64,000 bases of DNA from Actinomycetota bacterium (lineage in GTDB: Bacteria; Actinomycetota; CALGFH01). The position numbers were made by a program, and so were the translations under genes. Below the pieces are notes generated by a model. It did no database searches. It had not been told where the DNA came from and saw only the letters and a program-made list of their open reading frames with translations. The stretch's first letter is position 1, and each line of letters opens with the position of its first letter. Shown piece after piece: positions 1 to 64,000 of the stretch. The stretch is taken from contig DATLQA010000272.1 in assembly GCA_035535495.1 (NCBI GenBank), positions 15,452 through 79,451 of the forward strand, in the 5' to 3' direction.

Positions 1-551
1 CCCCAGCCCGGGCCGCGGTCGGCCACCACCACCTCCGCCCAGCGCGAGTCGACCTGCCGCACGGTGACCTCGACGGGCTCTTCGCCGTAGCGGGCCGCGT
101 TCTCGATCAGGTTCTCGAGCGCCTGGCGCGCCATGCCCGGCTGGGCGACCGCGCCGACCGGCTCGGACGGGTGGGCGAGCACCACGCTGGCGTGGCTGGC
201 GGTGCGGACCGTGTCGGCGGCGGCCTGCGCCGCACCGACCAGGTCGGTCACCTCGCGCGAGCTGGTCCGGTCCTGGTCGAGCAGGGTGTGGGTGAGCTCC
301 TCGAGCTCGTGGATCTCGCCGAGCAGGCGGTCAAGCATCGCCTGCGGGTCGCTGCCGCGCTGCTGCAGGACGCCGACGGCCTCGGCCGCCACCCGGAGCG
401 CGGAGACCCGGCGCTTGACCTCGTGGGCCAGCATCGCCGGCGAGTCGGTGGCCGGCTCCAGGTGCTGATGCGGGGTGCGCCGCCGTACCCGGCCGCGACC
501 ATCCCGTGACGAGTCGGCGGCACGCTTGGCCGCTCGCCCGCTTCGGGCCAT
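1..551 (-). CDS. Sensor histidine kinase (HisKA + HATPase_c), 3' end runs off window
   Basis: Hand translation of the minus strand from ATG at 551: MARSGRAAK...AMLAHEVKRRVSAL (H-box)...QALENLIENAARYG (N-box)...VVADRGPG (G1-box). Not in the ORF track because it is open at the window edge. Confidence 0.85.
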   Translation of the reverse strand, partial: MARSGRAAKRAADSSRDGRGRVRRRTPHQHLEPATDSPAMLAHEVKRRVSALRVAAEAVGVLQQRGSDPQAMLDRLLGEIHELEELTHTLLDQDRTSSREVTDLVGAAQAAADTVRTASHASVVLAHPSEPVGAVAQPGMARQALENLIENAARYGEEPVEVTVRQVDSRWAEVVVADRGPGW

Positions 552-937
552 CCGAGCAGGCAGCGGCGTACGTGCCGATGGTAGTTCGAGCAGGCGATTT
601 GCCTCGGCCGGCATGGTGTCAACCCCCCCGGTTGGCGACGGTGCCGCAAAGTGACGGCGCCGCGCCCACACCGTATGTCCGCCATCTGCTCCAAACCTAC
701 GGTATTCGCAGGACGGCGCCAATCCTCAGTACTGCGTACGAGTCCTGTACGGTCGATGGACGACGATGGACACTACCGTCGCTTCATAGCAATTCCGACA
801 CAAGTTAAACAAGGTTCACGCATCATCCCGTGATCTGGGCGGGTCAACCCGCTTGGGCGGGCCGTCCACGCGGAACAGCGCTGGCCGGCCACGGCGGGTG
901 CCGCCGTGGCCGGCCAGCTGTCGGTGGTGCCGGGTCC

Positions 938-2086
938 TCAGGGGTCCGCGGTGGCCTTGGGGCCGCAGCCGTCCGGCCTGGTGGGCGCGGGGGTGGTACG
1001 TGGCGTGCTGGTCGCGGGCGTGGTGGCGGTGGTGGAGCGGCCGGCGGCGTAGCCGTGGTCGACCAGCCAGCGGGCGCGGGCCGTCTCCCACACCGAGCGG
1101 TCCCGCACCACGGTGACGCCACCTGGCAGCGGGCCGGGGTAGGCGCCGGCGCCGAGCCACACCAGGGTCACGTTCTCGGCGGTGGTCCCGGCCGGGAACG
1201 CCAGCGGGGTCCGTCCCCTGATCGGCTCCTCCTCGATCAGGAACACCGAGTTCCGCAGGACCAGCCGGTTGGCGTCCGGCGACCACTTGAACAGCTGGCC
1301 GTTGCCGGCACCGTCGGAGGCCCGCTCGTTCGGCTGGGGCGCGATGCGCAGCAGCACCCGGTCGAGGGTGAAGGTCTCCCCGGCGGGCGCCCTGCTCGGC
1401 CTCGCGTCGGCGTCGGGACGTTCGCTGATGCCCATGAAGCAGCCGTCGAACAGGCTGTCGCTCACCCGGCCGCCGATGATGTGGTCGTTCTCGACGCAGT
1501 CGTCCCGCACGTACGACAGGTAGGCGCCGCTCACCTGGGCGAAGTCGCCGTCGCCGCCCTGCAGGGAGATGCCGTCCTCGACGTTCTCGGCGCGGAAGCC
1601 GTGGACCAGGTAGCTGCCCTGGCCCTGGACCCACAGCCCGTCGCCGTTGTAGCGGCTGTAGACGGCCTGGTAGGTGAGGTTGCGGGGCTGCTGCCCGATG
1701 ACGTGGCCGCCGAGGACACACAGGTTGGTGCCGGCGCGGCCCTTGCCGAACAGGACCGGGTAGTTGGTGGAACGCCCGTAGGCGACCGAGGTGGCCCTGC
1801 GGAGGTCATAGGTGTGGTCGTCGGGGGTGCGGTCGGCGCGGTAGGGCTGGCGCAGGGTGCCCGACACGGTGGTGTGCCCCCCGCGGGCGAGGCAGTCGGA
1901 CGTCGACGCGGGCGCGGCGACCGCCGGCGACGGCGGGTTGGAGGCGCTGGCCGCCACCGCGACCAGCAGGAGCAGGCCGGCCAGCGACAGGGCGCGGGAC
2001 CCGCCCACCCGGCGGCGTGCGTGGCGGGGGCCGAGGACGGCGAGCTTCCTGGTGGAGGTGGCGAGGTGCCGCGGACGATGGCGCAT
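938..2086 (-). CDS. Secreted/anchored right-handed beta-helix (pectin-lyase-fold-like) protein
   Basis: Hydrophobic signal-like stretch (ALSLAGLLLLVAVAA), Pro/Ala linker, then beta-helix-like turns (NVEDGISL, RDDCVEND, DGCFMGIS). Start chosen at ATG 2086. Confidence 0.55.
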   Translation of the reverse strand: MRHRPRHLATSTRKLAVLGPRHARRRVGGSRALSLAGLLLLVAVAASASNPPSPAVAAPASTSDCLARGGHTTVSGTLRQPYRADRTPDDHTYDLRRATSVAYGRSTNYPVLFGKGRAGTNLCVLGGHVIGQQPRNLTYQAVYSRYNGDGLWVQGQGSYLVHGFRAENVEDGISLQGGDGDFAQVSGAYLSYVRDDCVENDHIIGGRVSDSLFDGCFMGISERPDADARPSRAPAGETFTLDRVLLRIAPQPNERASDGAGNGQLFKWSPDANRLVLRNSVFLIEEEPIRGRTPLAFPAGTTAENVTLVWLGAGAYPGPLPGGVTVVRDRSVWETARARWLVDHGYAAGRSTTATTPATSTPRTTPAPTRPDGCGPKATADP

Positions 2087-2539
2087 GACGGCTCCAGTGA
2101 CGAAGACCTGCGTGGACCGGTCGGGCGCCCGGCTGGCTGGCACGGGCGCTTCGCACCCTGCTCGCGCAGGGTCGGGCAGCTGGACGACGAGCGCATCGCC
2201 GCCTGGCGGGCGGCGGTCGGCGACGGGAACGACAGTTGGGGGAGACGAAATACTGACGGGCCGGGGAATTCCATGCAAGCTATTCGGCGAGCAATCCTGG
2301 CGTCGCGGCCTTGACGATTTGCCGGGGTCAACGCCGATCTCCGCGCCACCGCGGATCGGGGCGAGCGCGAACGGCGGGAACCGCATCGGCGGGCTGCCGT
2401 GGCCGCCTCCGCGGCCGGGGCGTACGGCCGCTACGCCGATCTGCGGATTCGCGCCCGGTCCGGTTCGCCCAGACTGGCCGGTGCTCGGAGGGCAACCGCC
2501 GCCGCGTCAGCGGCCTGGACGACAGGAGGTCTCGTTTCA

Positions 2540-3532
2540 ATGGTGGACGAGGCAGCACGCGAGCGCGACCTGCGGCCGGGGCGGCCCGGCGGCCCCGCCC
2601 CAAGGGTCAGCATCGGCATGCCCGTCTACAACGGGGCCAACTTCCTGGCGGAGACGCTCGACTCGCTGCTCGCGCAGCGGTTCACCGATTTCGAGCTGAT
2701 CATCTCCGACAACGGCTCGACCGACGACACCGAACGCATCTGCCGTGCCTATGCCGAGCGTGACGGGCGCGTGCGCTACCTGAGGGAGGCGGTCAACCGC
2801 GGCGCGACCTGGAATCACAACCGGGTCATCGAGCTCGCCAGGGGCGAGTATTTCAAGCTCGCCGCGCACGACGACCTCTGCCTGCCCGACTTCCTCGGCC
2901 GCTGCGTCGAGGTGCTCGACAGCTCCCCGGACGTGGTGCTGTGCCACCCGCGGGTGGCGATCATCGACCAGGCCGGCGACCGCCTGAAGTCCTACCGCTA
3001 TTCCTGGACGGCGGGCTCACCGCGCGTGCGGGAGCGGCTGTACGCCCTCAGCGGGCTCCGCTACCGCTGCTTCCCGGTGTTCGGCGTGGTCCGCGCCGCC
3101 TCGCTGCGCCGCACCCGCCTGATGGGCCCGTACATCGCCTCCGACCGGGTGATGCTGGCCGAACTGGGGCTGCACGGCCGCTTCGCCGAGGTCGGCGAGG
3201 AGCTGTTCCTGTCCCGCGAGCACCAGGGCCGCTCCACCAGGGCGCACAAGGCGCGCAGCGGCCGCACCGCCTGGTTCGACCCCAACCGGCGCGTCCGCGT
3301 GGTGCTGCCGGTGTGGCGCCAGGGCGTGGAGTTCGTCCGCGCCATCCGTCGCGCCCCGCTGCCACCAGGCGACCGCGCCGCCTGCTACGCCGAGATGGTC
3401 CGCTGGGTCGGTCGCCACTACAAGAGCCTCGGCAAGGACGTCGTGCTCGCCCTGCCCCAGGTGGCGCGGGCGGCCCGCGCCACGCTCACCTCGGGCCGCC
3501 GCCCCCGCCCGGCCAGCGGCCAGACCGCCTGA
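2540..3532 (+). CDS. Glycosyltransferase family 2
   Basis: VSIGMPVYNGANFLAETLDSLLAQ, ISDNGSTD, AHDD; AGGAGG RBS at 2524-2529 before ATG 2540. Confidence 0.92.
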   Translation: MVDEAARERDLRPGRPGGPAPRVSIGMPVYNGANFLAETLDSLLAQRFTDFELIISDNGSTDDTERICRAYAERDGRVRYLREAVNRGATWNHNRVIELARGEYFKLAAHDDLCLPDFLGRCVEVLDSSPDVVLCHPRVAIIDQAGDRLKSYRYSWTAGSPRVRERLYALSGLRYRCFPVFGVVRAASLRRTRLMGPYIASDRVMLAELGLHGRFAEVGEELFLSREHQGRSTRAHKARSGRTAWFDPNRRVRVVLPVWRQGVEFVRAIRRAPLPPGDRAACYAEMVRWVGRHYKSLGKDVVLALPQVARAARATLTSGRRPRPASGQTA

Positions 3533-3695
3533 CCACGCCGTTTGCCGCAGGGACGAGCCGCACGGATCGGACGGAATCGTGCGATCACCGTAGCCAGGCT
3601 CATTTCGCCTGGGGGTGGGGCAACCCCGGCGCCTTTGGAGAATGTGCCCCTGGCGCCGCCCCAAGGCGGCTGACGACGTGGGGGAGGGCGCGAGG

Positions 3696-4469
3696 GTGAA
3701 GGTCGTCATCCTGGCAGGGGGCCTCGGCACCCGGCTGGCCGAGGAGACCGAGGTCCGCCCCAAGCCGATGGTGGAGATCGGGGGGCGGCCGATCCTGTGG
3801 CACATCCTCAAGATCTACCACCACCACGGCTACCGTGACTTCGTCATCGCCCTCGGCTACAAGGGCGAGCACATCAAGCGCTGGCTGGTCGAGTACTGCT
3901 CCTACCATGGCAACCTCACCCTCAGCTCGAGGGACGGGCAGATCGTCCGCCACGCCGGCGGCGACCACGAGGACTGGACCATCGAGCTGGTCGACACCGG
4001 CCTCGACACCGCCACCGGCGGCCGCATCAAGCGCCTCGCGCCCTACCTGGGCGACCAGCCGTTCATGATGACCTGGGGCGACGGTGTGGCCAACGTCGAC
4101 CTCGACAAGCTGCTCGCGTTCCACCGCGGCCACGGCCGCCTGGCCACCGTGACCGCGGTCCGGCCGCCGGCCCGGTTCGGCCGCCTCGACCTCGAGGGCG
4201 ACCAGGTGCGCCGCTTCTCCGAGAAGCCGCAGCTCGGGGAGGGCTGGATCAACGGCGCCTTCTTCGTCCTCGAGCCGGGCATCTTCGACTACATCGAGGG
4301 CGACGACACCGTCTGGGAGCGGGAACCGCTGGAGGGGCTGGCCAGTGACGGCCAGCTGATGGCCTACCGGCACTACTCGTTCTGGCAGTGCATGGACACG
4401 CTGCGTGACAAGAAGCTCCTGGAGTCACTCTGGGATCAGCCGCGGCCGCCCTGGAAGGTGTGGGCTTGA
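3696..4469 (+). CDS. rfbF: Glucose-1-phosphate cytidylyltransferase
   Basis: KVVILAGGLGTRLAEETEVRPKPMVEIGG, DTGLDTATGGR, WINGAFFV, FWQCMDTLRDK; GTG start. Confidence 0.93.
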   Translation: MKVVILAGGLGTRLAEETEVRPKPMVEIGGRPILWHILKIYHHHGYRDFVIALGYKGEHIKRWLVEYCSYHGNLTLSSRDGQIVRHAGGDHEDWTIELVDTGLDTATGGRIKRLAPYLGDQPFMMTWGDGVANVDLDKLLAFHRGHGRLATVTAVRPPARFGRLDLEGDQVRRFSEKPQLGEGWINGAFFVLEPGIFDYIEGDDTVWEREPLEGLASDGQLMAYRHYSFWQCMDTLRDKKLLESLWDQPRPPWKVWA

Positions 4470-4500
4470 GGCGCTGCCGCCGACACGGGAGGCCCCCCAC

Positions 4501-5751
4501 ATGCACGAGGTGATCCGCGCGTGCCGCTCCTGTGGCACGGGTGGTCTTGAGCCGATCCTGTCGCTTGGCGAGACGCCCCTGGCGGACGCCCTGGTGCATC
4601 CGGACCAGCTCGACCAGCCGGAGGCCTCCTACCCGCTCGAGGTGGCCTTCTGCGCGGCCTGCTCGCTGGTCCAGCTCAAGCAGACGGTGTCGCCCGAGAC
4701 GCTGTTCACCCAGGACTACCCGTACTACTCGTCGTTCTCGGACGCGCTGATCGAGCACTCCAGGCGCAACGCCGAGCGGTTGATCACCGACGAAGGCCTC
4801 GACAAGCGGAGCCTGGTGGTCGAGCTGGCCTCCAACGACGGCTACCTGCTACGGCACTTCGCCGACCAGGGCGTGCCGGTGCTCGGCATCGACCCGGCCG
4901 CGGGCCCTGCCCGGGTCGCCCAGGAGGCCGGCATCCCCACCCTGTGCGCCTTCTTCGACCGCGAGCTGGCCGCCTGCCTGGTCGCCGAGGGCAAGCGCGC
5001 CGACGTGGTGCTGGCCAACAACGTCCTGGCCCACGTGCCGGACCTGAACGGCTTCGTGGCCGGCATCGGCGTGCTGCTCGCCGAGCGCGGCGTGGCCGTG
5101 ATCGAGGCCCCCTACGTCCGCGACCTGATCGACCGGTGCGAGTTCGACACCATCTACCACGAGCACCTCTGCTACTTCTCCGTGACCGCGCTGGAGCGGC
5201 TGTTCGCCAGGCACGGGCTGGTGCTCTCCAGGGTCGAGCACTACCCGCTGCACGGCGGGTCGCTGCGCCTGTACGTACGCCCCGGCGGCGAGCCGGACGA
5301 GACCGTCCGCCGCTACCTGGCCGAGGAGGCCGAGCGCGGCCTCGACACGGCCGGCTACTACCGCGACTTCGCCGCCAGGGTCGAGCAGGTCAAGCACGAC
5401 CTGCTCGAGCTGCTCGGCAAGCTCAAGGCCTCCGGCGCCCGCATCGCCGCCTACGGCGCCGCCGCCAAGGGCGCCACCCTGCTCAACTACGTCGGGATCG
5501 GCCCCGAGACGATCGACTACGTGGTCGACCGCAACGTGCACAAGCAGGGCCGCTTCATGCCTGGGGTGCGCCTGCCGATCGCCGACCCGGCCAGGCTCGT
5601 CGCCGACCAGCCCGACTACGTGCTGCTGCTGGCCTGGAACTTCGCCGAGGAGATCCTGGCCCAGCAGGAGGCCTACCAGCGCGCCGGTGGCCGCTTCGTG
5701 GTCCCTGTCCCGGAGCCGGCGGTGCTCGGAGCGCCTGCCCCGACCCGGTGA
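4501..5751 (+). CDS. NDP-sugar C-methyltransferase (class I SAM, Zn-binding N-terminus)
   Basis: CRSCG...CAACSLVQL, VVELASNDG, FDTIYHEHLCYFS, YGAAAKGATLLN. Confidence 0.88.
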   Translation: MHEVIRACRSCGTGGLEPILSLGETPLADALVHPDQLDQPEASYPLEVAFCAACSLVQLKQTVSPETLFTQDYPYYSSFSDALIEHSRRNAERLITDEGLDKRSLVVELASNDGYLLRHFADQGVPVLGIDPAAGPARVAQEAGIPTLCAFFDRELAACLVAEGKRADVVLANNVLAHVPDLNGFVAGIGVLLAERGVAVIEAPYVRDLIDRCEFDTIYHEHLCYFSVTALERLFARHGLVLSRVEHYPLHGGSLRLYVRPGGEPDETVRRYLAEEAERGLDTAGYYRDFAARVEQVKHDLLELLGKLKASGARIAAYGAAAKGATLLNYVGIGPETIDYVVDRNVHKQGRFMPGVRLPIADPARLVADQPDYVLLLAWNFAEEILAQQEAYQRAGGRFVVPVPEPAVLGAPAPTR

Positions 5752-5769
5752 GCCCACGGGCTCACCGGG
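5744..5769. terminator. Perfect 12-bp inverted repeat between convergent genes
   Basis: CCCGGTGAGCCC-AC-GGGCTCACCGGG overlapping the methyltransferase stop, facing the convergent amidoligase; no U-tract. Confidence 0.55.
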
Positions 5770-5787
5770 CGTGAGCGGGTCGCCCTC

Positions 5788-7599
5788 CTACCCGTAGGCG
5801 CGGCGCCAGAGCGCGAAGGTGGCCAGGGCGCAGACCTTGCCGTACTGGTCGGCCCTGCCCTCCATGTGGTCGGCCACCAGCCCCCTGACCGCGTCCACGT
5901 CGAACAGGTCCTCGAGGTACTCGGGCCGCAGGGCGTCCTCGATGAAGCGGCGCGAGCCGGCGCGGACCCACTCGTCGTAGTGGACGTAGGCCTTGCGGTC
6001 GTGGACCAGCTCGGAGCCGGACGGCAGGCGGGCCGCCAGCTCCGCCTGGGCCCGGCGGAGCAGCCGCCGCGACCAGTAGCGCACCCGCGAGGCGTCGACC
6101 GGCGCACCGGTCTTGGCGTAGGGGACCTGGGCCACGGAGGAGAGGTGGCGGACGATCATGCGGCGGTACTGGCGCTGGTCGACCATGGGCTGCTTGGGCA
6201 GGCCGAGGACGAAGTCGACCAGGTCGTTGTCGGTGAACGGCTCCACCGGCCGGCAGGAGAGCCCGAGCAGCTCCCGGTGGCCGCTGGTGTAGCGGCGGTG
6301 GCGCGCCCGCAGCTCCACGTACATGCAGCGGCCGAGGGCGTCGTCGGTGGCCGCGGCGATGAAGGTGCGCTGCACCGAGGCGAACGCCTCGCCGCGCACG
6401 GCCGCGTACACGGGCGGCTTGAGCAGCCGGCTCAGCTCGGCGTCGCTGCAGAAGCGGGCGTACTTGGTACGCCACAACGCCTCGAGGGCGGCGTCCGGCG
6501 GGGTGTTGACGGTCACCCTGCGGGGCAGGTTGGTGCCGGTCAGCGGGCCGCCGAGGAAGCCGCTCCAGGCCACCGCCGTGCCGGCCTGCTCGAAGACGTC
6601 GTTCGCCGCCAGGATCCAGAAGGTGGAGCAGCTGGCCGAGCCCTCCTGCGCGACCAGCCCGGCCTCGGCGTGGTCGGCGATGTAGGTCGGGCCGACCGGC
6701 ACGAAGGTGTGCGGGTAGCCGAGGGTGGCGGCGAGCTGGCGGGCGAAGCGGACGTCGTTGGCGTGCTCGTGGCCGACGGTCGCGGTGACCACCTCCAGGC
6801 CGGGTGCCTGCTCGTGGAGGAGCGCCGCCAGCAGGCGGGAGTCGAGCCCGCCGGTGAGCGGCAGCGCGATGCCGGGCTCGGCACGGCGCGCGACCGCTGT
6901 CCGCAGCAGCCGGGCGAACTCGTCGACGGCGTCGTCGCCGGCGTCCCGCGCGGCGCCGGCCTGGGACAGCTCGTAGTCCCAGTACGGCTGCACCACCAGC
7001 TTCTCGCCCTCCCAGATGGCGACGCTGGCGGGCGGGAGGAGCTTGACCCGGTCGTAGAGGACGCGGTCGTCGAGGAGGTGGCCGACGGTGAGCAGGTCGG
7101 CCACTGCCAGCTCGCTGACCCCGCGGTCGAAGCTCGGGTGGGAGGCGAGCGCCTTCGGCTCGGTGGCCAGCTCCAGCCCGTCGGGCGACCGCCACCAGTA
7201 CAGCTTCTGGAAGCCGTAGCGGTCGTTGACCACCGTCAGCCTGCCGGCGTCCCGCTCCCACACCAGGATCGCGTAGACGCCGTTGAGCCCGGCAAGGGCC
7301 CCGGCCCCGCCGGTCAGGAACCGGTGGAGCAGCGCCTCGGCGAGTGCCGCCGGGGTCCGCTCGGCACCCTTGGCCGGCGCGACGTCGACCACCTCGCCGG
7401 CCAGGGCCAGCACGACCCCGCCGCGCCGCGCCAGGGCGGGCGCGTCGTCCCAGTCCACCGCCGCCAGGCCGGCGGCGCCGGCGACCGCCTTGGCCGTGGT
7501 GTACCAGGGACGGTGGAGCATGGTGGCGACCATCCGGTCCAGCCGTACGGCGGGCGGCCGGCGGCGGTCGCCGCCGACCAGGCCCACGATCCCGGGCAT
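5788..7599 (-). CDS. Asparagine synthase-related amidoligase
   Basis: Ntn-like N-domain (LNGVYAILVW, NDRYGFQKLYW) and PP-loop LPLTGGLDSR, PFTDNDLVDF; N-terminus is MPGIVG instead of MCGI. Confidence 0.85.
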   Translation of the reverse strand: MPGIVGLVGGDRRRPPAVRLDRMVATMLHRPWYTTAKAVAGAAGLAAVDWDDAPALARRGGVVLALAGEVVDVAPAKGAERTPAALAEALLHRFLTGGAGALAGLNGVYAILVWERDAGRLTVVNDRYGFQKLYWWRSPDGLELATEPKALASHPSFDRGVSELAVADLLTVGHLLDDRVLYDRVKLLPPASVAIWEGEKLVVQPYWDYELSQAGAARDAGDDAVDEFARLLRTAVARRAEPGIALPLTGGLDSRLLAALLHEQAPGLEVVTATVGHEHANDVRFARQLAATLGYPHTFVPVGPTYIADHAEAGLVAQEGSASCSTFWILAANDVFEQAGTAVAWSGFLGGPLTGTNLPRRVTVNTPPDAALEALWRTKYARFCSDAELSRLLKPPVYAAVRGEAFASVQRTFIAAATDDALGRCMYVELRARHRRYTSGHRELLGLSCRPVEPFTDNDLVDFVLGLPKQPMVDQRQYRRMIVRHLSSVAQVPYAKTGAPVDASRVRYWSRRLLRRAQAELAARLPSGSELVHDRKAYVHYDEWVRAGSRRFIEDALRPEYLEDLFDVDAVRGLVADHMEGRADQYGKVCALATFALWRRAYG

Positions 7600-7627
7600 T
7601 CCGTTGCCTCCCTCTCGGTCGAGCCGG

Positions 7628-8833
7628 TCAGACCGCGACCACGTCGGCGTCCACCCGGAGGCGGTCCAGTTCCGCGCGGATCTCGTCGCGGTAGATGGGG
7701 TTCATGACGATGACCACGTCCGGTCGGTATTCGGCCAGGAACTCCGGGGGGACGATGCGCTGGCCGGTGGCGGCCATGAACATGCCGTGCTTGTACGGGT
7801 TGATGTCGACCGCGACCTCGATCCGCTCGGCGGCCGGCAGGGCGCACAGGAACGCGACCCCCTTGGAGCCGGCTCCCCAGACCACCGCCCGGCGTCCCGA
7901 GGCGAACAGGTCAGCCAGGCGGGCGTCCCACGCCGCCAGCTGCGCCTGATGGCGGCGCCGGAATTCCCGCACCGCCACGGCCACGTCCTCCACCTGGTCC
8001 ACGCCCGGGGGGCTGGCACTCCGCCCCCCGTATCCCTCGTCGGTGCGGGCCTCCAGCAGGATGTACTGGTCGTCGTAGTCGAGGCTGGCATCCAGCACGG
8101 CGAAGCCGCTGCGCTCGAACAGCCGCACCAGCGAGCCGACCGTGAAGTACGAGCAGTGCTCGTAGTAGATGTCCCAGAAGGCGACCTCGCGCAGCACCCT
8201 GAGCACGTCGGGCAGCTCGAAGAAGACGGTGGTGGCCTGCCGCCCGGCCAGGTTGGCCCTGAGCAGTTCCATGAACCCGGCCACGTCGGAGATGTGCTCC
8301 AGCGTGTGCCGGCAGATCACGAAGTCGGCCGGCAGGTCGGCGTGCTGCTTGCGGTACAGGTCGGCGATGAAGCTGACCCGGTCGGCGGCCGGGCCGCGCA
8401 CCCGTTCGAGCACCACGCTGGGGTCGACCCCGATGCCGCGGTTGCCGCCCAGCTCGCAGACGCGCAGCAGGAACTCGCCCTTGCCGCAGCCGATCTCCAG
8501 GATGTCCCTGTCGCGCAGGTCGAAGCGGTCGACCAGGCGGTGGGCGAGGTCGTCGGCGAAGCGCTGGAAGCGAGGTGAGAAGCCCTGGGTCTCCTCGTAG
8601 CGGGTCGAGTACTCGGCCAGCGCCTGGTCGAACGCCGTGTTGCCGATGAACCCGCAGGCATGGCAGAAGCCGAGGCGGATGGCTCCTCGCGGGAACGCGC
8701 GCGCCTCCGCCTCGCTCGCCAGCAGCAGGCAGCTGTTGACCGGGACGCCTGCCTCCTGGTGGAAGACCTCGACGTCGGTGGAGCCACAGCTCAGACAGGC
8801 ATGCTCGTCGGGCACAGGGGAATAGGAGGGCAA
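7628..8833 (-). CDS. Second NDP-sugar C-methyltransferase
   Basis: CLSCG...CHACG, LEIGCGKG, YYEHCSYF, WGAGSKG, VDINPYKHG; AAGGAG RBS before TTG 8833. Confidence 0.87.
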   Translation of the reverse strand: MPSYSPVPDEHACLSCGSTDVEVFHQEAGVPVNSCLLLASEAEARAFPRGAIRLGFCHACGFIGNTAFDQALAEYSTRYEETQGFSPRFQRFADDLAHRLVDRFDLRDRDILEIGCGKGEFLLRVCELGGNRGIGVDPSVVLERVRGPAADRVSFIADLYRKQHADLPADFVICRHTLEHISDVAGFMELLRANLAGRQATTVFFELPDVLRVLREVAFWDIYYEHCSYFTVGSLVRLFERSGFAVLDASLDYDDQYILLEARTDEGYGGRSASPPGVDQVEDVAVAVREFRRRHQAQLAAWDARLADLFASGRRAVVWGAGSKGVAFLCALPAAERIEVAVDINPYKHGMFMAATGQRIVPPEFLAEYRPDVVIVMNPIYRDEIRAELDRLRVDADVVAV

Positions 8834-8889
8834 GGGGGGCTCCTTCGTCGGCGACGGCGGTGAGCCGGCGTGGTGAGCCGGCGGCGGTG

Positions 8890-9954
8890 CTAACCGGCCA
8901 GGCGCGCCCCCCGTGCGTCGGCTGCCGGTGCCTGCCAGCGCAGCGACTGGTCGATGCGCTCCGCGGCGAGCAGTTCGCTGATCCTGGCGATGCGCTGGAA
9001 GCGCGACCCCTCCAGGTCCGCCGCGGTGAGGTGCTCGCGCTGGAACGCCTCGTAGAGCTCCTCGACGCCGCGGGCGACGTTCCACTTCAGCGCGAACGAC
9101 GGGAAGGTGCGGGCCAGCTTGCCGCAGTCGACCCGGTAGCAGCGGGCGTCGGGCCCGGCGCCCTCGGCGAAGGAGATCTGGCTGCCCACCACGGTCTCCT
9201 GTACCCGCGCGGCGACGTCGCGGATCTGGTAGTTCTCGCCGGTCCCGCCGACGTTGAAGGCCTGGCCGTGGACCAGCTCGCGCGGAGCCTCGAGCATGGT
9301 CAGGAAGGCCCGGGAGATGTCCTCGATGTGGACCAGGGGCCGCCACGGCGTCCCGTCGCTCTTCAGCAGGACCTCGCCGATGGTGTACGCGTACCCGACC
9401 AGGTTGTTGACCACCAGGTCGCCACGGAGCCGGGGCGAGACGCCGTAGGCGGTGGCGTTGCGCAGGAAGGTGGGGCTGAAGTCGTCGTCGGCGAGGGGGG
9501 CGATGTCGCGTTCGGCCAGCACCTTCGAGCGGCCGTACGGGGTCACCGGGTTGAACGCGGCCGACTCGTCGAGCAGGTCCTCCGGGGAGGCCGCGCCGTA
9601 CAGGCTGCACGACGAGGAGAACAGGAAGCGCTGCACGCCGGCCTGCTTGGCGGTGCGCGCCAGGTGCACGGAGGCCAGGTGGTTGATGTCGTAGGTGCAG
9701 TCGGGGTTGAGGTTGCCGAGCGGGTCGTTGGAGATCGCCGCCAGGTGCACCACCGCGTCGAAGCCGCGCAGGTCGTCGACCTGGACGTCGCGGACGTCGA
9801 GGGTGCGGGCGGGGACGTCCGCTGGTTCCGGCCCGAACAGGCACGACCGGAACAGGTCGGCGTCCAAGCCCTCGACCTGGTGCCCGGCCTCACGCAGGAG
9901 CGGGACCATGACGCTGCCGATGTAACCGTTGTGTCCCGTCACCAGGACGCGCAT
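8890..9954 (-). CDS. NAD-dependent epimerase/dehydratase (extended SDR)
   Basis: [42 protein letters not shown]. Confidence 0.92.
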
Positions 9955-10205
9955 GGGTGGTGTTCCTTTCCCGGGCCTGGCCGCTGCGGTGCGTCCGCCC
10001 GGTGACTCGTGACCGACAAAGAAAGCTGCCCAGTGGCCCGCGCGGCGGCCGCCGTCCACCGCGGACGGCCAGCCGGCGGTACGGTCCTCGGCTAGGGTAC
10101 GGAGCACGGCCGATCGCTCCACGAGCCTCACGCCGTATCCCGGCCACGTTGCTTGCAGGGTGTTCGCCCCTCCGTCCGAGGTACTGAGTGGACCGCGCCC
10201 GCCGG

Positions 10206-11810
10206 TTAGCCCTGGTCGCCGCCTGAGGCGGTGGTGGCCAGGGCCGCCTCAGCGGCGGGAGAGGAGCGGCGCCTGACCCGCTTGACGAGCTGATCCAGCA
10301 CCGCCCGGTCGTCCGCCTCGAAGCCGAGCAGGGCGAGCAGACCGAGGTAGGCGACGCCGAGCACCGCCATCGCGGCCAGCTCGCCGGCCGCCCCTTCCGA
10401 GAGCAGCACGCGGGCCACCACCGTGACCACGGCCGCTCCCAGCCCGGCGCCGACCGGCTTGAGCCAGCCCCGGTCGTAGGGGTGCATGCCGGTCAGCCGC
10501 CAGACCTGCGTGGTGAGGCCCGCGTTCACCGCCGTCATCGCCACCGCGTTGGCCACCGCCGCGCCGGCCAGCCCGAACGGCGGGATCAGCAGCAGGTTGA
10601 GGGCCACCGTCAGGACCAGGTGGAAGATGGTGAACAGCAGGTTGGTGCGCGACCGCCCGGTCATGGTCAGCACGTTGACGGCCGCGCCGCTGGCGTAGTT
10701 GCCCAGCTGGCCGAGGGCGAGCACGGTCAGGGCGAGCTGGCCCTGGCCGAAGCCCCGCCCGAAGGTGGCCAGCAGCGCCTCGCCGAACATCACCTGCACC
10801 AGGAACACGGGCACGCCGATGGTGAAGATCCAGCGGCTCAGCGCCTTGTACAGGCGGGCGAGGTGGTCGTCCTGGTCGGCGGCGTCCAGGTCCGACACCA
10901 TCGGCGAGAAGATCGTGCCGAAGGCGATGAAGATGGCGTTGGCCACGATGGTGAAGCGCCGCGCGGCCGCGAACAACGCCACCCGGCTGGTCCCCGCCAG
11001 CGCGCCGAGCAGGAACACCTCGGCGTTGTTGGTGGAGCCGTTGAGCACCCGGTTGATCGCCAGCGGCCAGGAGAAGCGGGCGATCTCGGCGGTCGGAGGC
11101 GCCACCATGCCCGCCGCCCGTCGCGGCAGCACGCGATAGGCGGCGACCGCGGCCAGCACCAGCGCGACGCCTTCGACCAGGGTGTAGGCGACGGCGACCC
11201 CGACCAGGTCGGTATGGGCCAGCAGCGCGCCCACCGCCGCCACCACCCGCAGACCAGGCGCGACGACCGAGCGGATCACCGCCGGCATGACCACCCGGGT
11301 GTAGGCGCGCATCGAGGACAGCAGCAGCTCGCCGAGGCCGGTCAGCGGCACCGAGCAGGCGAGCACCCGGATCGGCATCGCCAGGCTGGGGTCGTGGAAG
11401 ACGTGGTCGGCCAGGACCGGCGCGCCGAGCAGCATGCCGAGCCCGAGCAGCACGCCGGCCACGGCGGTGACCCGCAGGCCGAGCCAGACCGTGCCGCGGA
11501 TGCGGGCCTCGTCATGCTGGCCGCGGTAGATGGCGACGTAGCGCACCACCGCCTGGTGGGTGCCCATCGGCGCGACGTGCGCCAGCACCACGGCCAGGCT
11601 CATGCCGATGGTGAAGGCGCCGAAGCCGTCGGCGTTGAGCCGCCGCGCCACCACGATGTTGAAGGCCAGGCTCAGCGCGTAGGCGGCCCAGCCGCCGACG
11701 AACACGAAGCCCCCGCCGGTGGCGATGCGGCGCAGGTTGCTCTCGGCCTGGTCCTGCGACGGCGGCCGGGGGTTCCCGCGCTCGGTCATGGCGGCCTCAC
11801 GCCGAGACAC
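10206..11810 (-). CDS. wzx: Wzx-type oligosaccharide flippase
   Basis: About 12-14 hydrophobic segments, [31 protein letters not shown]; alternative start 11789. Confidence 0.85.
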
Positions 11811-12846
11811 CGGCCTTCACGGCCACGCTCACCAGCTGGTCCCAGAACGGGTTGGTGGAGCCGTCCTTGTCGAGAAAGGTGCGGATCGCCCCCCGGTACG
11901 GCCGGTGCCAGGCCCACAGGTCGACCCCGTCGGCGCCGGCCTGCAGCGGCGCCCTGGCGACCGTGTCGGTGCGCCGCCTGGCCGCGGCGGCGTTGCCGGG
12001 GAAGGTCGCCTCGTCGAACGACGGGGCCGTCCGCGCGAGCAGCTGGAACGGCCGCGGCCACAGGGCGCGCGCCTGGCGGAAGGCGGCGCCGACCACCGCC
12101 GGGTCCTCGCCCTGCAGCTCCAGGGCGAGCATGAACCCGTCCAGGTGCCCGCTCCGGTAGAGACGGGTGAGGACCTTGTTGATCTCGAAGCGGTAGCGGG
12201 TGAAGCGGAGCACCACGCAATTGCGCTGCCCCTTCTTGCCGCAGGTCAGCTCCCAGTTGACCACGTCGGCGAAGACCGGCACCCCGGGGATCTCCCGGTG
12301 GAACACCCCGCCGGTGGCCTCGAGGTAGCCCACCGCCTCGTCGGGGTCGAGGCCGCCACCGTTGAGGCGATCGGCCACCCGGATGCCCGCGATCGTGCCA
12401 GGGTGCTCCTTGACCTGGCGGACGATCTCCTGGACGTCCCCGGAGATGTCCTTGCCCCTGGCGAAGTCGGACTTGCGGTCCATCTCCACGTAGACCGACA
12501 GCCCGGCGGCGCGCGCGTCCTCGACGAGTTGCTGGTCGCCGGCCTTGACGATGACCGCGTTGAAGGCCTTGCGCATCTTGGCGAGGTCGTCGCAGCGCTC
12601 GCCGAACACGTAGGGCGCGCTGCCGGTGTTGAAGTGGGTGACCAGGATCGGCGCGCGGCTCGGCGGCTTCTGCGGCGCCTCGCAGGCGCTGCGGCTCGGC
12701 GCCGCGGCCGTGGAGGTCGGCACCGGGGCGGGCGGCCCCGGACCGTCCTTGCCGCCGCAGCCGGCCAGCACGGCGAGGAGCACGGCCACCGCGCCGGCGG
12801 GCGCGCGGCCGCGCGCGCCTGCCGGCCGGCGTGGCTGGTGGATCAT
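11797..12846 (-). CDS. Lipoprotein with putative TIM-barrel (glycoside hydrolase-like) domain
   Basis: Lipobox LAGC after a hydrophobic core, Pro-rich linker, alternating beta/alpha pattern (GLSVYVEMD, IRVADRL, GVDLWAW). Confidence 0.55.
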   Translation of the reverse strand: MIHQPRRPAGARGRAPAGAVAVLLAVLAGCGGKDGPGPPAPVPTSTAAAPSRSACEAPQKPPSRAPILVTHFNTGSAPYVFGERCDDLAKMRKAFNAVIVKAGDQQLVEDARAAGLSVYVEMDRKSDFARGKDISGDVQEIVRQVKEHPGTIAGIRVADRLNGGGLDPDEAVGYLEATGGVFHREIPGVPVFADVVNWELTCGKKGQRNCVVLRFTRYRFEINKVLTRLYRSGHLDGFMLALELQGEDPAVVGAAFRQARALWPRPFQLLARTAPSFDEATFPGNAAAARRRTDTVARAPLQAGADGVDLWAWHRPYRGAIRTFLDKDGSTNPFWDQLVSVAVKAGVSA

Positions 12847-12883
12847 TGACGTGCTCCCTCGGTGCTCGGCGGTCGCCGCCGGG

Positions 12884-13690
12884 TCACGGCCGCGGATCGT
12901 TCGCCTTGCCCGCCCGCACCTCGACCGGGCGGACCTCCAGGCTGGACAGCTCGCCGTCGCGGCCGAGCGCGGAGAGGCCGCTCGGCCTGCCCGGCGCCGG
13001 CTGGGGTGCCTGCCTGGCGCGTGAGCGGGCCGCGGGGCTGCCACGCAGCACGTACACGGCGGTGCGCCACAGCATCGCGACGGTATGGGCCAGCGACGGG
13101 TCGTCCAGATAGGAGAAGTCGAGCGCGACCCGGGTGGGCACCAGCTCCCGCAGGTAGTAGCCCTCGAGGTCGGCGACGCCGGCGGGCGGCAGCACGTCCT
13201 TGTCGCGCAGGCGCACCTGGGTCGGTCCGGTCAGCCCTGGGCGGTGGGCGAACACCACCCGGCAGCCGGCCGGGTAGCGGTCGGCCAGGGAGGGCGTCTC
13301 CGGCCGCGGGCCCACCAGGGTCATGTCGCCGCGCAGCACGTTGAGGAACTGCGGCAGTTCGTCGATGCCGGTGGTGCGGAGCAGCTTGCCGACGCGGGTG
13401 ACGCGGGGATCCTCGCCCCTGGTCACCTCGGGCCCGCGGGTGCCGGTGCGCATGGTCCGGAATTTGTAGAGGGTGAACGGGCGGCCACCCTGGCCGACGC
13501 GCACCTGGCGGAACATCACCGGGCCGGCGCTGGTCAGCCGCACCGCCAGCGCCACCACCAGGATCATGGGCGACAGCAGCAGCAGCGCTGCCGCACTGAA
13601 GACCAGATCGAGTGCGCGTCGAGCAGGGCTCGGCGCAACCCCGGGCGCCACCCCCTGCGTCACGTCGATGATGCTGCCCCTCCGCATCAT
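12884..13690 (-). CDS. Bacterial sugar transferase (priming phosphoglycosyltransferase, PglC/WcaJ C-domain)
   Basis: [59 protein letters not shown]. Confidence 0.93.
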
Positions 13691-15063
13691 GCCCCCCTTT
13701 TCTCAGCGACGAGCCCGGCGCGGGCGTCCGCGGTGGCCGCTGCCGCGGCCACCGGCCGGGCCTGCGGCCGGTCGGTCAGTTCGATCTCCTGCCCGCCCGG
13801 ATCGGGCAGGCCGAGGAGGTGCCGGTAGGTCCGGTCGATCAGCTCGCACATCAGCGCCGGGTCGAACAGCGTCCGCACCAGCACACGTCCCTGGCCGCCC
13901 ATGCGCCGCCCCTCCTCGGGGTGGTCGAGCAGCCAGGTGACGCTCTCGGCCAGCGCGCCGGGATCGCCCGGCGGCGCCAGCAGCCCGGTCGAGCCGGGCA
14001 CGACCAGGTCGGGCACGCCGTTGACGGCGGTGGCGACCACGGGACGGCCCGAACCGAGGGCCTCGGTCAGGGCGCGGCCGAGCCCCTCGTACAGCGAGGA
14101 GATGACGAACACGTCGAACGCGGTGGCGAGCACGGGCGCGTCGGCCCTGAAGCCGACCAGCGCCACCTCGACGCCGAGGCGCTCGGCCTCGGCCCGGACC
14201 TCGTCGGCCATCGGCCCGTCGCCCACCATCACGAAGCGGACCGCCGGGCGGGCGGCCGCGACCCGTGCAGCCATCCGCACGAAGTCGAGCGGGGCCTTCT
14301 GGAAGTCGAGCCGGCCGACCGTGCCGACCAGCCGGGTCCCGGCAGGCAGGCCGAGCTCCTTGCGGAGCCGCGGGTCGGGCCGGTCGGGGAGCTGGTCGAG
14401 CTCGACCGCGGACGGCACCACCGTGACCGACCCTGGCGGTGCCAGCCGCATGGCCACCGCCTCGCTCGCGACCCGCGGCGAGACCGCCAGGAAGGCGTGG
14501 GTGAACCGCCGGACCAGGCGCTCGAGGGTGAGGTAGAGGCGGCGCCGCCACGCCGGCATGTAGTCGTGGTAGCTGAAGCCGTGGTAGGTGTGGACGACCA
14601 GGGGCACGCGGGTCAGCCAGGCGGCCAGCCGGCCGAGGAAGCCGCCCTTGGCCGAGTGGGTGTGCACCACCGTGAACCGCTCTCGGCGCAGCAGCCGCAC
14701 CAGCTGCCAGAGCACGGACAGGTCGTCGAAGGGGGAGAGGACCTCGCGGAAGCGGCGCAGCTTGACGGTCCGGAGACCCGCCCGCTCGGCCCGCTCCCAC
14801 AGCGGCCCGCCGTCGGCCCCGGCGACCCAGACGTCGTAGCGGTCCGGGGCGGCGCCGAGCGCCGACAGCAGCGTGTTGCCGCCGGCGCCGGCCCAGAAGC
14901 GGGTGATCACGTGGAGCACCTTGATGCGGGGCAGGTCCGGCTGGGGAGGCAGCGCCTCGGGCGGCACCACCGGCGGCAGCGCCACCGGCCAGCCGAGGCT
15001 GGCACCGTCGGCGTCGGGGCGGGCGGCAGGGGTGTCCAGGGTGCTGCGGCGGCGGGTTCGCAT
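13687..15063 (-). CDS. Glycosyltransferase family 4
   Basis: KVLHVITR, VHTHSAKGG, VGRLDFQKAP, FVISSLYEGLGRALTEA. Confidence 0.93.
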   Translation of the reverse strand: MRTRRRSTLDTPAARPDADGASLGWPVALPPVVPPEALPPQPDLPRIKVLHVITRFWAGAGGNTLLSALGAAPDRYDVWVAGADGGPLWERAERAGLRTVKLRRFREVLSPFDDLSVLWQLVRLLRRERFTVVHTHSAKGGFLGRLAAWLTRVPLVVHTYHGFSYHDYMPAWRRRLYLTLERLVRRFTHAFLAVSPRVASEAVAMRLAPPGSVTVVPSAVELDQLPDRPDPRLRKELGLPAGTRLVGTVGRLDFQKAPLDFVRMAARVAAARPAVRFVMVGDGPMADEVRAEAERLGVEVALVGFRADAPVLATAFDVFVISSLYEGLGRALTEALGSGRPVVATAVNGVPDLVVPGSTGLLAPPGDPGALAESVTWLLDHPEEGRRMGGQGRVLVRTLFDPALMCELIDRTYRHLLGLPDPGGQEIELTDRPQARPVAAAAATADARAGLVAEKRGA

Positions 15064-15065
15064 GG

Positions 15066-15122
15066 TCAGAACCCGTCCGGGAGGGGGTCGTTCTCTGGGG
15101 TGCGGCGGCGGGGGGTTCGCAT
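15066..15122 (-). CDS. Repeat-derived 18-aa mini-ORF MRTPRRRTPENDPLPDGF
   Basis: ATG 2 nt after the previous TGA; its TGA is 2 nt before the GT4 ATG. Translation unproven. Confidence 0.4.
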   Translation of the reverse strand: MRTPRRRTPENDPLPDGF

Positions 15123-15124
15123 GA

Positions 15125-15181
15125 TCAGGACCGGTCTGGGTAGGGGTCGGCGTCCGGGGTGCTGCGGCGGCGGGTTCGCAC
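15125..15181 (-). CDS. Repeat-derived 18-aa mini-ORF (M)RTRRRSTPDADPYPDRS
   Basis: GTG 2 nt after the capD TGA; ends TGA-TC-ATG into the next mini-ORF. Translation unproven. Confidence 0.4.
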   Translation of the reverse strand: MRTRRRSTPDADPYPDRS

Positions 15182-15183
15182 GG

Positions 15184-16686
15184 TCAGAACCCGTCCGGGT
15201 AGGGGGCGGTGGATGCCGGGCCGGCGCTCTCCGGCGCGGCGTTGTACTCGGGAACCAGCTTGGCCAGCAGGCTGCGGCACTCGTCCATGTCGTTGGCCTG
15301 CGCGCCCTCCTCCAGGCTGGCGAGCAGGGTGAAGAAGTCGTTGTCGAGCGTCTTGGAGGCGGCCGTGGCCCAGACCTTCGGGTGGCCGGTGGCCACGCGC
15401 TGCTCGCCCTCGCTGAACAGCGTCTCGTTGAGCTTCTCGCCCGGCCGCAGGCCGGTGTAGCGGATGGTGAGGTCGCCAGGGTCGACGTGGATCTGCGCGG
15501 CGTAGTTGTGGACCAGGTCCACGATGCGCACCGGCTCGCCCATCTCCAGCACGAACACCTCGCCCGCCCGGGCCATGCCGGCGGCCTCGACGACCAGCCC
15601 GACCGCCTCCTCGACGGTCATGAAGAAGCGGGTCACGTCCGGGTGGGTGACGGTGACGTCCTCGCCGCTCTCGATCTGCTCGGACAGCACCGACAGCAGC
15701 GAGCCGCGGCTGCCGAGCACGTTGCCGAAGCGGACCGAGGCCATGCGGGTGGCCCCGCCGCCCTGGTGCGCCTGGACGATCATCTCGGCGACGCGCTTGG
15801 TCACGCCGAGCACCGAGGTCGGGTCGGCCGCCTTGTCGGTGGAGATCAGGATGAAGCGCTCGGCCTCGTGCGCGACCGCCGCCCGCACCAGGTTCAGCGT
15901 GCCGAGCACGTTCGACTTCACGCCTTCGCACGGGTGCCGTTCGAGCAGCGGCAGGTGCTTGTGGGCGGCGGCGTGGAAGACCACCTGTGGCCGGAGGTCG
16001 CGGAAGATCTGGCCGATGCGGCCCTGGTCGCGGATGTCGGCGATCAACAGCTCGTCGGAGTCGAGCAGCGCCTCGCCCTGGATCTGGAGTTGCAGCCGGT
16101 GCAGGTTGGACTCGTCGTGGTCGAGCAGGTACAGCGCCTCGGGGTCGAAGGCGGCGATCTGCCGGCACAGCTCGCTGCCGATGGAGCCGCCGGCACCGGT
16201 GACCAGGACCCGCTTGCCCGCCACCGTCGCACGGGAGCCGCGCCGGACCACCTGCACCTCGTCCCGCCCGAGCAGGCGGTCGACCCGCAGGCGGCGGAGG
16301 TCGGAGATGCGGGCGTCGCGCTCGAGCGCCGCGCCGAACGAGGGCAGGTAGCGCACTGCCAGCCCGGCGGCGGCCGCGTCCACCGCCAGGCGGCGGATCT
16401 CGCGCGGCCGCAGCGAGGGGATCGCCACGATCACCACCTCGACCTGGTGCCGCTCGGCGACCGCGGACAGGTCGCGGGTGGTGCCGAAGACCTGCAGCCC
16501 GGCGATGCGGCGGCGCACCTTGGCCGGGCTGTCGTCCAGGAAGCCGACCGGCACCAGCCCGAATTCCGGCGTGCGGAGCAGGTCCCTCGCCAGCGACCTG
16601 CCGGCCTCACCCGCGCCGATGACCAGGCAGTGGAGCCCGTTGCCCTCGCGCCGCCGGGGTGGTCGCCGGTCGAACAATTCGATCAC
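15184..16686 (-). CDS. Nucleoside-diphosphate sugar 4,6-dehydratase (CapD/PglF/WbpM-like), without N-terminal membrane domain
   Basis: LVIGAGEAG, VLVTGAGGSIGSEL, HAAAHKHLP, ISTDKAADP, RFGNVLGSRGS, RPGEKLNETL. Confidence 0.92.
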   Translation of the reverse strand: MIELFDRRPPRRREGNGLHCLVIGAGEAGRSLARDLLRTPEFGLVPVGFLDDSPAKVRRRIAGLQVFGTTRDLSAVAERHQVEVVIVAIPSLRPREIRRLAVDAAAAGLAVRYLPSFGAALERDARISDLRRLRVDRLLGRDEVQVVRRGSRATVAGKRVLVTGAGGSIGSELCRQIAAFDPEALYLLDHDESNLHRLQLQIQGEALLDSDELLIADIRDQGRIGQIFRDLRPQVVFHAAAHKHLPLLERHPCEGVKSNVLGTLNLVRAAVAHEAERFILISTDKAADPTSVLGVTKRVAEMIVQAHQGGGATRMASVRFGNVLGSRGSLLSVLSEQIESGEDVTVTHPDVTRFFMTVEEAVGLVVEAAGMARAGEVFVLEMGEPVRIVDLVHNYAAQIHVDPGDLTIRYTGLRPGEKLNETLFSEGEQRVATGHPKVWATAASKTLDNDFFTLLASLEEGAQANDMDECRSLLAKLVPEYNAAPESAGPASTAPYPDGF

Positions 16687-17939
16687 TGGGTCATCCCCCC
16701 GCCGCCGGCCGACCTCGTGCCCAGGTCGGCGATGGCCTCGCAGACGCGGTCGACGTCGCCGTCGGCCAGGCGGGGGTAGAGCGGCAGCGAGAGGATCTCT
16801 GAGAAGACGGTGTCGGCCACCGGGAAGCCTCCCGTCAGTGCCTCGGCCCAGCGCTCCTGGAACCAGGGCTGGTGGTGGAGCGGGATGAAGTGCACCGAGC
16901 AGTCGATCCCGCGCCGTGCCAGCTCGGCGATCAGCCCGTCGCGCCCGAGACCGTGCTCGGGGCCGACGCGGATCACGTACAGGTGCCAGGCGTGCCGGCC
17001 CTGCTCCGGCACCGGCCGCCAGGGAGCGGCCACGCCGGGCACCTCGGCGAGCTGCTTGTCGTAGCGCTCGGCGAGCTCGCCGCGGCGCTCCTGCCAGGCT
17101 CCCAGGTGGCGGAGGTGGGCCCGGCCGATGGCGGCCTGGACATCGGTCAGGTTGGCCTTGAGCCCGTCCAGTTCGACGCGGTAGCGCCAGTTCGCCCCCG
17201 GCAGGTAGCGCTTCCAGGCGTCGCGGCTCATGCCGTGCAGGCGTGCCGTCCGTGCCCAGTCCGCCAGGCCGCTGTCGGCGGTGGTGAGCATGCCGCCCTC
17301 GCCGATCGGCAGGTTCTTGGTGGCGTAGAAGCTGAAGCAGGTGGCCGCCGAGATGGTTCCCACCTGCTGCTCGCCGACCCAGCCGCCGACGGCGTGGGCG
17401 GCGTCCTCCACCACCCTGTCCAACGGCAGCCCGGCGGCCGCGGCGAGCTCCGCGACCGGAGCGGGCGCGCCGGCGAAGTGCAGCACCAGCATGGCGTCGA
17501 CGCCGCCGGCCCTGGCGGCCGCCGCCGCGGTCTCGGCCGGGCCGGGCATCAGGGTCTCGGGGTCGACGTCGGCGAACACCGGCTGGTGGCCGGCGTGGGT
17601 GATGGCGTGGACGGCGCCGCAGAAGGTCATCACCGAGGTGAGCACCTTGGACCCCGGCGGCAGGCGGAGGCCGCGGAGGGCCAGCTCGATGGCTGCCGTG
17701 CAGGAGGAGACCGCCACCGCGTCGGGCGCCCCGACCCAGTCGGCGAACTCCCGCTCGAACGCGACCACCTCAGGGCCGGTGGTCACCCAGCCAGAAGCGA
17801 GCACGCGCGCGGCGGCCTCCCGGGCGTCGGGAGTGATCTCCGCGGCGGCGAAGGGGATGCGCGGGAGGTCGTCAGCCCCGGTCTGGCCAGCCTCTCCGTG
17901 CGCCTCCGCCCCGGCGTCGGTCGCGCCGCGCTGTGCCAT
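16683..17939 (-). CDS. DegT/DnrJ/EryC1/StrS family PLP sugar aminotransferase
   Basis: VSSCTAAI, EDAAHA, FSFYATKNLPIGEGGM, HAWHLY, VHFIPLH. Confidence 0.93.
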   Translation of the reverse strand: MAQRGATDAGAEAHGEAGQTGADDLPRIPFAAAEITPDAREAAARVLASGWVTTGPEVVAFEREFADWVGAPDAVAVSSCTAAIELALRGLRLPPGSKVLTSVMTFCGAVHAITHAGHQPVFADVDPETLMPGPAETAAAAARAGGVDAMLVLHFAGAPAPVAELAAAAGLPLDRVVEDAAHAVGGWVGEQQVGTISAATCFSFYATKNLPIGEGGMLTTADSGLADWARTARLHGMSRDAWKRYLPGANWRYRVELDGLKANLTDVQAAIGRAHLRHLGAWQERRGELAERYDKQLAEVPGVAAPWRPVPEQGRHAWHLYVIRVGPEHGLGRDGLIAELARRGIDCSVHFIPLHHQPWFQERWAEALTGGFPVADTVFSEILSLPLYPRLADGDVDRVCEAIADLGTRSAGGGGMTQ

Positions 17940-18221
17940 CTGACCCCCACGAGATTTGGGACACTGCTTCAGCTGCGCCTACGCTGCCAGCGTGTGGGAG
18001 AGAACTGATCCGCCAGGGGGAGGAACCCCGGTACGCCATTCGGAGGAGTTGGCGGTCGACGCCTCGGCGGCCCCCGCGGCAACCACGCAGGTCAGCGGCC
18101 TCGTCTGGACAGGCCGAATTGGTCCCCGGAGGATCTGAGCAAGATTCCCTACGACGAATGCTGGTGGGGCCAGAGCAGAGCCAGCGGCAATCCGGGATGA
18201 AATTGGGGGAAGTGGTGCAGC

Positions 18222-18905
18222 ATGGAGCCGAGCCGCGGGCGGCAGGTGCTCGCCGCCGTCAGCGTCGCCGCCGTCCTGGTGGCGGTCGTCGCCGTGGTGG
18301 TGGCGGTGGCCGTGGTCAACGCCGACCGGCTCCGGGGCGGCCAGGAGCGATCCGAGGTGCGCCGCTTCACCGCCAGCATGCGCCAGCCCATGGGCGACCT
18401 GGCGGCGCTGGCCGACGGCGGGCTCGACGGCCAGCCCGGCTTCTCCGCCGCCAGGCAGCTGCTCGGCCGCCAGCCGGACGGCGGGGTGCTCGACCGCCAG
18501 GCGGTCGCGTGGGAGGACCAGCTCCGTCAGACCGGCTTCGAGGTCGGGAAGGTCAGCGTCGGGCCTGGCGAGCTGTTCTCGCCGGGCACCGGGCGGCAGC
18601 GCAACTCGGTCGGCGGGCGGGTCCGGTCGCTCAGCTCCGTCCGTGACAACTACGAGGCGGCCGTCGGCCTGTACATCGCCACCGCGCACTTGTGGCGGCT
18701 CGCCGCGGCCGCGCCACGCGGCGGTGAGCTGCGCGCCAGCCTGATCTTCGAGGCGGTCGCCATGCAGGAGCGCGGCCAGGTCGCCCTGAACACCGCCGCC
18801 ATGGAGCTGCTCCAGCTCCACGACCGGTACCGCCTCGACGTGCGCCAGCGCATGCCGGGCGAGTCGGTCCTGTCCTACCGCAACCGCTACCGCGACGCGC
18901 CCTGA
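18222..18905 (+). CDS. Hypothetical membrane-anchored protein
   Basis: Single N-terminal TM (VLAAVSVAAVLVAVVAVVVAVAVV) then a helical domain; coding-like frame; no motif recognised. Confidence 0.55.
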   Translation: MEPSRGRQVLAAVSVAAVLVAVVAVVVAVAVVNADRLRGGQERSEVRRFTASMRQPMGDLAALADGGLDGQPGFSAARQLLGRQPDGGVLDRQAVAWEDQLRQTGFEVGKVSVGPGELFSPGTGRQRNSVGGRVRSLSSVRDNYEAAVGLYIATAHLWRLAAAAPRGGELRASLIFEAVAMQERGQVALNTAAMELLQLHDRYRLDVRQRMPGESVLSYRNRYRDAP

Positions 18906-19735
18906 GTCCGGGTCCGGCCCGGATGTGGCGCGGCGGTCAGCAGCCAGGTGCGGGCGCTGGCCAGGGCGGCGATCAGGTAGGCCACCGGGCGCAGCGGCAC
19001 CGGGAACGGCAGCTCGCGGGCGGCACGCCAGCGCAGGGCGATCACCCCGGCGCCACGGCGGCGGCGGTCGGTGCCGGCGGCGAAGAACTGGCCGGGATGG
19101 ACGCGCTTGACCGCCAGCGGGGTGTCCAGGTTGGCCAGGCGCCAGCGGGCGGCGAGGCGCAGCAGGGCGTCGTTGTCGATGCCGCTGCTCACGGCCGGGT
19201 CGAAGCCGCCGATGTCGGCCAGCGCGGCGGCCCGGTAGGTGACCGAGCTGTGGAACATCGGGTTGCGCACCAGGAAGGCGAGCCGGATGGCGGCGTCGCT
19301 GCGGGGCAGCCGGCGGGTGGCGCGCCGGCCGGTCGCTCCGAGCAGGGGCTGGACGGCCGAGCCGACCGCGCCGACACGCGGGTTGGCGTCCAGGAAGCGC
19401 ACCGGTAGCGCCAGACGTCCGGGCAGGGCGAGGTCGTCGGCGTCCAGCACCGCCAGGTACCGGCCACGGGCCAGGGCCACGGCGTGGTTGAGCGCGGCCA
19501 CCCGGCCCTGGTGGGCGAGGCGGACCAGGCGCAGCCGGGGGTCCGGACGGCCGGCGACGGCGGCGGCGCTGCCATCGGTCGAGCCGTCGTCGACCACCAG
19601 CAGCTCGAAGTCGCGGTAGTCCTGCGCCAGCAGGCTGTCGACCGCGTCCTGGACGAAGGGGCGGTGGTTGAACACGGTCATGACCACGCTGACCGCTGGC
19701 GCGGGGCGGGCGGTGGCCGGGTCAGGTGGCGGCAC
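18887..19735 (-). CDS. Glycosyltransferase family 2
   Basis: VSVVMTVFNHRPFV, VVDDGSTDGS, LDADD, NPMFHSSV; GTG start overlaps the upstream stop. Confidence 0.9.
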   Translation of the reverse strand: MPPPDPATARPAPAVSVVMTVFNHRPFVQDAVDSLLAQDYRDFELLVVDDGSTDGSAAAVAGRPDPRLRLVRLAHQGRVAALNHAVALARGRYLAVLDADDLALPGRLALPVRFLDANPRVGAVGSAVQPLLGATGRRATRRLPRSDAAIRLAFLVRNPMFHSSVTYRAAALADIGGFDPAVSSGIDNDALLRLAARWRLANLDTPLAVKRVHPGQFFAAGTDRRRRGAGVIALRWRAARELPFPVPLRPVAYLIAALASARTWLLTAAPHPGRTRTQGASR

Positions 19736-21098
19736 CGGTGGGCTCCCGCCGGCTCGGCGGCACCGGCGCCGCAGCCTCCTGGTCGGCCGGCTCGGCGGCG
19801 GCCTCGGCCTGGTGGGCGGCCACACAGACCAGCGCGAACAGCATCCACATGTGGCGGAAGTGGTAGGTCTCGTGGGCCAGGCCGAAGATCAGGTTGGCCC
19901 AGACGGCGCCGGCCAGGGCACGGTGGGTGGCGCGGCCGCTTCCCCCGGCCACCAGCAGCCGCCCGCTCCAGCGCACCAGGATCAGGCAGAACGCGAGGTA
20001 GGCGACCAGGCCGAGCACGCCGCGCTCGATGGTCACGCTGAGGTAGTCGTTGTGCGTGCTGGAGCGCGCCACGCCCTTGGGGTTGAGCAGGTTCAGGCTG
20101 ACGAACTGGCCCGGCCCGATGCCGAGCGCCACGTGCGGGGAGGCCGCTTCCCAGGTCTGCCGCCAGATCTCGAGCCGGTCCTCCAGACCGCGGTCGGTGC
20201 GGCCGAGGGTGCTGCCGAGCGGGCTGCCCTGGCGCTCGTCGCTGAACACCCGGAAGGGGCTGGGGCGGCCAGCCTGCCACTCGATCAGCGCCCCGCTCCC
20301 GACCACCAGCAGCACGACCAGCAGCAGCAGGGCGCCGACCAGGCCCTGCATCTGCTCGCGGGTGCGGCCGCGGCGGAACAGGGCGCCGATCCCGAGCACG
20401 GCCAGGCCGATCAGGAGCCCGGAGATGCCGCCGTTGGAGCCGGTCAGCCAGATTCCCCACAGCAGCCACCCGGCGGCCAGCAGGCGCAGCGGCCTGGCGC
20501 GGGGCCACGGCGAGGCGAGCAGCACGAAGAACGAGGTCACCAGGTAGCTGCCGAGCAGGTTGGGATTGCCGCTGGTGCCGGCCGGACGGGACCCCTGGAC
20601 GCCGACGACCGGCAGCTCCTGCGGCAGCACGTGGACGGCGACCAGGATGGGAAGGCAGGTCCACGCGAGCGCGGCCAGCACCCAGACGACCAGGATGCGG
20701 TCCAGGCCCCTCCGGTCGTCGGCCAGGTCGTTGGACACGCCGAAGAACAGCAGGATCAGGTAGATCTCGATCAACAGGGTGAGGATGCCGAGGCCGACGT
20801 CCTCGGAGGCGAGGGTGGCGATCACCCCGGCGGCGAGGAACAGCAGCAGGGCCGGCCCGGCGGGGCGCACCAGCCTCCGGCCGGTGCGGGGGAGCGCGAC
20901 CATCGCGACCAGCAGGTAGACGATCGCCAGGGCGTCGACCGGCGCGGTGTTGCCCGGCCCCTTCGGCACCAGCAGCGGCAGCGCCGCGACCGCCAGCCCG
21001 AGGACGAACAGGTGCAGGTGGCCGGCGCGGAAGCTGAACAGCGCCCGGATCCGGCCGGTGGCGGGACGCTCGGCGGGCGGCGGCGAGCTGCGGCGCAT
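19722..21098 (-). CDS. O-antigen ligase/Wzy polymerase family membrane protein
   Basis: Multi-TM; GTSGNPNLLG, LTGSNGG, RLEIW...LGIGPG, HNDYL, RHMW. Confidence 0.85.
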   Translation of the reverse strand: MRRSSPPPAERPATGRIRALFSFRAGHLHLFVLGLAVAALPLLVPKGPGNTAPVDALAIVYLLVAMVALPRTGRRLVRPAGPALLLFLAAGVIATLASEDVGLGILTLLIEIYLILLFFGVSNDLADDRRGLDRILVVWVLAALAWTCLPILVAVHVLPQELPVVGVQGSRPAGTSGNPNLLGSYLVTSFFVLLASPWPRARPLRLLAAGWLLWGIWLTGSNGGISGLLIGLAVLGIGALFRRGRTREQMQGLVGALLLLVVLLVVGSGALIEWQAGRPSPFRVFSDERQGSPLGSTLGRTDRGLEDRLEIWRQTWEAASPHVALGIGPGQFVSLNLLNPKGVARSSTHNDYLSVTIERGVLGLVAYLAFCLILVRWSGRLLVAGGSGRATHRALAGAVWANLIFGLAHETYHFRHMWMLFALVCVAAHQAEAAAEPADQEAAAPVPPSRREPTGAAT

Positions 21099-22069
21099 CA
21101 GACTCCCGTCTTGGCCGCCGACCTCTGGCGGCGGGCGATCCATGCTGCCTCGCTGGCGATCCCGTCGGCAAGGTCGACTTCGGGCCGGTAGCCGAGCAGG
21201 GCCTCCGCCCGGGTGCCGTCGGCGCCGGTGTGGCGGGCGTCGCCCGCCTGGGCCGGCTGGTGCACCACCCGCAGGCGCCGGCCGGTGGCGCGCCCGACCA
21301 GGTCGAGGACCTCGTCGAGGGTGACCCGGCGTCCACCCCCGACGTTGACCACCTCGCCGGCTGGCGCGGCCATCGCCAGCAGGTTGGCCCTGACCACGTC
21401 GGCGACGTGGGTGAAGTCGCGGGTCTGCTGACCGTCGCCGTAGACGGTGATCGGCGCGCGGGCGTAGGCCGCCTCCAGGAAGCGACGGAAACCCATGTCA
21501 GGGCGTTGCCTCGGCCAGTAGACGGTGAAGTAGCGCAGGGTGGTCACGGTCAGGTCGCTCACCGCCGGCTGCGCGTACGCCAGGCAGAGGTGCTCACTGG
21601 CCAGCTTGGTGACGCCGTAGGGGGAGACCGGGCGGGTGGCGGAGCTCTCGGTGGTGGGGTAGGTGGGCGCGTCGCCGTACACGCTGGAGGAGGACGCGGC
21701 CACCAGGTGGGGCACGCCCACGCGCGTGCAGGCCTCAAGGAGCCGCTGCGTGGCGATGATGTTGTGGCGCACGTAGAGGCCGAAATCGGCGCCCCAGGAG
21801 TGGCGCACCCCGGGCTGCGCGGCCTGGTGGAACACCACCGCCGCGCCGTCCAGGAGGTCGTCGAGGTGCAGCTCGCCGAGGTCGCCGTCGACCAGCTCGA
21901 AGCTGGGGTGGCCGGCCAGCTCGGCCAGGTTGGCGCGCTTCTCGGCGGGAGCGTAGTAGGGCGTGAAGGCGTCGATCCCGACCACCTCGTGGCCGGCCGC
22001 GACCAGCCCTTCGGCCAGGTGCGAGCCGATGAAGCCGGCCGCGCCGGTGACCACCACGTGGCCGTTCAC
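21098..22069 (-). CDS. NAD-dependent UDP-sugar epimerase (GalE/UDP-glucuronate 4-epimerase-like)
   Basis: VVTGAAGFIGSHL, HQAAQPGVR, SSSSVYG, YGVTK, LRYFTVY, RDFTHVAD. Confidence 0.9.
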   Translation of the reverse strand: MNGHVVVTGAAGFIGSHLAEGLVAAGHEVVGIDAFTPYYAPAEKRANLAELAGHPSFELVDGDLGELHLDDLLDGAAVVFHQAAQPGVRHSWGADFGLYVRHNIIATQRLLEACTRVGVPHLVAASSSSVYGDAPTYPTTESSATRPVSPYGVTKLASEHLCLAYAQPAVSDLTVTTLRYFTVYWPRQRPDMGFRRFLEAAYARAPITVYGDGQQTRDFTHVADVVRANLLAMAAPAGEVVNVGGGRRVTLDEVLDLVGRATGRRLRVVHQPAQAGDARHTGADGTRAEALLGYRPEVDLADGIASEAAWIARRQRSAAKTGV

Positions 22070-22980
22070 CGGGCCTCGCCGTCCAGCCGCGCGCGCAGCT
22101 CCACCAGGGCGTCGGCAGGGACGGCGACGTTGCCGCCGGCGCCCCGGCCGAGGGCGATGCCCGGCTTGTGGCTGCCGTGGTAGTCCGATCCGCCGGTGAC
22201 CAGCAGCCCGCGGCGCTCCGCCTGCCCGGCCCAGCGGCGCTGCTCGTCGCGGTCGTGCTGCGGGTGCCAGGCCTCGAGGCCGTCGGCCCCGGCCTCGAGG
22301 CACGCCGCCAGCACCCGGTCGCGGGTGATCGCGGGCAGCCGTCCGGGGTGGGCCACCACCGCCACCCCGCCGGCGGCGTGGACCAGGCGCACCGCCTCGG
22401 CCACCGGCAGCGACGGGGCCGGCACGTAGGCCGGGCGGCCAGGGCCGAGCCAGCGCTCGAAGGCGTCGGCCACGTCGGCCACCACACCGTTGGCGACCAG
22501 CGCCCTGGCGAAGTGGGCGCGGGACACCGCCGCCTCGCCGGCCAGCGCCGCGGCGTCGTCGTAACCGACCCCGGTGAGCACCCTCAGCCGCCGGCCGATG
22601 GCCCGGTTGCGCCCGCCCCTGCCGGCCCGGACGGCCGCGCAGCGGACCTCGATGCCGGCCGCCGCCAGCCCGCTGCCGTAGGCCAGCAGGTGGACCACCT
22701 CGCCTTCGGCCTCGGTGGTGAGCTCGCAGCCGGTCAGCACCTCGACGCCGAGCCGGCGCCCCAGGCTGCCGGCCGACTCGACCGACGCCAGGGTGTCGTG
22801 GTCGGTGACGGCGAGCACGCCGACGCCGGCCCTGGCCGCCGCGGCGACCAGCGCCTCGGGCGTGTCGCTGCCGTCCGAGGCGTGGGTGTGGCAGTGCAGG
22901 TCCACCAGCGGCGCCCTGGTGGGCCGGTGGCGCGCGGCCTGCTCCACCCAGGCGGTGGCGAACCCGGCCGGCATCGGCAT
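22066..22980 (-). CDS. PHP-domain phosphoesterase (TrpH/YciV-like; candidate PAP phosphatase)
   Basis: DLHCHTHASDG, VTDHDT, GCEL, VHLLAY, AHP, GGSDYHG. Confidence 0.88.
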   Translation of the reverse strand: MPMPAGFATAWVEQAARHRPTRAPLVDLHCHTHASDGSDTPEALVAAAARAGVGVLAVTDHDTLASVESAGSLGRRLGVEVLTGCELTTEAEGEVVHLLAYGSGLAAAGIEVRCAAVRAGRGGRNRAIGRRLRVLTGVGYDDAAALAGEAAVSRAHFARALVANGVVADVADAFERWLGPGRPAYVPAPSLPVAEAVRLVHAAGGVAVVAHPGRLPAITRDRVLAACLEAGADGLEAWHPQHDRDEQRRWAGQAERRGLLVTGGSDYHGSHKPGIALGRGAGGNVAVPADALVELRARLDGEAR

Positions 22981-22984
22981 GGCG

Positions 22985-23596
22985 TCAGCCGAGCGCGTCG
23001 AGTCGCGCGGCAATCTCGTCCTCCTCGATGGCGATGTAGAGGTCGCCAGGCTTGGTCAGCCCGAGCCGCTCCAGCGTGTCGATGACCTGCTCGGCCGAGC
23101 GCTCCACCGGCTCCCGATCGGTGTGCGCCACCAGCTCCGGGTCCTCCGGGGCCTCGTACGGATCGGAGACGCCGGTGAAGTTGGCGATCTCGCCGGCGAT
23201 CGCCTTGGCGTAGAGGCCCTTCGGGTCCCGCTCGGCGCAGGTCTCCAGCGGCGCGTCGACGAACACCTCGACGAAGTTCGGCACGGCGGCGCGGACCTTG
23301 GCGCGCGCCTCCCGGTAGGGCGAGATCGCGGCCACCACCACCGCCACGCCGTGCTTGGCGAGCTTGCCCGCCACGTAGCCGATGCGGGCGATGTTGGTGT
23401 CGCGGTCGGCCCGGCTGAAGCCGAGACCCTGGCACAGGTTGGTGCGGACCTCGTCGCCGTCGAGCAGCTCGACCCGGTGGCCACGGTCGGCGAGCGCGAC
23501 CGTGACGGTGCGGGCGAGGGTCGACTTGCCCGCACCGGAGAGGCCGGTGAGCCAGAGCACGAAGCCCGGTGAGTCGGACCAGGACTGTCCCGTCAT
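22985..23596 (-). CDS. cysC: Adenylyl-sulfate kinase
   Basis: [51 protein letters not shown]. Confidence 0.96.
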
Positions 23597-24786
23597 GCCA
23601 GTGCCTTTCCGTTCCGCCCGTTGGTGCCTTCCTGGTAGGCCTCGGTGAGCACCGCCGCCACCTCGGGGCGGGAGAACTCCGGCGGGGGCAGCTCGCCGGC
23701 GACCAGCATGGCCCGCACCTGCGTGCCCGACAGGCTCACGTGCGCGTCACCCGGGTGCGGGCAGGTCTTGGCGGTGGCCATGGCGCCGCAGGTACGGCAG
23801 AAGAAGGCGTTGTCGAACAGCAGCGGGGTGATGCCGAGCTCCTCGGGGGGGAGCGAGGCGATCAGCTCCTGCGCCTCGTAGGTGCCGTAGTAGGCGCCGA
23901 CGCCGGCGTGGTCCCGCCCGACGATGAAATGGGTGCAGCCGTGGTTCTTGCGGACCAGCGCATGCAGCACCGCCTCCCGCGGTCCCGCGTAGCGCATCGG
24001 CGCCACCAGGGCGGCCAGCACCACCCGCTCGGCCGGGAAGTACGACAGCACCGCCTCGTAGGCGCGCAGCCGCACCTCGACCGGGACGTCACCTTCCTTG
24101 GTCGGGCCGACCAGGGGGTGGAGGAGCAGCCCGTCGCACACCTCCAGGGCGCACTTGAGCAGGTACTCGTGGGCACGGTGCACCGGGTTGCGGGTCTGGA
24201 ACGCGGCGATCCGGCCCCAGCCGCGCTCGGCGAAGGCTGCCCGCGTCTGGGCCGGGGTCAGCGCGTAGGAGCCCGCCGGCCCGCCGGCCGGTCCCATGAC
24301 CGCCCGCACCGGGCCGGCGACCGCTCTGGCCGGGCTTTGCAGCACCCTGGCCACCCCGGGGTGGGCCGGGTCGTCGGTGCCGTAGACGAGCTTGGCCTCG
24401 CGCTCGCGGTCGCGGTCGAAGACCTCGGTGACCTCGAGCACACCCACCAGGCGGCCCTCCGCCTCGCGCAGGGCGAGGAGGCCGCCGCGGAACTCGGCGT
24501 CGTCGGGGAGCCCGAGGCAGACCGGGATCGGCCAGATGGCGCCGTCGTCGGTGCGCATCGCCTCGGCGCAGGCCTCGTGTGCCGCCCGGCCCATGAAGCC
24601 CTCGAGCGGGCTGTAGGCCCCGGTGGCGATCGCCCGCAGGTCCGCCGCCTCGGCCGGGGTGAGCCGCAGCGCTGGCAGCCGCTCGGCCGCCTCGCGATCG
24701 TCAGGGTCCAGCCACCGCTCCACCAAGCGGCCGCCGTGGGGCCGTGCCGGCCCGCCGTTCGTTGCCGTCTCCAGCCTGATCGTCAC
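23593..24786 (-). CDS. sat: Sulfate adenylyltransferase (Sat type)
   Basis: [54 protein letters not shown]; GGAGG RBS before GTG 24786. Confidence 0.95.
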
Positions 24787-24972
24787 GTGACTTCGTCCTC
24801 CAGATCTCGCCAGGTCGAAATGGGCGGACATGACCGAGCTTATGAACCGTGCCACCGCACGCCGAGGCTCGATCGCCGTACCTGCCGCTACGGCGCGGAC
24901 AGTACGCCTTGCTTGGCCAGGTCACGGGGCGTGCCCGGGGTTCGGGGGCTCATGGAGCGAAGCGGTAGCCCC

Positions 24973-26682
24973 TTACCTGCGTTCGCCAAGCCGCTCCCTG
25001 GGTTTCGACCCGTTGGCCCCCAGATTCTGGGTGGGCTGGTGGCGCTTGCCGTCGTTGGCCTGCACCGCTTCGATCAGCCCTTTGTCGCCGTAGCCGTACC
25101 CGTAGCCGTAGCGGAGCGTGCCGAGCGGGCGGAGGCTGCGGGTCCCGACCAGGACGGCGCCGACCTCGTGGACCTGGTCGCGGCGGAAGCCCTCGGCGGC
25201 CTGCTGGATCGCCGTCCAGCGGCTGATCCCGGACCGCGCCACCAGCACGGTCCCGTCGGCCACCCCGGCGAGGGTGAGCGCGTCGGCCGAGAAGTGGGCG
25301 GGGGGCGTGTCGAGCAGCACGGTGATGTCGGTGGTGCGCAGCGTGATCAGCATCTGGCGGAGCTTGTCGGTCACCAGCAGCTCGCCGGGGTTGCGGCTGG
25401 GGTTGCCGGCGGGGAGGACCAGCAGGTTGTCCGCCACCGAGATGAACATCGACAGCACGTCGTGCCGTTCGCCCTGCAGCAGCTCGGCCAGGCCGGGCTG
25501 GCCCTGGATGCCGAGGAGCTTGTCGATCCCGGGGCGGCGCAGGTCGCTGGAGACCAGCAGCACCTGCCGTCCCTGGCGGGCCAGGGCGTGGCCGAGGTTG
25601 ACGGCGAGGGTGGACTTGCCCTCGCCGGGGTCGGCCGAGGTGATCGCGAGCACCCGGACGTCGTCGCAGAGGCCGTGGCGGAGCAGCGCGGCCGCGACCC
25701 GGCGGTAGCCCTCGGCCGCCAGGCTGAACGGCGCGTTGACCACCGGGACCCGGCCCTTGCGGATACCGGCCCGCGCGACCGTGGCCAGCACCGGCAGCTC
25801 GGTGGCCGTCTCGACGTCCTCCGGGCTGACGATCTTGGGCGTGGCCGACTCCACCATCAGGGCGATCGCGATGCCGACGAGCAGCCCGAGCAGCAGCCCG
25901 ATCACCAGCGAGGCGACCCGCCCGATGGGGGCGATCGCGGTGGTGAGAAACGGCTCGCCGAGCACGGCGGTCGAGGCGCCGAGGACGATCTGCTTCTCGC
26001 GGACCGCGCTGATCCGTCCCATCAGCGCGGTGTAGTCGTTCTGGGCGAGCTTGAGCAGGGTGGCGGTGCCGGTCTTCGGCGCGGTGCGGACCGGCCCGGC
26101 GGTGGCCTCCCTGTCCGCCTGGTCGGAGAGCTGCTGGATCCTGCGTTCCAGGGCGCGGCGCTGAAGCTCGTAGTTGGTCAGGATCGATCTGACGTGGTTG
26201 GCGTCCTCGGTGTTGCGGCGGGTCGTCCAGAGCCTGGCGTAGCTCCGCGCCACCGCCACCGCCCGGTCGCCGATGCGGTCGACGTAGACCAGGTCGACCA
26301 GGTTGGTGCCGGCGACCGGGGCGGCGCTCAAGCCCTTCAGCAGGGTGGCGGCGTCCAGGGTGCCGCGCGCCGGGCCCAGGCCGTCGAGCACCTGCTGGGC
26401 GACCGCGACGTCGTTGAGCGGGTCAGAGATGACCGCGTCCTTGGCGGGGTCGGCCACGGGGGCCTGCGCGGCGATCGCGTCCGAGGTGGTCTGCCCGACC
26501 CGCATGCGCACGGAGGCCTTCTGGGTCCCGCGGTTCGCCAGGGCGTTCGGCAGGACGGTCGTCCCGAGGGCCAGCCCGGCGCCCAGCGCGACCAGGACGA
26601 CGAGCTTCCGTCGCCAGATCGAGCGGCCGTAGTCGGCCATCGTCGGGGCGGTGCGCCGCGAGCGGTCTCGGTCAGGGGGCAT
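24973..26682 (-). CDS. Polysaccharide co-polymerase / tyrosine autokinase (Wzz-Wzc/CpsD-CapB fusion)
   Basis: Two TM segments flanking a coiled coil, AEGYRR, Walker A TSADPGEGKST, DLRRPG, LDTPP, C-terminal Tyr cluster RYGYGYGYG. Confidence 0.9.
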   Translation of the reverse strand: MPPDRDRSRRTAPTMADYGRSIWRRKLVVLVALGAGLALGTTVLPNALANRGTQKASVRMRVGQTTSDAIAAQAPVADPAKDAVISDPLNDVAVAQQVLDGLGPARGTLDAATLLKGLSAAPVAGTNLVDLVYVDRIGDRAVAVARSYARLWTTRRNTEDANHVRSILTNYELQRRALERRIQQLSDQADREATAGPVRTAPKTGTATLLKLAQNDYTALMGRISAVREKQIVLGASTAVLGEPFLTTAIAPIGRVASLVIGLLLGLLVGIAIALMVESATPKIVSPEDVETATELPVLATVARAGIRKGRVPVVNAPFSLAAEGYRRVAAALLRHGLCDDVRVLAITSADPGEGKSTLAVNLGHALARQGRQVLLVSSDLRRPGIDKLLGIQGQPGLAELLQGERHDVLSMFISVADNLLVLPAGNPSRNPGELLVTDKLRQMLITLRTTDITVLLDTPPAHFSADALTLAGVADGTVLVARSGISRWTAIQQAAEGFRRDQVHEVGAVLVGTRSLRPLGTLRYGYGYGYGDKGLIEAVQANDGKRHQPTQNLGANGSKPRERLGERR

Positions 26683-26739
26683 GTGCGCTCCAGTCGCCGG
26701 CCAGTCGGTGCCGGGATCGTGCGTTCGTCGGGTCAGGGC

Positions 26740-27393
26740 TCACGGAGTCGCGCTCAGCTCGGGCACGTACTGCATCGCGAACGTCGCCGCCTCGAGCTTC
26801 GAGTGCATGTCCAGCTTCTCCAGGATGTTCTGGATGTGGGTGCGGACGGTGTGGGGGCTGATGAACAGCTCATGCCCGATCTGCGCATTGTCCCACCCAC
26901 GGCGCAGCAGGAGGAGCACCTGCCGCTCGCGGGGCGACAGCCGGGACAGCGGCGAGTCGGCGGCGCTCTTCTGCAGCTCCACCAGGCGCTTGAACAGGGT
27001 GGGGAGCATCGCGCGGGGGACCACGCCCTCGCCGTCAAGGGCCGCCTGGATGGTGCGGAGCACGGTGCGCGCGCCGCTGGTCTTGGTCACCACCGCCGGC
27101 GCGCCGGCCCGCACGGCCGCCACCACCAGGTCGAGGCCGGCCTCCTGGGCGAGGATCACCACCTTGACGTCCGGCTGCCTGGCCAGCAGCTTCTCGACCA
27201 GGGTCGGCCGGCGATCCAGCGCCAGGCTCGCGTCGACCAGCACCAGCTCGGGGCGGAGCCGCCCGACCTGGTCGACCAGGTCCTCGGCCGACGAGGTCTG
27301 GCCCACCACCAGGTGGTCGCTCTGCTTGTCGAGCAGTGCACGGAGCGCTTCGTTGAAGAGAGGTTGACTGTCCGCGAGCAACACTCGAGCCAT
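26740..27393 (-). CDS. NarL/LuxR-family response regulator with atypical receiver
   Basis: Receiver fold (RVLLADS, LVLVDA), C-terminal LSPRERQVL...GWDNAQIGHELFISPHTVRTHIQNILEKL; GGAGG RBS. Confidence 0.9.
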   Translation of the reverse strand: MARVLLADSQPLFNEALRALLDKQSDHLVVGQTSSAEDLVDQVGRLRPELVLVDASLALDRRPTLVEKLLARQPDVKVVILAQEAGLDLVVAAVRAGAPAVVTKTSGARTVLRTIQAALDGEGVVPRAMLPTLFKRLVELQKSAADSPLSRLSPRERQVLLLLRRGWDNAQIGHELFISPHTVRTHIQNILEKLDMHSKLEAATFAMQYVPELSATP

Positions 27394-27766
27394 CCGCGTC
27401 CTCCGTCCCCGGCCCGACAGCCGTCCCGCCCGGCCGGGCGAGACGTACAGCGAGTACCAAGCGTGGGCATAGCGCCGGACAGTGCGCATACGCTCACGCA
27501 GTAGATCGGGCTACGATGAGCGAGCGATTTTCCCGCTCTGCCTGGTACATGCGCACCAGCAGGTGTTCGCGCCACCGCGCCGACCAGCGGAATCGGCGAC
27601 AATCATGCAGGTGTTGTAGGCGAAGCCCCCCCACCCGTCGATGGGCGCGATCCGCTGATGCGACCACCATCGGATGCGGTTGTCAGTCAGACGACGTTGA
27701 CGTTCGGGGGGGCATGGTGACGACAATCGGCCGGTCCTGGCACGCACCTGTCGGAGGTGCGCTGAC

Positions 27767-28567
27767 ATGAAGGTCGTGCTGTTCTGCGGCGGGCTCGGCC
27801 TGCGCATCCGGGAGCACTCCGAGCACATCCCGAAGCCGATGGTCAGGATCGGCTACCGGCCGGTCCTCTGGCACGTGATGCGCTACTACGCCCACTACGG
27901 GCACAAGGACTTCGTGGTCTGCCTCGGCTACAAGGCGGACGTGGTCAAGCGCTACTTCCTCGACTACGACGAGACCCTGTCCAACGACTTCGTCCTGTCG
28001 CAGGGCGGCGGCGACCGCCGGGTCGACCTGCTCGGCAGCGACATCGACGACTGGCGCATCACCTTCCTCGACACCGGGCTGTACGCCAAGATCGGCATGC
28101 GCCTCAAGGCGGCCCAGTCGCAGCTGGAGAACGAGGACCTGTTCCTCGCCAACTACGGCGACGTGCTCACCGACGCGCCGCTGCCCTCGCTGATCGAGGA
28201 CTTCAAGAAGCGCGACGCGGTGGCGGCGTTCATCCGCGTGCCGCCCAGCTACACCTTCCACGTCGTCGGGATGAAGGACGACCACCACGTCTCCCACATC
28301 GAGGACATCAAGACGACCGGGATCTGGCTGAACGGCGGCTACTTCATCTTCCGGCCGGAGATCTTCGACTACCTGCACGAGGGCGAGGAGCTGGTGGAGG
28401 AGCCGTTCCAGCGGCTCATCCAGGAGAACCGGCTGATCTCCTACCCGCACGAGGGCTTCTGGGCGCCGATGGACACCGTGAAGGAGCGGCAGGCCCTGGA
28501 GGCGATGTGGGAGGCCGGCGAGCCGCCCTGGGCGGTCTGGCAGGCCGGCGAGCAGGTCGGGCAGTGA
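27767..28567 (+). CDS. Second glucose-1-phosphate cytidylyltransferase-like nucleotidyltransferase
   Basis: MKVVLFCGGLGLRIRE...PKPMV, LGYK, ANYGD, WLNGGYF, FWAPMDT. Confidence 0.88.
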   Translation: MKVVLFCGGLGLRIREHSEHIPKPMVRIGYRPVLWHVMRYYAHYGHKDFVVCLGYKADVVKRYFLDYDETLSNDFVLSQGGGDRRVDLLGSDIDDWRITFLDTGLYAKIGMRLKAAQSQLENEDLFLANYGDVLTDAPLPSLIEDFKKRDAVAAFIRVPPSYTFHVVGMKDDHHVSHIEDIKTTGIWLNGGYFIFRPEIFDYLHEGEELVEEPFQRLIQENRLISYPHEGFWAPMDTVKERQALEAMWEAGEPPWAVWQAGEQVGQ

Positions 28568-29214
28568 TCCAGCTGCCGTTCCCGTCAGGCCGTGACGGGG
28601 GCCTGCGGGTGCTGGCCATCGGCGCGCACTCCGACGACATCGAGATCGGCTGTGGCGGCACCGTCCTCCGGCTGGTGGAGGACGGCCTGGCCGCGAGCGT
28701 CGGCTGGGTGGTGCTGTCCGCCGCCGGCGAGCGCGCCGAGGAGGCGCAGGCGAGCGCGGCCGCGTTCCTCAAGCAGGCGCCCGAGCACGAGGTGGTGCTG
28801 CGCGACTTCCGCGACGGCTTCCTGCCGTACTCGGGCTTCCAGGTCAAGGAGTTCTTCGAGGAGCTGAAGCGCTTCGACCCCGACGTGGTGCTCACCCACC
28901 GCCGCGACGACGTGCACCAGGACCACCGGCTGGTGGGGGAGCTGACCTGGAACACCTTCAGGAACCACCTGGTGCTCGAGTACGAGATCCCCAAGTACGA
29001 AGGGGACCTCGGCCACCCGAACCTGTTCGTGACCCTGGACCGGTCCCGCTGCGAGCGCAAGATCGAGCTGCTGATGGAGGGCTTCCGCTCCCAGCGTGAC
29101 CGCCGCTGGTTCACGGAGGACACCTTCTGGTCGCTGCTGCGCCTGCGCGGCCTGGAGTCCAACTCGCCCACCACCTACGCCGAGGCCTTCCACGCCCGCA
29201 AAGTGGTGATCTAG
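28564..29214 (+). CDS. PIG-L/LmbE family deacetylase
   Basis: AIGAHSDDIEIGCGG, DVHQDH, YEIPKY, AEAF; GTGA overlap with the upstream gene. Confidence 0.9.
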   Translation: MIQLPFPSGRDGGLRVLAIGAHSDDIEIGCGGTVLRLVEDGLAASVGWVVLSAAGERAEEAQASAAAFLKQAPEHEVVLRDFRDGFLPYSGFQVKEFFEELKRFDPDVVLTHRRDDVHQDHRLVGELTWNTFRNHLVLEYEIPKYEGDLGHPNLFVTLDRSRCERKIELLMEGFRSQRDRRWFTEDTFWSLLRLRGLESNSPTTYAEAFHARKVVI

Positions 29215-29290
29215 GCCCGGTCGGCGACGATCGTCCTCCCGGACCCAATACAGTGGTGCCGACCGGATCACCAGGGCGCGGGGAGGCGGC

Positions 29291-29836
29291 ATGGCATCGA
29301 GCCGGGACGCCGGCGCGGGCACGGTGGCGTCGCTGCGCGACGCGGAGGTGGCCGATCATCCGGCGATCCGCGAGATCATCACGGCCGCGTACCGGGAGTA
29401 CGAGACGGTGCTGCCGCCCGGCGGGTTCGAGATCTACCTCGAGGACCTGCTCGACCTCGACGGCCGCGCCGAGGTCGGCAGCCTGATCGTCGCCGAGCAG
29501 GCGGGCCGGGTGGTGGGCACCGTGACCTACTACGACGACGCCTCGGTCGAACGGCTCGGCTGGCCGTCGGGCTGGGCCGGCCTGCGCGCCCTCGGGGTCG
29601 ATCCGGCCGCGCGCGGGTTCGGCATCGGTCGCCTGCTGATGCGGGAGTGCTTCGACCGGGCACGCGCGGTGGGCGCCCCCGTCCTCTGCCTGCACACGGC
29701 CGCGTTCATGACCGCCGCGGTCACCATGTACGAGGAGATGGGGTTCTGGCGCGCGCCCAAGTTCGACTTCGACCCCAAGGACTACTACCCGGTCGCCGAG
29801 TCCGTCCAGGTGATCGCCTACCGCGTCGACCTGTGA
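29291..29836 (+). CDS. GNAT family N-acetyltransferase
   Basis: LRALGVDPAARGFGIGRLLM, LHT...AVTMYEEMGF. Confidence 0.88.
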   Translation: MASSRDAGAGTVASLRDAEVADHPAIREIITAAYREYETVLPPGGFEIYLEDLLDLDGRAEVGSLIVAEQAGRVVGTVTYYDDASVERLGWPSGWAGLRALGVDPAARGFGIGRLLMRECFDRARAVGAPVLCLHTAAFMTAAVTMYEEMGFWRAPKFDFDPKDYYPVAESVQVIAYRVDL

Positions 29837-29920
29837 CCCGGCCTCGCGAAGATCCCCGGGCGGGGCGTGGCGACCTGATACGCTCGGAGAGCAGGGAAAC
29901 CGTCTGGGCAGGAGCGTGCC

Positions 29921-30358
29921 GTGTCGGAACAGACTCCTCCGCCGCAGTGGGGCCCGTCCGAAGGTGATCCGCCAGGTGGGCAGCAGCCGTACGGCCCACC
30001 GCCCGGGGCGCCGCCGCCGCTCCCTCCCGACCAGGAGCGGACCTGGGGGATGCTCGCCCATCTCTCGGCGTTCGTGGCCGCCTACGTCGCGCTCGGCTTC
30101 CTCGGACCGCTGGTGGTGATGCTGGTCTTCGGACCCCGCTCGGCGTTCGTCCGGGAGCACGCCGTCGAGGCGCTGAACTTCAACCTGACCTGGCTGATCT
30201 ACATCTTCATCGCGATCATCCTGGCGTTCGTGCTCATCGGGATCCCGATCCTGATCGCGCTCGGCATCGCCTACCTGGTGTTCGTGGTGATCGCCGCGGT
30301 CAGGGCGAACGCCGGCGAGCACTACCGCTACCCGGGCACGATCCGCTTCGTGCGGTAG
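29921..30358 (+). CDS. DUF4870-like membrane protein
   Basis: Pro-rich N-terminus, ERTWGMLAHLS, FVREHAVEALNF, YRYP. Confidence 0.8.
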   Translation: MSEQTPPPQWGPSEGDPPGGQQPYGPPPGAPPPLPPDQERTWGMLAHLSAFVAAYVALGFLGPLVVMLVFGPRSAFVREHAVEALNFNLTWLIYIFIAIILAFVLIGIPILIALGIAYLVFVVIAAVRANAGEHYRYPGTIRFVR

Positions 30359-30373
30359 CGCCGCCCCGGCTGG

Positions 30374-31330
30374 CTAGGTCGAGAACTCCCTGACCCGGCT
30401 GGGGCGGACGAACACGATCTGGTCCTCGCGCAGCTCCAGCTGCTCGGCGTCCTCACGGGAGACCTGCGCGTACAGGCGCTGGCCGTCGGAGAGCAGCAGG
30501 TGCACCCGGACCTCGAAGCCGAGGTGGACCAGGCGCTCGATCATCGCCTCCGAGGTGGTCCCGTTCGGCTCGGTGCGGAGCTCGACGTCATGGGGGCGGA
30601 GCAGGCCGTCGCCGAGCCGGGTGACCGGTCCGACGAAGCCCATCACGAAGGCGTTGGCCGGCTGCTCGTACAGCTCGCGGGGCGCGCCGACCTGCTCGAT
30701 CCGGCCGTGGTTCATGACCACGATCCGGTCGGCCACCTCCATCGCCTCCTCCTGGTCGTGGGTGACGAACACGGTGGTCACGTGCACCTCGTCGTGGAGG
30801 CGGCGGAGCCAGGCCCGCAGCTCCTTGCGGACGCGGGCGTCCAGCGCTCCGAACGGCTCGTCCAGCAGCAGCACCTGGGGCTCGACGGCGAGCGCCCTGG
30901 CGAGCGCCATGCGCTGGCGCTGCCCGCCGGAGAGCTGGGCGGGGTACCGGTCGGCCAGCCCGGGCAGCTGGACCAGCTCCATCAGCTCGTCGACCCGCCG
31001 GCGGATCTCGACCTTTCCCCGGCGCTGGACCTTGAGGCCGAAGGCGATGTTCTCCCGCACGGTCATGTGCTTGAACGCGGCGTAGTGCTGGAAGACGAAC
31101 CCGACCCCGCGGCGCTGGGGCGGCTGCCTGGTGGCGTCGCGGCCGTCGATCTCCACCGCGCCGGCGTCGGGCCGCTCCAGCCCGGCGATCACCCGCAGGA
31201 GGGTCGACTTGCCGCTGCCGCTCGGGCCGAGCAGCGCGGTGAGCGAGCCGCTGGGGATCTCGACCGAGACGTCGTCCAAGGCCTCGAAGTCGCCGAAGCG
31301 CCGCGAGACCCCCCGGATCGTGATCGACAT
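30374..31330 (-). CDS. cysA: Sulfate/thiosulfate ABC transporter ATP-binding subunit
   Basis: [36 protein letters not shown]-terminal TOBE-like domain. Confidence 0.93.
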
Positions 31331-32206
31331 CTAGCTACTCCCCTTCTGGTTGAGCCTGGTCATGACGAGCAGGATCAGCAGCGCGAGGGCGGCCAGGACC
31401 AGCGCGGCCGCGTACGCGCCCACCAGGTCGAACGCTTCGTACCGGTTCTCCACGTACAGGGTCATCGTCTCGGTCTGGCCCGCCAGCCGGCCGGAGACGA
31501 TGGTGACCGCGCCGAACTCGCCGAGCGCCCTGGCGGTGGTCAGCACCACCCCGTAGGCGACCCCCCAGCGGATCGAGGGGAGGGTGACCTGGAGGAACGA
31601 CCGCAGCGCCGACGCCCCCAGCGTCCAGGCGGCCTCCTCCTGCTCGGTGCCGACCTCCCGCAGCACCGGGACGACCTCCCTGACCACGTAGGGCAGGGAG
31701 ACGAACACGGTGGCGACCACCATGCCGGGCAGCGAGAAGATCACCTGCACCCCCCGCTCGGCGAGCCAGCCCCCCAGCCAGCCGGCCTGCCCGTAGACCA
31801 GCACCAGGGCGAGCCCGATCACCACCGGGGAGATCGCGAAGGGCAGGTCGATGACCGCGTTGAGCAGGCGCTTGCCCGGGAAGCGGTGGCGGACGAGGAC
31901 CACCGCGCAGCCCACCCCGAACAGCGTGTTCAGCGGCACCGCGATCGCCGCGATCAGGACGGTCAACCAGAAGGCATGGAGCGCGTCGGGGGTGGTGACC
32001 GCCTGCCAGACCGGCACGACGCCGTCACCGAACGCGCGCCACACCACCGCGCCGACCGGCAGGACCAGCACCATGGCCAGGTACCCGAGCGCGACGCCGC
32101 GCAGCAGCAGGCGGGCGGGGCGTGGCGGCGCCGTGGGCGCGTCCAGCCGCGGCGGGCCGGTCGGCCGCTCGGTGGCGGGACCGGCGGTGGCCAGATCAGT
32201 GGTCAT
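31331..32206 (-). CDS. cysW: Sulfate ABC transporter permease
   Basis: DLPFAISPVVIG, EQEEAAWTLGAS, ARALGEFGAV. Confidence 0.92.
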   Translation of the reverse strand: MTTDLATAGPATERPTGPPRLDAPTAPPRPARLLLRGVALGYLAMVLVLPVGAVVWRAFGDGVVPVWQAVTTPDALHAFWLTVLIAAIAVPLNTLFGVGCAVVLVRHRFPGKRLLNAVIDLPFAISPVVIGLALVLVYGQAGWLGGWLAERGVQVIFSLPGMVVATVFVSLPYVVREVVPVLREVGTEQEEAAWTLGASALRSFLQVTLPSIRWGVAYGVVLTTARALGEFGAVTIVSGRLAGQTETMTLYVENRYEAFDLVGAYAAALVLAALALLILLVMTRLNQKGSS

Positions 32207-32996
32207 GGCGGGTTCCGCGCCGCTGGATCAGGTCGAGGGCGGCGAGCACCACCACCGAGAGGGCGAGCAGCACCACCGAGACGGCCGCCGCGCCGGCGAC
32301 GTCGTCGTTCTCGACCAGGGTGAACACGTGCACCGAGGCGACCTCGGTGCGGTAGGGGATGTTGCCGCTCAGGATCACCACCGAGCCGAACTCGCCGATC
32401 GCCCTGGCGAACGCGAGGGCGCCGCCGGCGAGCATGGCCGGGGCGATGGTCGGCAGCAGCACCCTGCGGAAGGTGGTGAGCGCGCCGGCGCCGAGGGAGC
32501 GGGCCGCCTCCTCCATGTCCGGTTCGATGGTCAGCAGCACCGGCTGCACCGCCCTGACCACGAACGGCAGGGTGACGAACAGCAACGCCAGGCAGACCCC
32601 TGGCTGGGTGTAGGCGAGGTTCACGCCGAACGGGCCGGACTCGCCGTAGAGGGCGAGCAGGGTGATGCCGGCCACGATCGTCGGTAGCGCGAACGGCAGG
32701 TCGATCAGGGCGTTGACGACCCGCTTGCCGGGGAACTGGTCGCGCACCAGCACCCACGCGATCAAGGTGCCGACCACCACGTTGACGACCACCACCACCA
32801 CGGCGACCGCGAAGGTGAGCCGGAGCGCGGCCAGCGCCTGCGGGGTGGTCGCCGCCTGCCAGAAGGAGGCGGCACCGTCCCTGGACGAGCGCCACACCAC
32901 CGCGGTCAGCGGGAGCAGCACGATCAAGCTCAGGTACAGGGTGACGGTGCCGCGTAGCAGCGCGGCCCCACCCCGGGTGGCGCTCCTAGCTGCCAA
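32196..32996 (-). CDS. cysT: Sulfate ABC transporter permease
   Basis: IDLPFALPTIVAG, RAVQPVL, EEAARSLGA, ARAIGEFGS; TTG start. Confidence 0.92.
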   Translation of the reverse strand: MAARSATRGGAALLRGTVTLYLSLIVLLPLTAVVWRSSRDGAASFWQAATTPQALAALRLTFAVAVVVVVVNVVVGTLIAWVLVRDQFPGKRVVNALIDLPFALPTIVAGITLLALYGESGPFGVNLAYTQPGVCLALLFVTLPFVVRAVQPVLLTIEPDMEEAARSLGAGALTTFRRVLLPTIAPAMLAGGALAFARAIGEFGSVVILSGNIPYRTEVASVHVFTLVENDDVAGAAAVSVVLLALSVVVLAALDLIQRRGTRHDH

Positions 32997-33981
32997 CCGA
33001 GACGCCCACCTTGCGCTCGATGTCGACCAGGATGCCGGCCTTCTTGTCGAAGAACCGCTTGGTCACCTCGTCCCAGCCGCCGACGTCCTGGATGGTGAAC
33101 AGCCCGGGCGGCTTGGGGAAGTCCGCGGCGACCTGCTGGTTCACCGGCCGGTAGCCCTTCTGGGCGAAGATCTCCTGGCCCACCGGCGAGCGGACGAAGT
33201 CGACGAACGCCTTGGCCGCCTCCGGGTTCCCGCTCTTGGTCGCCACCGCGATCGGGTTCTCGATCAGGATCGTCTGGTCGGGGACGACGTAGTCGATCGC
33301 CTGGTGCTTCTGCTGGGCGTTGATGGCCTCGTTCTCGTAGGCGATCATCACGTCGCCCTTGCCGCCGACGAAGGTCTGGATCGCCTCGCGGGCCGACTTG
33401 TCCTGCACCGGCACGTTCTGGAACAGGCGCTGCAGGTAGTCGACCGCCTGCTGCTGGGTGCGGCCCTGCTCGATCTGGGCGCCGTAGGCGGCCATGACGT
33501 TCCAGCGCGCCCCGCCCGAGGTGAACGGGTTCGGGGTGATCACCTCGACGCCCGGCCTGACCAGGTCATCCCAGCTACGGATCTGCTTCGGGTTGCCCTT
33601 GCGGGTGACCAGCACCACCACCGAGTCGGTGACCATGCCCTTGTGCTGGCCGGCGTCCCAGTCCCTGGCGACCATGCCGGCGTCGGCCAGCCTGTCCATG
33701 TCGGGCGCGAGCGACAGCGCCACCACGTCCGCCGCCAGCCCGTTGGCGACCGCCCGGCTCTGGTCGCCCGAGGCACCGTAGGACTTGGAGAAGGTGATGC
33801 CCTTGCCCGCCTCGGTCTTCTGGAACGCGGGGATGAGCGCCTCGTAGGCCTCCCGCGGAGTCGAGTAGGCGACCAGGGTGAGCCGCCTGCTCCCGCCCCC
33901 GCCGCCGGAGGCGCCGCAGCCCGCCGTGAGCAGCGCGAGCGCCACCACCAGGACCAGACCGAGCCGTGTCCGTCGCCGCAT
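32986..33981 (-). CDS. sbp: Sulfate-binding lipoprotein of ABC transporter
   Basis: Lipobox TAGC, SYGASGDQSR, PNPFTSGGARWN, YENEA, ILIENP. Confidence 0.92.
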   Translation of the reverse strand: MRRRTRLGLVLVVALALLTAGCGASGGGGGSRRLTLVAYSTPREAYEALIPAFQKTEAGKGITFSKSYGASGDQSRAVANGLAADVVALSLAPDMDRLADAGMVARDWDAGQHKGMVTDSVVVLVTRKGNPKQIRSWDDLVRPGVEVITPNPFTSGGARWNVMAAYGAQIEQGRTQQQAVDYLQRLFQNVPVQDKSAREAIQTFVGGKGDVMIAYENEAINAQQKHQAIDYVVPDQTILIENPIAVATKSGNPEAAKAFVDFVRSPVGQEIFAQKGYRPVNQQVAADFPKPPGLFTIQDVGGWDEVTKRFFDKKAGILVDIERKVGVSVGS

Positions 33982-34188
33982 GCCGGCCCCCCCATCCACT
34001 TTTTCTATCTGCTTACTGGACAATGGCGGGACAATGATACGCAGGGGGTGCAAGTCGGGACTCATGTGGGTGAACGGGTGCAGCTACGTCGCTTGCCGGC
34101 CCGGAGCCGCCCGCCATGCCGGCCTGCCTGGTCGGTCCCGGCTCGGCGCGGTTCCCTCGCCGGCCACGGTTCGGAGAGAATGCGTCCC

Positions 34189-34644
34189 ATGCGTGTCTCA
34201 GCGAAGGCGGACTACGCCGTCCGCGCGGCGGTGGAGCTCGCCGCGGCCGGCCAGGGACCGGTCAAGGGCGACCGGATCGCCGAGGCCCAGGGCATCCCGC
34301 TCAAGTTCCTCGAGAACATCCTGGCCGAGCTCCGCCACGCCGGTCTGGTGCAGAGCCAGCGGGGCGCCGAGGGCGGCTACTGGCTGGCGCGGCCCGCCGA
34401 CCAGGTCACCGTCGCCGACATCATCCGGGTGGTGGACGGGCCGCTCGCCAACGTCCGCGGCGCCCGCCCCGAATCGATCCACTACCAGGGGCCCGCCAGC
34501 CACCTGCTCGACGTCTGGATCGCCGTCCGGGTCAGCCTCCGCAGCGTGCTGGAGCGGGTCACCCTCGCCGACCTGGTCGCCGGCACCCTGCCCAGCTCGG
34601 TCCGCGAGCTCACCGACGCCCCCGACGCGTGGGTGAGCAGGTAG
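34189..34644 (+). CDS. Rrf2 family transcriptional regulator (cysteine-free, CymR-like)
   Basis: ADYAVRA, FLENIL, SQRGAEGGYWLARP; no Cys ligands; divergent from the sulfate importer. Confidence 0.9.
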   Translation: MRVSAKADYAVRAAVELAAAGQGPVKGDRIAEAQGIPLKFLENILAELRHAGLVQSQRGAEGGYWLARPADQVTVADIIRVVDGPLANVRGARPESIHYQGPASHLLDVWIAVRVSLRSVLERVTLADLVAGTLPSSVRELTDAPDAWVSR

Positions 34645-34652
34645 GTTGATTG

Positions 34653-34716
34653 ATTCGGGGGGAGCCCGAGAACAGCTCCCCCCCGAACCCCCCCATCGGG
34701 GACCTAGGCGGGATCC
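34653..34716. repeat. REP-like palindromic repeat, family 1, copy 1
   Basis: ATTCGGGGGGAGC-CCGAGAACA-GCTCCCCCCCGAA followed by CCCCCCCATCGGGGACCTAGGCGGGATCC; near-identical copy at 44696-44759. Confidence 0.88.
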
Positions 34717-34722
34717 TCTAGG

Positions 34723-35541
34723 TCAGTTCTTCGCCGGGATCCCTACGGCGACTGGCCGCAGGCGGTGGGCGTCGTCGAACAGGGCCCGCTCCGCCACCCG
34801 CGCGCTGGTCAGGCTGGCGAGCGCGGCCGCCGCCAGGAGCATGTACATGACCACGATCTGGTAGCGGATCGCGGTCAGCGGGTCGACCCCGGCGAGGATC
34901 AGGCCGGTCATCGCGCCGGGCAGGCTGATCAGCCCGACGACCTTGGTGTTGTCGATCGACGGCAGCAGCGCGGTACGCAGGGCGCCGCGGGTGTGCGGGG
35001 CGAACGCCTGGCGGGCCGGGAGGCCGAGGCTGAGCCGCGCCTCGATCGCCGGGCGGGCGGTCTCGGCGGCGTCGCGCAGCCGCAGCAGCGCCAGCCCGCT
35101 CGCCTGCATGGCGCCGCTGACGATCATCCCGCCGACCGGGATGACCACGCGGGGCTGGCTCGGGATCACGCCGAACGCGAGCAGCGCGCCGAGCGTCGCC
35201 GCGGCACCGGCGGCCACACCGGCGGTGGCGGCGACCCGCGCGCTCGGCAGGCCGCGGCCGCGCCTGCCGGCGACCTGCCCGGCGACCAGGATCATCAGCG
35301 CCACCCACCCGAACGCGCCCGCGAGACCGCCGTGGCCGAACACCACCAGCAGCACCGCGCCGACGGCGACCAGCTGCGCCGCGGCCCTGGCCGCGGCGAT
35401 GACCAACTCCCGGCCGAGGCCGAGCTGGGCGCGGGCGGTCACCGCGACCGCCACCGCCACCAGCGCGACCGAGGCGGCGACGCCACCCCAGCTCGGCACC
35501 TCCACCCCGGCGACCGCGGTCGCCGCGACGGCACCGTTCAT
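34723..35541 (-). CDS. ABC transporter permease, UPF0014/FetB (YbbM)-like
   Basis: RAAAQLVAVG, IPVGGMIV, IEARLSLG, SLPGAMTGLILAG, AIRYQIVV. Confidence 0.87.
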   Translation of the reverse strand: MNGAVAATAVAGVEVPSWGGVAASVALVAVAVAVTARAQLGLGRELVIAAARAAAQLVAVGAVLLVVFGHGGLAGAFGWVALMILVAGQVAGRRGRGLPSARVAATAGVAAGAAATLGALLAFGVIPSQPRVVIPVGGMIVSGAMQASGLALLRLRDAAETARPAIEARLSLGLPARQAFAPHTRGALRTALLPSIDNTKVVGLISLPGAMTGLILAGVDPLTAIRYQIVVMYMLLAAAALASLTSARVAERALFDDAHRLRPVAVGIPAKN

Positions 35542-36251
35542 GTCCGCACCTCCACATCCAGGTGTCCCAACGCGGCCGGTGGGCCCTCCTCGACCAGCCG
35601 GCCGGCGCGGAGCGCCAGCACGTGGCCGGCGAGCCGGCGCACCTGGGCGGGGTCGTGACTGACCATCACCACCGTGTGCCCGCTGGCGAGCAGCTGGCCG
35701 AGGGCGCGCTCGATCGCGGCCGCGCTGGCCGGGTCGAGCGCGGCGGTGGGCTCGTCCAGCGCCAGCACCTCCGGCTCGCAGGCGAGCTGACGGGCGAGGC
35801 AGACCCGCTGCGCCTCACCGCCGGAGAGCACTGCCGTCCTCCGCTCCCCGAAACGCTCGGGCAGCCCGGCCACGGCCAGCAGGCTGCTGGCCTGCTCGGC
35901 GGTGAGGTCGGGCCGGCCGACGCGCAGTTCGTCGAGCACCCGCTCGCCGAGCAGCACGGGCTGCTGGGCGACCAGCCCGACGCGGCGGCGCAGCGCCAGC
36001 ACGTCCCACTCGGGCAACGGCCGCCCGTCAAGGAGCAGCCGGCCGGTGGTCGGCTCGGTCAGCCGGTTCAGCAGCCGCAGCAGGGTGGACTTGCCGGCGC
36101 CACTCGGCCCGACGACGGCGGTGAGGCGGCCGGCGGGGATGGTGGCGCTGACGCCGTCGAGCAGCCGCACCCCGCCGTGCACCACGCCGACCCGGTCGAG
36201 GACGAAGAGCGGCGCCCCCTGCCTCAGGTCAAGGAGCCGCACCGCCGCCAC
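35538..36251 (-). CDS. ABC transporter ATP-binding protein (FetA-like partner)
   Basis: [26 protein letters not shown]; ATGA overlap with the permease. Confidence 0.88.
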   Translation of the reverse strand: MAAVRLLDLRQGAPLFVLDRVGVVHGGVRLLDGVSATIPAGRLTAVVGPSGAGKSTLLRLLNRLTEPTTGRLLLDGRPLPEWDVLALRRRVGLVAQQPVLLGERVLDELRVGRPDLTAEQASSLLAVAGLPERFGERRTAVLSGGEAQRVCLARQLACEPEVLALDEPTAALDPASAAAIERALGQLLASGHTVVMVSHDPAQVRRLAGHVLALRAGRLVEEGPPAALGHLDVEVRT

Positions 36252-36252
36252 G

Positions 36253-36287
36253 CCTTCTCAGTCACCCTGCCTGCGGGGCAGTCTTAC
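36253..36287 (-). repeat. Dispersed repeat family 2 fragment (ACTGCCCCGCAGG motif)
   Basis: Minus strand TAAGACTGCCCCGCAGGCAGGGTGACTGAGAAGGC matches 58072-58106 with one mismatch. Confidence 0.88.
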
Positions 36288-38374
36288 CTGGCCGCTTCGC
36301 GGGCCGCCTTGGCCTCCTCGATCACCTTGGCCGCCAGGTGGGACGGGAGCTCCTCGTAATGCGAGAAGTGGCGCGAGAACGAGCCCTTGCCCTTGGTCAT
36401 CGAGCGCAGGTCGATGGCATAGCGGAGCACCTCGGCCTCGGGCACGTTGGCGCGGACCAGGGTGCGGCCGGTGCCGATCGGGTCGGTGCCGACCACCCGG
36501 CCGCGCCGCGACGACAGGTCGCCGAGGATGTCGCCCACGAACTCGTCGGGGATCAGCACCTCCAGCTCGAGCACGGGCTCGAGCAACACCACGTCGGCCG
36601 AGGCGGCGGCGTCCTTGAGGGCCAGAGCGCCGGCGATCTGGAAGGCCATGTCCGAGGAGTCGACCGTGTGGAACTTGCCGTCGCGCAGCGTCACCCGGAT
36701 GTCCACCACCGGGTAGCCGGTCGCCAGCCCGTCCTCCATCGCCTTGCGCACGCCCTTCTCCACCGAGGGGATGAACTGGTTGGGGATGGCGCCGCCGTAG
36801 ATCTTGTCCACGAACTCGAAGCCCGCGCCGCGCGGCTGGGGCTCGACCTCGATGTTGCAGATGCCGTACTGGCCGTGCCCGCCGCTCTGCTTGACGTGCC
36901 GTCCCAGCCCCTTGGCCGGGTTCTTGAAGGTCTCCTTGTAGGGCAGCCGGAGCGGCACCTGGTCGACCTGGACGCCGAACTTGCGCTTGAGGCGCTCCAG
37001 CACGATCTCGATGTGGTTCTCGCCCATCCCCCAGAGCACCGTCTGCTTGGTCTCCGGGTTGCGCTCGACCCGCAGGGTCAGGTCCTCGGCCTCGACCCTG
37101 GTCAGGCCGGAGGAGAGCTTCTCCTCGTCGCCGCGCGAGCGGGGCGCGATCGCCACCGGCAGCAGCGGGTCGGGCATCACCGGGGCGACCAGCACGAACG
37201 GGGAGTCCTTGCCGCAGAGGGTGTCGCCGGTGGAGGTCTCGGCCAGCTTGGCCACCGCGCCGACGTCGCCGGCGACCACCTCGTCCAGTGGCTCCTGAGC
37301 CTTGCCGCGCAGGGTGTGCAGGTGGCCGACGCGCTCGTCCTTGCCCTTGGTGGCGTTCAGCACCGTCTGGTCGGGCCGGAAGGTGCCGGAGACCACCCGG
37401 AACAGGTTGAGCCGGCCGACGTAGGGGTCGGAGATGGTCTTGAAGACGTAGGCGGCCAGCGGCCCGCCCGGGTCGGCGGTGCGGCTGACGATCTCCTCGC
37501 TGCCCGGGGCCGTGCCCTGGTAGGGCTGGCGCTCGGCGGGGGAGGGGAACGCCTGGGTCATGATCTCGAGCAGCTCGGCCGGGCCGATGCCCTTGGTGCC
37601 CGCGCCGGCCAGCACCGGGAAGAGCCGCCCGTCGGCCACCGCCCTCTCCAGGTTCGGGATCAAGTCGGCCGGAGCGATCTCCTCACCGCCGAGATAGCGG
37701 TCCATCAGCTCCTCGTCCTCGGCCTCCTCGATGATCGTCTCGATCAGCTGGGCGCGCATGCTCTTGGCGGCCTCGGCCTGCTCCGCGGGCACGTCGCCCT
37801 CGCTGCGCTCGCCGTCGGCGTAGGTGAAGGCCCGCCCGGACAGCAGCCCGACCACGCCGGTGAAGTCCTGCTCCTCGCCGATCGGCAGGTACAGGGGCGG
37901 GCACTGCTTGCCGAAGGTCTGCTGGATGGCGGCGAGCGTGCGCGTGAAGGAGGCGCGGTCACGGTCGAGCTTGTTGATGAAGAACGCGCGTGGCAGGCCG
38001 AGCTCCTCGGCCATGGTCCAGACGACCTCGGTCTGGGTCTCGACGCCGTCGACCGCGCTGACCACGAACAGCACCGCGTCCACCGCGGGCAGGGCGGACC
38101 GCACGTCGCCCACGAAGTCGGCGTACCCGGGCGCGTCGAGCAGGTTGACCTTGAAGCCGTCGTGCTCCACCGGGGCCAGGGCGAGCGAGACCGAGATCTG
38201 CTTGCGCGTCTCCTCGGGCTCGAAGTCGGTGACGGTGCTGCCGTCCTCGACCCGGCCGACCCGGTTGACGGCTCCGGTTGCGAACAGCAACGCCTCGACC
38301 AGGGAGGTCTTGCCAGTTCCACCATGGCCGACGATCAGGACGTTGCGGACGCGGTCGGTCGGGTAGCTGTTCAA
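36284..38374 (-). CDS. Elongation factor G-like protein EF-G2
   Basis: GHGGTGKT, DAPGYADF, NKLD, KQSGGHGQY, DSSDMAF, EPVLELEV; TTG start with GGAGG RBS. Confidence 0.93.
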   Translation of the reverse strand: MNSYPTDRVRNVLIVGHGGTGKTSLVEALLFATGAVNRVGRVEDGSTVTDFEPEETRKQISVSLALAPVEHDGFKVNLLDAPGYADFVGDVRSALPAVDAVLFVVSAVDGVETQTEVVWTMAEELGLPRAFFINKLDRDRASFTRTLAAIQQTFGKQCPPLYLPIGEEQDFTGVVGLLSGRAFTYADGERSEGDVPAEQAEAAKSMRAQLIETIIEEAEDEELMDRYLGGEEIAPADLIPNLERAVADGRLFPVLAGAGTKGIGPAELLEIMTQAFPSPAERQPYQGTAPGSEEIVSRTADPGGPLAAYVFKTISDPYVGRLNLFRVVSGTFRPDQTVLNATKGKDERVGHLHTLRGKAQEPLDEVVAGDVGAVAKLAETSTGDTLCGKDSPFVLVAPVMPDPLLPVAIAPRSRGDEEKLSSGLTRVEAEDLTLRVERNPETKQTVLWGMGENHIEIVLERLKRKFGVQVDQVPLRLPYKETFKNPAKGLGRHVKQSGGHGQYGICNIEVEPQPRGAGFEFVDKIYGGAIPNQFIPSVEKGVRKAMEDGLATGYPVVDIRVTLRDGKFHTVDSSDMAFQIAGALALKDAAASADVVLLEPVLELEVLIPDEFVGDILGDLSSRRGRVVGTDPIGTGRTLVRANVPEAEVLRYAIDLRSMTKGKGSFSRHFSHYEELPSHLAAKVIEEAKAAREAAR

Positions 38375-38726
38375 GGTTCCGGACCTCCCTGCTCGAGGAA
38401 CTGCCGCCGAGGGGAGGTCGCACTCACCTCGGACCGCTCGTATCGGTCCGGAGACGGCGCGTTCGCCGAACTCCGGGCCCGCGTGGGCATCGATCAGCCG
38501 CGCGTGCCAACCGCGCCGTGTTCACCACCCGGCCGCACACCGTTCACGCAGGTTCCGGCCGGGAGACGCGTTCGCGATGCTACCACCCTGCCGAGGCTCC
38601 CTGGCTGCAGCAGAACCGCAATTGGAGGAGAATTGAGGTGGTACGAATGACATGCTAGCCTCGCCACTCGTCCGGTCCGTACGCTGGGCCGTCACTGAGG
38701 GCGACCCACCTGTCGACAGGATTTCA

Positions 38727-39326
38727 GTGCTCTCCTCCAACAAAGCGCGCAACAGCTTCCGACACGTCACCGAGCCCGCCGGGCATGCGCTGGCCAAGGC
38801 CGGGTTCACCGCCAACAGTCTCACCGCGATCGGTCTGGCCGGCAGCGTCAGCGCCGGTGTGCTCATCGCCAGCGGCCATGGGCGCGTCGGCGGCCTGCTG
38901 AGCCTGCTGTCCGGCCTGCCGGACATGCTGGATGGCGCGGTGGCCAAGGCGACCGGGCGGAACTCCCGCCGCGGTGCCTTCCTCGATTCGGTGGTCGACC
39001 GGCTCTCCGACGCGGCCGTGCTCGCCGGCATCGTCTGGCTGGGCATCGCCAGCAACCAGCCCCGGGTCGCCGTGCTGGCCGCCATGGTGATGGCGCTGTC
39101 GCTGATCGTCTCGTACGTCAAGGCACGGGCCGAGTCGCTCGGCTACGAGTGCAACGTCGGCATCGCCGAGCGCCCCGAGCGGGTGGTCGTGCTCGGCATC
39201 GCCCTGCTCGTCGGTCACGTGCTCGCCGGCCTCTGGGTCCTGGTGGTGGCCGCGGCGATCACGGTGGTCCAGCGCGTCATGCGTGTCTGGCAGCAACCCG
39301 ACGTCGAGCCGGACATCGGTCGGTGA
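38727..39326 (+). CDS. pgsA: Phosphatidylinositol-phosphate synthase (CDP-alcohol phosphatidyltransferase)
   Basis: DMLDGAVAK...GAFLDSVVDRLSD, VSYVKARAE, ERPER. Confidence 0.92.
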   Translation: MLSSNKARNSFRHVTEPAGHALAKAGFTANSLTAIGLAGSVSAGVLIASGHGRVGGLLSLLSGLPDMLDGAVAKATGRNSRRGAFLDSVVDRLSDAAVLAGIVWLGIASNQPRVAVLAAMVMALSLIVSYVKARAESLGYECNVGIAERPERVVVLGIALLVGHVLAGLWVLVVAAAITVVQRVMRVWQQPDVEPDIGR

Positions 39327-40336
39327 CCACGCCGGACCAGCGTGCAGCCCGCCGTTGGCTGCGCGCCTGGCAGGCTTGCCGGCGCCTCCCCGAGCCGGTT
39401 GCGTTCGCCTTCGGCCGGCTCGGCGGGGTGGCCTGGTACCTGGCGGACCGTCGCCGCCGTGAGGCCCTCCGCGACAACCTGCGCCACGTCCTCGGACCAC
39501 AGACCAGCCCGTCCGCGCTCGAACGGGTGGTGCGGCGCGGCTTCGCCAGCTACGGGCGCTACTGGGTCGAGGCGTTCCGGCTCGAGGACCTGCCGCACGC
39601 CGAGGTGGTGCGGCGCATGGACTTCGACGGCCGCGAGCACCTCGACGGCGCCCTGGCCTCCGGCCGCGGGGTGATCTTCGCCGCGCCGCACCTCGGCAAC
39701 TGGGACTTCGGCGCGGCCTGGCTCGGGGTCAACGGCTACCCCGCGTCCGCGGTCGTCGAGCGGCTCCGCCCGGCGGCGCTGTTCGACCGCTTCGCCGCCT
39801 ACCGGCGCGCCCTCGGCATCGAGATCCTGCCGCTCGAGGACGGCTCGGAGACGCTCAGGGCCGTGCTCAGGGTGCTCCGCGGCGGCCGGCTCGCCCTGCT
39901 GGTCTGCGACCGCGACCTGACCGGCGGCGGCCTGCCGGTGACCATGTTCGGCGCGCCGACCACCCTGCCGGGCGGGCCGGCCTCGCTCGCCCTCAAGACC
40001 GGCGCGCTGGTGCTGCCGTGCGCGGTCTTCCAGGCCCGTCGGCGTGGCCGCTGGCTGGCCGTGTGCCGCCCGCCGCTGGAAGCCCGTCCGACCGGCGACG
40101 CGCGCGCCGACGCCGCCGACCTGACCACCCGGCTGGCGGCCGAGTTCGAGCTGCTGATCGCCCGCGCGCCCGAGCAGTGGCACGTGCTCAGCCGCTACTG
40201 GCGCCGACTGCCCCGCAGGGAGGGCGACCCTCACGGTGAGGCGGACGACTCGCGCCCTTGGTCCCAGCCCCACCGACTGCCCCGCGGAGAGGGCAGCCCG
40301 TCATCGCCCCCGGTGGACCGGGCGACCGCCTTCTGA
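39323..40336 (+). CDS. Phosphatidylinositol mannoside acyltransferase (PatA / lipid A acyltransferase family)
   Basis: SYGRYWVE, HLGNWDF, LVCDRD, PEQWH; sits between pgsA and pimA; C-terminal tail is repeat-derived. Confidence 0.88.
   Translation: MTTPDQRAARRWLRAWQACRRLPEPVAFAFGRLGGVAWYLADRRRREALRDNLRHVLGPQTSPSALERVVRRGFASYGRYWVEAFRLEDLPHAEVVRRMDFDGREHLDGALASGRGVIFAAPHLGNWDFGAAWLGVNGYPASAVVERLRPAALFDRFAAYRRALGIEILPLEDGSETLRAVLRVLRGGRLALLVCDRDLTGGGLPVTMFGAPTTLPGGPASLALKTGALVLPCAVFQARRRGRWLAVCRPPLEARPTGDARADAADLTTRLAAEFELLIARAPEQWHVLSRYWRRLPRREGDPHGEADDSRPWSQPHRLPRGEGSPSSPPVDRATAF
40206..40298 (+). repeat. Two family-2 repeat motifs inside the 3' end of the acyltransferase CDS
   Basis: GACTGCCCCGCAGGGAGGGCGAC at 40206 and GACTGCCCCGCGGAGAGGGCAGC at 40275, 69 bp apart and in frame. 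Confidence 0.7.
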
Positions 40337-40347
40337 CGGGCCTGGCC

Positions 40348-41454
40348 ATGCGGATCGGGATCGTCTGCCCCTACGAGTGGACCGTGCCTGGCGGGGTCGG
40401 CGCGCACGTCCGCGGCCTCGCCGCCGAGCTGCGCCAGCTCGGCCACGCCGTCGACGTGCTCGCCCCGGCCGAGCGGCCGGTGGCCGAGGAGCACTTCGTC
40501 GGCCTCGGCGGGTCGGTGCCGGTGCCCTACAACGGCTCGGTGGCCCGGATCGCCTTCGGCCCGCGCGCCGCGGTCCGCGTCCGCAACGCCCTTGCCCGCG
40601 GCCGGTACGAGCTGCTGCACGTCCACGAGCCGCTGTCGCCCAGCGTGGGGCTGCTCGCGCTCGGCCAGGCCAGCGTCCCGGTGGTGGGCACCTTCCACGC
40701 CAACCTGGGCCGCTCCGTCGCCCTGCGGGCCTCGAGCCCGGTGCTCCGGCGCGGCTGGGGCCGGCTGGCCGCCCGCATCGCCGTCTCCCTGGCCGCGAGG
40801 GAGACCTGGCAGCGGCATTTCACCGGGGCGATGACGGTGGTGCCCAACGGCATCGGCGCGGAGTTCTACGTCCCGCACGACCCCCTGCCCGGCTTTACCG
40901 GCGACGACCCGACGATGCTGTTCGTCGGCCGCCTCGAGCCCCGCAAGGGCCTCGCCTACCTGGTGCGGGCGTTCCTCCGCCTGAAGCCGACGTTCCCGCG
41001 CCTGCGCCTGCTGGTGGTCGGCAGGGACCACAAGCGGCAGCAGGAGAAGACCATGGCGATGGTGCCGCCACGGCTGCGGCCGGACGTGGTCTTCGTCGGC
41101 TCGGTGCCCCAGGCCGACCTGCCCTCCTACTACGCCTCGGCCGACCTGTTCTGCGCCCCGTCGCTTGGCGGGGAATCCTTCGGCTACGTGCTGGTGGAGG
41201 CCATGGCGATGGGTCTGCCGGTGGTCTGCTCCGACATCGGCGGCTACCGCGACCTGGTCCGCGACGACCACGAGGGGCTGCTGGTACCACCGCGTGATCC
41301 GGAGGCCCTGGCCAGGGCGATCGGCTCACTGCTCGACAACCCGGCCAGGCGGGCCGCGCTGGCGGAGGTGGCCAGGACCTCGGCCGCCCGCTACGCCTGG
41401 CCGGTGGTGGCCAAGGAAGTCGCCGCCGTCTACGAGGAGGCCGCCGGCTCGTAG
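40348..41454 (+). CDS. pimA: Phosphatidyl-myo-inositol mannosyltransferase (GT4)
   Basis: MRIGIVCPY...PGGV, VPVPYNGSVAR, HVHEP, EPRKG, SLGGESFGYVLVEAMA. Confidence 0.9.
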   Translation: MRIGIVCPYEWTVPGGVGAHVRGLAAELRQLGHAVDVLAPAERPVAEEHFVGLGGSVPVPYNGSVARIAFGPRAAVRVRNALARGRYELLHVHEPLSPSVGLLALGQASVPVVGTFHANLGRSVALRASSPVLRRGWGRLAARIAVSLAARETWQRHFTGAMTVVPNGIGAEFYVPHDPLPGFTGDDPTMLFVGRLEPRKGLAYLVRAFLRLKPTFPRLRLLVVGRDHKRQQEKTMAMVPPRLRPDVVFVGSVPQADLPSYYASADLFCAPSLGGESFGYVLVEAMAMGLPVVCSDIGGYRDLVRDDHEGLLVPPRDPEALARAIGSLLDNPARRAALAEVARTSAARYAWPVVAKEVAAVYEEAAGS

Positions 41455-41532
41455 GGCGCACGGTTGCCGGGGCCGGAGCCTTCCGCGGTTGTAGACTGCG
41501 CCAGACCCGGTGGACGACGTCGTCAGGAGGAC

Positions 41533-41991
41533 GTGGGAGTGGACGTGGCAGCGGCCCTGTGGGGCGGGATCGTCGGGGCGATCGTGATGGCGACCGTGTA
41601 CGTGGGCTTCCTCGGCCTGCGGCTGACCAGGCTGGACCTGGTGCGGTTCGAGGGCGGCCTGCTGGCGCGGGACAGCACCCCGATGGTCTACATCTACGGG
41701 GCCTTCGTCCACCTCGCCCTCGGCGCCGTGCTCGCCCTCGGCTACCGCTGGATCTTCGAGCAGATCCACTCGGCCAGCTACGTCGGCTGGGGGGCGCTCG
41801 TCGGCCTCGCCCACGGCGTGCTCCTCGTCCTGCTGCTGCCGCTGCTCGGCATGGCCAACCGCAACGTGCGGGCCGAGGCGGAGCCGGAGCCCGGGCTGCT
41901 CGGCCGGCGCTACGGCCGCTTCACCCCGGTCAGCCTGGTGGTCGCGTACGTGGTGTTCGGCGTCTGGGTCGGCGCCTTCCTGCTGCCCTGA
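41533..41991 (+). CDS. Hypothetical four-TM membrane protein
   Basis: AGGAGG RBS, GTG start, four hydrophobic segments, stop overlaps the next ATG (TGATG). Confidence 0.7.
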   Translation: MGVDVAAALWGGIVGAIVMATVYVGFLGLRLTRLDLVRFEGGLLARDSTPMVYIYGAFVHLALGAVLALGYRWIFEQIHSASYVGWGALVGLAHGVLLVLLLPLLGMANRNVRAEAEPEPGLLGRRYGRFTPVSLVVAYVVFGVWVGAFLLP

Positions 41992-42815
41992 TGCTCCCGG
42001 CCGCAACCACCGTCACGCCGATGGGCTCGACCTCGCCCCCCGCCCTGCTGATGGCCGAGCACACCCAGCGCAACCGCCGCGCCTGGCTCGGCACGGTCGC
42101 GGTGCTCACCGCCGTCCAGGCCGGGATCGGGCTGCTGGTCGGGCTGCTGGTCGCGCTGACCGTTGGCGGCGGCGGCGCCGCCATCGGCGCCGGCCTGGGC
42201 GCGGGGCTGGCGGTCGCCGTGCTGGTCACCAACCTCGCGCCTGGCCTCGGTGAGCGCTCGGCCCTGTCGCGCGCCGGCGTCCGCCCCGCCGACCCAGAGC
42301 GCCAGCCCCGCCTCTTCAACCTCACCCAGGGCCTGTGCGAGCGGGCCGGGCTGCCGTTGCCACGGCTGTACCTGGTCGACAGCGAGGCCGCCAACGCCTT
42401 CGCGGTCGGCCGTGACCAAGCCCGCAGCGCCCTGGTGCTGACCAGCGGCCTGCTCGAGCTGCTCAACCGGGTCGAACTCGAGGGCGTGATCGCCCACGAG
42501 CTGGCCCACATCAAGAGCGGCGGCGCCCGCCTGGCCAGCGCCGCGGTGATCCTCCAGGCCCTCCCGGGCCCGCTCGCCCGGCTGCTGCCCCTCGGCGCCT
42601 CGCCCAGCCGCCTGTTCGACGCGGACACCAGCGCCGCCTACCTCACCCGCTACCCGCCTGGCCTCGCCGGCGCGCTGGCCAAGCTGGCCGCCGCGCCGCC
42701 CACGGCCGCCGACCCCGGGCTCGACCACCTCTGGCTGGTCGCTCCCCGGCCGGACGCCCCCGCCGCGACCCATCCTCCGGTCGCCGAGCGGATCGCCTCC
42801 CTGCGCGACCTGTAG
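41991..42815 (+). CDS. M48/HtpX-like metallopeptidase homologue
   Basis: Two N-terminal TMs, ANAFAVG, TSGLLELLNRVELEGVIAHELAHI, YPPGLAGALAKL, THPPVAERI. Confidence 0.8.
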   Translation: MLPAATTVTPMGSTSPPALLMAEHTQRNRRAWLGTVAVLTAVQAGIGLLVGLLVALTVGGGGAAIGAGLGAGLAVAVLVTNLAPGLGERSALSRAGVRPADPERQPRLFNLTQGLCERAGLPLPRLYLVDSEAANAFAVGRDQARSALVLTSGLLELLNRVELEGVIAHELAHIKSGGARLASAAVILQALPGPLARLLPLGASPSRLFDADTSAAYLTRYPPGLAGALAKLAAAPPTAADPGLDHLWLVAPRPDAPAATHPPVAERIASLRDL

Positions 42816-42972
42816 GCCGCGCGGATCCGGAATTCGCCGTGGCCGGATCAAACCGGTAGCTGTCGGCGAAACCGAACAAGCGTTCCTGGACGCGGAATCG
42901 GGCAATCCATATGCTCCGCCCGCATCCCGGGCGCACCGGAGAGCCCGGAACGAGTTCTCAAGGAGGACATCC

Positions 42973-44670
42973 GTGCGGAGACTCCTGCTTTGCGCGTTGG
43001 CGGCCATCGTCGCCGGCGCGCTCGCCACGCCGGTCGGCGCCGGCGCCCAGACGGGCTCGAGCGGACAGGCGGCCCAGCAGTCCACCGCCACCGAGTACGT
43101 CGTGCTCTACAAGAACGCCGCCTCGGCCACCGCCGCCAAGGACGCCATCAAGGCCGCGGGCGGCACCGTCCTGCGGGAGAACTCCGCCATCGGCATGGCC
43201 ACCGTGCGCGCCACCAGGGCCGACTTCATCACCGCCGTGAGCGGCAAGGCCGGCGTCGCCGGCGCGGCCCGCAACCGGGCCATCGGCCAGGCGCCGGACG
43301 ACGCCCTCAAGCCCGACGAGGTCGAGACCGAGAGCCTCAGGGCGGCGACCAACGCCGCCAAGGGCACGGCTGACGCGGCCGCCGTGAAGGGTGCCGAGCC
43401 GCTGGCCGCCCTGCAGTGGGGGATGCGCATGGTCAACGCCACCCCGAGCGGCTCCTACAAGGTCGACCAGGGCCGCCGCTCGGTGATGGTCGGGATCATG
43501 GACACCGGCGTCGACGGCAGCCACCCGGACATCGCCCCCAACTTCAACCGCGGGCTGAGCCGCAACTTCACCACCGACATCCCGCTGATCGACGGCGACT
43601 GCGCGACCGAGCCCGACCAGTCGTGCAACGACCCGGCCGACGTGGACGAGAACGGACACGGCACCCACGTGGCCGGCATCGTCGGCGCGGCCGTCAACGA
43701 CCTCGGCGTCGCCGGCGTGGCCCCCAAGGTCACCCTGGTCAACATCCGGGCCGGCCAGGATTCCGGCTTCTTCTTCCTGGACGCCACCGTCAACGCCATG
43801 GTCTATGCCGCCAAGGTGGGCATCGACGTGGTCAACATGAGCTTCTTCACCGACCCGTGGCTGTTCAACTGCGCCGCCAACCCGGCCGACTCGCCGCAGG
43901 AGCAGATCGAGCAGCGCACCGTCATCGCCGCCACCCAGCTGGCGGTGAACTTCGCCCGCAAGCGCGGCGTCACCTTCGTCGGCGCCTACGGCAACCAGCA
44001 CATCGACATCGGCAAGCCGACGACGGACGACACCAGCCCCGACTTCCCACCTAACGCCGCGAAGCACCGCGATATCGACAATTCCTGCCTGAGCGTGCCG
44101 ACCGAGACCGACGGCGTCATCTCGGTGACCGCGCTCGGCCCGAGCGGGCGCAAGGCCGACTACTCCACCTACGGCCTCGAGGGCGCCGACGTCGCCGCTC
44201 CCGGCGGCTGGTTCCGCGACTTCTTCGGCAGCCCGCAGTTCCAGCAGGTGCAGAACCAGATCCTGTCCACCTACCCCAAGACGCGCCTGCAGGAGCTGGG
44301 CCTGCTCGACCCCAACGGCGTCCCGCTCGTCCCCGACGTGGTGCGTGACTGCAACGGCGACGTCTGCGGGTACTACCGGTACCTGCAGGGCACCTCGATG
44401 GCGTCGCCCCACGCCGCCGGCGTGGCGGCCCTGGTGGTCAGCGCCAACGGGCACCGGGACAAGGGCGACCGTGGGCTCACCCTGAACCCGGACGCCACCG
44501 AGCGGATCCTCAAGGCGACCGCCGAGGACACGCCCTGCCCGACCCCGCCACTGCAGACCTACACCAGCGAGGGACGGCCGGCGGACTGGAACGCGCTCTG
44601 CGAGGGCACCCTGGAACGCAACGGCTTCTACGGCTTCGGCATCGTCGACGCCCTGGCCGCCGTGGGGTGA
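42973..44670 (+). CDS. Secreted subtilase (S8) with inhibitor-I9-like prodomain
   Basis: Signal peptide; catalytic triad motifs DTGVD, HGTHVAG, GTSMASPHAAG; AAGGAGG RBS. Confidence 0.94.
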   Translation: MRRLLLCALAAIVAGALATPVGAGAQTGSSGQAAQQSTATEYVVLYKNAASATAAKDAIKAAGGTVLRENSAIGMATVRATRADFITAVSGKAGVAGAARNRAIGQAPDDALKPDEVETESLRAATNAAKGTADAAAVKGAEPLAALQWGMRMVNATPSGSYKVDQGRRSVMVGIMDTGVDGSHPDIAPNFNRGLSRNFTTDIPLIDGDCATEPDQSCNDPADVDENGHGTHVAGIVGAAVNDLGVAGVAPKVTLVNIRAGQDSGFFFLDATVNAMVYAAKVGIDVVNMSFFTDPWLFNCAANPADSPQEQIEQRTVIAATQLAVNFARKRGVTFVGAYGNQHIDIGKPTTDDTSPDFPPNAAKHRDIDNSCLSVPTETDGVISVTALGPSGRKADYSTYGLEGADVAAPGGWFRDFFGSPQFQQVQNQILSTYPKTRLQELGLLDPNGVPLVPDVVRDCNGDVCGYYRYLQGTSMASPHAAGVAALVVSANGHRDKGDRGLTLNPDATERILKATAEDTPCPTPPLQTYTSEGRPADWNALCEGTLERNGFYGFGIVDALAAVG

Positions 44671-44672
44671 TG

Positions 44673-44759
44673 CATTCGGGGGGGAGCAGGTGACCCATTC
44701 GGGGGGGAGCCCGAGGCAGCTCCCCCCCGAACCCCCCATCGGGTACCTAGGCGGGATCC
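44673..44759. repeat. REP-like family 1, copy 2, with a duplicated left arm
   Basis: CATTCGGGGGGGAGC at 44673 and again at 44696, then CCGAGGCA-GCTCCCCCCCGAA-CCCCCCATCGGGTACCTAGGCGGGATCC. Confidence 0.88.
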
Positions 44760-44802
44760 CGTCGGTCGGCACCGCCCGGAGCGGGTCGCCGTTGCCGCCG
44801 CC

Positions 44803-44958
44803 GTCGCCCTGCCTGCGGGGCAGTTGGTTTCCTCCCTGACAGGGAGCCGGCACCACCGTCCGCAGCCGTCCGCCACGGCCCGGACCCTCGCCCCCGGGCC
44901 CCAGCACAACGAGCCGCCCGCCCCCAAGCCGTCACAGTCACCCTGCCTGCGGGGCAGT
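44803..44958 (-). mobile_element. ~155-bp element with direct terminal repeats (family 2, full copy A); putative non-autonomous element
   Basis: GTC(A/G)CCCTGCCTGCGGGGCAGT at 44803 and 44937; interior shares AGCACAACGAGCCGC and a GACAGG(G/A)AGCC-GCACCA block with the inverted copy at 58076-58230. Confidence 0.65.
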
Positions 44959-45056
44959 GGTAGCCTGAATCGTCGGAGAACTCCCCTGAGCACGGAAAAC
45001 GGCGTCGTATGAGCCCTGCCCGGCGGGAGCCGGGAGGGGCGGAGGTGCACCCTGGC

Positions 45057-45947
45057 ATGAGCTCGACGAACCACGCGACCGGGACCGGCCGGGTCAAGCG
45101 CGGCCTGGCCGAGAACCTGAAGGGCGGCGTCATCATGGACGTCGTCACCCCTGAGCACGCCAAGATCGCCGAGGACGCCGGCGCGGTCGCCGTGATGGCC
45201 CTGGAGCGCGTCCCCGCCGACATCCGCGTGCAGGGGGGCGTCGCCCGGATGAGCGACCCGGCGCTGGTCGAGCAGATCATGCACGCGGTCAGCATCCCGG
45301 TGATGGCCAAGGCCCGCATCGGGCACTTCGTCGAGGCCCAGGTGCTCGAGGCGCTCGGGGTCGACTACGTCGACGAGTCCGAGGTGCTCTCGCCGGCCGA
45401 CGAGGAGCACCACGTCGACAAGTGGCGCTTCACCGTGCCGTTCGTCTGCGGCGCCACCAACCTCGGCGAGGCGCTGCGCCGCATCAGCGAGGGCGCGGCG
45501 ATGATCCGCTCCAAGGGCGAGGCCGGCACCGGCAACGTGATCGAGGCGGTGCGCCACATGCGCGCCATCACCGGCGCCGTCCGCCGCCTCGCCGGGCTGG
45601 ACGAGGCCGAGCTGTACGCCGCCGCCAAGGACCTCCGCGCCCCCTACGAGCTGGTCGCCGAGGTCGCCAAGGACGGCCGCCTGCCGGTGGTGCTGTTCAC
45701 CGCCGGCGGCATCGCCACCCCGGCCGACGCCGCACTGATGATGCAGCTCGGCGCGGACGGGGTGTTCGTCGGGTCGGGGATCTTCAAGTCCGGCGACCCG
45801 GCCAGGCGTGCCAGGGCGATCGTCGAGGCGACCACCTTCTACAACGACCCGGCGATCATCGCGAAGGTCTCCCGCGGGCTGGGCGAGCCGATGGTCGGCA
45901 TCGCCAGCGTGCCCGAAGGCGAGCGGCTGGCCGTCCGCGGCTGGTAG
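45057..45947 (+). CDS. pdxS: Pyridoxal 5'-phosphate synthase lyase subunit
   Basis: [53 protein letters not shown]. Confidence 0.97.
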
Positions 45948-45952
45948 GCGCC

Positions 45953-46543
45953 GTGGCCGGCCCGCCCGTCATCGGCGTCCTGGCGTTCCAGGGCGACGTC
46001 CGCGAGCACCTGGCCACCCTGGCGGAGGTCGGGGTCCCCGGCCGCCCGGTGCGCACCCTCGCCGAGCTGGACGAGGTCGACGGGCTGATCCTGCCCGGCG
46101 GGGAGTCCACCGTGATCGGCAAGCTGGCGCGCCGCTACGGGCTCCTCGAGCCGCTGCGCGAGCGCGCCCGCGGCGGGCTGCCGGTGTTCGGCACCTGCGC
46201 CGGCCTGATCTTCATGGCCCGCGAGGTCGACGGCCCGCCCCAGCACCTGCTCGGCGTGCTCGACGTGCGCGTGCGCCGCAACGCGTTCGGGCGGCAGGTC
46301 GCCTCGTTCGAGGCCGAGGTCGACGTCAAGGGGCTCGACGGCGGCCCCGTCTCGGCGGTGTTCATCCGCGCCCCCTGGGTCACCGAGATGGCCCCTGAGG
46401 TCGAGGTGCTGGCCGAGGTGGACGGCGCGGTGGTCGCCGTCCGCCAGGGCAACCTGCTGGGGACCGCCTTCCATCCCGAGCTGGCCGGCGAGGGGCGCCT
46501 CCACCGCCTGTTCGCCGAGCTGGCCCGCGACCGGGGCGGGTAG
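45953..46543 (+). CDS. pdxT: Pyridoxal 5'-phosphate synthase glutaminase subunit
   Basis: [37 protein letters not shown]. Confidence 0.96.
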
Positions 46544-46586
46544 CCGCCGGCCGGGCCGCGCACGAGCCGAGCTGAAGGGAGCGAGC

Positions 46587-47336
46587 ATGTCCGGCCACTC
46601 CAAGTGGGCCACGATCAAGCACCAGAAGGCGGCCAACGACGCCCGCCGCGGCAAGCTGTTCGCCAAGCTGATCCGCGCTATCGAGGTGGCCGCGCGGACC
46701 GGCGGCAGCAACGTCGACGGCAACCCCACCCTGGCCGACGCCATCCAGAAGGCCAAGGACGCCTCGGTCCCCAACGACACCATCGACCGCGCCACCAAGC
46801 GCGGAGCGGGGGAGCTCAAGGGGCCGCCGCCCGACTTCGTGACCTACGAGGGCTACGCCCCCGGCGGGGTGGCCGTGCTGGTCGAGACGCTGACCGACAA
46901 CCGCAACCGCACCGCGTCCGACGTCCGCCGGGCGTTCTCCAAGGCGAGCGGGAGCATGGCCGACGCCGGCAGCGTCGCCTACCTGTTCAGCCGCAAGGGC
47001 CAGCTGGTGATCCCCGGCGGCGCCGCCGACGAGGACCGGGTGATGGAGCTCGCCCTCGAGGCCGGGGCCGAGGACATCCAGGCCGGCGACGACGGCTTCA
47101 CCGTCACCACCGTCGCCGGCGACCTCCGCGCCGTCAGGGCCGCCTTCGACCGCGCCGGCGTCGCCTACGAGTCGGCCGAGGTCACCATGGTGCCGAGCCT
47201 GTCCGTGCCGCTCGACCGGGACACCGCCATCAAGGTCCTGCGCCTGGTCGACGCGCTCGAAGAGCTCGACGACGTCCAGGACGTGTACGCCAACTTCGAC
47301 ATCCCCGATGCGGTCATGGCGGAGATGACGACCTGA
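46587..47336 (+). CDS. yebC: YebC/PmpR family protein
   Basis: [39 protein letters not shown]. Confidence 0.96.
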
Positions 47337-47378
47337 GCCTGCTGCTCGGCGCCGCGCCGCGGCGCCGGCGAGTCGCCG

Positions 47379-47459
47379 TCAGATGCGGCGGCGGCCCAGG
47401 ATGAACATCACCAGGGCGATGATGGCGAGCACGATCAGGATGATCAGCAGCGTCCGCAC
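47379..47459 (-). CDS. 26-aa single-TM small protein (M)RTLLIILIVLAIIALVMFILGRRRI
   Basis: GAGGGGG RBS before GTG, 20 consecutive hydrophobic residues, basic tail, GC3-rich codons. Confidence 0.7.
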   Translation of the reverse strand: MRTLLIILIVLAIIALVMFILGRRRI

Positions 47460-47528
47460 TGGGTCCCCCTCTGTCGTCGTTGGCCACCTGGTACCCCGGC
47501 CGGCCGCCCGCCACACCGCCGCGCGTGG

Positions 47529-47557
47529 TTGAGCCGGTCGCCTGGAACCGGTAGGCT
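47529..47557 (+). promoter_or_regulatory. Putative sigmaA promoter for ruvCAB
   Basis: TTGAGC-N17-TAGGCT upstream of ruvC. Confidence 0.55.
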
Positions 47558-47564
47558 GCTGCCG

Positions 47565-47580
47565 CCAAACAGGTGTTCGA
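47565..47580. promoter_or_regulatory. LexA SOS box (Gram-positive/actinobacterial type)
   Basis: CCAAACAGGTGTTCGA versus consensus TCGAAC-N4-GTTCGA; just downstream of the -10 box and upstream of ruvC, a known SOS gene. Confidence 0.7.
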
Positions 47581-47606
47581 GCCGGTGTTTGAGATGGGGA
47601 GGCCGG

Positions 47607-48203
47607 ATGCGCGTCGTCGGGGTCGACCCGGGACTCGGCCGCTGCGGCTACGCCGTGGTCGACCAGGGCGCCGGCCGGCCCGAGGCGGTGACCTACGACA
47701 CCATCGCCAGCCAGGGAGAGGAGGTCGCCCCTCGGCTCGCCCACCTCGCCGAGCGGTTCCGCGCCGTGGTGGAAGCCACCCGGCCGGACTGCCTGGCGAT
47801 CGAGCGCCTGTTCGTCAACGCCAACGTGCGCACCGCGATGGCGGTCGGCCAGGCCTCGGGGGTGATCCTGCTGATCGCCGCCGAGCACGGCATGCCGGTC
47901 ACCTCCTACACCCCCTCACAGGTCAAACGGACCATGGTCGGCGTCGGCACCGCCCCGAAGGAGCAGGTCGCCTACATGGTCCGCGCCACCCTCGGGCTGG
48001 CCGCCACACCGACCCCGGCCGACACCGCCGACGCCCTCGCGGTCGCCCTCTGCCACCTCCACCACCTCGGCGTCAGCGCCGCCACCGGCCCAGGCGGGCG
48101 CGCCGCCGCGATCGGCGCCGCGCCGACCGCCGGCTGGCTGGCCAGGGCGGCGCCGACCTCGCCCGGCCTGGACCGGCCGGCCCGGGGTGGTGGCCGGCGG
48201 TGA
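47607..48203 (+). CDS. ruvC: Crossover junction endodeoxyribonuclease
   Basis: VVGVDPGLGRCGY, AIERLF, VGQASGV, KEQV, DTADALAVALCH. Confidence 0.95.
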   Translation: MRVVGVDPGLGRCGYAVVDQGAGRPEAVTYDTIASQGEEVAPRLAHLAERFRAVVEATRPDCLAIERLFVNANVRTAMAVGQASGVILLIAAEHGMPVTSYTPSQVKRTMVGVGTAPKEQVAYMVRATLGLAATPTPADTADALAVALCHLHHLGVSAATGPGGRAAAIGAAPTAGWLARAAPTSPGLDRPARGGGRR

Positions 48204-48802
48204 TCGCCAGCCTCCGCGGCCGCCTGGCCGCGCTCCTGCCCGACGGGGTGGTGATCGAGGTCGGCGGCGTCGGCTACCGCGTCTTCCTCACTCCCAAGGC
48301 GCTGGCCGCGCTGCCGCGCGAGGGCGAGGTGCAGGTCCACACGGTCACCTACGTGCGCGAGGACACCCTGGCGCTGTACGGCTTCCCGACCCCCGACGAG
48401 CAGGCGGCGTTCGAGCGCCTGCTCAGCGCGAGCGGTGTCGGGCCCAAGCTGGCGCTGGCGATCCTGTCGGTGCACTCGCCCGACGCGTTGCGCCGGGCGG
48501 TCACCGCCGGCGACGCCGACGCCTTCACCCTGGTCTCCGGCGTCGGCCGCAAGGGCGCCGCCCGCCTGGTCCTCGAACTCAAGGGCAAGCTCGGCGACGG
48601 CCCGGTCGAGATCCCGGCCGAGGCCGGCGTCCGGCCCGCCTACGCCGACGTGCGCGAGGCGCTCGGCGCCCTCGGCTACGGGCCCGCCGAGGTCAAGGCG
48701 GCCCTGGAGACGCTGCCGCCCGACGCCGGCGAGCTGCCCACCGAGGAGCTGCTCCGGCTCGCGCTGCGCACGCTCGCCGGCGCCGGCCGCGCGGGCCGGT
48801 GA
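48200..48802 (+). CDS. ruvA: Holliday junction branch migration protein
   Basis: IASLRG, EVGGVGY, LYGF, SGVGPKLAL, VSGVGRKGAARL, ALGALGY. Confidence 0.95.
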   Translation: MIASLRGRLAALLPDGVVIEVGGVGYRVFLTPKALAALPREGEVQVHTVTYVREDTLALYGFPTPDEQAAFERLLSASGVGPKLALAILSVHSPDALRRAVTAGDADAFTLVSGVGRKGAARLVLELKGKLGDGPVEIPAEAGVRPAYADVREALGALGYGPAEVKAALETLPPDAGELPTEELLRLALRTLAGAGRAGR

Positions 48803-48843
48803 TGAGGCTGGCACCACCGCCTCGGGTCGCCGCGGTGGCCGCG

Positions 48844-48865
48844 GTCGCCCTGCCCGCGGGGCGTC
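48844..48865 (-). repeat. Degenerate family-2 motif in the ruvA-ruvB gap
   Basis: GTCGCCCTGCCCGCGGGGCGTC versus GTCGCCCTGCCTGCGGGGCAGT. Confidence 0.5.
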
Positions 48866-48926
48866 TGAGCACTCCCCTTGCCGGGCCGACGACCGGTAGG
48901 CTCCTCGGGGAAGGGGGGTCGACGCC

Positions 48927-49958
<1,032 letters not shown>

Positions 49959-49978
49959 TGCCGGCCGGCGACGCGCCG

Positions 49979-50128
49979 CTACTCGAGCGAGGCGTCGATC
50001 GCCGCCAGGACGTCCTCGATGTCCTGCAGCAGCCGGGCCGCGTCCACGCCGACGGCCTCGACGCTCTGGGCGTCGGGTCCTGCCTGGCGCCGGCGACGTG
50101 CCTGGCGCCTGATCCGCACCGCCACCAT
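49979..50128 (-). CDS. 49-aa small protein with Pup-like helix
   Basis: AGGAGGAG RBS 5 nt before ATG; MVAVRIRRQARRRRQAGPDAQSVEAVGVDAARLLQDIEDVLAAIDASLE. Confidence 0.7.
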   Translation of the reverse strand: MVAVRIRRQARRRRQAGPDAQSVEAVGVDAARLLQDIEDVLAAIDASLE

Positions 50129-50456
50129 GCGACTCCTCCTGTGCTCGGCTCGCTGGCGTCGCCACCCTGGTTCCACAGGGCATTCGATCGGCGGTGCCAT
50201 CCGGTCTGGCAGGACTTCAGGGGACCATCGCGGCGTAGTTCTATCGAACTAGTACACAGCGGTGCAAGTGGTGCCCGGTCAGCCGCGTCGAAAACCTCGT
50301 TCGACCCCCCATGGGCGGTTGCGCTCCGGCCAGGGCATTCATAGGATGGCGGCTGCGCCGCGGCCCCAGCCGTGGCCTGCCCTCGTGCAACGCGGCCGAT
50401 CACGCCGTGATGCGCCGTCCCGGGCACTCCCCGGGCCTCCCGGAGGTCTTCACGCC

Positions 50457-50792
50457 ATGTCCAACGAAGGTGCGTCGTTCATCTTCATTGCGCTGATGTT
50501 CGGCTTCTTCTACTTCCTCATCATCAGGCCGCAACGCCGGCGCATGACCGACCTCCAGTCGCTGCAGCGGTCGCTCGAGCTGGGCGACGAGGTGGTCACG
50601 ATCGGCGGCATCCTCGGCACCATCCGCCGCTTCGACGGCGACATCGTCACCCTCGAGCTGTCGCCAGGGACCGAGGCGCGCGTCAACCGCCGCGCCATCT
50701 CCGCCCGCGTCGACAGCGCCGTGCCCGCCGCCGAGGAGCCGGGCGTGATCGCCGACGGCGCCGAGATCGACCAGGAGCGGGCCAAGGAATGA
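50457..50792 (+). CDS. yajC: Preprotein translocase subunit
   Basis: FFYFLIIRPQRRR, LELGDEVVTIGGILG, RRAI. Confidence 0.92.
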   Translation: MSNEGASFIFIALMFGFFYFLIIRPQRRRMTDLQSLQRSLELGDEVVTIGGILGTIRRFDGDIVTLELSPGTEARVNRRAISARVDSAVPAAEEPGVIADGAEIDQERAKE

Positions 50793-51484
50793 GCGTGGCC
50801 GAGCGCCGCCCACCAGGCGGCGAACTGCGGCTCCTCGACCAGGTCGCAGGCACCAAGGTCGTCCAGACCTACATCGCCCTCGCCGACCAGTTCACCGGTC
50901 AGCTCGGCTTCACCGAGCACGGCTTCCGGCACGCCAACCTGGTCGGGCACATCGCCTACAACATCCTCGCCCGGCTCGGCCACGAGTCGCGCGTGGCGGA
51001 GCTGGCCGCCGTCGCCGGCTACCTGCACGACATCGGCAACGTCGTCAGCCGCCAGAACCACCCGCAGAGCTCGGCGCTGATCGCCATGCCGGTGCTCACC
51101 GAGCTGGGCCTGCCGGTGGAGGACATCGGCCTGATCGTCGGGGCGATCGGCAACCACGAGGAGGAGCTCGGCCGGCCCGTCTCCCCGGTCTCGGCGGCGG
51201 TCAACATCGCCGACAAGTCGGACGTGCACCGGTCCCGGGTCCGCAAGGACGCGCGGGTCGAGTTCGACATCCACGACCGGGTGAACTACGCGGTGCGCCA
51301 CTCGTTCGTCCGGGTCGACGCCGAGCAACGGACCGTCACCCTCGAGCTCGACATCGACACCACCGTGTCCGACATCCTCGAATACTTCGAGATCTTCCTG
51401 ACCCGGATGATGATGTGCCGCCGGGCCGCCGAGGGTCTCGACTGCAAGTTCCGCATGACCGTCAACGGCAGCTCCCTGTTGTAG
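50789..51484 (+). CDS. HD-domain metal-dependent phosphohydrolase
   Basis: EHGFRHA, AGYLHDIGN, AIGNH, IADKSDVHRSRVR, HDRVNYAV. Confidence 0.88.
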   Translation: MSVAERRPPGGELRLLDQVAGTKVVQTYIALADQFTGQLGFTEHGFRHANLVGHIAYNILARLGHESRVAELAAVAGYLHDIGNVVSRQNHPQSSALIAMPVLTELGLPVEDIGLIVGAIGNHEEELGRPVSPVSAAVNIADKSDVHRSRVRKDARVEFDIHDRVNYAVRHSFVRVDAEQRTVTLELDIDTTVSDILEYFEIFLTRMMMCRRAAEGLDCKFRMTVNGSSLL

Positions 51485-51489
51485 GGCGG

Positions 51490-51706
51490 TGAGGTACCGT
51501 TGGTGGCAAGGACCAGCCCACCTCGGCGGCCGCGAGCGCACCAGCGAGGTGGGCCGCCGCCGCGCGTCGGCTGCACTGAAGATGTAGCGAGGTGGCCGGA
51601 GCCGCGCGCTGGCTGGACTGAGGAGCGACGAAGGAGCCGCAGGCGACGACGGCGCGACGAGGGAAGCCAGCGCACCGAGCGGCGTAGGCCACCGAGCGTT
51701 TCAATA
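51490..51706. other. Highly structured intergenic element upstream of secD (MITE-like or cis-RNA)
   Basis: 10-bp stem GCCCACCTCG/CGAGGTGGGC (51516-51554); nested stems GGTGGCC/GGCCACC (51591/51687) and GCGCTGGCT/AGCCAGCGC (51606/51665) enclosing GA-rich loops. Confidence 0.55.
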
Positions 51707-51723
51707 GAGGAGAACCGCGCCCG

Positions 51724-53175
51724 ATGACAGGAACCCGCCGACTGGTCGTCCCGCTACTCGTCGTGCTCGCCCTGGTCGGCGGGATCTGGGGAGTGATCCT
51801 GGTCCAGGGGATCAAGCCCCGCCTCGGCCTCGACCTCACCGGGGGCACCAGCGTCACCTTCGAGCCGCACAGCCCGGACGGCCGCGACCCGACCGAGGAC
51901 CAGCTCAACACCACCATCGACATCATCCGCAACCGGGTGAACTCCAAAGGCGTGGCCGAGTCGGAGGTCAACCTCGAGGGCGGCAGCATCGTGGTGTCGA
52001 TCCCCAACGTGAAGAACCCCGACGAGGTGCTCAAGGCGGTCGGGACCACCGCGCAGCTCCGCTTCCGGCCAGTGCTGCAGGAGGTCGTCTCCAGCGCCCC
52101 CGAGTACAAGAAGGCGCCGTTCGCCGCGGTCGACTGCAGCAATGCGGCGACCTGGAAGGACGAGATCAACAAGGAGGCCATCCTCTGCGCCCGCGAGCCG
52201 GGCCAGGACCGGCCCGACCCCAACGCGCCCAAGCTGCTCATGGGCCCGGTGGCCCTGGGCGGCACCGACATCGCCGGGGCCACCGCCCAGCTCGCCACCT
52301 CGGGGCAGAACGCGATCACCACCGGCGCCTGGGAGACGGCGCTGCGCCTCTCCGGCCAGGGAGGCAGGAAGTTCGCCGAGATCACCGGCAAGCTCGCGTG
52401 CAACCCGAGCGGCGACCCCAAGCGGCGCCTCGGCGTCACCCTGGACGCGGTGGTGATCAACTCGCCGCCGATGGCCGACGACGTGCAGTGCAACCAGGGC
52501 ATCGTGGGCGGCAGCGCGGTGATCACCGGCCAGACCGAGGCCGAGGCCAAGGCGCTGGCGCCGCTGATCACCACCGGCGCCCTGCCGCTCTCGCTGGTGG
52601 TGCTGAACCGCACCACGGTCAGCGCCACCCTCGGGGCCGACTCGCTCCACGCCGGCCTGATCGGCGGCGCGCTCGGGGTGGCGGCGGTCTTCCTGTACAT
52701 GCTGTTCTTCTACCGCGGCCTCGGGCTGGTCGCCTGTGTCGGCCTGGCGATCGCGGGGGCTTTCAACTTCGGCATCGTCATCCTGATGGGCAAGCTGATC
52801 GGCTTCACCCTGACGATGGCCGGGATCGCCGGCCTGATCGTGGCGGTCGGCATCTCGGCCGACTCCTACGTGGTCTTCTTCGAGCGCCTCAAAGACGAGG
52901 TCCGCGACGGCAAGACGTTGCGGGCCTCGGTCGACCGGGGCTGGGCACGCTCGTTCCACACCCTGGTCTCGGCCAACACGGTGTCGTTCGCGGCGGCGCT
53001 CGTGCTCTACCTGCTCGCCATCGGCCCGGTGCGCGGCTTCGCCTTCACCCTGGGCCTGGCCACCGCCGTCGACTTCTTCACCGCCTGGATGTTCGGGCGC
53101 CCGGCGGTCAGCCTGTTCGCCCGGACACGGCTGCTCCGTGAGGGGCGGCTCGCCGGCATCCGGGCCGCGATCTAG
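51724..53175 (+). CDS. secD: Protein translocase subunit SecD
   Basis: PRLGLDLTGG, IIRNRVNSKGVAE, GALPL, TMAGIAGLIVAVGISADSYVVFFERLKDE, VRGFA. Confidence 0.95.
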   Translation: MTGTRRLVVPLLVVLALVGGIWGVILVQGIKPRLGLDLTGGTSVTFEPHSPDGRDPTEDQLNTTIDIIRNRVNSKGVAESEVNLEGGSIVVSIPNVKNPDEVLKAVGTTAQLRFRPVLQEVVSSAPEYKKAPFAAVDCSNAATWKDEINKEAILCAREPGQDRPDPNAPKLLMGPVALGGTDIAGATAQLATSGQNAITTGAWETALRLSGQGGRKFAEITGKLACNPSGDPKRRLGVTLDAVVINSPPMADDVQCNQGIVGGSAVITGQTEAEAKALAPLITTGALPLSLVVLNRTTVSATLGADSLHAGLIGGALGVAAVFLYMLFFYRGLGLVACVGLAIAGAFNFGIVILMGKLIGFTLTMAGIAGLIVAVGISADSYVVFFERLKDEVRDGKTLRASVDRGWARSFHTLVSANTVSFAAALVLYLLAIGPVRGFAFTLGLATAVDFFTAWMFGRPAVSLFARTRLLREGRLAGIRAAI

Positions 53176-53198
53176 GGCCTCAAGGGAGGATCCGTTCC

Positions 53199-54470
53199 GT
53201 GCCATCCATCGCCAGCCGCCTCTACCACGGCGACATCAGCGTCGACTACGTCGGCCAGTGGCGCCGCTGGGCCGTGCTGTCCGGCGTGGTCCTGCTGATC
53301 TCGCTGGTCTCCCTGTTCGTGCCCGGCCTGACGTTCGGCATCGACTTCAAGGGCGGGTCGGTGTTCCGGGCCGAGGCCACCAAGCCGGTCACCGAGTCCC
53401 AGGTCCGCGCCGCCGTCGGCAACGACGTGGCCAAGGTCGTCCAGCTCACCGACACCCGGCCGGTGCAGGTGATCGTCCAGACCGAGGAGCTCTCCGCCGA
53501 TCAGGTGGCCGAGATCCGCGCCGAGCTGGCGCGGGTCACCGGAGCCGAGCAGGTCTCCAACGAGAGCGTCGGCTCCAAGTGGGGGAGCACGGTCTCGCGC
53601 AAGGCGCTGATCGCCCTGGCCGTGTTCATCGGCGTGGTGATCGTCTACGTGTCGCTGCGCTTCGAGTTCAAGATGGCCGTGGCCGCCCTGGTGGCGCTCG
53701 CCCACGACCTGCTCATCACCGCCGGCGTCTACGCGCTCGCCCGCTTCGAGGTCACCCCGGCGACGGTGATCGCCCTGCTGACCATCCTCGGGTACTCCCT
53801 GTACGACACGGTGGTGGTGTTCGACAAGGTGCGCGAGAACACCGCCGAGCTGTCCTCCATGTCGCGGATCACCTACTCGGACGCGGCCAACAAGGCCGTC
53901 AACCAGACCCTGATCCGCTCGCTCAACACCTCCCTGGCCAGCCTCCTGCCGATCGCGGCCCTGCTGTTCGTCGGCGCCTTCGCGCTCGGGGCCGAGACGC
54001 TCAAGGACCTCTCGCTCGCCCTGCTGATCGGCGTGGTCGTCAGCACCTACTCCTCGATCTTCGTCGCCACCCCGTTCCTGGCGGTCTGGAAGGAGACCGA
54101 GCCGCGCAACCGGCAGCTCCGCGCGCGTGCCGCCAGGCAGCCGGCCCCCGCCGGCGCCCGCGCCACGGGCAGGGCCGCCGTGCCGGCCGACCGCCAGGCC
54201 CAGCCCCGCCCGGCCGGCGGCCGCCGCCGGCCCGCCGCCCAGCCCGTGCTCGACGGCGAGGAGGCGATGCCGATGCCGGCGGTGCCGCCCGACCCGGTCG
54301 AGGCCGACGAGCCCGATGAGGCCGAGCCGGCCGACACCGCGCCGGTCGCCGCCCAGTCCAACGCCGGTTCCAAGCCACGTTCCGGGCAGCAGAAGCCGAG
54401 GTCGTCGCAGGCGCGCCGCAAGCCGTCGGGGCGGCAGCCGTCCCGGCCGGCCAAGCGGCGCCGCCGCTAG
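53199..54470 (+). CDS. secF: Protein translocase subunit SecF
   Basis: FGIDFKGG, VGSKWG, LRFEFK, HDLLIT, GYSLYDTVVVFDKVRE, RSLNTS; low-complexity C-tail. Confidence 0.95.
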   Translation: MPSIASRLYHGDISVDYVGQWRRWAVLSGVVLLISLVSLFVPGLTFGIDFKGGSVFRAEATKPVTESQVRAAVGNDVAKVVQLTDTRPVQVIVQTEELSADQVAEIRAELARVTGAEQVSNESVGSKWGSTVSRKALIALAVFIGVVIVYVSLRFEFKMAVAALVALAHDLLITAGVYALARFEVTPATVIALLTILGYSLYDTVVVFDKVRENTAELSSMSRITYSDAANKAVNQTLIRSLNTSLASLLPIAALLFVGAFALGAETLKDLSLALLIGVVVSTYSSIFVATPFLAVWKETEPRNRQLRARAARQPAPAGARATGRAAVPADRQAQPRPAGGRRRPAAQPVLDGEEAMPMPAVPPDPVEADEPDEAEPADTAPVAAQSNAGSKPRSGQQKPRSSQARRKPSGRQPSRPAKRRRR

Positions 54471-54507
54471 CCCCGGCGCCGTCCGCCACCAAAGAAGGGA
54501 ACGCACC

Positions 54508-55035
54508 GTGCCGAACGACATCAACCGGGTGCGCAGCCTGGTCCGCGACGTCCCCGACTTCCCCAAGCCCGGGATCGTCTTCAAGGACATCACCCCGCTG
54601 CTCGCCGACGAGGTCGCCTTCTCGTCGGTGATCGACGAGACCGTGGTCCACTTCGGCCGCGGCAACGTCGACAAGGTGGTCGGCATCGAGGCACGCGGCT
54701 TCATCCTCGCCTCCCCGGTCGCCTACCACTTCGGCGCCGGCTTCGTGCCGGTCCGCAAGGCCGGCAAGCTGCCATGGAAGGTGGAGGCGGAGGAGTACGA
54801 GCTGGAGTACGGCTCCGCCGCCCTGGAGCTGCACAGCGACGCCATCGCCTCGGGCGAGCGCGTGCTGATCGTCGACGACGTGCTCGCCACCGGCGGCACC
54901 GCCCGGGCCGCCGCCAGGCTGGTCGAGCGCCTCGGCGGCAAGGTGATCGGCATCGCCACCCTGATCGAGCTGAGCTTCCTCGACGGTCGCAAGCGGATCG
55001 AGGGCTACGAGTTCTTCAGCCTGCTGCGCTACTGA
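54508..55035 (+). CDS. apt: Adenine phosphoribosyltransferase
   Basis: VPDFPKPGIVFKDITPLL, IEARGF, VRKAGKLP, IVDDVLATGGT. Confidence 0.96.
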   Translation: MPNDINRVRSLVRDVPDFPKPGIVFKDITPLLADEVAFSSVIDETVVHFGRGNVDKVVGIEARGFILASPVAYHFGAGFVPVRKAGKLPWKVEAEEYELEYGSAALELHSDAIASGERVLIVDDVLATGGTARAAARLVERLGGKVIGIATLIELSFLDGRKRIEGYEFFSLLRY

Positions 55036-55270
55036 GGCGGCCGTCGCCGCCTGCCCGAACGCAAACGGGCAGGTGAGCGCCTGCTACCGGCAGGAGCCAC
55101 CCGTCTCGCTGAGTGGCGACGACAGGCGTACCGTGGTTTCCTGGAGCGCCGGGGAAGGGACCGGTGGCGGGGGGCGCGACGCTGACCGCGATCCGCGCGG
55201 CCATCATCCGAGCCGGCGTGCCCGACCGGGCGCTCCACAGCGAGGCAGCTGGCACGACGGGTGAGCGGCC

Positions 55271-57619
55271 ATGGCAGAGCAGCAACCAGCGGCGGGACCC
55301 CGGGGGCTCACGGTCGACGGTGAGCAGTCCGGGTTTCCCAGCGTGCCCGCGGACGCCGAGAGCGACGCCGACGGCGGGATGGCGGCCGCGCTCACCAGGC
55401 CGTACGACACGGCGCCGCCGCCGGAGCCCGACATCGAGCCGCTGCTGCGCCGCCTGAAGCACCGCAACCCCAGGGCGGACCTGGCGCTGGTGCGCCGCGC
55501 CTGGGAGGTCGCCAAGGCCAAGCACGACGGCCAGCTGCGCTCCTCCGGCCAGGCGTTCATCGCCCACCCGCTCGCCGTCGCCAACATCGTCGCCGACCTC
55601 GGCATGGACGCCATCAGCGTGGTCGCCGCCCTGCTGCACGACACCGTCGAGGACACCTCCATGACCATCGAAGAGGTCGAGCAGCAGTTCGGCGTGGAGG
55701 TGGCCCGGATCACCGACGGGCTCACCAAGCTGGAGCGGATGGGCTTCGAGACCCGCGAGGCGGCCCAGGCGGAGACCATCCGCAAGATGGTCATCGCCAT
55801 GGCCCGCGACATCCGCGTGCTGGTGATCAAGCTCGCCGACCGGCTGTCGAACATGCGCGACCTCGGCTACAAGGGACGCGAGAGCCAGGAGCGCACCGCC
55901 CGCGAGACGCTCGACATCTACGGCCCGCTGGCCAACCGCCTCGGCATCCACCAGATCAAGTGGGAGCTCGAGGACCTGGCGTTCGCGACCCTGTACCCCA
56001 AGCGGTACGAGGAGATCGTGCGGATGACGGCCGAGCGGCAGCCGGCCCGCGAGACCTACATCACCGAGGTCATCGAGCAGATCAACGCCCAGCTCCGCGC
56101 CGTGAGGCTACGGGCGGAGGTGACCGGCAGGCCGAAGCACTACTACTCCATCTACGAGAAGATGGTGCTGCGCGGCAAGGAGTTCTCCGACATCTTCGAC
56201 CTGGTCGGCGTGCGCATCACCGTCGACTCGATCAAGGACTGCTACGCCGCGCTCGGGCAGGTCCACGCGCTCTGGAAGCCGGTGCCGGGGCGCTTCAAGG
56301 ACTACATCGCGATGCCCAAGTTCAACCTCTACCAGTCGTTGCACACCACCGTGGTGGGGCCGGGCGGCAAGCCGCTCGAGATCCAGATCCGCACCAAGGT
56401 GATGCACCAGACGGCCGAGTACGGCATCGCCGCCCACTGGCGCTACAAGGACAAGGGCAAGGACGGCCGCGCCTCGACCGACGACATGGGCTGGCTGCGC
56501 CAGCTGATCGACTGGCAGCGGGAGCTGTCCGACCCCAAGGACTTCATCGAGAACCTCAAGACCGACCTGTACGTCGACGAGGTCTTCGTGTTCACCCCCA
56601 AGGGCGACGTGATCCAGCTCCCGGCGGGGGCGACCCCGATCGACTTCGCCTACGCGGTCCACACCGAGGTCGGCCACCGCTGCGTCGGCGCCCGCGTCAA
56701 CAAGCGGCTGGTCCCGCTCGAGTACGCCCTGCAGAACGGCGACACCGTCGAGGTGTTCACCTCCAAGGCGCGCAACGCCGGCCCGTCGCGGGACTGGCTG
56801 TCGATCGTCAAGACCCCGCGGGCGCGCAACAAGATCCGCCAGTGGTTTTCCAAGGAGCGCCGCGAGGACGCCATCGAGGCGGGCAAGGACGCGCTGGTGC
56901 GGGCGATGCGCAAGGCCGGCCTGCCGCTGCAGCGCCTGACCCAGGGCGGGACCCTGGCGGCGGTCGCCTCGGAGATGCGCTTCACCGGCCTGGACGCGCT
57001 CTACGCGGCGGTCGGCTCCGGGCAGACCTCGGCCGCCGCGGTGGTGACCCGCCTGCAGGCCGACCTCGGCGCGGAGGAGCAGGAGGACGACGACGACTTC
57101 GCGCTGGAGCGGGCGGTGCGCCCGGCCCGGCCGCTGCCGTCCAGCCGTGGCGTGGTGGTCAAGGGCGTCGACGACGTCTGGATCAAGCTGGCGCGATGCT
57201 GCACCCCGGTGCCGCGCGACCCGATCATCGGCTTCGTCACCAGGGGGCACGGCGTCAGCGTCCACCGGGCCGACTGTCCCAACGCCGGCGACCTGGGCCG
57301 CCACGCCAACCGGCTGCTGGAGGTCGAGTGGGACACCTCCGGGCCGTCGTCGTTCGCGGTCACCATCCAGGTCGAGGCGCTGGACCGGACCAAGCTGCTG
57401 CGCGACATCACCGAGGTGCTCTCCGACCATCACGTCAACATCGTCTCGGCGACCGTGGCCACCGGCAGGGACCGGGTCGCGACCCTGCGCTTCACCTTCG
57501 AGCTGGCGGAGATCTCCCATCTCGCCCACGTGCTGTCGAGCGTGAAGAAGGTCGAGGGCGTGTTCGACGCCTTCCGGGTGGTGCCGCACGGGCAGCAGCA
57601 ACCGGTCGCGGGGAGCTGA
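55271..57619 (+). CDS. relA: Bifunctional (p)ppGpp synthetase/hydrolase Rel
   Basis: HD motif [40 protein letters not shown] (TPIDFAY), ACT domain. Confidence 0.97.
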
Positions 57620-57624
57620 CCGGT

Positions 57625-58074
57625 CTGCGCGCGGTGGTGTCCCGGGTCGCCTGGGCCCGTGTGGTGGTCGCCCACCAGGTCATCGGGGAGATCGGGCCTG
57701 GGCTGCTGACCCTGGTCGGGGTCGGGCGCGACGACGGCCCCGCCGAGGCCGCCTGGCTCGCCGACAAGCTGGCGGGCCTCCGCGTGTTCGAGGATGACCA
57801 CGGCGTGCCCAACCGCGACGTGGTCGAGGCCGGTGGCGGGGTCCTGGTGGTCAGCCAGTTCACCCTGTACGGCGACGCCCGCAGGGGCCGCCGCCCCTCC
57901 TACCTGGCGGCGGCACGCCCGGAGGAGGCCGCCACCCTGGTGGAGGCCGTCGGCGACGCCCTCGCCGCCCGTGGCCTGGCCGTCGGCCGGGGCCGCTTCG
58001 GCGCCGTCATGCGGGTCGAGTCCGCCGGCGACGGGCCGTTCACCATCCTGCTCGACAGCGACCGGACGTTCTAA
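57625..58074 (+). CDS. dtd: D-aminoacyl-tRNA deacylase (apparent CTG start)
   Basis: (M)RAVVSRV, GLLTLVGV, KLAGLRVF, VVSQFTLYGD, GRRPS, FGAVM, DGPFT. Confidence 0.92.
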   Translation: MRAVVSRVAWARVVVAHQVIGEIGPGLLTLVGVGRDDGPAEAAWLADKLAGLRVFEDDHGVPNRDVVEAGGGVLVVSQFTLYGDARRGRRPSYLAAARPEEAATLVEAVGDALAARGLAVGRGRFGAVMRVESAGDGPFTILLDSDRTF

Positions 58075-58075
58075 G

Positions 58076-58230
58076 ACTGCCCCGCAGGGAGGGTGACTGA
58101 GAAGGCTCCGCGGCGGCGCGGCTCGTTGTGCTCGGGCTGGAGGGCGACGTCACGGTGGTGGGCGCACGGAGGACCATGGTGCTGGCTTCCTGTCCGGGAC
58201 GAACTACGACTGCCCCGCAGGTGGGGCGAC
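58076..58230 (+). mobile_element. ~155-bp element with direct terminal repeats (family 2, full copy B)
   Basis: ACTGCCCCGCAGG(G/T)-GGG(T/C)GAC at 58076 and 58209; interior homologous to the reverse complement of 44803-44958. Confidence 0.65.
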
Positions 58231-58344
58231 TCGGACGGATGGCGGGCGGCTCGCTCCTGCTCGGCATTGACAAACCTGCACCCGCAACTATGGTCGAAGC
58301 TTCGTGAGGACCGGGTCGCTCCCGGATCGGAAGTGAGCTAGGTC

Positions 58345-60864
58345 GTGAGCGGCGGATCTGAGAAGGGGCGCGGGGTGGCGGCGCGGTGGCGCCTCGCCGC
58401 GCAGGCGGCCCGTGACGCCGTCCTAGCCGGCCGTGACGCCGTCCTTGCCGGGCAGCCCGGTGGCCGCGAGGTGGCCGCCAGCCTCGGCCAGGTGCTCGCC
58501 GACAGCCCCGCCCAGCCGTTCCTGCTCCACCTCACCGAGCACGCCGACGAGCTGGTCGGCCGGACGGTCGAGCTGGCCGACGCCCAGGCCGCCCTGGAGC
58601 GCGGCAGCCGGGGCGAGGAGGACGCCTCGCCGGTGGTGGTGGTCAACGGGCCGCCAGGGATCGGCACCTCGGCCGTTGCCGTGCAGCTGGCGCGCTGGGC
58701 CAGGCCGCTGTTCCCCGACGGCCAGCTCGCCGTCGACCTCGGCCAGCCAGGCGGCGCCGTCGGCCCTGGCGACGCGCTCAGCGAGCTGCTGCAGGCGCTC
58801 GGCGCGCGGCCGCGGGAGGTCCCGGACGACCTGCTCGAGCGGGTCAGGCGCTACCGCTCCCTGCTCGCCGACCGGCGTGCCCTGGTGCTGGTCGAGCGGG
58901 CGGCCGACGCCGAGCAGGTGCGCGCCCTGCTGCCGGGCAACCCTGGCTGCGCCATGATCGTGACCACCAGGACGCCGCTCGGCGGCCTCGCGACCGCCGC
59001 CCGCTGCCGGCTCGGCCCGCTGCCCGAGCGCGACGCGATCGAGCTGCTCGCCCGGACGGTCGGCCGGCGCCGGGTGGACGACGACCCCGCCGCCGCGCTG
59101 GCCATCGTCCGCTGGTGCGGCCGGCACCCCCTGGCCGTCCGGGTGCTCGGCGCCTGGATGCGCCAGCAGGCCGGCGAGGCCCTGCCGCTCGACCGGATCG
59201 CCGAGGACCTGCGCGACCGCGGCACGCCGGGCACCGGCGACCAGCAGCGCGTCGCCGCCAGCCTGGAGATCGCCAACCGGTTCCTGTCCGGCGAGGCCAA
59301 GCGGGTCCTCCGCCACCTCGGCCTGCTGCCAGCCGCCGAGCTCGGCACCAGTGTGGTCGCGGCGCTGACCGGGGCCACCGAGGAGGCGGCGGAGCGCAGC
59401 CTGACGGAGCTGGCCGCGGGGGGGCTGGTGGACCCGGTCGGGGCTGAGCGTGCCCGTTGGCGCGTCCACGAGCTGGTGTGGCAGTTCGCCGCGGACAAGG
59501 CGGCGCGGCAGGAGCCGGCCGAACTGCGGCGGGCCGCCTGCCAGCGGTTGCTCGCCTTCTACATCGACCAGGCCGACCTGGCCGGGGCCGGCGGCGCGGT
59601 CGGCGTGCAGGAGCGGCTGGACTGGCTGGAGCACGAGCGGGCCAACCTGGTCGCCGCCGTCGACCTGGCCGGTTCCGAGCAGCTCGCCGAGGAGGCCTGG
59701 CGGCTGGCCGTGCGCTGCGCCCGCTTCCTCGACGCGCGCCACTACTGGGACGCCTGGCTGCGCACGGCCGAGCGCGGCGTGGCGGCAGCCACCGAGCTGG
59801 CCAGCCCCGCCGCGGAGGCGGCCGCGTACGAGAACCTGGGCGACGCCCACCTGCGACGTGGCCGGATCGACGACGCGGTGGGGTGCTACGAGCGCAGCGT
59901 GGCGCTGTGGCGGGAGCGCGGCGACAGCGCCGGGCTGGCCCGCTCCCTGGCCGGGCTCGGCAGCGCCCACGAGCGGCGCGGCCAGCTCGGCAAGGCGGTC
60001 GCCTGCTATGACGAGAGCCTGGAGCTCCGTCGTGACCTCGACGACGTGCGCGCCACCGCCTGGGCGCTCGAGCGCCTCGGCGGCGCCCACCGCGAGTGGC
60101 AGGGCCACAACCAGGCGGTCAACGCCTACCGGGAGAGCCTCCGCCTCTACCAGGCGCGGGGCGACCGCACCAGTGAGGCCAGGGTCCGCACCGAGCTGGG
60201 CATCACCTACCAGCAGCAAGGGGACTCCAAGCGCGCCCTGCGGGAACTCAGCCGCAGCCTGCGCATCCACGGTGAGCTCGGTGACGACCAGGGTGCCGCC
60301 TTCGTCCTGGGCCACCTCGGCGAGGTCCAGCACGAGCTGGGCCAGCACGCCGAGGCCATCCGGATGTTCAAGCAGGGCCAGGTGCTGGCCCGCTCCCTCG
60401 GGGACCGGCCGGGCGAGATCGTCGCGCTGCGCCGGCTCGGCGAGGTCCAGCGGGAGGTGGGCCAGGACGAGGAGGCGGCGGCGTCGTTCGAGCAGAGCGC
60501 GGAGGTCGCCCGCCAGCTGGGCGACCGGGCGGCGGAGGCGCTGTCCCTGCTCCGTCTCGGCATGCACCGGCTGGCCGCACGGCAGCCGCGGGCCGCGGTC
60601 GAGGCGCTCCGGCGGGCCTTGGACCTGGCTCGGAGCCTCGGCGACCGGGTCGCCGAGGCCCACGTCCTCGAACAGCTCGGCCTGGCCCACCTCGAACTCG
60701 GGGAGCTCGGCAAGGCCGCCACCGCCTTCGATGCCAGCAAGGCCGTCTACCAGCGCCTGGGAGACAGCGAACGCGCCGCCGTGGTGGCGGCGCGCCTCGA
60801 CCGGGCGCTGGCCGCCGGCGCCCGCCTCGGCGAGCCGCCGGGCGGCGACGGCTCAGCTAGGTGA
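58345..60864 (+). CDS. NB-ARC-like (STAND) NTPase with TPR array, degenerate Walker motifs
   Basis: VNGPPGIGTS, GQLAVDL, RYRSLLADRRALVLV, MIVTTR, CGRHPLAV, HELV, then about 8-9 TPRs. Confidence 0.85.
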   Translation: MSGGSEKGRGVAARWRLAAQAARDAVLAGRDAVLAGQPGGREVAASLGQVLADSPAQPFLLHLTEHADELVGRTVELADAQAALERGSRGEEDASPVVVVNGPPGIGTSAVAVQLARWARPLFPDGQLAVDLGQPGGAVGPGDALSELLQALGARPREVPDDLLERVRRYRSLLADRRALVLVERAADAEQVRALLPGNPGCAMIVTTRTPLGGLATAARCRLGPLPERDAIELLARTVGRRRVDDDPAAALAIVRWCGRHPLAVRVLGAWMRQQAGEALPLDRIAEDLRDRGTPGTGDQQRVAASLEIANRFLSGEAKRVLRHLGLLPAAELGTSVVAALTGATEEAAERSLTELAAGGLVDPVGAERARWRVHELVWQFAADKAARQEPAELRRAACQRLLAFYIDQADLAGAGGAVGVQERLDWLEHERANLVAAVDLAGSEQLAEEAWRLAVRCARFLDARHYWDAWLRTAERGVAAATELASPAAEAAAYENLGDAHLRRGRIDDAVGCYERSVALWRERGDSAGLARSLAGLGSAHERRGQLGKAVACYDESLELRRDLDDVRATAWALERLGGAHREWQGHNQAVNAYRESLRLYQARGDRTSEARVRTELGITYQQQGDSKRALRELSRSLRIHGELGDDQGAAFVLGHLGEVQHELGQHAEAIRMFKQGQVLARSLGDRPGEIVALRRLGEVQREVGQDEEAAASFEQSAEVARQLGDRAAEALSLLRLGMHRLAARQPRAAVEALRRALDLARSLGDRVAEAHVLEQLGLAHLELGELGKAATAFDASKAVYQRLGDSERAAVVAARLDRALAAGARLGEPPGGDGSAR

Positions 60865-61660
60865 TCGACACCGCCACCTTCTCGATCCAGACGGCCTCGG
60901 TGGGGGTGTCGCCGCGCTCGCCACCGACCTGGATCTTGGCGATCTTGTCGACCACGTCCTGGCCCTTGATGACCTTGCCGAACAGCGTGTAGTTGGACGG
61001 CAGCCGGTTGTCCTGGGTGGAGATGAAGAACTGGCTGCCGCCGCTGTCCGGCCCGGAGTTGGCCATCGCCACCGTGTACTTCTTGTACGGGTTCTTGCCC
61101 GTGGGCAGCTCGTCCGGGATGGTGTAGCCGGGCCCGCCTTCGCCGGTGCCCTGCGGGTCGCCGCCCTGGATCACCCCGATGTTGTCCTTGCCGCCCGGCA
61201 CGATCCGGTGGAACCAGGTCGAGTCGTAGAAGTGGCGCTGCGCCAGGAAGATGAAGTTGAAGGTGGTGGTCGGCGCCGCCTTAGGGTCGAGCAGCAGGGT
61301 CACCGGGCCGCACGAGGTCGTCAGCGTCACCTCGTAGCGCTGGTTGGGCTGGGCCTGGCTCTTGGGGAGGCGGTCCAGCTTGGGGCGGTTCACCTTCGGC
61401 GGGGTGGTGCCGCCGCAGGCGACCGCGGCGGGCGCGGTGGGCACGTCCACGCGGGCGTCCTGGGCGGCGGCCGTGGCCTTCGGTGCGGGCTTGTCGCCCG
61501 CCCGCAGCAGGCCGCCGACCACCGCGAGGACCACCACGACCACGCCGATCGACCCGTACAGCAGCACCGCCCTGCGGCGGCGCGCCCGGCGGCGCTCGGC
61601 CTCCCGTCTCGCCTTCAGTCGGGCCAGTTCACGGCGGCGGGTCTGGCTGGCGCTCGGCAT
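60857..61660 (-). CDS. Membrane-anchored cyclophilin-type peptidyl-prolyl isomerase
   Basis: Basic N-tail plus TM, FYDSTWFHR, IQGGDP, AMANSGPDSGGSQFFI, YTLFGKV. Confidence 0.92.
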   Translation of the reverse strand: MPSASQTRRRELARLKARREAERRRARRRRAVLLYGSIGVVVVVLAVVGGLLRAGDKPAPKATAAAQDARVDVPTAPAAVACGGTTPPKVNRPKLDRLPKSQAQPNQRYEVTLTTSCGPVTLLLDPKAAPTTTFNFIFLAQRHFYDSTWFHRIVPGGKDNIGVIQGGDPQGTGEGGPGYTIPDELPTGKNPYKKYTVAMANSGPDSGGSQFFISTQDNRLPSNYTLFGKVIKGQDVVDKIAKIQVGGERGDTPTEAVWIEKVAVSIT

Positions 61661-61769
61661 GCTTCCTCTCCACGTACGGCAGGCGTCTGACCGGCGGGCG
61701 CCGGCGCGGCGGCCGCGCCCACCAAGGAGTCTAACCAGGCTCACGCCACACCGTGACCCCGAGGGGTCG

Positions 61770-61856
61770 ATCCATCCGGGGCTACCGCTTCGCTCCTTGA
61801 GCCCCGGACCCCTATCCATCCGGGGCTACCGCTTCGCTCCTTGAGCCCCGGACCCC
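61770..61856. repeat. Two tandem copies of a 43-bp palindromic REP-like unit (44-bp period)
   Basis: ATCCATCCGGGGCTACCGCTTCGCTCCTTGAGCCCCGGACCCC twice; each has a 9-bp stem TCCGGGGCT/AGCCCCGGA. Confidence 0.92.
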
Positions 61857-61917
61857 CAGTAGACTCTGGACCGGCCCATCCGAGGGCGCCCGCCGCCCGC
61901 GACCAGACCGCCGCGAC

Positions 61918-62583
61918 ATGCTGATCGCCTCGTTCCCAGCCGGGACCTTCCAGACCAACTGCTACCTGGTCGCCGACTCCGCCGGCGCCGAGGCGCTGGT
62001 CATCGACCCCGGGCAGGACGCCATGCCCGGCATCGAGGAGCTCTGCGCCGAGCACCGCCTGCGGCCGGTGGCGGTGCTGCTCACCCACGGCCACCTCGAC
62101 CACCTCTGGTCGGTCGCGCCGCTGGCCGGCTCGCACGGGATCCCCGCCTGGATCCATCCACGCGACCGCCACCTGCTCACCGATCCGCTGGCCGGGGTCG
62201 GCCCCGAGCTGCGCGCCATGCTGCCAGGGCTGGAGCTGGCCGAGCCGGACGACGTCCGCGAGCTGGCCGACGGGCAGGTCCTCGACCTGGCCGGCGTCCG
62301 CCTGGTGGCCGACCACACGCCCGGTCACACCCCCGGCCACGTCACCTTCCGCGACGAGCAGGTGCTGTTCGCCGGGGACCTGGTGTTCGCCGGGTCGATC
62401 GGCCGGACCGACCTGCCCGGCGGCTCGCTGCCGGAGATGCTGGCCTCGCTCGCCGGGCGCTTCCTGACCCTCCCCGACGAGCTGCAGGTGCTCCCCGGCC
62501 ACGGGCCGGCCACCACGGTCGGGCGCGAACGCGCCAGCAACCCGTTCCTGGCCGGGCTCGAGGCGTCCGAGGAGCGTCGGTGA
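61918..62583 (+). CDS. MBL-fold metallo-hydrolase (glyoxalase II-like)
   Basis: TNCYLV, IDPG, LTHGHLDH, TPGHTPG, FAGD, GRTDLPGG, LPGHG. Confidence 0.93.
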   Translation: MLIASFPAGTFQTNCYLVADSAGAEALVIDPGQDAMPGIEELCAEHRLRPVAVLLTHGHLDHLWSVAPLAGSHGIPAWIHPRDRHLLTDPLAGVGPELRAMLPGLELAEPDDVRELADGQVLDLAGVRLVADHTPGHTPGHVTFRDEQVLFAGDLVFAGSIGRTDLPGGSLPEMLASLAGRFLTLPDELQVLPGHGPATTVGRERASNPFLAGLEASEERR

Positions 62584-62671
62584 CGCCCGCGGACGTCGTT
62601 GGCCGCACGGTGAGCCACCCCGTAGGGTGGTGGTCGCCGGCCGTCCCGCCCATCGACCGAGGAGCCCGCTC

Positions 62672-64000
62672 GTGACCCGACCGCTGCTCGGCGCCATGCG
62701 CTCGCACGCCTGCGGCACGCTCCGCGCCGCCCACGCAGGCACCGAGGTGCGCCTGGCCGGCTGGATCGCCCGCCGCCGCGACCACGGCGGGGTGGTCTTC
62801 CTGGACCTCCGCGACAGCTCCGGCGTGGTGCAGCTGGTGGTCCACCCGGTCGAGGCACCGGCCGCCGCCGCGGCCGCGCACGAGGTCCGGGTCGAGGACT
62901 GCGTCCGGGTGACCGGCGCGGTCGGCATCCGGCCCGCCGGCAACGAGAACCCCGAGCTGCCCACCGGCGAGGTCGAGGTGGCAGTGGCCGACCTCGAGGT
63001 GCTCGGGCCGGCGGCCACGCCGCCGTTCCCGATCAGCGACGCGGTCGAGGTCGACGAGGTCCTCCGGCTGCGCCACCGCTACCTGGACCTGCGCCGCCCC
63101 GCCACGCGGCGAGGGCTGGAGCTGCGCGCCCACACCAACGCGGTGATCCGGCGGGTGCTGGAGTCCCACGGCTTCCTCGAGGTGGAGACCCCCTACCTGA
63201 CCCGCTCGACCCCGGAGGGCGCGCGCGACTTCCTGGTCCCGACCCACCTGCAGCCGGGCGAGTTCTACGCCCTGCCGCAGTCGCCCCAGCTGTTCAAGCA
63301 GCTGCTGATGGTGGCGGGGGTGGAGCGCTACTACCAGATCGTGCGCTGCTTCCGGGACGAGGCGCTGCGGGCCGACCGGCAGCCCGAGTTCACCCAGCTC
63401 GACGTCGAGCTGTCCTTCCTCGACGAGGAGGACGTCTACGCCCTCTGCGAGGAGCTGATGGCGGCGGTCTGGCGCGAGGCCCTCGGCGTCGAGCTGGCCG
63501 TGCCGTTCGCGCGCCTGTCCTACGCCGAGGCGATGCGCCGCTTCGGCTCGGACAAGCCCGACCTCCGCTACGGCATGGAGCTGGTCGACCTCGGCGAGGT
63601 CTTCGCCGCCACCAAGGTCGGCGTGTTCGCCGGGGCGCTCGAGGCCGGCGGGTCAGTGCTCGGCCTGGTGGTCTCCGGCGGCGCCGACCTCACCCGCAAG
63701 CAGCTCGACGCGCTCACCGCCTGGGTCCGCGAGCGGGGCGCCAAGGGCCTGGCGTGGGTGGCGGTCGAGGAGGAGGGGCTGCGCTCGCCGCTGGACAAGT
63801 TCTTCTCCGACGCCGAGCGGGCCGAGCTCCGCCGGGTCACCGGGGCGATCGCCGGCGACCTGGTGCTGGTGGTGGCCGACCGCACCCGGCTCGGCCGCGC
63901 GATCCTCGGCGAGCTGCGCACCCGCCTGGCGGCCGAGCGTGGCCTGGTGCCCGAGGGACGCTGGGCGTTCGCCTGGATCACCGAGTTCCCGATGTTCGAG
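62672..64000 (+). CDS. aspS: Aspartate--tRNA ligase, runs off window end
   Basis: RRDHGGVVFLDLRD, RLRHRYLDLRR, TPEGARDF, ALPQSPQLFKQ, RCFRDE, PEFTQLD, RFGSDKPD; GAGGAG RBS before GTG. Confidence 0.96.
   Translation, partial: MTRPLLGAMRSHACGTLRAAHAGTEVRLAGWIARRRDHGGVVFLDLRDSSGVVQLVVHPVEAPAAAAAAHEVRVEDCVRVTGAVGIRPAGNENPELPTGEVEVAVADLEVLGPAATPPFPISDAVEVDEVLRLRHRYLDLRRPATRRGLELRAHTNAVIRRVLESHGFLEVETPYLTRSTPEGARDFLVPTHLQPGEFYALPQSPQLFKQLLMVAGVERYYQIVRCFRDEALRADRQPEFTQLDVELSFLDEEDVYALCEELMAAVWREALGVELAVPFARLSYAEAMRRFGSDKPDLRYGMELVDLGEVFAATKVGVFAGALEAGGSVLGLVVSGGADLTRKQLDALTAWVRERGAKGLAWVAVEEEGLRSPLDKFFSDAERAELRRVTGAIAGDLVLVVADRTRLGRAILGELRTRLAAERGLVPEGRWAFAWITEFPMFE

Follow-up and report, generated by a model that had tools for sequence, protein, structure and literature searches.

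Organization of the polysaccharide cluster

The window, by which is meant the whole 64-kb stretch of DNA analyzed, comes from an uncultured soil actinomycete and contains a Wzx/Wzy-type polysaccharide cluster of ∼27 kb (938-29836), of which a sat-cysC-PHP operon forms part. Pfam analysis revealed the presence of a Wzx flippase, a Wzy polymerase, a chain-length/kinase protein, an initiating phosphotransferase and glycosyltransferases. The features assigned were as follows.

938-2086, minus strand: secreted right-handed beta-helix protein (signal peptide in translation; no Pfam model)
2399-3532, plus strand: GT2 glycosyltransferase (Pfam; kept in L120)
3615-4469, plus strand: glucose-1-phosphate cytidylyltransferase-like protein (Pfam; kept in L120)
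4405-5751, plus strand: NDP-hexose C-methyltransferase (Pfam; kept in L120)
5788-7599, minus strand: AsnB-like amidotransferase (Pfam, NCBIfam; N terminus MPGIVG, without an N-terminal Cys)
7628-8860, minus strand: C-methyltransferase-like protein (Pfam, NCBIfam)
8890-9957, minus strand: second epimerase (Pfam, NCBIfam)
10206-11810, minus strand: Wzx flippase (PF01943 and PF13440)
11797-12846, minus strand: lipoprotein with a predicted clan GH-A-like TIM barrel (lipobox LAGC in translation; no Pfam model)
12884-13690, minus strand: small polyprenyl-phosphate sugar phosphotransferase (Pfam, NCBIfam)
13687-15063, minus strand: GT4 (Pfam, NCBIfam)
15184-16686, minus strand: PglF/PseB-like UDP-GlcNAc 4,6-dehydratase (Pfam, NCBIfam)
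16683-17939, minus strand: DegT aminotransferase (Pfam, NCBIfam)
18222-18905, plus strand: convergent ORF, 227-aa protein with one N-terminal transmembrane helix (GC3 0.97)
18887-19735, minus strand: GT2 glycosyltransferase (PF00535 Glycos_transf_2, 98.6 bits)
19722-21098, minus strand: Wzy-type polymerase/O-antigen-ligase-like membrane protein (PF04932 Wzy_C, 63.7 bits)
21098-22069, minus strand: Epi1, NAD-dependent sugar-nucleotide epimerase/dehydratase (PF01370, 182 bits)
22066-22980, minus strand: PHP-domain phosphoesterase of the TrpH/YciV/Cv1693 family, proposed 3'-phosphoadenosine 5'-phosphate (pAp) phosphatase (Pfam PHP, PDB matches)
22985-23596, minus strand: cysC, APS kinase, APS to PAPS (PF01583, 206 bits)
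23593-24786, minus strand: sat, homo-oligomeric-type ATP sulfurylase, sulfate and ATP to APS (PF14306 and PF01747)
24787-24972, minus strand: intergenic leader upstream of sat, 186 nt (alignment of window, L088 and L097)
24973-26682, minus strand: Wzc-like polysaccharide co-polymerase fused to a tyrosine autokinase (ParA/CbiA-type P-loop, Pfam)
26740-27489, minus strand: LuxR/GerE-type response regulator (Pfam GerE and Response_reg)
27767-29836, plus strand: divergent operon of a second glucose-1-phosphate cytidylyltransferase-like gene, a PIG-L-family deacetylase and a GNAT gene (Pfam)

The LuxR/GerE-type gene is the first of the minus-strand cluster, and its orthologues head every related locus (L088, L097, L098 and L121); the beta-helix gene is the last and closes the conserved cluster. 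The Wzc-like protein, which ends in a YGYGYGYG tyrosine cluster, matched NCBIfam tyrosine autokinase models with scores below their cut-offs. The cytidylyltransferase-like gene of the divergent operon scored 217 bits against TIGR02623, under the cut-off; together with the PIG-L gene it adjoins the cluster in L088 and L097, and the GNAT gene does so in L088 only. The convergent ORF gave no match in Pfam or NCBIfam and is species-specific, being found in L001-L004 and missing from L088, L091 and L097.

The genes sat, cysC, PHP, epimerase, wzy and GT2 run head to tail, and GC3 frame analysis indicated that 18887-24855 is coding throughout on the minus strand. Inspection of the junctions revealed an ATGA overlap of the sat stop and cysC start (23593-23596), a gap of 4 nt between the cysC stop (22985-22987) and the PHP ATG (22980), a GTGA overlap of the PHP stop and epimerase GTG (22069), and TGATG where the epimerase TGA meets the wzy ATG (21098); the overlap of wzy and GT2 is 14 nt if the latter starts at GTG 19735. 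The gene identities, order and junctions given in an initial annotation of this DNA were borne out by these readings and by Pfam and NCBIfam. That annotation also placed these genes, of which sat, cysC and PHP are hereafter termed the trio, directly behind the Wzc-like kinase; the sat start (GTG 24786) lies 186 nt downstream of the Wzc stop and is preceded by its own ribosome-binding site (GGAGGA), and sat is therefore not coupled to wzc. The promoter-distal ∼100 nt of the sat leader are kept between species; no covariation, Rfam match or sigma-70 consensus was found in this leader. Equally tight packing of the genes was observed in the orthologous loci L088, L091 and L097. The overlapping stop and start codons show that the genes form one operon, an arrangement common in high-GC actinomycete operons and not unusual alone.

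Two conserved proteins for which there is no Pfam model are both predicted to adopt secreted glycan-processing folds. Structure prediction of the unknown ORFs had been proposed as a route to PAPS pockets; modeling with AF2 and comparison with Foldseek yielded a TIM barrel and a beta-helix. The TIM-barrel lipoprotein (51 family members, pLDDT 84) matched GH5, GH10 and GH53 structures with E ∼5e-8 and TM ∼0.5, and its family is found also in loci without sat. The beta-helix protein (99 family members, pLDDT 83) was modeled as an all-beta fold, and its Foldseek matches were all beta-helix carbohydrate enzymes, at weak E values of 0.01-0.1. A homologue of the latter (52% identity) in L205 adjoins two sulfotransferases and a fused Sat-CysC.

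Sulfate activation genes and the PHP-domain protein

Sat comprises a PUA_2 domain (PF14306, 136 bits) followed by an ATP-sulfurylase domain (PF01747, 309 bits) and exceeded the curated NCBIfam cut-offs of NF003166 (474 versus 387 bits) and TIGR00339 (371 versus 323 bits). The active-site motifs of this enzyme are defined as QTRNPxHRxH and GRDHAG; those in the translation are [11 protein letters not shown] and GRDHAG, or, with flanks, [13 protein letters not shown] and VGRDHAGVG. CysC exceeded the curated cut-offs of NF002059 (259 versus 244 bits) and TIGR00455 (220 versus 139 bits) and contains the P-loop GLSGAGKST. The homo-oligomeric type of Sat is patchy among actinomycetes. Outside this group of related actinomycetes, the nearest relatives of the present Sat come from other phyla and share only 50-56% identity with it, and it is therefore not a widespread actinomycete housekeeping gene.

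A PDB search with the PHP protein, to which the initial annotation assigned no role, returned 3e0f (6e-41), RNase AM (7ug9, 9e-37) and Cv1693 (2yb1, 7.5e-36). The trinuclear site of such enzymes is formed by HxH, Asp, His, Glu, His, His and Asp-x-His, plus a phosphate-binding Arg (PMC9410882). When aligned to the ligands of RNase AM and Cv1693, the PHP protein presented H29, H31, D36, the His of DHD, the Glu of GCE, the His of VHL, AHPGR and SDYH, retaining all of the trinuclear-metal ligands and the phosphate-binding Arg. Cv1693 and E. coli RNase AM/YciV, both of cog0613, share its fold and trinuclear metal site (PMC9410882), but identity to them is only about 30-40%, and the known Cv1693-type members are stand-alone housekeeping genes, whereas the gene described here lies in a polysaccharide operon behind sat-cysC. 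The PHP protein fell below both NCBIfam equivalog cut-offs (nside_bi_sphtase, 184 versus 400 bits; RNase RNM, 183 versus 375 bits), and these scores do not separate the subfamilies of a family that also contains the 5'-3' exoribonuclease RNase AM. Homologues with 64% identity lie behind Sat-CysC or between sulfotransferase genes, a genomic context that supports a putative activity on pAp, yielding AMP and phosphate. With such a homologue of the TrpH/Cv1693-family pAp phosphatases, the module would cover both PAPS supply and removal of the by-product.

Related loci and genes for sulfate transfer, reduction and import

The version of the cluster in the window is termed type A, and those in L095/L096, L098, L121/L122 and L123/L124 type B/C. 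At least three other lineages (L088, L091 and L097/L120) share the type A cluster gene for gene, trio included, with identities of 71-91%; the type A lineages are separated by a dS of about 0.35-0.4. Comparison with these orthologues gave dN/dS values of 0.20-0.24 for Sat, 0.39-0.40 for CysC and 0.29-0.45 for PHP, equal to or below those of the glycosyltransferases, and the trio is under purifying selection. A LuxR-Sat-CysC-PHP module of 63-75% identity, with trio homologues at 64-75%, recurs in the type B/C loci, which are Wzx/Wzy polysaccharide loci that contain between one and three Sulfotransfer_1/3 genes. Unlike type A, they have a beta-propeller gene after PHP, kinase-like and sulfatase-family genes and other glycosyltransferase sets, and there is no Wzc gene between LuxR and Sat. 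In L121 the module adjoins the same EF-G-like/pgsA chromosomal anchor as in the window (EF-G-like protein, 81% identity). The backbone is shared by L094 (Epi1 71%, GT4 71% and DegT 66% identical), in which two Phosphodiest genes occupy exactly the slot of the trio, ahead of the Epi1 orthologue; judged by this comparison, the position behaves like an exchangeable module for decoration.

Pfam searches of all genes called in the 64-kb window, at E ≤ 0.01 and relaxed to E ≤ 5 for the unknowns, detected no sulfotransferase domain, and a 5'-PSB motif scan found no sulfotransferase. Tblastn and phmmer searches with six related sulfotransferases against every six-frame ORF of at least 80 aa revealed none, and when a 76-sequence sulfotransferase profile was compared with 26 cluster proteins by hhalign, probabilities did not exceed 0.6%, as against 20-98% for positive controls. 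These searches bear out the absence of a sulfotransferase from the window, as initially annotated. The orthologous L097/L120 cluster, from a second species, likewise yielded no sulfotransferase. The other Sat-CysC polysaccharide loci examined in the group have 1-3 sulfotransferases within 10 kb (L095, L098, L121, L123 and L205), with L007 as the exception. Given that sister loci carry sulfotransferases in cis, their absence in the window is an anomaly against a simple sulfation reading. Since the cluster has no recognizable transferase gene, the transferase would either be encoded elsewhere in the genome and act in trans or be a member of an unrecognized family. Of the two options offered earlier, an off-window gene or an unrecognized type, a gene merely off-window is disfavored, as the L097/L120 cluster is kept gene for gene and is also without one. 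In a search with one sulfotransferase family the type A genome was not among the best 80 loci, which says nothing either way on that genome.

The initial claim that no APS/PAPS or sulfite reductase is adjacent holds for the whole 64-kb window, in which no called gene contains a PAPS_reduct, NIR_SIR or sulfite reductase domain. The layout differs from that of an assimilatory operon (sat/cysDN-cysC-cysH-sir), as no APS/PAPS reductase or sulfite reductase is co-located. Two features relevant to sulfate uptake were assigned.

30374-34065, minus strand: sulfate ABC importer Sbp-CysT-CysW-CysA (four components, including two permeases, over curated NCBIfam cut-offs)
34189-34644, plus strand: Rrf2-family regulator, divergent from the importer operon (PF02082, 121 bits)

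The importer scores were 219 versus 156 (TIGR00971), 296 versus 246 (TIGR02139), 335 versus 329 (TIGR02140) and 421 versus 343 (TIGR00968). The importer noted at ∼6 kb is therefore genuine, and the distance from the sat start to the end of cysA, the nearest importer gene, is 5.6 kb, but the importer has its own Rrf2 regulator and its adjacency to the cluster is missing in L088 and L121. The sulfate importer is a neighbor and not a conserved part of the system.

Proposed sulfate cycle and alternative explanations

In NodPQ-NodH of rhizobia and RaxPQ-RaxST of Xanthomonas, a second, pathway-specific sulfate activation is co-located with the pathway that uses PAPS, as proposed here; NodPQ and RaxPQ contain a CysDN-type sulfurylase, and the acceptor is a lipo-chitooligosaccharide or a peptide. 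To our knowledge, the sulfotransferase is always alongside in these PAPS modules and a pAp phosphatase is not part of them. The xss cluster of Synechocystis, which makes the sulfated exopolysaccharide synechan, is bacterial and Wzx/Wzy-type like the present cluster, but it is cyanobacterial, has sulfotransferases in the cluster, and its sulfation has been shown experimentally (eLife 2021, PMC8205485). A sulfated polysaccharide was predicted in 2026 for the wps-1 cluster of Actinoplanes missouriensis, which is adjoined by the Sat/APS-kinase gene AMIS_7390; deletion of this gene, and of most wps-1 genes, results in a severe sporangium-formation defect (PMC13390465). Both wps-1 and the window cluster are actinomycete Wzx/Wzy systems in which chain length is controlled by Wzz/Wzc-type proteins, and both have genes for a glycoside hydrolase and for sulfate activation (PMC13390465). 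By contrast, wps-1 has two sulfotransferases (WpsB and WpsH), none having been found in the window cluster, and its Sat/APS-kinase gene is a separately regulated neighbor with no pAp phosphatase reported (PMC13390465), whereas in the window separate sat and cysC genes are coupled inside the polymerization operon with a PHP-type phosphatase. The suggestion that bacterial sulfated exopolysaccharide pathways are rarely described, especially in Actinomycetota, needs tempering in view of the Actinoplanes prediction (PMC13390465) and of a single sulfotransferase family with 193 confirmed hits, most of them from Actinomycetota genomes.

We give slightly better than even odds to the explanation that this is a Wzx/Wzy heteropolysaccharide cluster with its own activated-sulfate cycle inside the polymerization operon. 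Here, Sat would form APS from sulfate and ATP, and CysC would phosphorylate APS to PAPS. A sulfotransferase would then sulfate either a sugar in the lipid-linked repeat unit or a nucleotide-sugar precursor, acting on the cytoplasmic side prior to the Wzx flip, and the PHP-family enzyme would hydrolyze pAp, an inhibitory by-product, to AMP and phosphate. The sulfate acceptor would be the polysaccharide made by the cluster.

A less likely but still credible account, to which perhaps a quarter of the weight may be given, is that a hypervariable polysaccharide island has LuxR-Sat-CysC-PHP as its conserved end and had its sulfotransferase-bearing part replaced by recombination with a different gene set, such that the type A polymer is unsulfated and the trio persists because PAPS feeds sulfotransferases encoded elsewhere and acting on other acceptors (lipids, small molecules or another glycan). 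The islands of the window and L121 lie between the same anchor genes and differ in content, the head is common to the types while glycosyltransferases, sulfotransferases and accessory genes vary, and type A alone is without any sulfotransferase in cis. Against this account, the type A trio is not at the edge, with Wzc ahead of it and PHP GTGA-coupled to epimerase-wzy-GT2, and is thus co-expressed with polymer synthesis; type A lineages at the dS given above have maintained both the arrangement and the low dN/dS; and L094 has other candidate decoration genes in the slot of the trio.

Housekeeping assimilation is improbable. Sat and CysC would in that case feed a PAPS reductase elsewhere, PHP would clear the released pAp, and the importer and Rrf2 gene would belong to the same regulon. 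The cysH operon of Bacillus subtilis contains sat and cysC, the Eremiobacterota loci L008-L023 have sat-cysC pairs by ABC transporter genes that look assimilatory, and the genuine importer 5.6 kb off with its adjoining Rrf2-family regulator, as well as the lack of a sulfotransferase in cis, would fit such a role. However, no reductase is adjacent, the importer is transcribed separately and has a regulator of its own, the adjacency of the importer is not kept in L088/L121, the trio shares an operon with wzy and glycosyltransferase genes, and its homologues are surrounded by sulfotransferases. Moreover, homo-oligomeric Sat is patchy in actinomycetes, in which CysDN is the usual sulfate-activating enzyme, and the substrate of mycobacterial CysH is APS, making CysC dispensable for assimilation. 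The initial preference for sulfation over assimilation is favored by the PHP pAp-phosphatase family, the homologous module among sulfotransferases and a Sat that is not housekeeping-like, but the absence of a sulfotransferase was unexpected. Still more improbable is a role of the PHP protein as the phosphotyrosine phosphatase that serves the Wzc-like kinase, comparable with CpsB/YwqE of Firmicutes capsule loci, with no part in PAPS metabolism. CpsB-type phosphatases are PHP-fold enzymes, the BY-kinase gene lies three genes upstream, and Pfam revealed neither an LMW-PTP nor any other phosphatase in the cluster. Nonetheless, the protein matched only the TrpH/YciV/Cv1693 subfamily, whose members contain an insertion domain; the PDB search returned only TrpH-type enzymes and a PolC PHP domain, with no CpsB/YwqE structure at E ≤ 1e-3; its sole Pfam match was generic PHP and not CpsB_CapC; and the homologues of 64% identity in L095, L121 and L123, which either come after Sat-CysC or are flanked by sulfotransferases, are not adjoined by a kinase gene.

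Although no gene for an enzyme attaching the sulfate was recognized anywhere in the conserved cluster, genes to make and recycle PAPS within a polysaccharide-export operon point to a sulfated surface sugar polymer in this actinomycete.

Organization of the sat operon and the surrounding cluster

Given that the window has a G+C content of ~73%, most of its six-frame ORFs are spurious, and genes were called by third-position G+C. By this measure, 18887-24855 is minus-strand coding along its entire length. The genes of this tract (assigned with Pfam) and the two upstream of it are as follows.

23593-24786, minus strand: sat, with PUA_2 and ATP-sulfurylase domains
22985-23596, minus strand: cysC, APS kinase
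22066-22980, minus strand: PHP-domain gene
21098-22069, minus strand: NAD-dependent epimerase
19722-21098, minus strand: wzy (Wzy_C domain)
18887-19735, minus strand: GT2
24973-26682, upstream of sat: Wzc-like protein, with a P-loop matching tyrosine-autokinase models and a C-terminal YGYGYGYG
26740-27489, upstream of the Wzc-like gene: LuxR-type response regulator

Successive genes meet at ATGA (sat/cysC), a 4-nt gap (cysC/PHP), GTGA (PHP/epimerase), TGATG (epimerase/wzy) and a 14-nt overlap (wzy/GT2). Stop/start overlaps are commonplace in the operons of high-GC actinomycetes, and those observed here show that the genes form one operon; the same gene packing is found in orthologous loci. The junctions are as described in the initial annotation, which placed the run directly behind the Wzc-like kinase gene. 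Coupling does not extend to that gene, since sat starts 186 nt past the wzc stop, at a GTG codon (24786) with its own GGAGGA site ahead.

The sat operon is the middle part of a larger Wzx/Wzy-type cluster that spans about 938-29836. The further features of the window are listed below, and exact copies of window genes are carried by soil metagenome contigs. Composition and the presence of the PIM operon assign the organism to the Actinomycetota.

Minus strand, downstream of the operon, in order: DegT aminotransferase; PglF/PseB-like 4,6-dehydratase; GT4; small polyprenyl-phosphate sugar phosphotransferase
Minus strand, further genes: lipoprotein without a Pfam domain; Wzx; second epimerase; C-methyltransferase-like protein; AsnB-like protein
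Plus strand, past the AsnB-like gene: GT2, cytidylyltransferase-like and C-methyltransferase genes
938-2086, minus strand: secreted protein without a Pfam domain
27767-29836, divergent operon: second cytidylyltransferase-like protein, PIG-L deacetylase, GNAT
Remainder of the window, housekeeping: EF-G-like gene, pgsA-htrB-pimA, pdxS, yebC, ruvC/B, yajC, secDF, apt, relA, aspS

The two glucose-1-phosphate cytidylyltransferase-like and two C-methyltransferase-type genes (3615-5751, plus; 7628-8860, minus; 27767-28567, plus) suggest that the repeat unit contains a CDP-linked, C-branched deoxysugar. In the related locus L097, an additional C-methyltransferase paralogue (49% identical) adjoins the second cytidylyltransferase-like gene. 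The AsnB-like protein (5788-7599, minus) has the PP-loop TGGLDS, and its N-terminus, MPGIVG, is devoid of the glutamine-hydrolysing cysteine, as is that of its orthologue in locus L120 (LPGIAG). The protein probably forms amides in an ATP-dependent reaction, with nitrogen drawn from a different donor. A convergent, species-specific ORF with a strong coding signal (18222-18905, plus; GC3 0.97) shares 19 nt with the end of the GT2 gene; its product is a single-pass membrane protein of 227 aa with no family match.

The ~100 nt ahead of sat (24787-24900, minus) are conserved between species to about the degree of coding sequence (compared with L088:8005-8118 and L097:8068-8184). This leader could act as an internal promoter, bind a regulator or form an element of a 5' UTR. 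It contains no sigma-70 consensus, and a scan of 17800-28000 for consensus promoters and terminators returned none. Rfam gave no match in the window at gathering thresholds and none upstream of sat at E<=1, RNAalifold detected no covariation in the leader among only three distinct sequences, and no inverted repeats were present in four intergenic regions.

Sbp, CysT, CysW and CysA of the nearby sulfate ABC importer each score above the curated NCBIfam cut-off. Divergent from the importer operon, and inside a long spurious ORF, lies an Rrf2-family regulator (34189-34644, plus; PF02082, 121 bits), which suggests that the importer is under its own sulfur-responsive control. The importer is not next to the cluster in L088, nor is the adjacency kept in L121. 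Given the separate regulator and the lack of conserved adjacency, the importer, which the initial annotation placed about 6 kb away, is counted here as a neighbour and not as part of the system.

The PHP protein and the search for a sulfotransferase

In comparisons with solved structures, the PHP protein matched the TrpH/YciV-family structures 3e0f (E 6e-41) and 7ug9 (E. coli RNase AM; E 9e-37), as well as 2yb1 (Cv1693, the founding 3',5'-nucleotide bisphosphate phosphatase; E 7.5e-36), with no match to a CpsB-type tyrosine phosphatase. Alignment to RNase AM and Cv1693, for which the relevant residues are listed in PMC9410882, revealed that all trinuclear-metal ligands and the phosphate-binding arginine are kept. 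Given that the NCBIfam models for pAp phosphatase (184 bits) and RNase RNM (183 bits) score equally and below their cut-offs, the substrate is not fixed by sequence alone. According to PMC8268124, pAp is both by-product and inhibitor of sulfotransferases and PAPS reductase. Since pAp is a sulfotransferase by-product and the PHP gene lies 4 nt behind sat-cysC, the context favours pAp as the substrate.

The initial annotation had recognized no sulfotransferase in the window, and the searches run here returned the same result. With Pfam there was no sulfotransferase match, the cut-off being E<=0.01 for all genes and E<=5 for those without assignment; a scan for the 5'-PSB motif in all six frames of the window gave antisense or chance matches only; and tblastn and phmmer searches with six sulfotransferases from related loci found none among all six-frame ORFs of at least 80 aa. 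In hhalign comparisons of a 76-sequence sulfotransferase profile with 26 cluster proteins, the probability was <=0.6% throughout, against 20-98% for divergent controls. Past the left edge of the window, L087 adds nothing but the histidine kinase and LuxR-type regulator of a two-component system.

Structure prediction, proposed initially as a route to a hidden transferase, instead returned a TIM barrel for the lipoprotein (11797-12846) and a beta-helix for the secreted protein (938-2086). Given these folds, and since both proteins are exported and so away from cytoplasmic PAPS, neither is a transferase candidate. The lipoprotein has a lipobox, its model (pLDDT 84) resembles the clan GH-A-like barrels of GH5, GH10 and GH53 (Foldseek E~5e-8, TM~0.5), and its distant homologues occur in sat-less loci. 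The secreted protein has a signal peptide, and its all-beta model gives weak matches (E 0.01-0.1), all to right-handed beta-helix carbohydrate enzymes. The membrane ORF at 18222-18905 was also rejected, being missing from L088, L091 and L097, all three of which have the sat-cysC-PHP trio.

Neither exported family has a Pfam model. The lipoprotein family (P0121-P0171) comprises 51 clusters of predicted clan GH-A-like TIM barrels, found in polysaccharide loci both with and without sat; in one of them, P0154, a Bac_transf domain is attached, whether by fusion or through a joint gene call. The secreted beta-helix family (P0172-P0270) has about 99 members. At L205:10001-11092, a 52% homologue of the secreted protein adjoins a fused Sat-CysC and two sulfotransferases. 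This placement suggests a role in processing the polymer, and the protein may cleave the decorated polymer as a lyase or hydrolase.

Conservation of the trio in related loci

Among species-representative genomes, the closest Sat (70% identical) is part of a fused Sat-CysC in an Actinomycetes MAG (L007). Subsequent matches, from Eremiobacterota, Thermoactinomyces and others, are only 50-56% identical and lie outside the group, so this Sat is not a widely shared actinomycete gene. At L007:3086-14103, the fused gene adjoins an epimerase gene orthologous to the second one of the window (71%), with a sulfatase-family protein, a NosD-like beta-helix protein, and methyltransferase-like and aminoglycoside-kinase-like genes also nearby; neither a sulfotransferase nor a PHP gene was found across the 15.6 kb of this locus.

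Homologues of the PHP protein split into two identity tiers. Those at 79-92% belong to loci with the window's gene order (type A: L088, L089, L091 and L097/L120, the last from MAG SMAG_U1911). In L120, every gene of the cluster, from the PIG-L operon up to and including the secreted protein, has its counterpart (71-91% identity), and the flanking genes differ. Homologues of the second tier (about 64%) belong to a LuxR-Sat-CysC-PHP module (Sat 73-75%, CysC 70-73% identical) that lies in other polysaccharide loci with canonical sulfotransferases: three in L095/L096, with clear RSGST/RSGTT/RSGTN motifs, two in L121/L122, one in L123/L124, and one in L098, at the contig end.

The L121 island adjoins pgsA/htrB and an EF-G-like gene 81% identical to that at 36284-38374, and thus it and the window cluster occupy one chromosomal site with different contents. 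In both (window 1-38374), the island is flanked by the EF-G-like/pgsA/htrB anchor and a histidine-kinase and LuxR pair; its behaviour is that of a hypervariable polysaccharide locus whose head module is conserved. Locus L094 has the type A backbone (Epi1, the operon's epimerase, 71%; GT4 71%; DegT 66% identical), together with LuxR, Wzc-like, Wzy and lipoprotein genes, and carries two Phosphodiest (PF01663) genes (L094:4154-6954) at the exact position of the trio. The same alternation is seen next to homologues of the secreted protein: the fused Sat-CysC and sulfotransferases occur in L205, Phosphodiest- and sulfatase-family genes with CDP-ribitol-type genes in L206. We take the trio to be an exchangeable module that supplies the donor for decorating the polymer, and the phosphodiesterase- or sulfatase-family genes of L094 and L206 suggest that anionic decoration modules are interchangeable.

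Within type A, the trio has no stop codons and its motifs are intact. Nei-Gojobori counting, from which the second epimerase was left out, gave dN/dS values of 0.20-0.24 for Sat, 0.39-0.40 for CysC and 0.29-0.45 for PHP, compared with 0.25-0.48 for most cluster genes and 0.7-0.8 for Wzy; with GC3 near 0.95, only the relative ranking of these values is usable. As judged from these sequence comparisons, type A keeps the trio maintained despite having no recognizable transferase.

Interpretation and significance

On the preferred explanation, the cluster would make a sulfated surface or extracellular heteropolysaccharide, with PAPS provided by Sat and CysC and pAp removed by the PHP enzyme; the sulfate would be added at the cytoplasmic face, either by a transferase whose gene lies elsewhere or by one of an unrecognized type. 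We consider this joint reading evenly balanced between true and false. The initial argument for sulfation over assimilation is partly upheld: the setting in the operon, the missing reductase and the canonical sulfotransferases that accompany homologous trios all speak for it and make service in assimilation improbable, while the missing transferase counts against sulfation. The main alternative, rather doubtful, is that the module is the retained, conserved end of a variable island, its PAPS serving other acceptors; that PHP is coupled to the epimerase-wzy-GT2 genes and the module is conserved within type A speaks against it. That the PHP protein acts as the phosphatase of Wzc is very improbable, there being no sequence support for this role.

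Returning to the sulfated-polymer reading, a trans-acting enzyme would have to lie elsewhere in the genome. When one sulfotransferase family from the related loci was searched in species-representative genomes, SMAG_U1911 was not among the best 80 of 193 confirmed matches. It is unlikely that the type A polymer is sulfated by a conserved cytoplasmic cluster protein now labelled otherwise. Candidates for such an enzyme are the AsnB-like adenine-nucleotide alpha-hydrolase lacking the glutaminase cysteine, the second methyltransferase-like protein and, by analogy with N-sulfation, the PIG-L partner, with an amino sugar freed of its N-acetyl group as substrate. If real, an in-cluster transferase would explain selection on the PAPS/pAp module even though none of the cluster's more than 20 genes is of the Sulfotransfer family.

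Animals and algae are well-known sources of sulfated polysaccharides. The initial observation is confirmed and its interpretation partly supported, but the idea of a sulfated actinobacterial polysaccharide, presented as rare, is no longer new, given a recent report and the 193 sulfotransferase matches. The best 80 of these (L125-L204) are mostly from Actinomycetota (Gaiellaceae, Intrasporangiaceae, Nocardioidaceae, Streptosporangiales and Angustibacter), include cultured Angustibacter, Phycicoccus, Humibacillus, Ornithinimicrobium and Segeticoccus, and often have extra sulfotransferases, GT4 or Wzy genes close by. Candidate sulfated-glycan loci appear widespread in the phylum. The report (PMC13390465, June 2026) describes the Wzx/Wzy-dependent wps-1 cluster of Actinoplanes missouriensis, with two sulfotransferases and a GH26 gene; deletion of the adjoining Sat/APS-kinase gene severely impairs sporangium formation, and the product is predicted, not demonstrated, to be a sulfated polysaccharide. 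It states that bacterial sulfated polysaccharides have been reported from cyanobacteria only, e.g. synechan (PMC8205485). Unlike wps-1, the window cluster has no recognizable sulfotransferase.

What is new is the conserved regulator-Sat-CysC-PHP cassette, the physiological context that it supplies for a PHP-family pAp phosphatase, and a well-conserved variant in which the donor cycle is present and a recognizable transferase absent. Soil actinomycetes bear this recurrent cassette (regulator, ATP sulfurylase, APS kinase and PHP-type pAp phosphatase) on variable polysaccharide gene sets that mostly include canonical sulfotransferases, and it offers a genomic signature for spotting sulfated glycans in Actinomycetota. 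Sulfate may be one among several interchangeable anionic decorations. The window variant points either to trans-acting sulfotransferases that modify a Wzy-pathway polymer or to an unrecognized sulfotransferase family, the latter, if within the cluster, being of high interest if true.

Follow-up and report, generated by a model that had tools for sequence, protein, structure and literature searches.

A genus-restricted mosaic repeat of short non-coding units with a conserved 22-bp site in uncultured soil actinomycetes

The MIRUs of actinobacteria are said to be 40-130-bp units that lie between genes in direct head-to-tail order, touch the stop codon of the upstream gene and fall into length classes related by deletions. 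Reportedly (Supply et al. 1997) they run in the same direction as the genes on either side and contain small ORFs overlapping the stop and start codons of these genes, and we know of no way in which they spread. How transposase-less families (CGTC-REPs, NIMEs, MIRUs) spread is an open question in general, and catalogues cover the small dispersed repeats of high-GC actinomycetes poorly. In the NIME arrays of Neisseria, 20-bp dRS3 sites separate more than 100 families of ~50-150-bp RS units (PMC1797815). REPs and BIMEs are high-copy, short, GC-rich extragenic repeats that form mosaic arrays near gene 3' ends and are sometimes intragenic (PMC2817692, PMC3733652); a REP is a 20-40-bp imperfect palindrome with a 5-13-bp stem and an unpaired GTAG or CGTC tag at one end, its pairs are mostly inverted (head-to-head), and a RAYT (Y1 HUH) gene is flanked by REPs. 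The PATEs of IS200/IS605 depend on TnpA (Y1) in trans and have a fixed 4-5-nt target directly 5' of the left end, which is not duplicated, and MITEs of the DDE kind have terminal inverted repeats and a target-site duplication.

The window (i.e. the whole 64,000-nucleotide stretch of DNA that was analysed) contains two copies of a repeat in opposite orientation, copy 1 at 44803-44958 (+) and copy 2 at 58076-58230 (-), which align over their full length with 87% mean column identity. As the first-pass annotation had claimed, both are bounded by direct 22-bp repeats, GTCGCCCTGCCTGCGGGGCAGT and GTCACCCTGCCTGCGGGGCAGT at a spacing of 134 bp in copy 1 and GTCGCCCCACCTGCGGGGCAGT and GTCACCCTCCCTGCGGGGCAGT at 133 bp in copy 2, and they share a 15-mer, AGCACAACGAGCCGC, which occurs exactly twice in the window, once per copy (0.04 expected). 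The eight motif copies counted earlier were also recovered: an 18-mer motif with at most three mismatches occurs seven times (at 36265, 40207, 40276, 44807, 44941, 58076 and 58209) against 0.34 expected, a number reached by none of 100 shuffles, and the eighth copy (48844-48864) is degenerate. The 155-bp element proposed in that annotation is a real repeat, but its unit was mis-drawn, as what was taken for the left "terminal repeat" normally belongs, as 3' end, to a different, preceding unit (Table 1). The left sites of full copies run back into A-, B- or C-type bodies, and a better reading of the element is a single unit, made of a ~115-bp body and a site, that stands head-to-tail behind the site of another unit.

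Table 1. Units, sites and neighbouring modules in the window
Position	Strand	Feature	Remarks
36200..36282	+	Short, 5'-shortened L/B-type unit	nhmmer model positions 75-156
40207..40270	-	Short unit in the 3' tail of ORF 39428-40336 (+), read antisense	Kept at the orthologous site in G001
40276..40335	-	Another short unit, likewise in the 3' tail of ORF 39428-40336	3 site mismatches; site decayed in G001
44696..44760	+	G7/C7 hairpin module, a separate repeat family	
44761..44824	+	A-type unit preceding the L-type unit of copy 1: GGCACCGC..GGAGCGGGTCG..GCCGTCG plus site	One of a cluster of 13 A-type units in the genome
44803..44824	+	Conserved 22-bp site, left direct repeat of copy 1	Forms the 3' end of the A-type unit before it as well
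44825..44958	+	L-type unit of copy 1: C-rich body of ~112 bp with GGCACCACCGTCC and AGCACAACGAGCCGC blocks, then 22-bp 3' site (44937-44958)	
48806..48864	+	Degenerate C/A-type unit, site GTCGCCCTGCCCGCGGGGCGT	Begins 3 nt past TGA stop 48800-48802
58076..58208	-	L-type unit of copy 2: body plus 3' site (58076-58097)	
58209..58266	-	C-type unit supplying the "left repeat" of copy 2: GCAGGAGCGAGCCGCCCGCCATCCGTCCGAGTCG plus site (58209-58230)	

In the source MAG (G000, 4.5 Mb) the 13-mer core with at most one mismatch has 108 matches, ~10 of which are chance intragenic ones, leaving ~100 family sites in ~75 arrays. These contain 27 full units, including the further full-length copies for which the first-pass annotation had proposed a genome-wide search, and ~30 shorter units, all with the same 3' site end. 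A unit consists of a variable C-rich body followed by the common site (A)GTCG-N5-CCTGCGGGGCAGT, and units stand alone or head-to-tail in short arrays of 1-3. All 24 motif pairs spaced 130-139 bp in the whole assembly are direct and only ~4 inverted pairs occur. Direct ends and solo motifs are, as remarked earlier, unlike classic MITEs. There are at least five body types: L (~115 bp), A (~65 bp), C (~45 bp), B (the 3' part of L) and the rare D with its 10-bp inverted ends (CCGGGGGGCT/AGCCCCCCGG), terminal inverted repeats being absent from L, A, B and C units. Bodies of different types are related to one another, and some are mosaic, with an L-type 5' part fused to a C-type tail (C105:5303, C249:14157, C182:11249). 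The forward strand of the unit is 43% C and 30% G, i.e. strand-asymmetric. The full copies, of which the site is the best-conserved part, are old (median pairwise identity 70%, maximum 88%), so that no recent event was caught. The G7/C7 hairpin module, which in the window lies ~25 nt downstream of a TGA (44668-44670), is found 5' of an A-type unit at at least eight loci.

Most copies are intergenic, and their sites are placed with respect to stop codons. Where a site end faces a stop codon, the two are at most 6 nt apart (linker of 0 to 6 nt) in 20 of 28 cases, compared to 7.7 expected (P < 1e-5), and the pattern recurs in a second genome of the same genus (G001). In the window, 1 nt separates copy 2's L-type unit, at its 3' end, from the TAA (58072-58074) with which the upstream + strand gene stops, and the same holds for the site of the first short unit (36265-36282) and the TAA stop of a - strand gene (36284-38374). 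TAA stops are enriched 9-fold, and the 3' flank of the site is very often T(C/T)AG or TAG. Since TTAG and TCAG sequences other than true stop codons are rarely used, the adjacency to stops is not explained by sequence preference alone. The position of the stop codon is the same in filled and empty orthologues. Orientation relative to flanking genes is random in tandem contexts (22 sense, 18 antisense), and 12 arrays lie between divergent genes. Some copies are located in frame inside genes and are translated, examples being a 114-nt insertion in G001 (L038), D-type copies that read ..ALPAGQ.. and protein tails encoded by units.

Both G000 and G001 are fragmented MAGs that are 94-100% complete. 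In a 596-Gb genome scan, G001 was the only other genome with multiple copies, single matches elsewhere being as numerous as chance predicts, and the family is restricted to one genus of uncultured soil actinomycetes. A phage origin was rejected, the two exact 18-mer matches in viral contigs being due to chance. When strain-level empty sites were sought in public soil metagenomes, the Logan contigs broke at the repeats, and their joints derived from other copies.

Units have been gained or lost since the two species split. The L-type unit of copy 1 is absent at the orthologous site in G001, where homology resumes at 44959 (GTAGCCTGAA), and copy 2 is absent as well, only 30 nt separating the stop codon there from a conserved TTGACA promoter box. 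The C16 and C105 arrays of G000 are also missing from G001, which at C16 lacks the whole site-body-site block and has no resident site; conversely, the G001 copies L001, L012, L038 and L044 are absent from G000, the L038 insertion being clean. Eight comparisons of filled with empty sites show no visible target duplication, but one of 1-3 bp could be missed, as the species are ~15% diverged and insertion junctions are therefore not resolvable to the base. Other sites have been kept in place. Three gene ends (C234/L046, C149/L166 and C9/L034) carry a family unit in both species (~0.16 such overlaps expected by chance), and in an orthologous full copy (C276/L036) the site cores are identical at 25 of 26 positions compared to 56% identity in the body (P = 6e-6). 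Syntenic arrays differ in unit content (C234/L046, C149/L166, C9/L034, C116/L165): in the first two the site stands at the same gene end with unrelated bodies, and in the third the same two genes flank units at different offsets. The extra DNA beside G000 sites relative to G001 holds ordinary genes, not mobile-element genes, and gene cassettes were rejected accordingly.

The proposal of a repeated structured RNA in the first-pass annotation was not supported. Rfam gave no match at gathering score over the whole 64 kb and none even at E<=10 over the element, while over 44600-45100 the best E-value was 0.45, for the neighbouring hairpin only. RNAalifold on 26 full copies gave -10.8 and -11.2 kcal/mol for the two strands, with no helix except the pairing of the two repeats, and single-copy MFE z-scores against shuffles (+2.2/+0.2 and +0.4/-0.5) show no significant stability. 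The site itself offers only a CTGC/GCAG stem of 4 bp (4-5 bp), located in an invariant block without U-tract and able, from its sequence, to form on either strand; the variable 25 nt past the left site hold small hairpins in some copies, in no common register. With copies in both orientations to genes and some translated, a structured RNA was rejected. A group II intron remnant (GAGCCG looks like the beginning of domain V, yet has no pairing partner, and Rfam gave no match) and a tRNA-like 3' end (GAAGCCGGCACCA does not fold as T-arm plus acceptor stem) were rejected too. A coding element was discarded as well, as unit lengths fall into all three classes modulo 3 (10/8/6) without codon periodicity, in agreement with the earlier claim that there is no conserved ORF. 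The family is a non-coding, uncatalogued repeat.

A recombinase, HUH or IS gene flanked by the same ends, for which the first-pass annotation had suggested looking, was not found in G000 or G001. Y1 (PF01797) and Y2 (PF04986) HUH transposases, reverse transcriptase and RAYT are absent from both genomes. Among 21 genomes searched, PF01797 was present in 6, as it was in 6 control genomes, and the repeat family occurs in none of these; five other family-level relatives, all without the element, have Y1_Tnp, and a single distant genome of the same phylum has Y2_Tnp. The IS110, TnpB, and tyrosine and serine recombinase genes of G000 are neither beside the site nor inserted in it, the nearest tyrosine or serine recombinase gene being ~5.4 kb from a site. 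TnpB and IS110 were rejected as mobilisers, as the single G000 TnpB is unlinked to the site and has unrelated flanks and ends, and the IS110 copies use a different target. Since both genomes are fragmented, a mobilising gene could be unassembled. At C156, a motif-like sequence lies near smpB and an integrase fragment, the usual context of tmRNA integration.

The explanation that we prefer, and to which we would give about an even chance, is that of a genus-restricted, non-coding, non-autonomous mosaic repeat in which the conserved site anchors the addition, exchange and deletion of units. We infer that the site would be a cis-acting DNA sequence, and that dispersed copies may exchange material by site-anchored recombination or by template switching, a process also proposed for the dRS3/NIME arrays of Neisseria, the agent being either a putative recombinase or the cell's general machinery of recombination and replication. 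If two direct sites recombined, an L body would be lost and a solo site left, and the excision between ends suggested earlier is in this respect a reasonable source of some solo motifs. Against this explanation, none of the recombinase or transposase genes could be linked to the site, and a site that anchors units does not by itself explain the 0-6 nt spacing to stop codons or the TAA enrichment. Moreover, the C16 block, missing whole from a genome without a resident site, fits a two-repeat transposon as well as, or better than, insertion beside a site. Such a classical non-autonomous transposon with direct ends, in which a transposase would cut or copy the 155-bp block and, separately, the shorter units, is possible but doubtful. 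Its enzyme would be encoded elsewhere, unassembled or lost, and would prefer stop-codon-adjacent (T-N-A-like) sequence, with selection purging intragenic insertions. The clean insertion at L038, the D-type inverted ends, the T(C/T)AG or TAG flank, the excess of TAA and the conservation of the site, like that of cis-acting transposon ends, agree with it, while the missing target duplication (at ~15% divergence), the lack of inverted ends in the other units, the lack of a linked transposase in two nearly complete genomes and the rare use of non-stop TTAG/TCAG argue against it. The conservation of the orthologous C276/L036 site after speciation would also be unexpected for a dead transposon end.

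That the site is kept while the body decays would also suit a host-selected signal of gene 3' ends, which we nonetheless consider unlikely. The near-palindromic core CTGC-GGG-GCAG would then either bind a protein as DNA or form a small hairpin as RNA, with possible roles in transcript-end protection, in control of the ribosome or of termination after the stop, or as a gyrase or nucleoid-protein site as in REP/BIME, and ectopic recombination would have spread the bodies as passengers. The stop-codon adjacency in both genomes, the unchanged stop positions and a hairpin possible on either strand are in line with this; the random orientation, the arrays between divergent genes, the short stem without U-tract and the decay of one orthologous site in an ORF tail are not. 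Rather unlikely as well is that the 22-bp site is the attachment site of an undescribed site-specific exchange system for short non-coding cassettes placed directly after stops. Such a system would insert, swap and delete cassettes, working like an integron for gene 3' flanks, and would explain the same gene ends with different bodies, the 0-6 nt placement and the shift to TAA. Hairpin-guided HUH mobility (an IS200/IS605-type PATE or a RAYT-mobilised REP), which the first-pass annotation had raised besides a structured RNA, has the appeal that both ends are direct repeats with a mini-hairpin on the same strand, like IS200/IS605 ends, that no target duplication was seen and that CGTAG or CGTCG often follows the motif, recalling GTAG/CGTC-tagged REPs (PMC3733652). 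The absence of Y1 and Y2 enzymes from both genomes with the element, the unrelated ends of the only TnpB, a stem of 4 bp compared to 8-13 bp in REPs (PMC3733652) and the lack of a conserved fold largely refute either form of this reading, and it is very improbable.

Returning to the preferred site-anchored mosaic, the family makes a clean case: its site is sharply conserved, its bodies are interchangeable, two sister species show many differences, and the link to stop codons is statistically strong, with protein C-termini remodelled. In practice, these repeats break MAG assemblies (several contigs end in them) and cause spurious ORF extensions in annotation. Among described systems, PATEs differ in needing a TnpA, which is absent here, and MITEs in that only the rare D-type has inverted ends. 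As for a PATE-like target, no duplication was seen, but the left boundary is variable and the linker between stop codon and site runs from 0 to 6 nt. RPEs of Rickettsia and other in-frame small repeats share intragenic, in-frame, translated copies (PMC3733652, PMC2759123), although RPEs are palindromic and mostly intragenic, whereas most copies here are intergenic. As in REP/BIME, short GC-rich repeats form mosaic arrays near gene 3' ends. A CGT(A/C)G tag reminiscent of theirs follows many sites, on the opposite side of the stem from published families (PMC3733652). The units are, however, not palindromic, their stability is no better than that of shuffled sequence, their pairs are direct, and no RAYT gene is found in either genome. 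The direct head-to-tail units adjoining stop codons, in length classes, recall MIRUs, from which the random orientation and the lack of an ORF set them apart. Overall, the family resembles the known intergenic mosaic repeats, being NIME/REP-like: as in NIMEs, the arrays consist of 40-115-bp non-coding units of several families, set apart by a short conserved site whose core is an inverted repeat. Syntenic arrays of related genomes vary in the units that they contain, there is no known dedicated transposase, and the family is confined to one genus. The site shows no similarity to dRS3 (ATTCCCN8GGGAAT), which makes the family an analogue of NIMEs rather than a member; it is also asymmetric and always direct, its arrays are short, its bodies are interrelated, its end abuts stop codons, and the IS110 copies of G000 do not insert in it, whereas an IS110-type enzyme uses dRS3. 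On present evidence, the family is a lineage-specific new variant among known kinds of elements, and not a new principle.

The two ~155-bp elements of the first-pass annotation (copies 1 and 2) align with each other end to end in opposite orientation, both are bounded by direct 22-bp repeats (spacing 134 bp in copy 1, 133 bp in copy 2), and they share the 15-mer AGCACAACGAGCCGC, which is present nowhere else in the window. In DNA of 72-75% G+C, the 18-mer CCCTGCCTGCGGGGCAGT has seven matches at ≤3 mismatches versus 0.34 expected, to which a degenerate eighth is added, so that alignment and motif counts confirm this part of the annotation in all details. Alignment of all sequence upstream of the repeat shows that the 'terminal repeat' is in fact the 3' end common to all units (hereafter the site), consisting of (A)GTCG, five variable bases, the invariant CCTGCGGGGCAGT and usually CGT, while the 'full element' consists of an L unit that directly follows another unit's site.

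The bodies that precede the site are of several types. L measures ~115 bp and contains the blocks GGCACCACGGTCC, CAGCCGCCCGCCAC and CAACGAGCCGC, and B corresponds to its 3' part; A (~65 bp) in most cases follows a hairpin module, G7/C7, that is separate from it; C measures ~45 bp, and the rare D has 10-bp inverted ends (CCGGGGGGCT/AGCCCCCCGG). All share the skeleton ..GAGCCG..CCGCC.. ~10 nt ..GTCG, and chimeric bodies occur in which the 5' part of L carries a C tail. The unit is not palindromic, given that C outnumbers G on its forward strand (43% versus 30%). At two loci, two inverted sites 57-58 bp apart give a long hairpin with arms of ~26 nt. The coordinates of these and other features are collected in the table.

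Features in the window, on other contigs (C-numbers) of its source assembly G000, and at loci (three-digit L-numbers) of G001, a second species of the same genus
Feature	Location	Strand	Detail
Permease gene	window 34723-35541	-	missing at syntenic G001 position
ABC-type ATPase gene	window 35538-36251	-	missing at syntenic G001 position
ATPase/permease difference	window 34634-36275		directly adjoins site at 36265
Site within ORF tail	window 40276		decayed in G001
Stop codon TGA	window 44668-44670
Partial G7/C7 module	window 44675-44695
G7/C7 module, perfect hairpin	window 44696-44760	+	TTCGGGGGGGAGC-N8-GCTCCCCCCCGAA; ~25 nt 3' of TGA
A unit	window 44761-44824	+	follows the hairpin module
Copy 1	window 44803-44958	+
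L unit	window 44825-44958	+	follows the A unit
Degenerate motif copy	window 48844-48864
~128-bp repeat	window 51585-51712		probably 'Family 1' of the first-pass annotation
Copy 2	window 58076-58230	-
L unit	window 58208-58076	-	follows the C unit
C unit	window 58266-58209	-
TTGACA-N16-TATGGT	window 58267-58294		upstream of gene starting near 58345/58471
Inverted site pairs	C102:43436-43510; C183:24-100
Chimeric bodies	C105:5303; C249:14157; C182:11249
D-type units inside ORFs	C248:17417; C31:11413; L038:1540-1655	sense
IS110-family copies	C134:950-2380; C17:13820-15256		82% identical

The source assembly is a 4.5-Mb MAG (315 contigs, 94% complete) of which the window covers C272 15452-79451. 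Here the 18-mer has 41 exact copies and 127 at ≤3 mismatches, and the 13-mer core CCTGCGGGGCAGT has 108 matches at ≤1 mismatch in 77 clusters; ~10 of these 108 are chance intragenic matches, which leaves ~100 family sites. A search for further full-length copies with an nhmmer profile found 27, plus ~30 shorter ones that all end at one common 3' model position, and each of the 24 motif pairs spaced 130-139 bp apart is direct. With a pairwise identity among full copies of 52-88% (median 70%), the family must be old and without a recent burst. G001, which probably corresponds to the public MAG 'Actinomycetes bacterium SMAG_U1911', holds a comparable repeat population. The other 39 relatives searched gave weak, chance-quality matches only, and scanning 185,579 species genomes with a degenerate pattern gave only scattered single matches outside the SMAG_U1911 MAG. 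A viral origin of the motif was rejected: viral contigs match it exactly twice, in an AT-rich phage and in a coding region, and both matches are due to chance. Several contigs of the source assembly terminate within arrays (i.e. one or more units head-to-tail), which indicates that the repeats break MAG assembly; public soil metagenome contigs break at them too and provided no usable empty sites.

Synteny between the two MAGs, both fragmented (gene identity 81-92%), shows that units have been gained, lost and exchanged. The orthologous sites in G001 lack copy 1 and copy 2, as well as the entire site-body-site block of C16 and the B+L array of C105, while the G001 copies L001, L012 and L044 are missing from G000. 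At 58076 the stop codon position is unchanged, and the gap between stop and promoter is 30 nt in G001 versus a repeat of ~190 nt in G000; the copy 2 array occupies the space from the upstream stop codon to the TTGACA box of what is likely a sigma-70-type promoter, conserved in G001. The G001 copy at L038 is an in-frame insertion of 114 nt within a conserved gene. No target duplication is visible in any of these comparisons, in which ~15% divergence leaves the junctions short of base resolution. Often the whole spacer differs between the species, which looks like replacement rather than plain insertion. One spacer, L165 in G001, is filled by a D-type copy without a site, its counterpart in G000 holding C+L units. 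Three more differences in gene content, besides the ATPase/permease one, have a site at one junction.

Three gene ends carry a family unit in both species, compared to ~0.16 expected by chance. At two positions (C234/L046 and C149/L166) the site stands at the same end of the gene in both species, behind unrelated bodies, while C9/L034 has units between the same two genes at different offsets. A single full copy, C276/L036, is clearly orthologous; its site cores are identical at 25 of 26 positions, versus 56% for the body (P = 6e-6). The site is therefore kept in place while the bodies turn over, either via selection or via repeated conversion.

Arrays favour no type of spacer, their 40 tandem, 11 convergent and 12 divergent contexts matching the overall spacer composition, and orientation in tandem contexts is mixed (22 sense, 18 antisense). 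The link to stop codons is strong: of 28 3' sites that point towards a stop codon, 20 lie within 6 nt of it, compared to 7.7 expected for random placement in the spacer, and 0 of 100,000 simulations gave as many as 20. The same pattern is seen in ~8 of 24 terminal sites of G001, and sense-oriented arrays start at a stop codon too, the upstream one, but the point of the body at which they do so varies. In G000 the stop adjacent to the site is TAA in 7 of 25 cases (28%), versus 3.1% genome-wide (P = 8e-6). A sequence preference for T(C/T)AG together with selection would explain only part of the stop-codon link, since T(C/T)AG positions that are not at true stops are seldom used. CTAA stands next to the site in 5 of 25 cases in G000 (0.7% genome-wide), and at 58072 the filled G000 locus has TAA as its stop where the empty G001 orthologue has TGA. 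Several proteins contain translated units, internally or at their end; in two of three D-type proteins checked the site is in the same reading frame (A-L-P-A-G-Q in L038, G-L-P-A-G-Q in C31).

Other repeats occur in the window as well. The G7/C7 module forms a dispersed family of its own, which is also present in G001; it precedes an A-type unit at at least 8 G000 loci, forming a recurrent hairpin-A-L composite, and begins right at the stop codon in several other loci. The ~128-bp repeat has >40 copies in G001, at 80-90% identity.

Overall, the family is best explained as a mosaic repeat of the REP/BIME-NIME-MIRU kind that is specific to this lineage. Most likely, the conserved site would anchor the addition, exchange and loss of units via recombination or template switching, and direct sites would permit deletion of L bodies. 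The alternatives put forward in the first-pass annotation, HUH-type mobility and a repeated structured RNA, are not supported. Both HUH domains (PF01797, Y1; PF04986, Y2) are absent from G000 and G001, as is reverse transcriptase (PF00078), which retro-copying would need; relatives without the repeat do have Y1 and reverse transcriptase, and a single distant genome has Y2. As for RNA, the repeat is uncatalogued (zero Rfam families, whether at the gathering score or with E ≤ 10). RNAalifold on 26 copies gave -10.8 kcal/mol on one strand and -11.2 on the other, the two repeats pairing as the sole helix, and the window copies show no gain in stability over shuffled sequences (z from -0.5 to +2.2). 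A coding unit was likewise rejected: unit lengths split 10/8/6 mod 3, in agreement with the earlier claim that there is no conserved ORF.

A serious rival to the mosaic repeat, favoured by the C16 block and the L038 insertion, is a conventional direct-ended transposon that an unseen enzyme would move. The sole TnpB gene of G000 has flanks unrelated to the site, tyrosine and serine recombinase genes are all at least ~5.4 kb away from the nearest site, and the IS110 copies of G000 occupy a different target: their common left flank, GCTCATTGGT(C/G)CACCCT, suggests that they have their own specific target, which has no relation to the site-bearing repeat. The second rival is that the site would serve a function for the host at the ends of genes. 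Among known systems, the Neisseria NIMEs are closest in architecture to the family: a 20-bp site separates many families of 50-150-bp units, and the arrays vary at syntenic positions with no dedicated transposase (PMC1797815).

Follow-up and report, generated by a model that had tools for sequence, protein, structure and literature searches.

A gene of 49 codons lies on the reverse strand of the window, the 64,000-nucleotide stretch of DNA that was analysed, within the 500-bp spacer that separates ruvB from yajC (Table 1). The gene is monocistronic, and the wider gene order runs pdxT-yebC-ruvCAB on one side of the spacer and yajC-HD-secDF on the other. Its product belongs to an uncharacterised, almost lysine-free family of small proteins from uncultured soil actinobacteria. 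No Pfam or NCBIfam model covers this family; a PHROGs search of the family gave scattered single matches only, and an NCBIfam search of 30 members gave one stray RiPP match.

Table 1 Features of the ruvB–yajC region and its surroundings, in window coordinates.
Feature	Position	Strand	Remarks
26-codon frame with GTG start	47379–47459	−	in the yebC–ruvC gap, opposite strand; product V/MRTLLIILIVLAIIALVMFILGRRRI; Shine–Dalgarno sequence AGAGGGGGA
LexA-type box CCAAACAGGTGTTCGA	47565–47580	+	two mismatches; just upstream of ruvC
ruvB	48927–49958	+	convergent with the small gene; stops separated by 20 bp
Small-protein gene (stop included)	49979–50128	−	encodes the 49-aa MVAVRIRRQARRRRQAGPDAQSVEAVGVDAARLLQDIEDVLAAIDASLE; open reading frame, conserved family and codon-level coding evidence
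Codons 30–48	49985–50041	−	acidic amphipathic helix resembling Pup, as predicted from AlphaFold2, hhalign and a PDB profile search
Codons 1–15	50084–50128	−	most conserved segment, M(V)AVRI(R/Q)...RRRR; Arg-rich, Lys-free, predicted unstructured
Shine–Dalgarno sequence AGGAGGAG	50133–50140	−	4 nt 5' of the ATG; equivalent GGAGG or GAAGGAG at equal distance in 10 of 10 lineages examined
Putative promoter of the small gene	50236–50267	−	TTGCAC (50262–50267), 18-nt spacer, TAGAAC
AT-rich palindrome TAGTTCgataGAACTA / TAGTTCTATCGAACTA	50236–50251		inside the putative promoter, in an otherwise GC-rich spacer; unique in the genome
TAGGAT with flanking GGCGGCTGCGCC	TAGGAT 50342–50347; region 50330–50365	+	about 110 nt before yajC; no Rfam match
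yajC	50457–50792	+	divergent from the small gene; own conserved upstream TAGGAT
HD-domain gene	50789–51484	+	231 aa; between yajC and secD; start overlaps the yajC stop

Two further reading frames of the neighbourhood deserve mention in their own right. The HD-domain gene is an unusual member of a yajC-secDF operon and is kept at the same place in all of the related contigs examined. The 26-codon frame between yebC and ruvC encodes what looks, from its sequence, like a single-pass membrane micro-protein, and gene callers put a gene of 26–45 aa at its counterpart in four related contigs (L041, L042, L045 and L070).

The small open reading frame is a real gene. A search with the single sequence retrieved 24 close homologues of 48–55 aa, every one annotated as 'hypothetical'; a profile search of 1.8 billion representative sequences yielded 20 clusters defined at 50% identity, and a broader profile collected 59 proteins of 47–55 aa. 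Two homologue entries longer than the rest, of 67 and 73 aa, are mis-called starts. The ribosome-binding site, described as excellent in an earlier sequence-only reading of the locus, is present 4 nt from the ATG; the ATG, the Shine–Dalgarno distance and the length are all kept in these 10 lineages when compared at the DNA level. The start, Shine–Dalgarno sequence, length, N-terminal motif and helix motif are moreover retained down to 31–35% identity in about 60 sequences.

The codon pattern agrees with this assignment. GC content at the third codon position (GC3) is 0.88–1.0, versus 0.40–0.59 at the second (GC2), the three positions standing at about 0.8/0.5/0.9–1.0. At least two codons are used in 11 of the 17 conserved amino-acid columns, defined as those with the same amino acid in at least 8 of 10 sequences, and these include CGG and AGG for one Arg. 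Family indels are multiples of three. The dN/dS ratio of the whole frame is only 0.5–1, because the middle linker evolves freely, so that the start, Shine–Dalgarno sequence, length and codon pattern, and not dN/dS, carry the argument for coding.

That the frame opened by chance in GC-rich DNA, or that a conserved RNA or DNA element accounts for it, is very improbable. Several open frames, the exact antisense frame among them, do cover the region, and in the close clade the first 45 nt are nearly invariant at all codon positions. However, synonymous codons vary at conserved residues, the Shine–Dalgarno sequence and ATG are kept in all lineages, indels come in multiples of three with the length held at 47–55 aa, and an Rfam search of the ruvB–yajC spacer gave no match, which speaks against an RNA element.

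Two other frames over the region were considered and rejected. An extended frame of 73 aa starting from 50200 has an extension that is unconserved in G001 and G007, and the Shine–Dalgarno sequence precedes the internal ATG. The exact antisense frame (49955–50344, forward strand), which runs from the ruvB stop, is of low complexity and is not open in G001.

The gene is carried by 4 of 22 genomes of the class, belonging to three of its nine genera. Its nearest public relative comes from a soil metagenome-assembled genome that NCBI labels 'Actinomycetes bacterium', and a search for related loci with the family alignment A1 returned only the G001 record. The order ruvB, small gene, yajC was seen in 11 contexts; one member has an IS110 transposase as its neighbour, and another a DUF2905 gene. 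The ruvB–yajC spacer measures 500–660 bp in carriers of the gene, versus 50–140 bp, free of open reading frames, in genus g4, which does not have it.

This distribution bears on an alternative that we consider unlikely: that the gene is an orphan, possibly acquired with a mobile element, whose product has a different protein partner or is dispensable, and that it entered the ruvB–yajC spacer of one sub-lineage in a single insertion and has been under weak selection since. The few genera, the lengthened spacer, the whole-frame dN/dS and the members next to the IS110 transposase and the DUF2905 gene would all suit such a history. The preservation of start, Shine–Dalgarno sequence, length and both motifs at 31–35% identity does not, nor does the stable position in 11 contexts, and no transposase or phage genes were found near the small gene in the window.

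In the lineage of one member (P0035), the small gene is immediately preceded by an IS110-family transposase (L038, 300–1337; L039, 2–1177), which suggests that the ruvB–yajC spacer is a hot spot for insertion.

Conservation of the small gene's putative promoter extends over the close clade and, in part, to G002. The palindrome inside it is confined to the close clade and unconserved in distant members, and a genome-wide search for further copies found none. A scan for sigma-70 and terminator consensus sequences returned nothing relevant, and the 20-bp gap between the convergent stop codons folds no better than shuffled sequences. Versions of TAGGAT occur upstream of yajC in every genome of the class whose spacer was examined, with the small gene present or absent; the element probably represents either the −10 promoter region of yajC or a leader element.

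A link to the DNA-damage response had been hinted at for the gene, and it found no support at the level of regulatory sites: neither a LexA box nor a RecA-NDp motif lies upstream of the small gene. The genome contains eight perfect LexA boxes (TCGAAC-N4-GTTCGA), all on other contigs, and no perfect copy anywhere of the RecA-NDp (PafBC) motif TGTCGGT-N8-TANNNT. That the gene lies next to ruvB seems to follow from its insertion into a stable spacer. Elsewhere in the window, a LexA-type box with two mismatches is present just upstream of ruvC (Table 1).

The small protein has a two-part architecture, with conserved sequence at both ends: M(V)AVRI(Q/R) and a run of RRRR at the N-terminus, then D(E)xxLL...V(L/V)xxIDxxL. 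The invariant or near-invariant N-terminal columns are A3, V4, R5, I6, R11, R13 and R14. AlphaFold2, run with the family alignment, predicts a coil over residues 1–29 (pLDDT 66–80; 66–74 over codons 1–15) and a single helix over residues 30–48 (pLDDT 97–98). The helix has a heptad pattern composed of L33, L34, I37, V40, L41, I44 and L48, and its I44-D45 pair is invariant. The N-terminal 16 residues carry a charge of +7 and the remainder −7. Lysine occurs once in 1983 family residues, versus 2.8% in six neighbouring proteins, and arginine makes up 14.8%. Some members have a C-terminal extension of 4–7 residues, and three (P0026, P0027 and P0049) have lost most of the Arg run. A Foldseek search of the AlphaFold2 model against the PDB gave no matches, as expected for a lone helix.

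The second Pup helix in the groove of PafA or Dop corresponds to about residues 51–58 of the Mycobacterium tuberculosis (Mtb) protein (ENAEDFVRAY), and Pup ends in GGQ or GGE, the side chain of the terminal Glu being ligated by PafA. The genome studied here has a complete arc-dop-pup-prcB-prcA-pafA locus on contig C116, the products of which all exceed NCBIfam cut-offs, and the single PafA and single Dop of the genome are both encoded there, PafA at 27978–29333 and Dop at 21502–22986. The small gene is on contig C272, beside ruvCAB and far from any paf or prc gene, as had been stated. The genome's own Pup is canonical (72 aa, end QKGGQ, net charge −12), and AlphaFold2 predicts for it a coil over residues 1–17 and one long helix, an object of the same kind as the small protein. 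Pup was also found in 17 of 21 relatives searched, including the other three carriers of the small gene. On Mpa, Pup residues 21–51 form a helix that lies antiparallel on the coiled coil, with the disordered N-terminus threading into the pore (PMC8755798); bound to PafA or Dop, it adopts two shorter helices within a groove (PMC8223512).

The resemblance of the small protein to Pup was first noticed in the segment LLQDIEDVL, which matches LLDEIDDVL of Mtb Pup at 6 of 9 positions. The count is correct, but the match is not beyond chance: the six-frame translation of the genome contains 63 matches to LLDEIDDVL at 6 of 9 positions or better, or roughly one in every 64 kb, and the Pup encoded by this genome (LLDEIDEVL) agrees with LLQDIEDVL at only 5 of 9. 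Nor did this register survive, since the profile comparisons put the helix one heptad downstream. In the register that they support, EDVLAAIDASLE is aligned with DDLLDEIDDVLE, so that family positions 31–48 face K31–E48 of Mtb Pup and the protein therefore stops where helix 1 of Pup ends. The family consensus aLLeatedVLdaIDaaL then stands against KLTEETDDLLDEIDDVLE of Pup, and L33, E38, V40, L41, I44, D45 and L48 against L32, D37, L39, L40, I43, D44 and L47 of Mtb Pup.

The similarity of the two profiles exceeds that of controls. The family was compared by hhalign with an alignment of 16 Pups of the lineage, in three alignment versions: A1 (probability 79.5%, P of 1.5e-5), A4 (87%, P of 4.1e-6, score of 30.8) and A5 (78.7%, P of 1.7e-5). 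Reversed profiles score 20 versus 30.8, and free column shuffles reach a mean of 8 and a maximum of 16. Shuffles that keep the hydrophobic/acidic/basic pattern have a mean of 13.5 (sd 3) and a maximum of 25, none of 300 reaching 30.8. All five subclades align with Pup in one register (P from 8e-6 to 1.3e-3) and always score above the reversed control, two of them at a P of only about 1e-3; doubling the family brought no gain in signal (A5 versus A4). When the family profile was searched against 177,635 distinct PDB sequences, five matches appeared at E ≤ 10, of which the top four are Pup, the best with an E-value of 0.28. Within the genome, a Pup HMM of the lineage applied to 59,915 six-frame segments gave the candidate as its best non-Pup match (11.9 bits), and the family helix profile gave Pup as its second non-self match; the E-values of the Pup comparisons in the own genome are 0.81, for the former, and 4.7.

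The sequence-to-profile E-values all lie close to what chance gives, or above it. For the window protein, neither Pfam nor NCBIfam returned Pup at E ≤ 10, the NCBIfam Pup model TIGR03687 matched none of 30 family members, and BLASTP of the window protein against the genome's own Pup gave no alignment. Across 58 members, Pup is the most recurrent Pfam family (six members, best E-value of 0.034 at 14.7 bits, where the cut-off is 27); FATC, a domain of eukaryotes whose match is certainly spurious, recurs at a similar level (four members, best E-value of 0.036). In one member (P0038), residues 6–47 align with positions 8–50 of the 69 in the Pup profile. The aligned stretch comprises 18–22 residues of acidic heptad helix, a common pattern, and the candidate was picked for its likeness to Pup, so the Pup tests are not independent of that selection. 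All of the alignments have the family stop opposite Pup E48, ahead of helix 2, and no bridging form with a longer C-terminus bearing helix 2 or GGQ/E occurs among the 59 proteins. The profile comparison with Pup yielded a similarity that is above controls yet borderline. On these profiles the family lies outside the Pup family; that its helix is truly related to that of Pup, whether through common ancestry or because both converged on one partner, is a substantial, though minority, possibility.

Rather unlikely, in our judgement, is a role unconnected with Pup, in which the Arg-rich N-terminus would bind nucleic acid and the likeness to Pup would be the coincidence of an acidic amphipathic helix. 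The strand-like pattern V-R-I-Q-L-T followed by RRRR recalls Arg-rich peptides that bind RNA, or the strand with which ribbon-helix-helix repressors (Arc/MetJ/CopG) read DNA. Shared with such proteins are a short Arg-rich N-terminus of alternating hydrophobic and polar residues, a size of about 50 aa and a palindrome in the protein's own promoter, the last of these only within the close clade. At least two chains would pair through the acidic heptad helix, or the helix would fold back on the basic arm, and the protein could regulate its own gene through the palindrome. The N-terminal columns being the most conserved of the family, the abundance of Arg with virtually no Lys, the monocistronic gene with a genome-unique palindrome in its putative promoter, and the near-chance Pup E-values, with FATC recurring equally often, are all in keeping with such a role.

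However, no nucleic-acid-binding relative was found in Pfam, NCBIfam, PHROG or the PDB, and neither Pfam nor PDB profiles matched a ribbon-helix-helix protein. AlphaFold2 predicts one helix, not the two of that fold, after a 29-residue coil with a 12-residue linker rich in Pro and Gly. Most of the Arg run is missing from the three members named above. The palindrome is not family-wide, and the promoters of distant members, when searched for inverted repeats, shared no operator, which weakens the idea of an autoregulator. Binding to nucleic acid would also leave unexplained why the helix scores higher against Pup than pattern-preserving shuffles do.

Compared with Pup (PF05639 / TIGR03687), the small protein has the same general make-up: both are small, with a predicted disordered N-terminus and one acidic amphipathic helix, and the family pattern L-x-E-x-T/x-D/E-x-[VL]-L-x-x-I-D-x-x-L aligns with K31–E48 at a nearly equal distance from the N-terminus. 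The Pup segment compared is the central motif LxEExDDLLDEIDxVL, which joins the coiled coil of Mpa/ARC (hhalign probability, 79–87%; PDB E-value, 0.28; HMMER E-values at chance level), and the small protein occurs in an organism with a full Pup-proteasome system. The Pup-like layout first claimed for it holds for the coil followed by an acidic helix, but not for the basic N-terminus as a feature of Pup, given the charge of −12 on the genome's own Pup: the N-terminus of the small protein carries +7, whereas Pup is acidic overall. The small protein further differs from Pup in its length of 49 aa as opposed to 64–72, in lacking lysine, helix 2 (ENAEEFVxxYVQK) and a GG(Q/E) end, in its location off the dop-pup-prcBA locus, in its restriction to few genera, and in falling under the Pfam cut-off or escaping detection.

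The C-terminus decides against a conjugated modifier. The window protein ends in ...DASLE, eight residues after LLQDIEDVL, and does lack the GG(E/Q) tail, as the sequence-only reading had observed; the further proposal of a variant modifier, ligated through its terminal Glu, is effectively refuted. Among 40 unique members only 10 end in Glu, as the window protein does, the others ending in Asp (9), Gly (8), Arg (5), Ala (3), Ser (3), Thr (1) or Pro (1), in some cases after 4–7 extra residues. Both the di-Gly and helix 2 are absent, and the only PafA and Dop belong to the canonical locus. With helix 2 and the GG(Q/E) end missing and the last residue unconserved, the small protein is therefore not ligatable, and if it is Pup-like its sole mode of action would be non-covalent docking, with ARC the most plausible partner. 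Ubiquitin-like proteins of the Hub1/UBL5 type have no di-Gly end and act by non-covalent binding. They offer an analogy, not a relative: the small protein would likewise be kin to a conjugated tag, having lost the part needed for conjugation and relying for any function on binding, although fold, lineage and partners are wholly different.

The sole hypothesis with positive evidence on its side, borderline as that evidence is, would make the small protein a mimic or decoy of Pup. We tentatively propose, with the chances still against it, that it is a non-covalent mimic of the Pup helix that docks on ARC. Its layout is like that of the first 48 residues of Pup, with about 29 disordered residues followed by the acidic amphipathic helix, and the Pup counterpart of this helix joins the N-terminal coiled coil of ARC/Mpa and forms helix 1 in the groove of PafA and Dop. 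The helix would dock non-covalently and antiparallel on the ARC coiled coil, as Pup does, which would leave its Arg-rich N-terminus directed towards the pore of ARC. Bound in this way, the peptide would rival pupylated substrates for the three docking sites, or be pulled in and degraded; having no lysines, it could not be pupylated itself. In a weaker version, it would occupy the Pup groove of PafA or Dop. Such a lysine-free 'half Pup', seated on the ARC coiled coil or in the PafA/Dop groove, might tune Pup-dependent degradation, a role that we regard as doubtful.

Several observations count against a mimic of the Pup helix. The most conserved part of the family, the Arg-rich N-terminus, is without a counterpart in Pup, and the family helix has 19 residues, versus about 30 for Pup on Mpa. 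Moreover, the gene is unlinked to the Pup locus and far more sparsely distributed than Pup (4 of 22 genomes of the class versus 17 of 21 relatives).

Should the likeness to Pup be coincidental, the small protein would still define an orphan family, about 60 members strong and covered by neither a Pfam nor an NCBIfam model, with odd properties: freedom from lysine, an invariant MAVRI...RRRR and a fixed position between ruvB and yajC. Its importance would then be modest and local to one uncultured soil lineage. To our knowledge, no natural protein regulator imitates Pup, and none was noticed in a full-text literature search; if the proposed role is true, the small protein would be the first endogenous mimic or antagonist of Pup. 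In mycobacteria, the interface at which Mpa/ARC and PafA recognise Pup is a drug target. A natural helix of 19 residues able to compete for it would show how little of Pup suffices for docking and would provide a ready-made peptide probe or inhibitor scaffold, for which Mpa, PafA and Dop of Mtb and M. smegmatis are well established.
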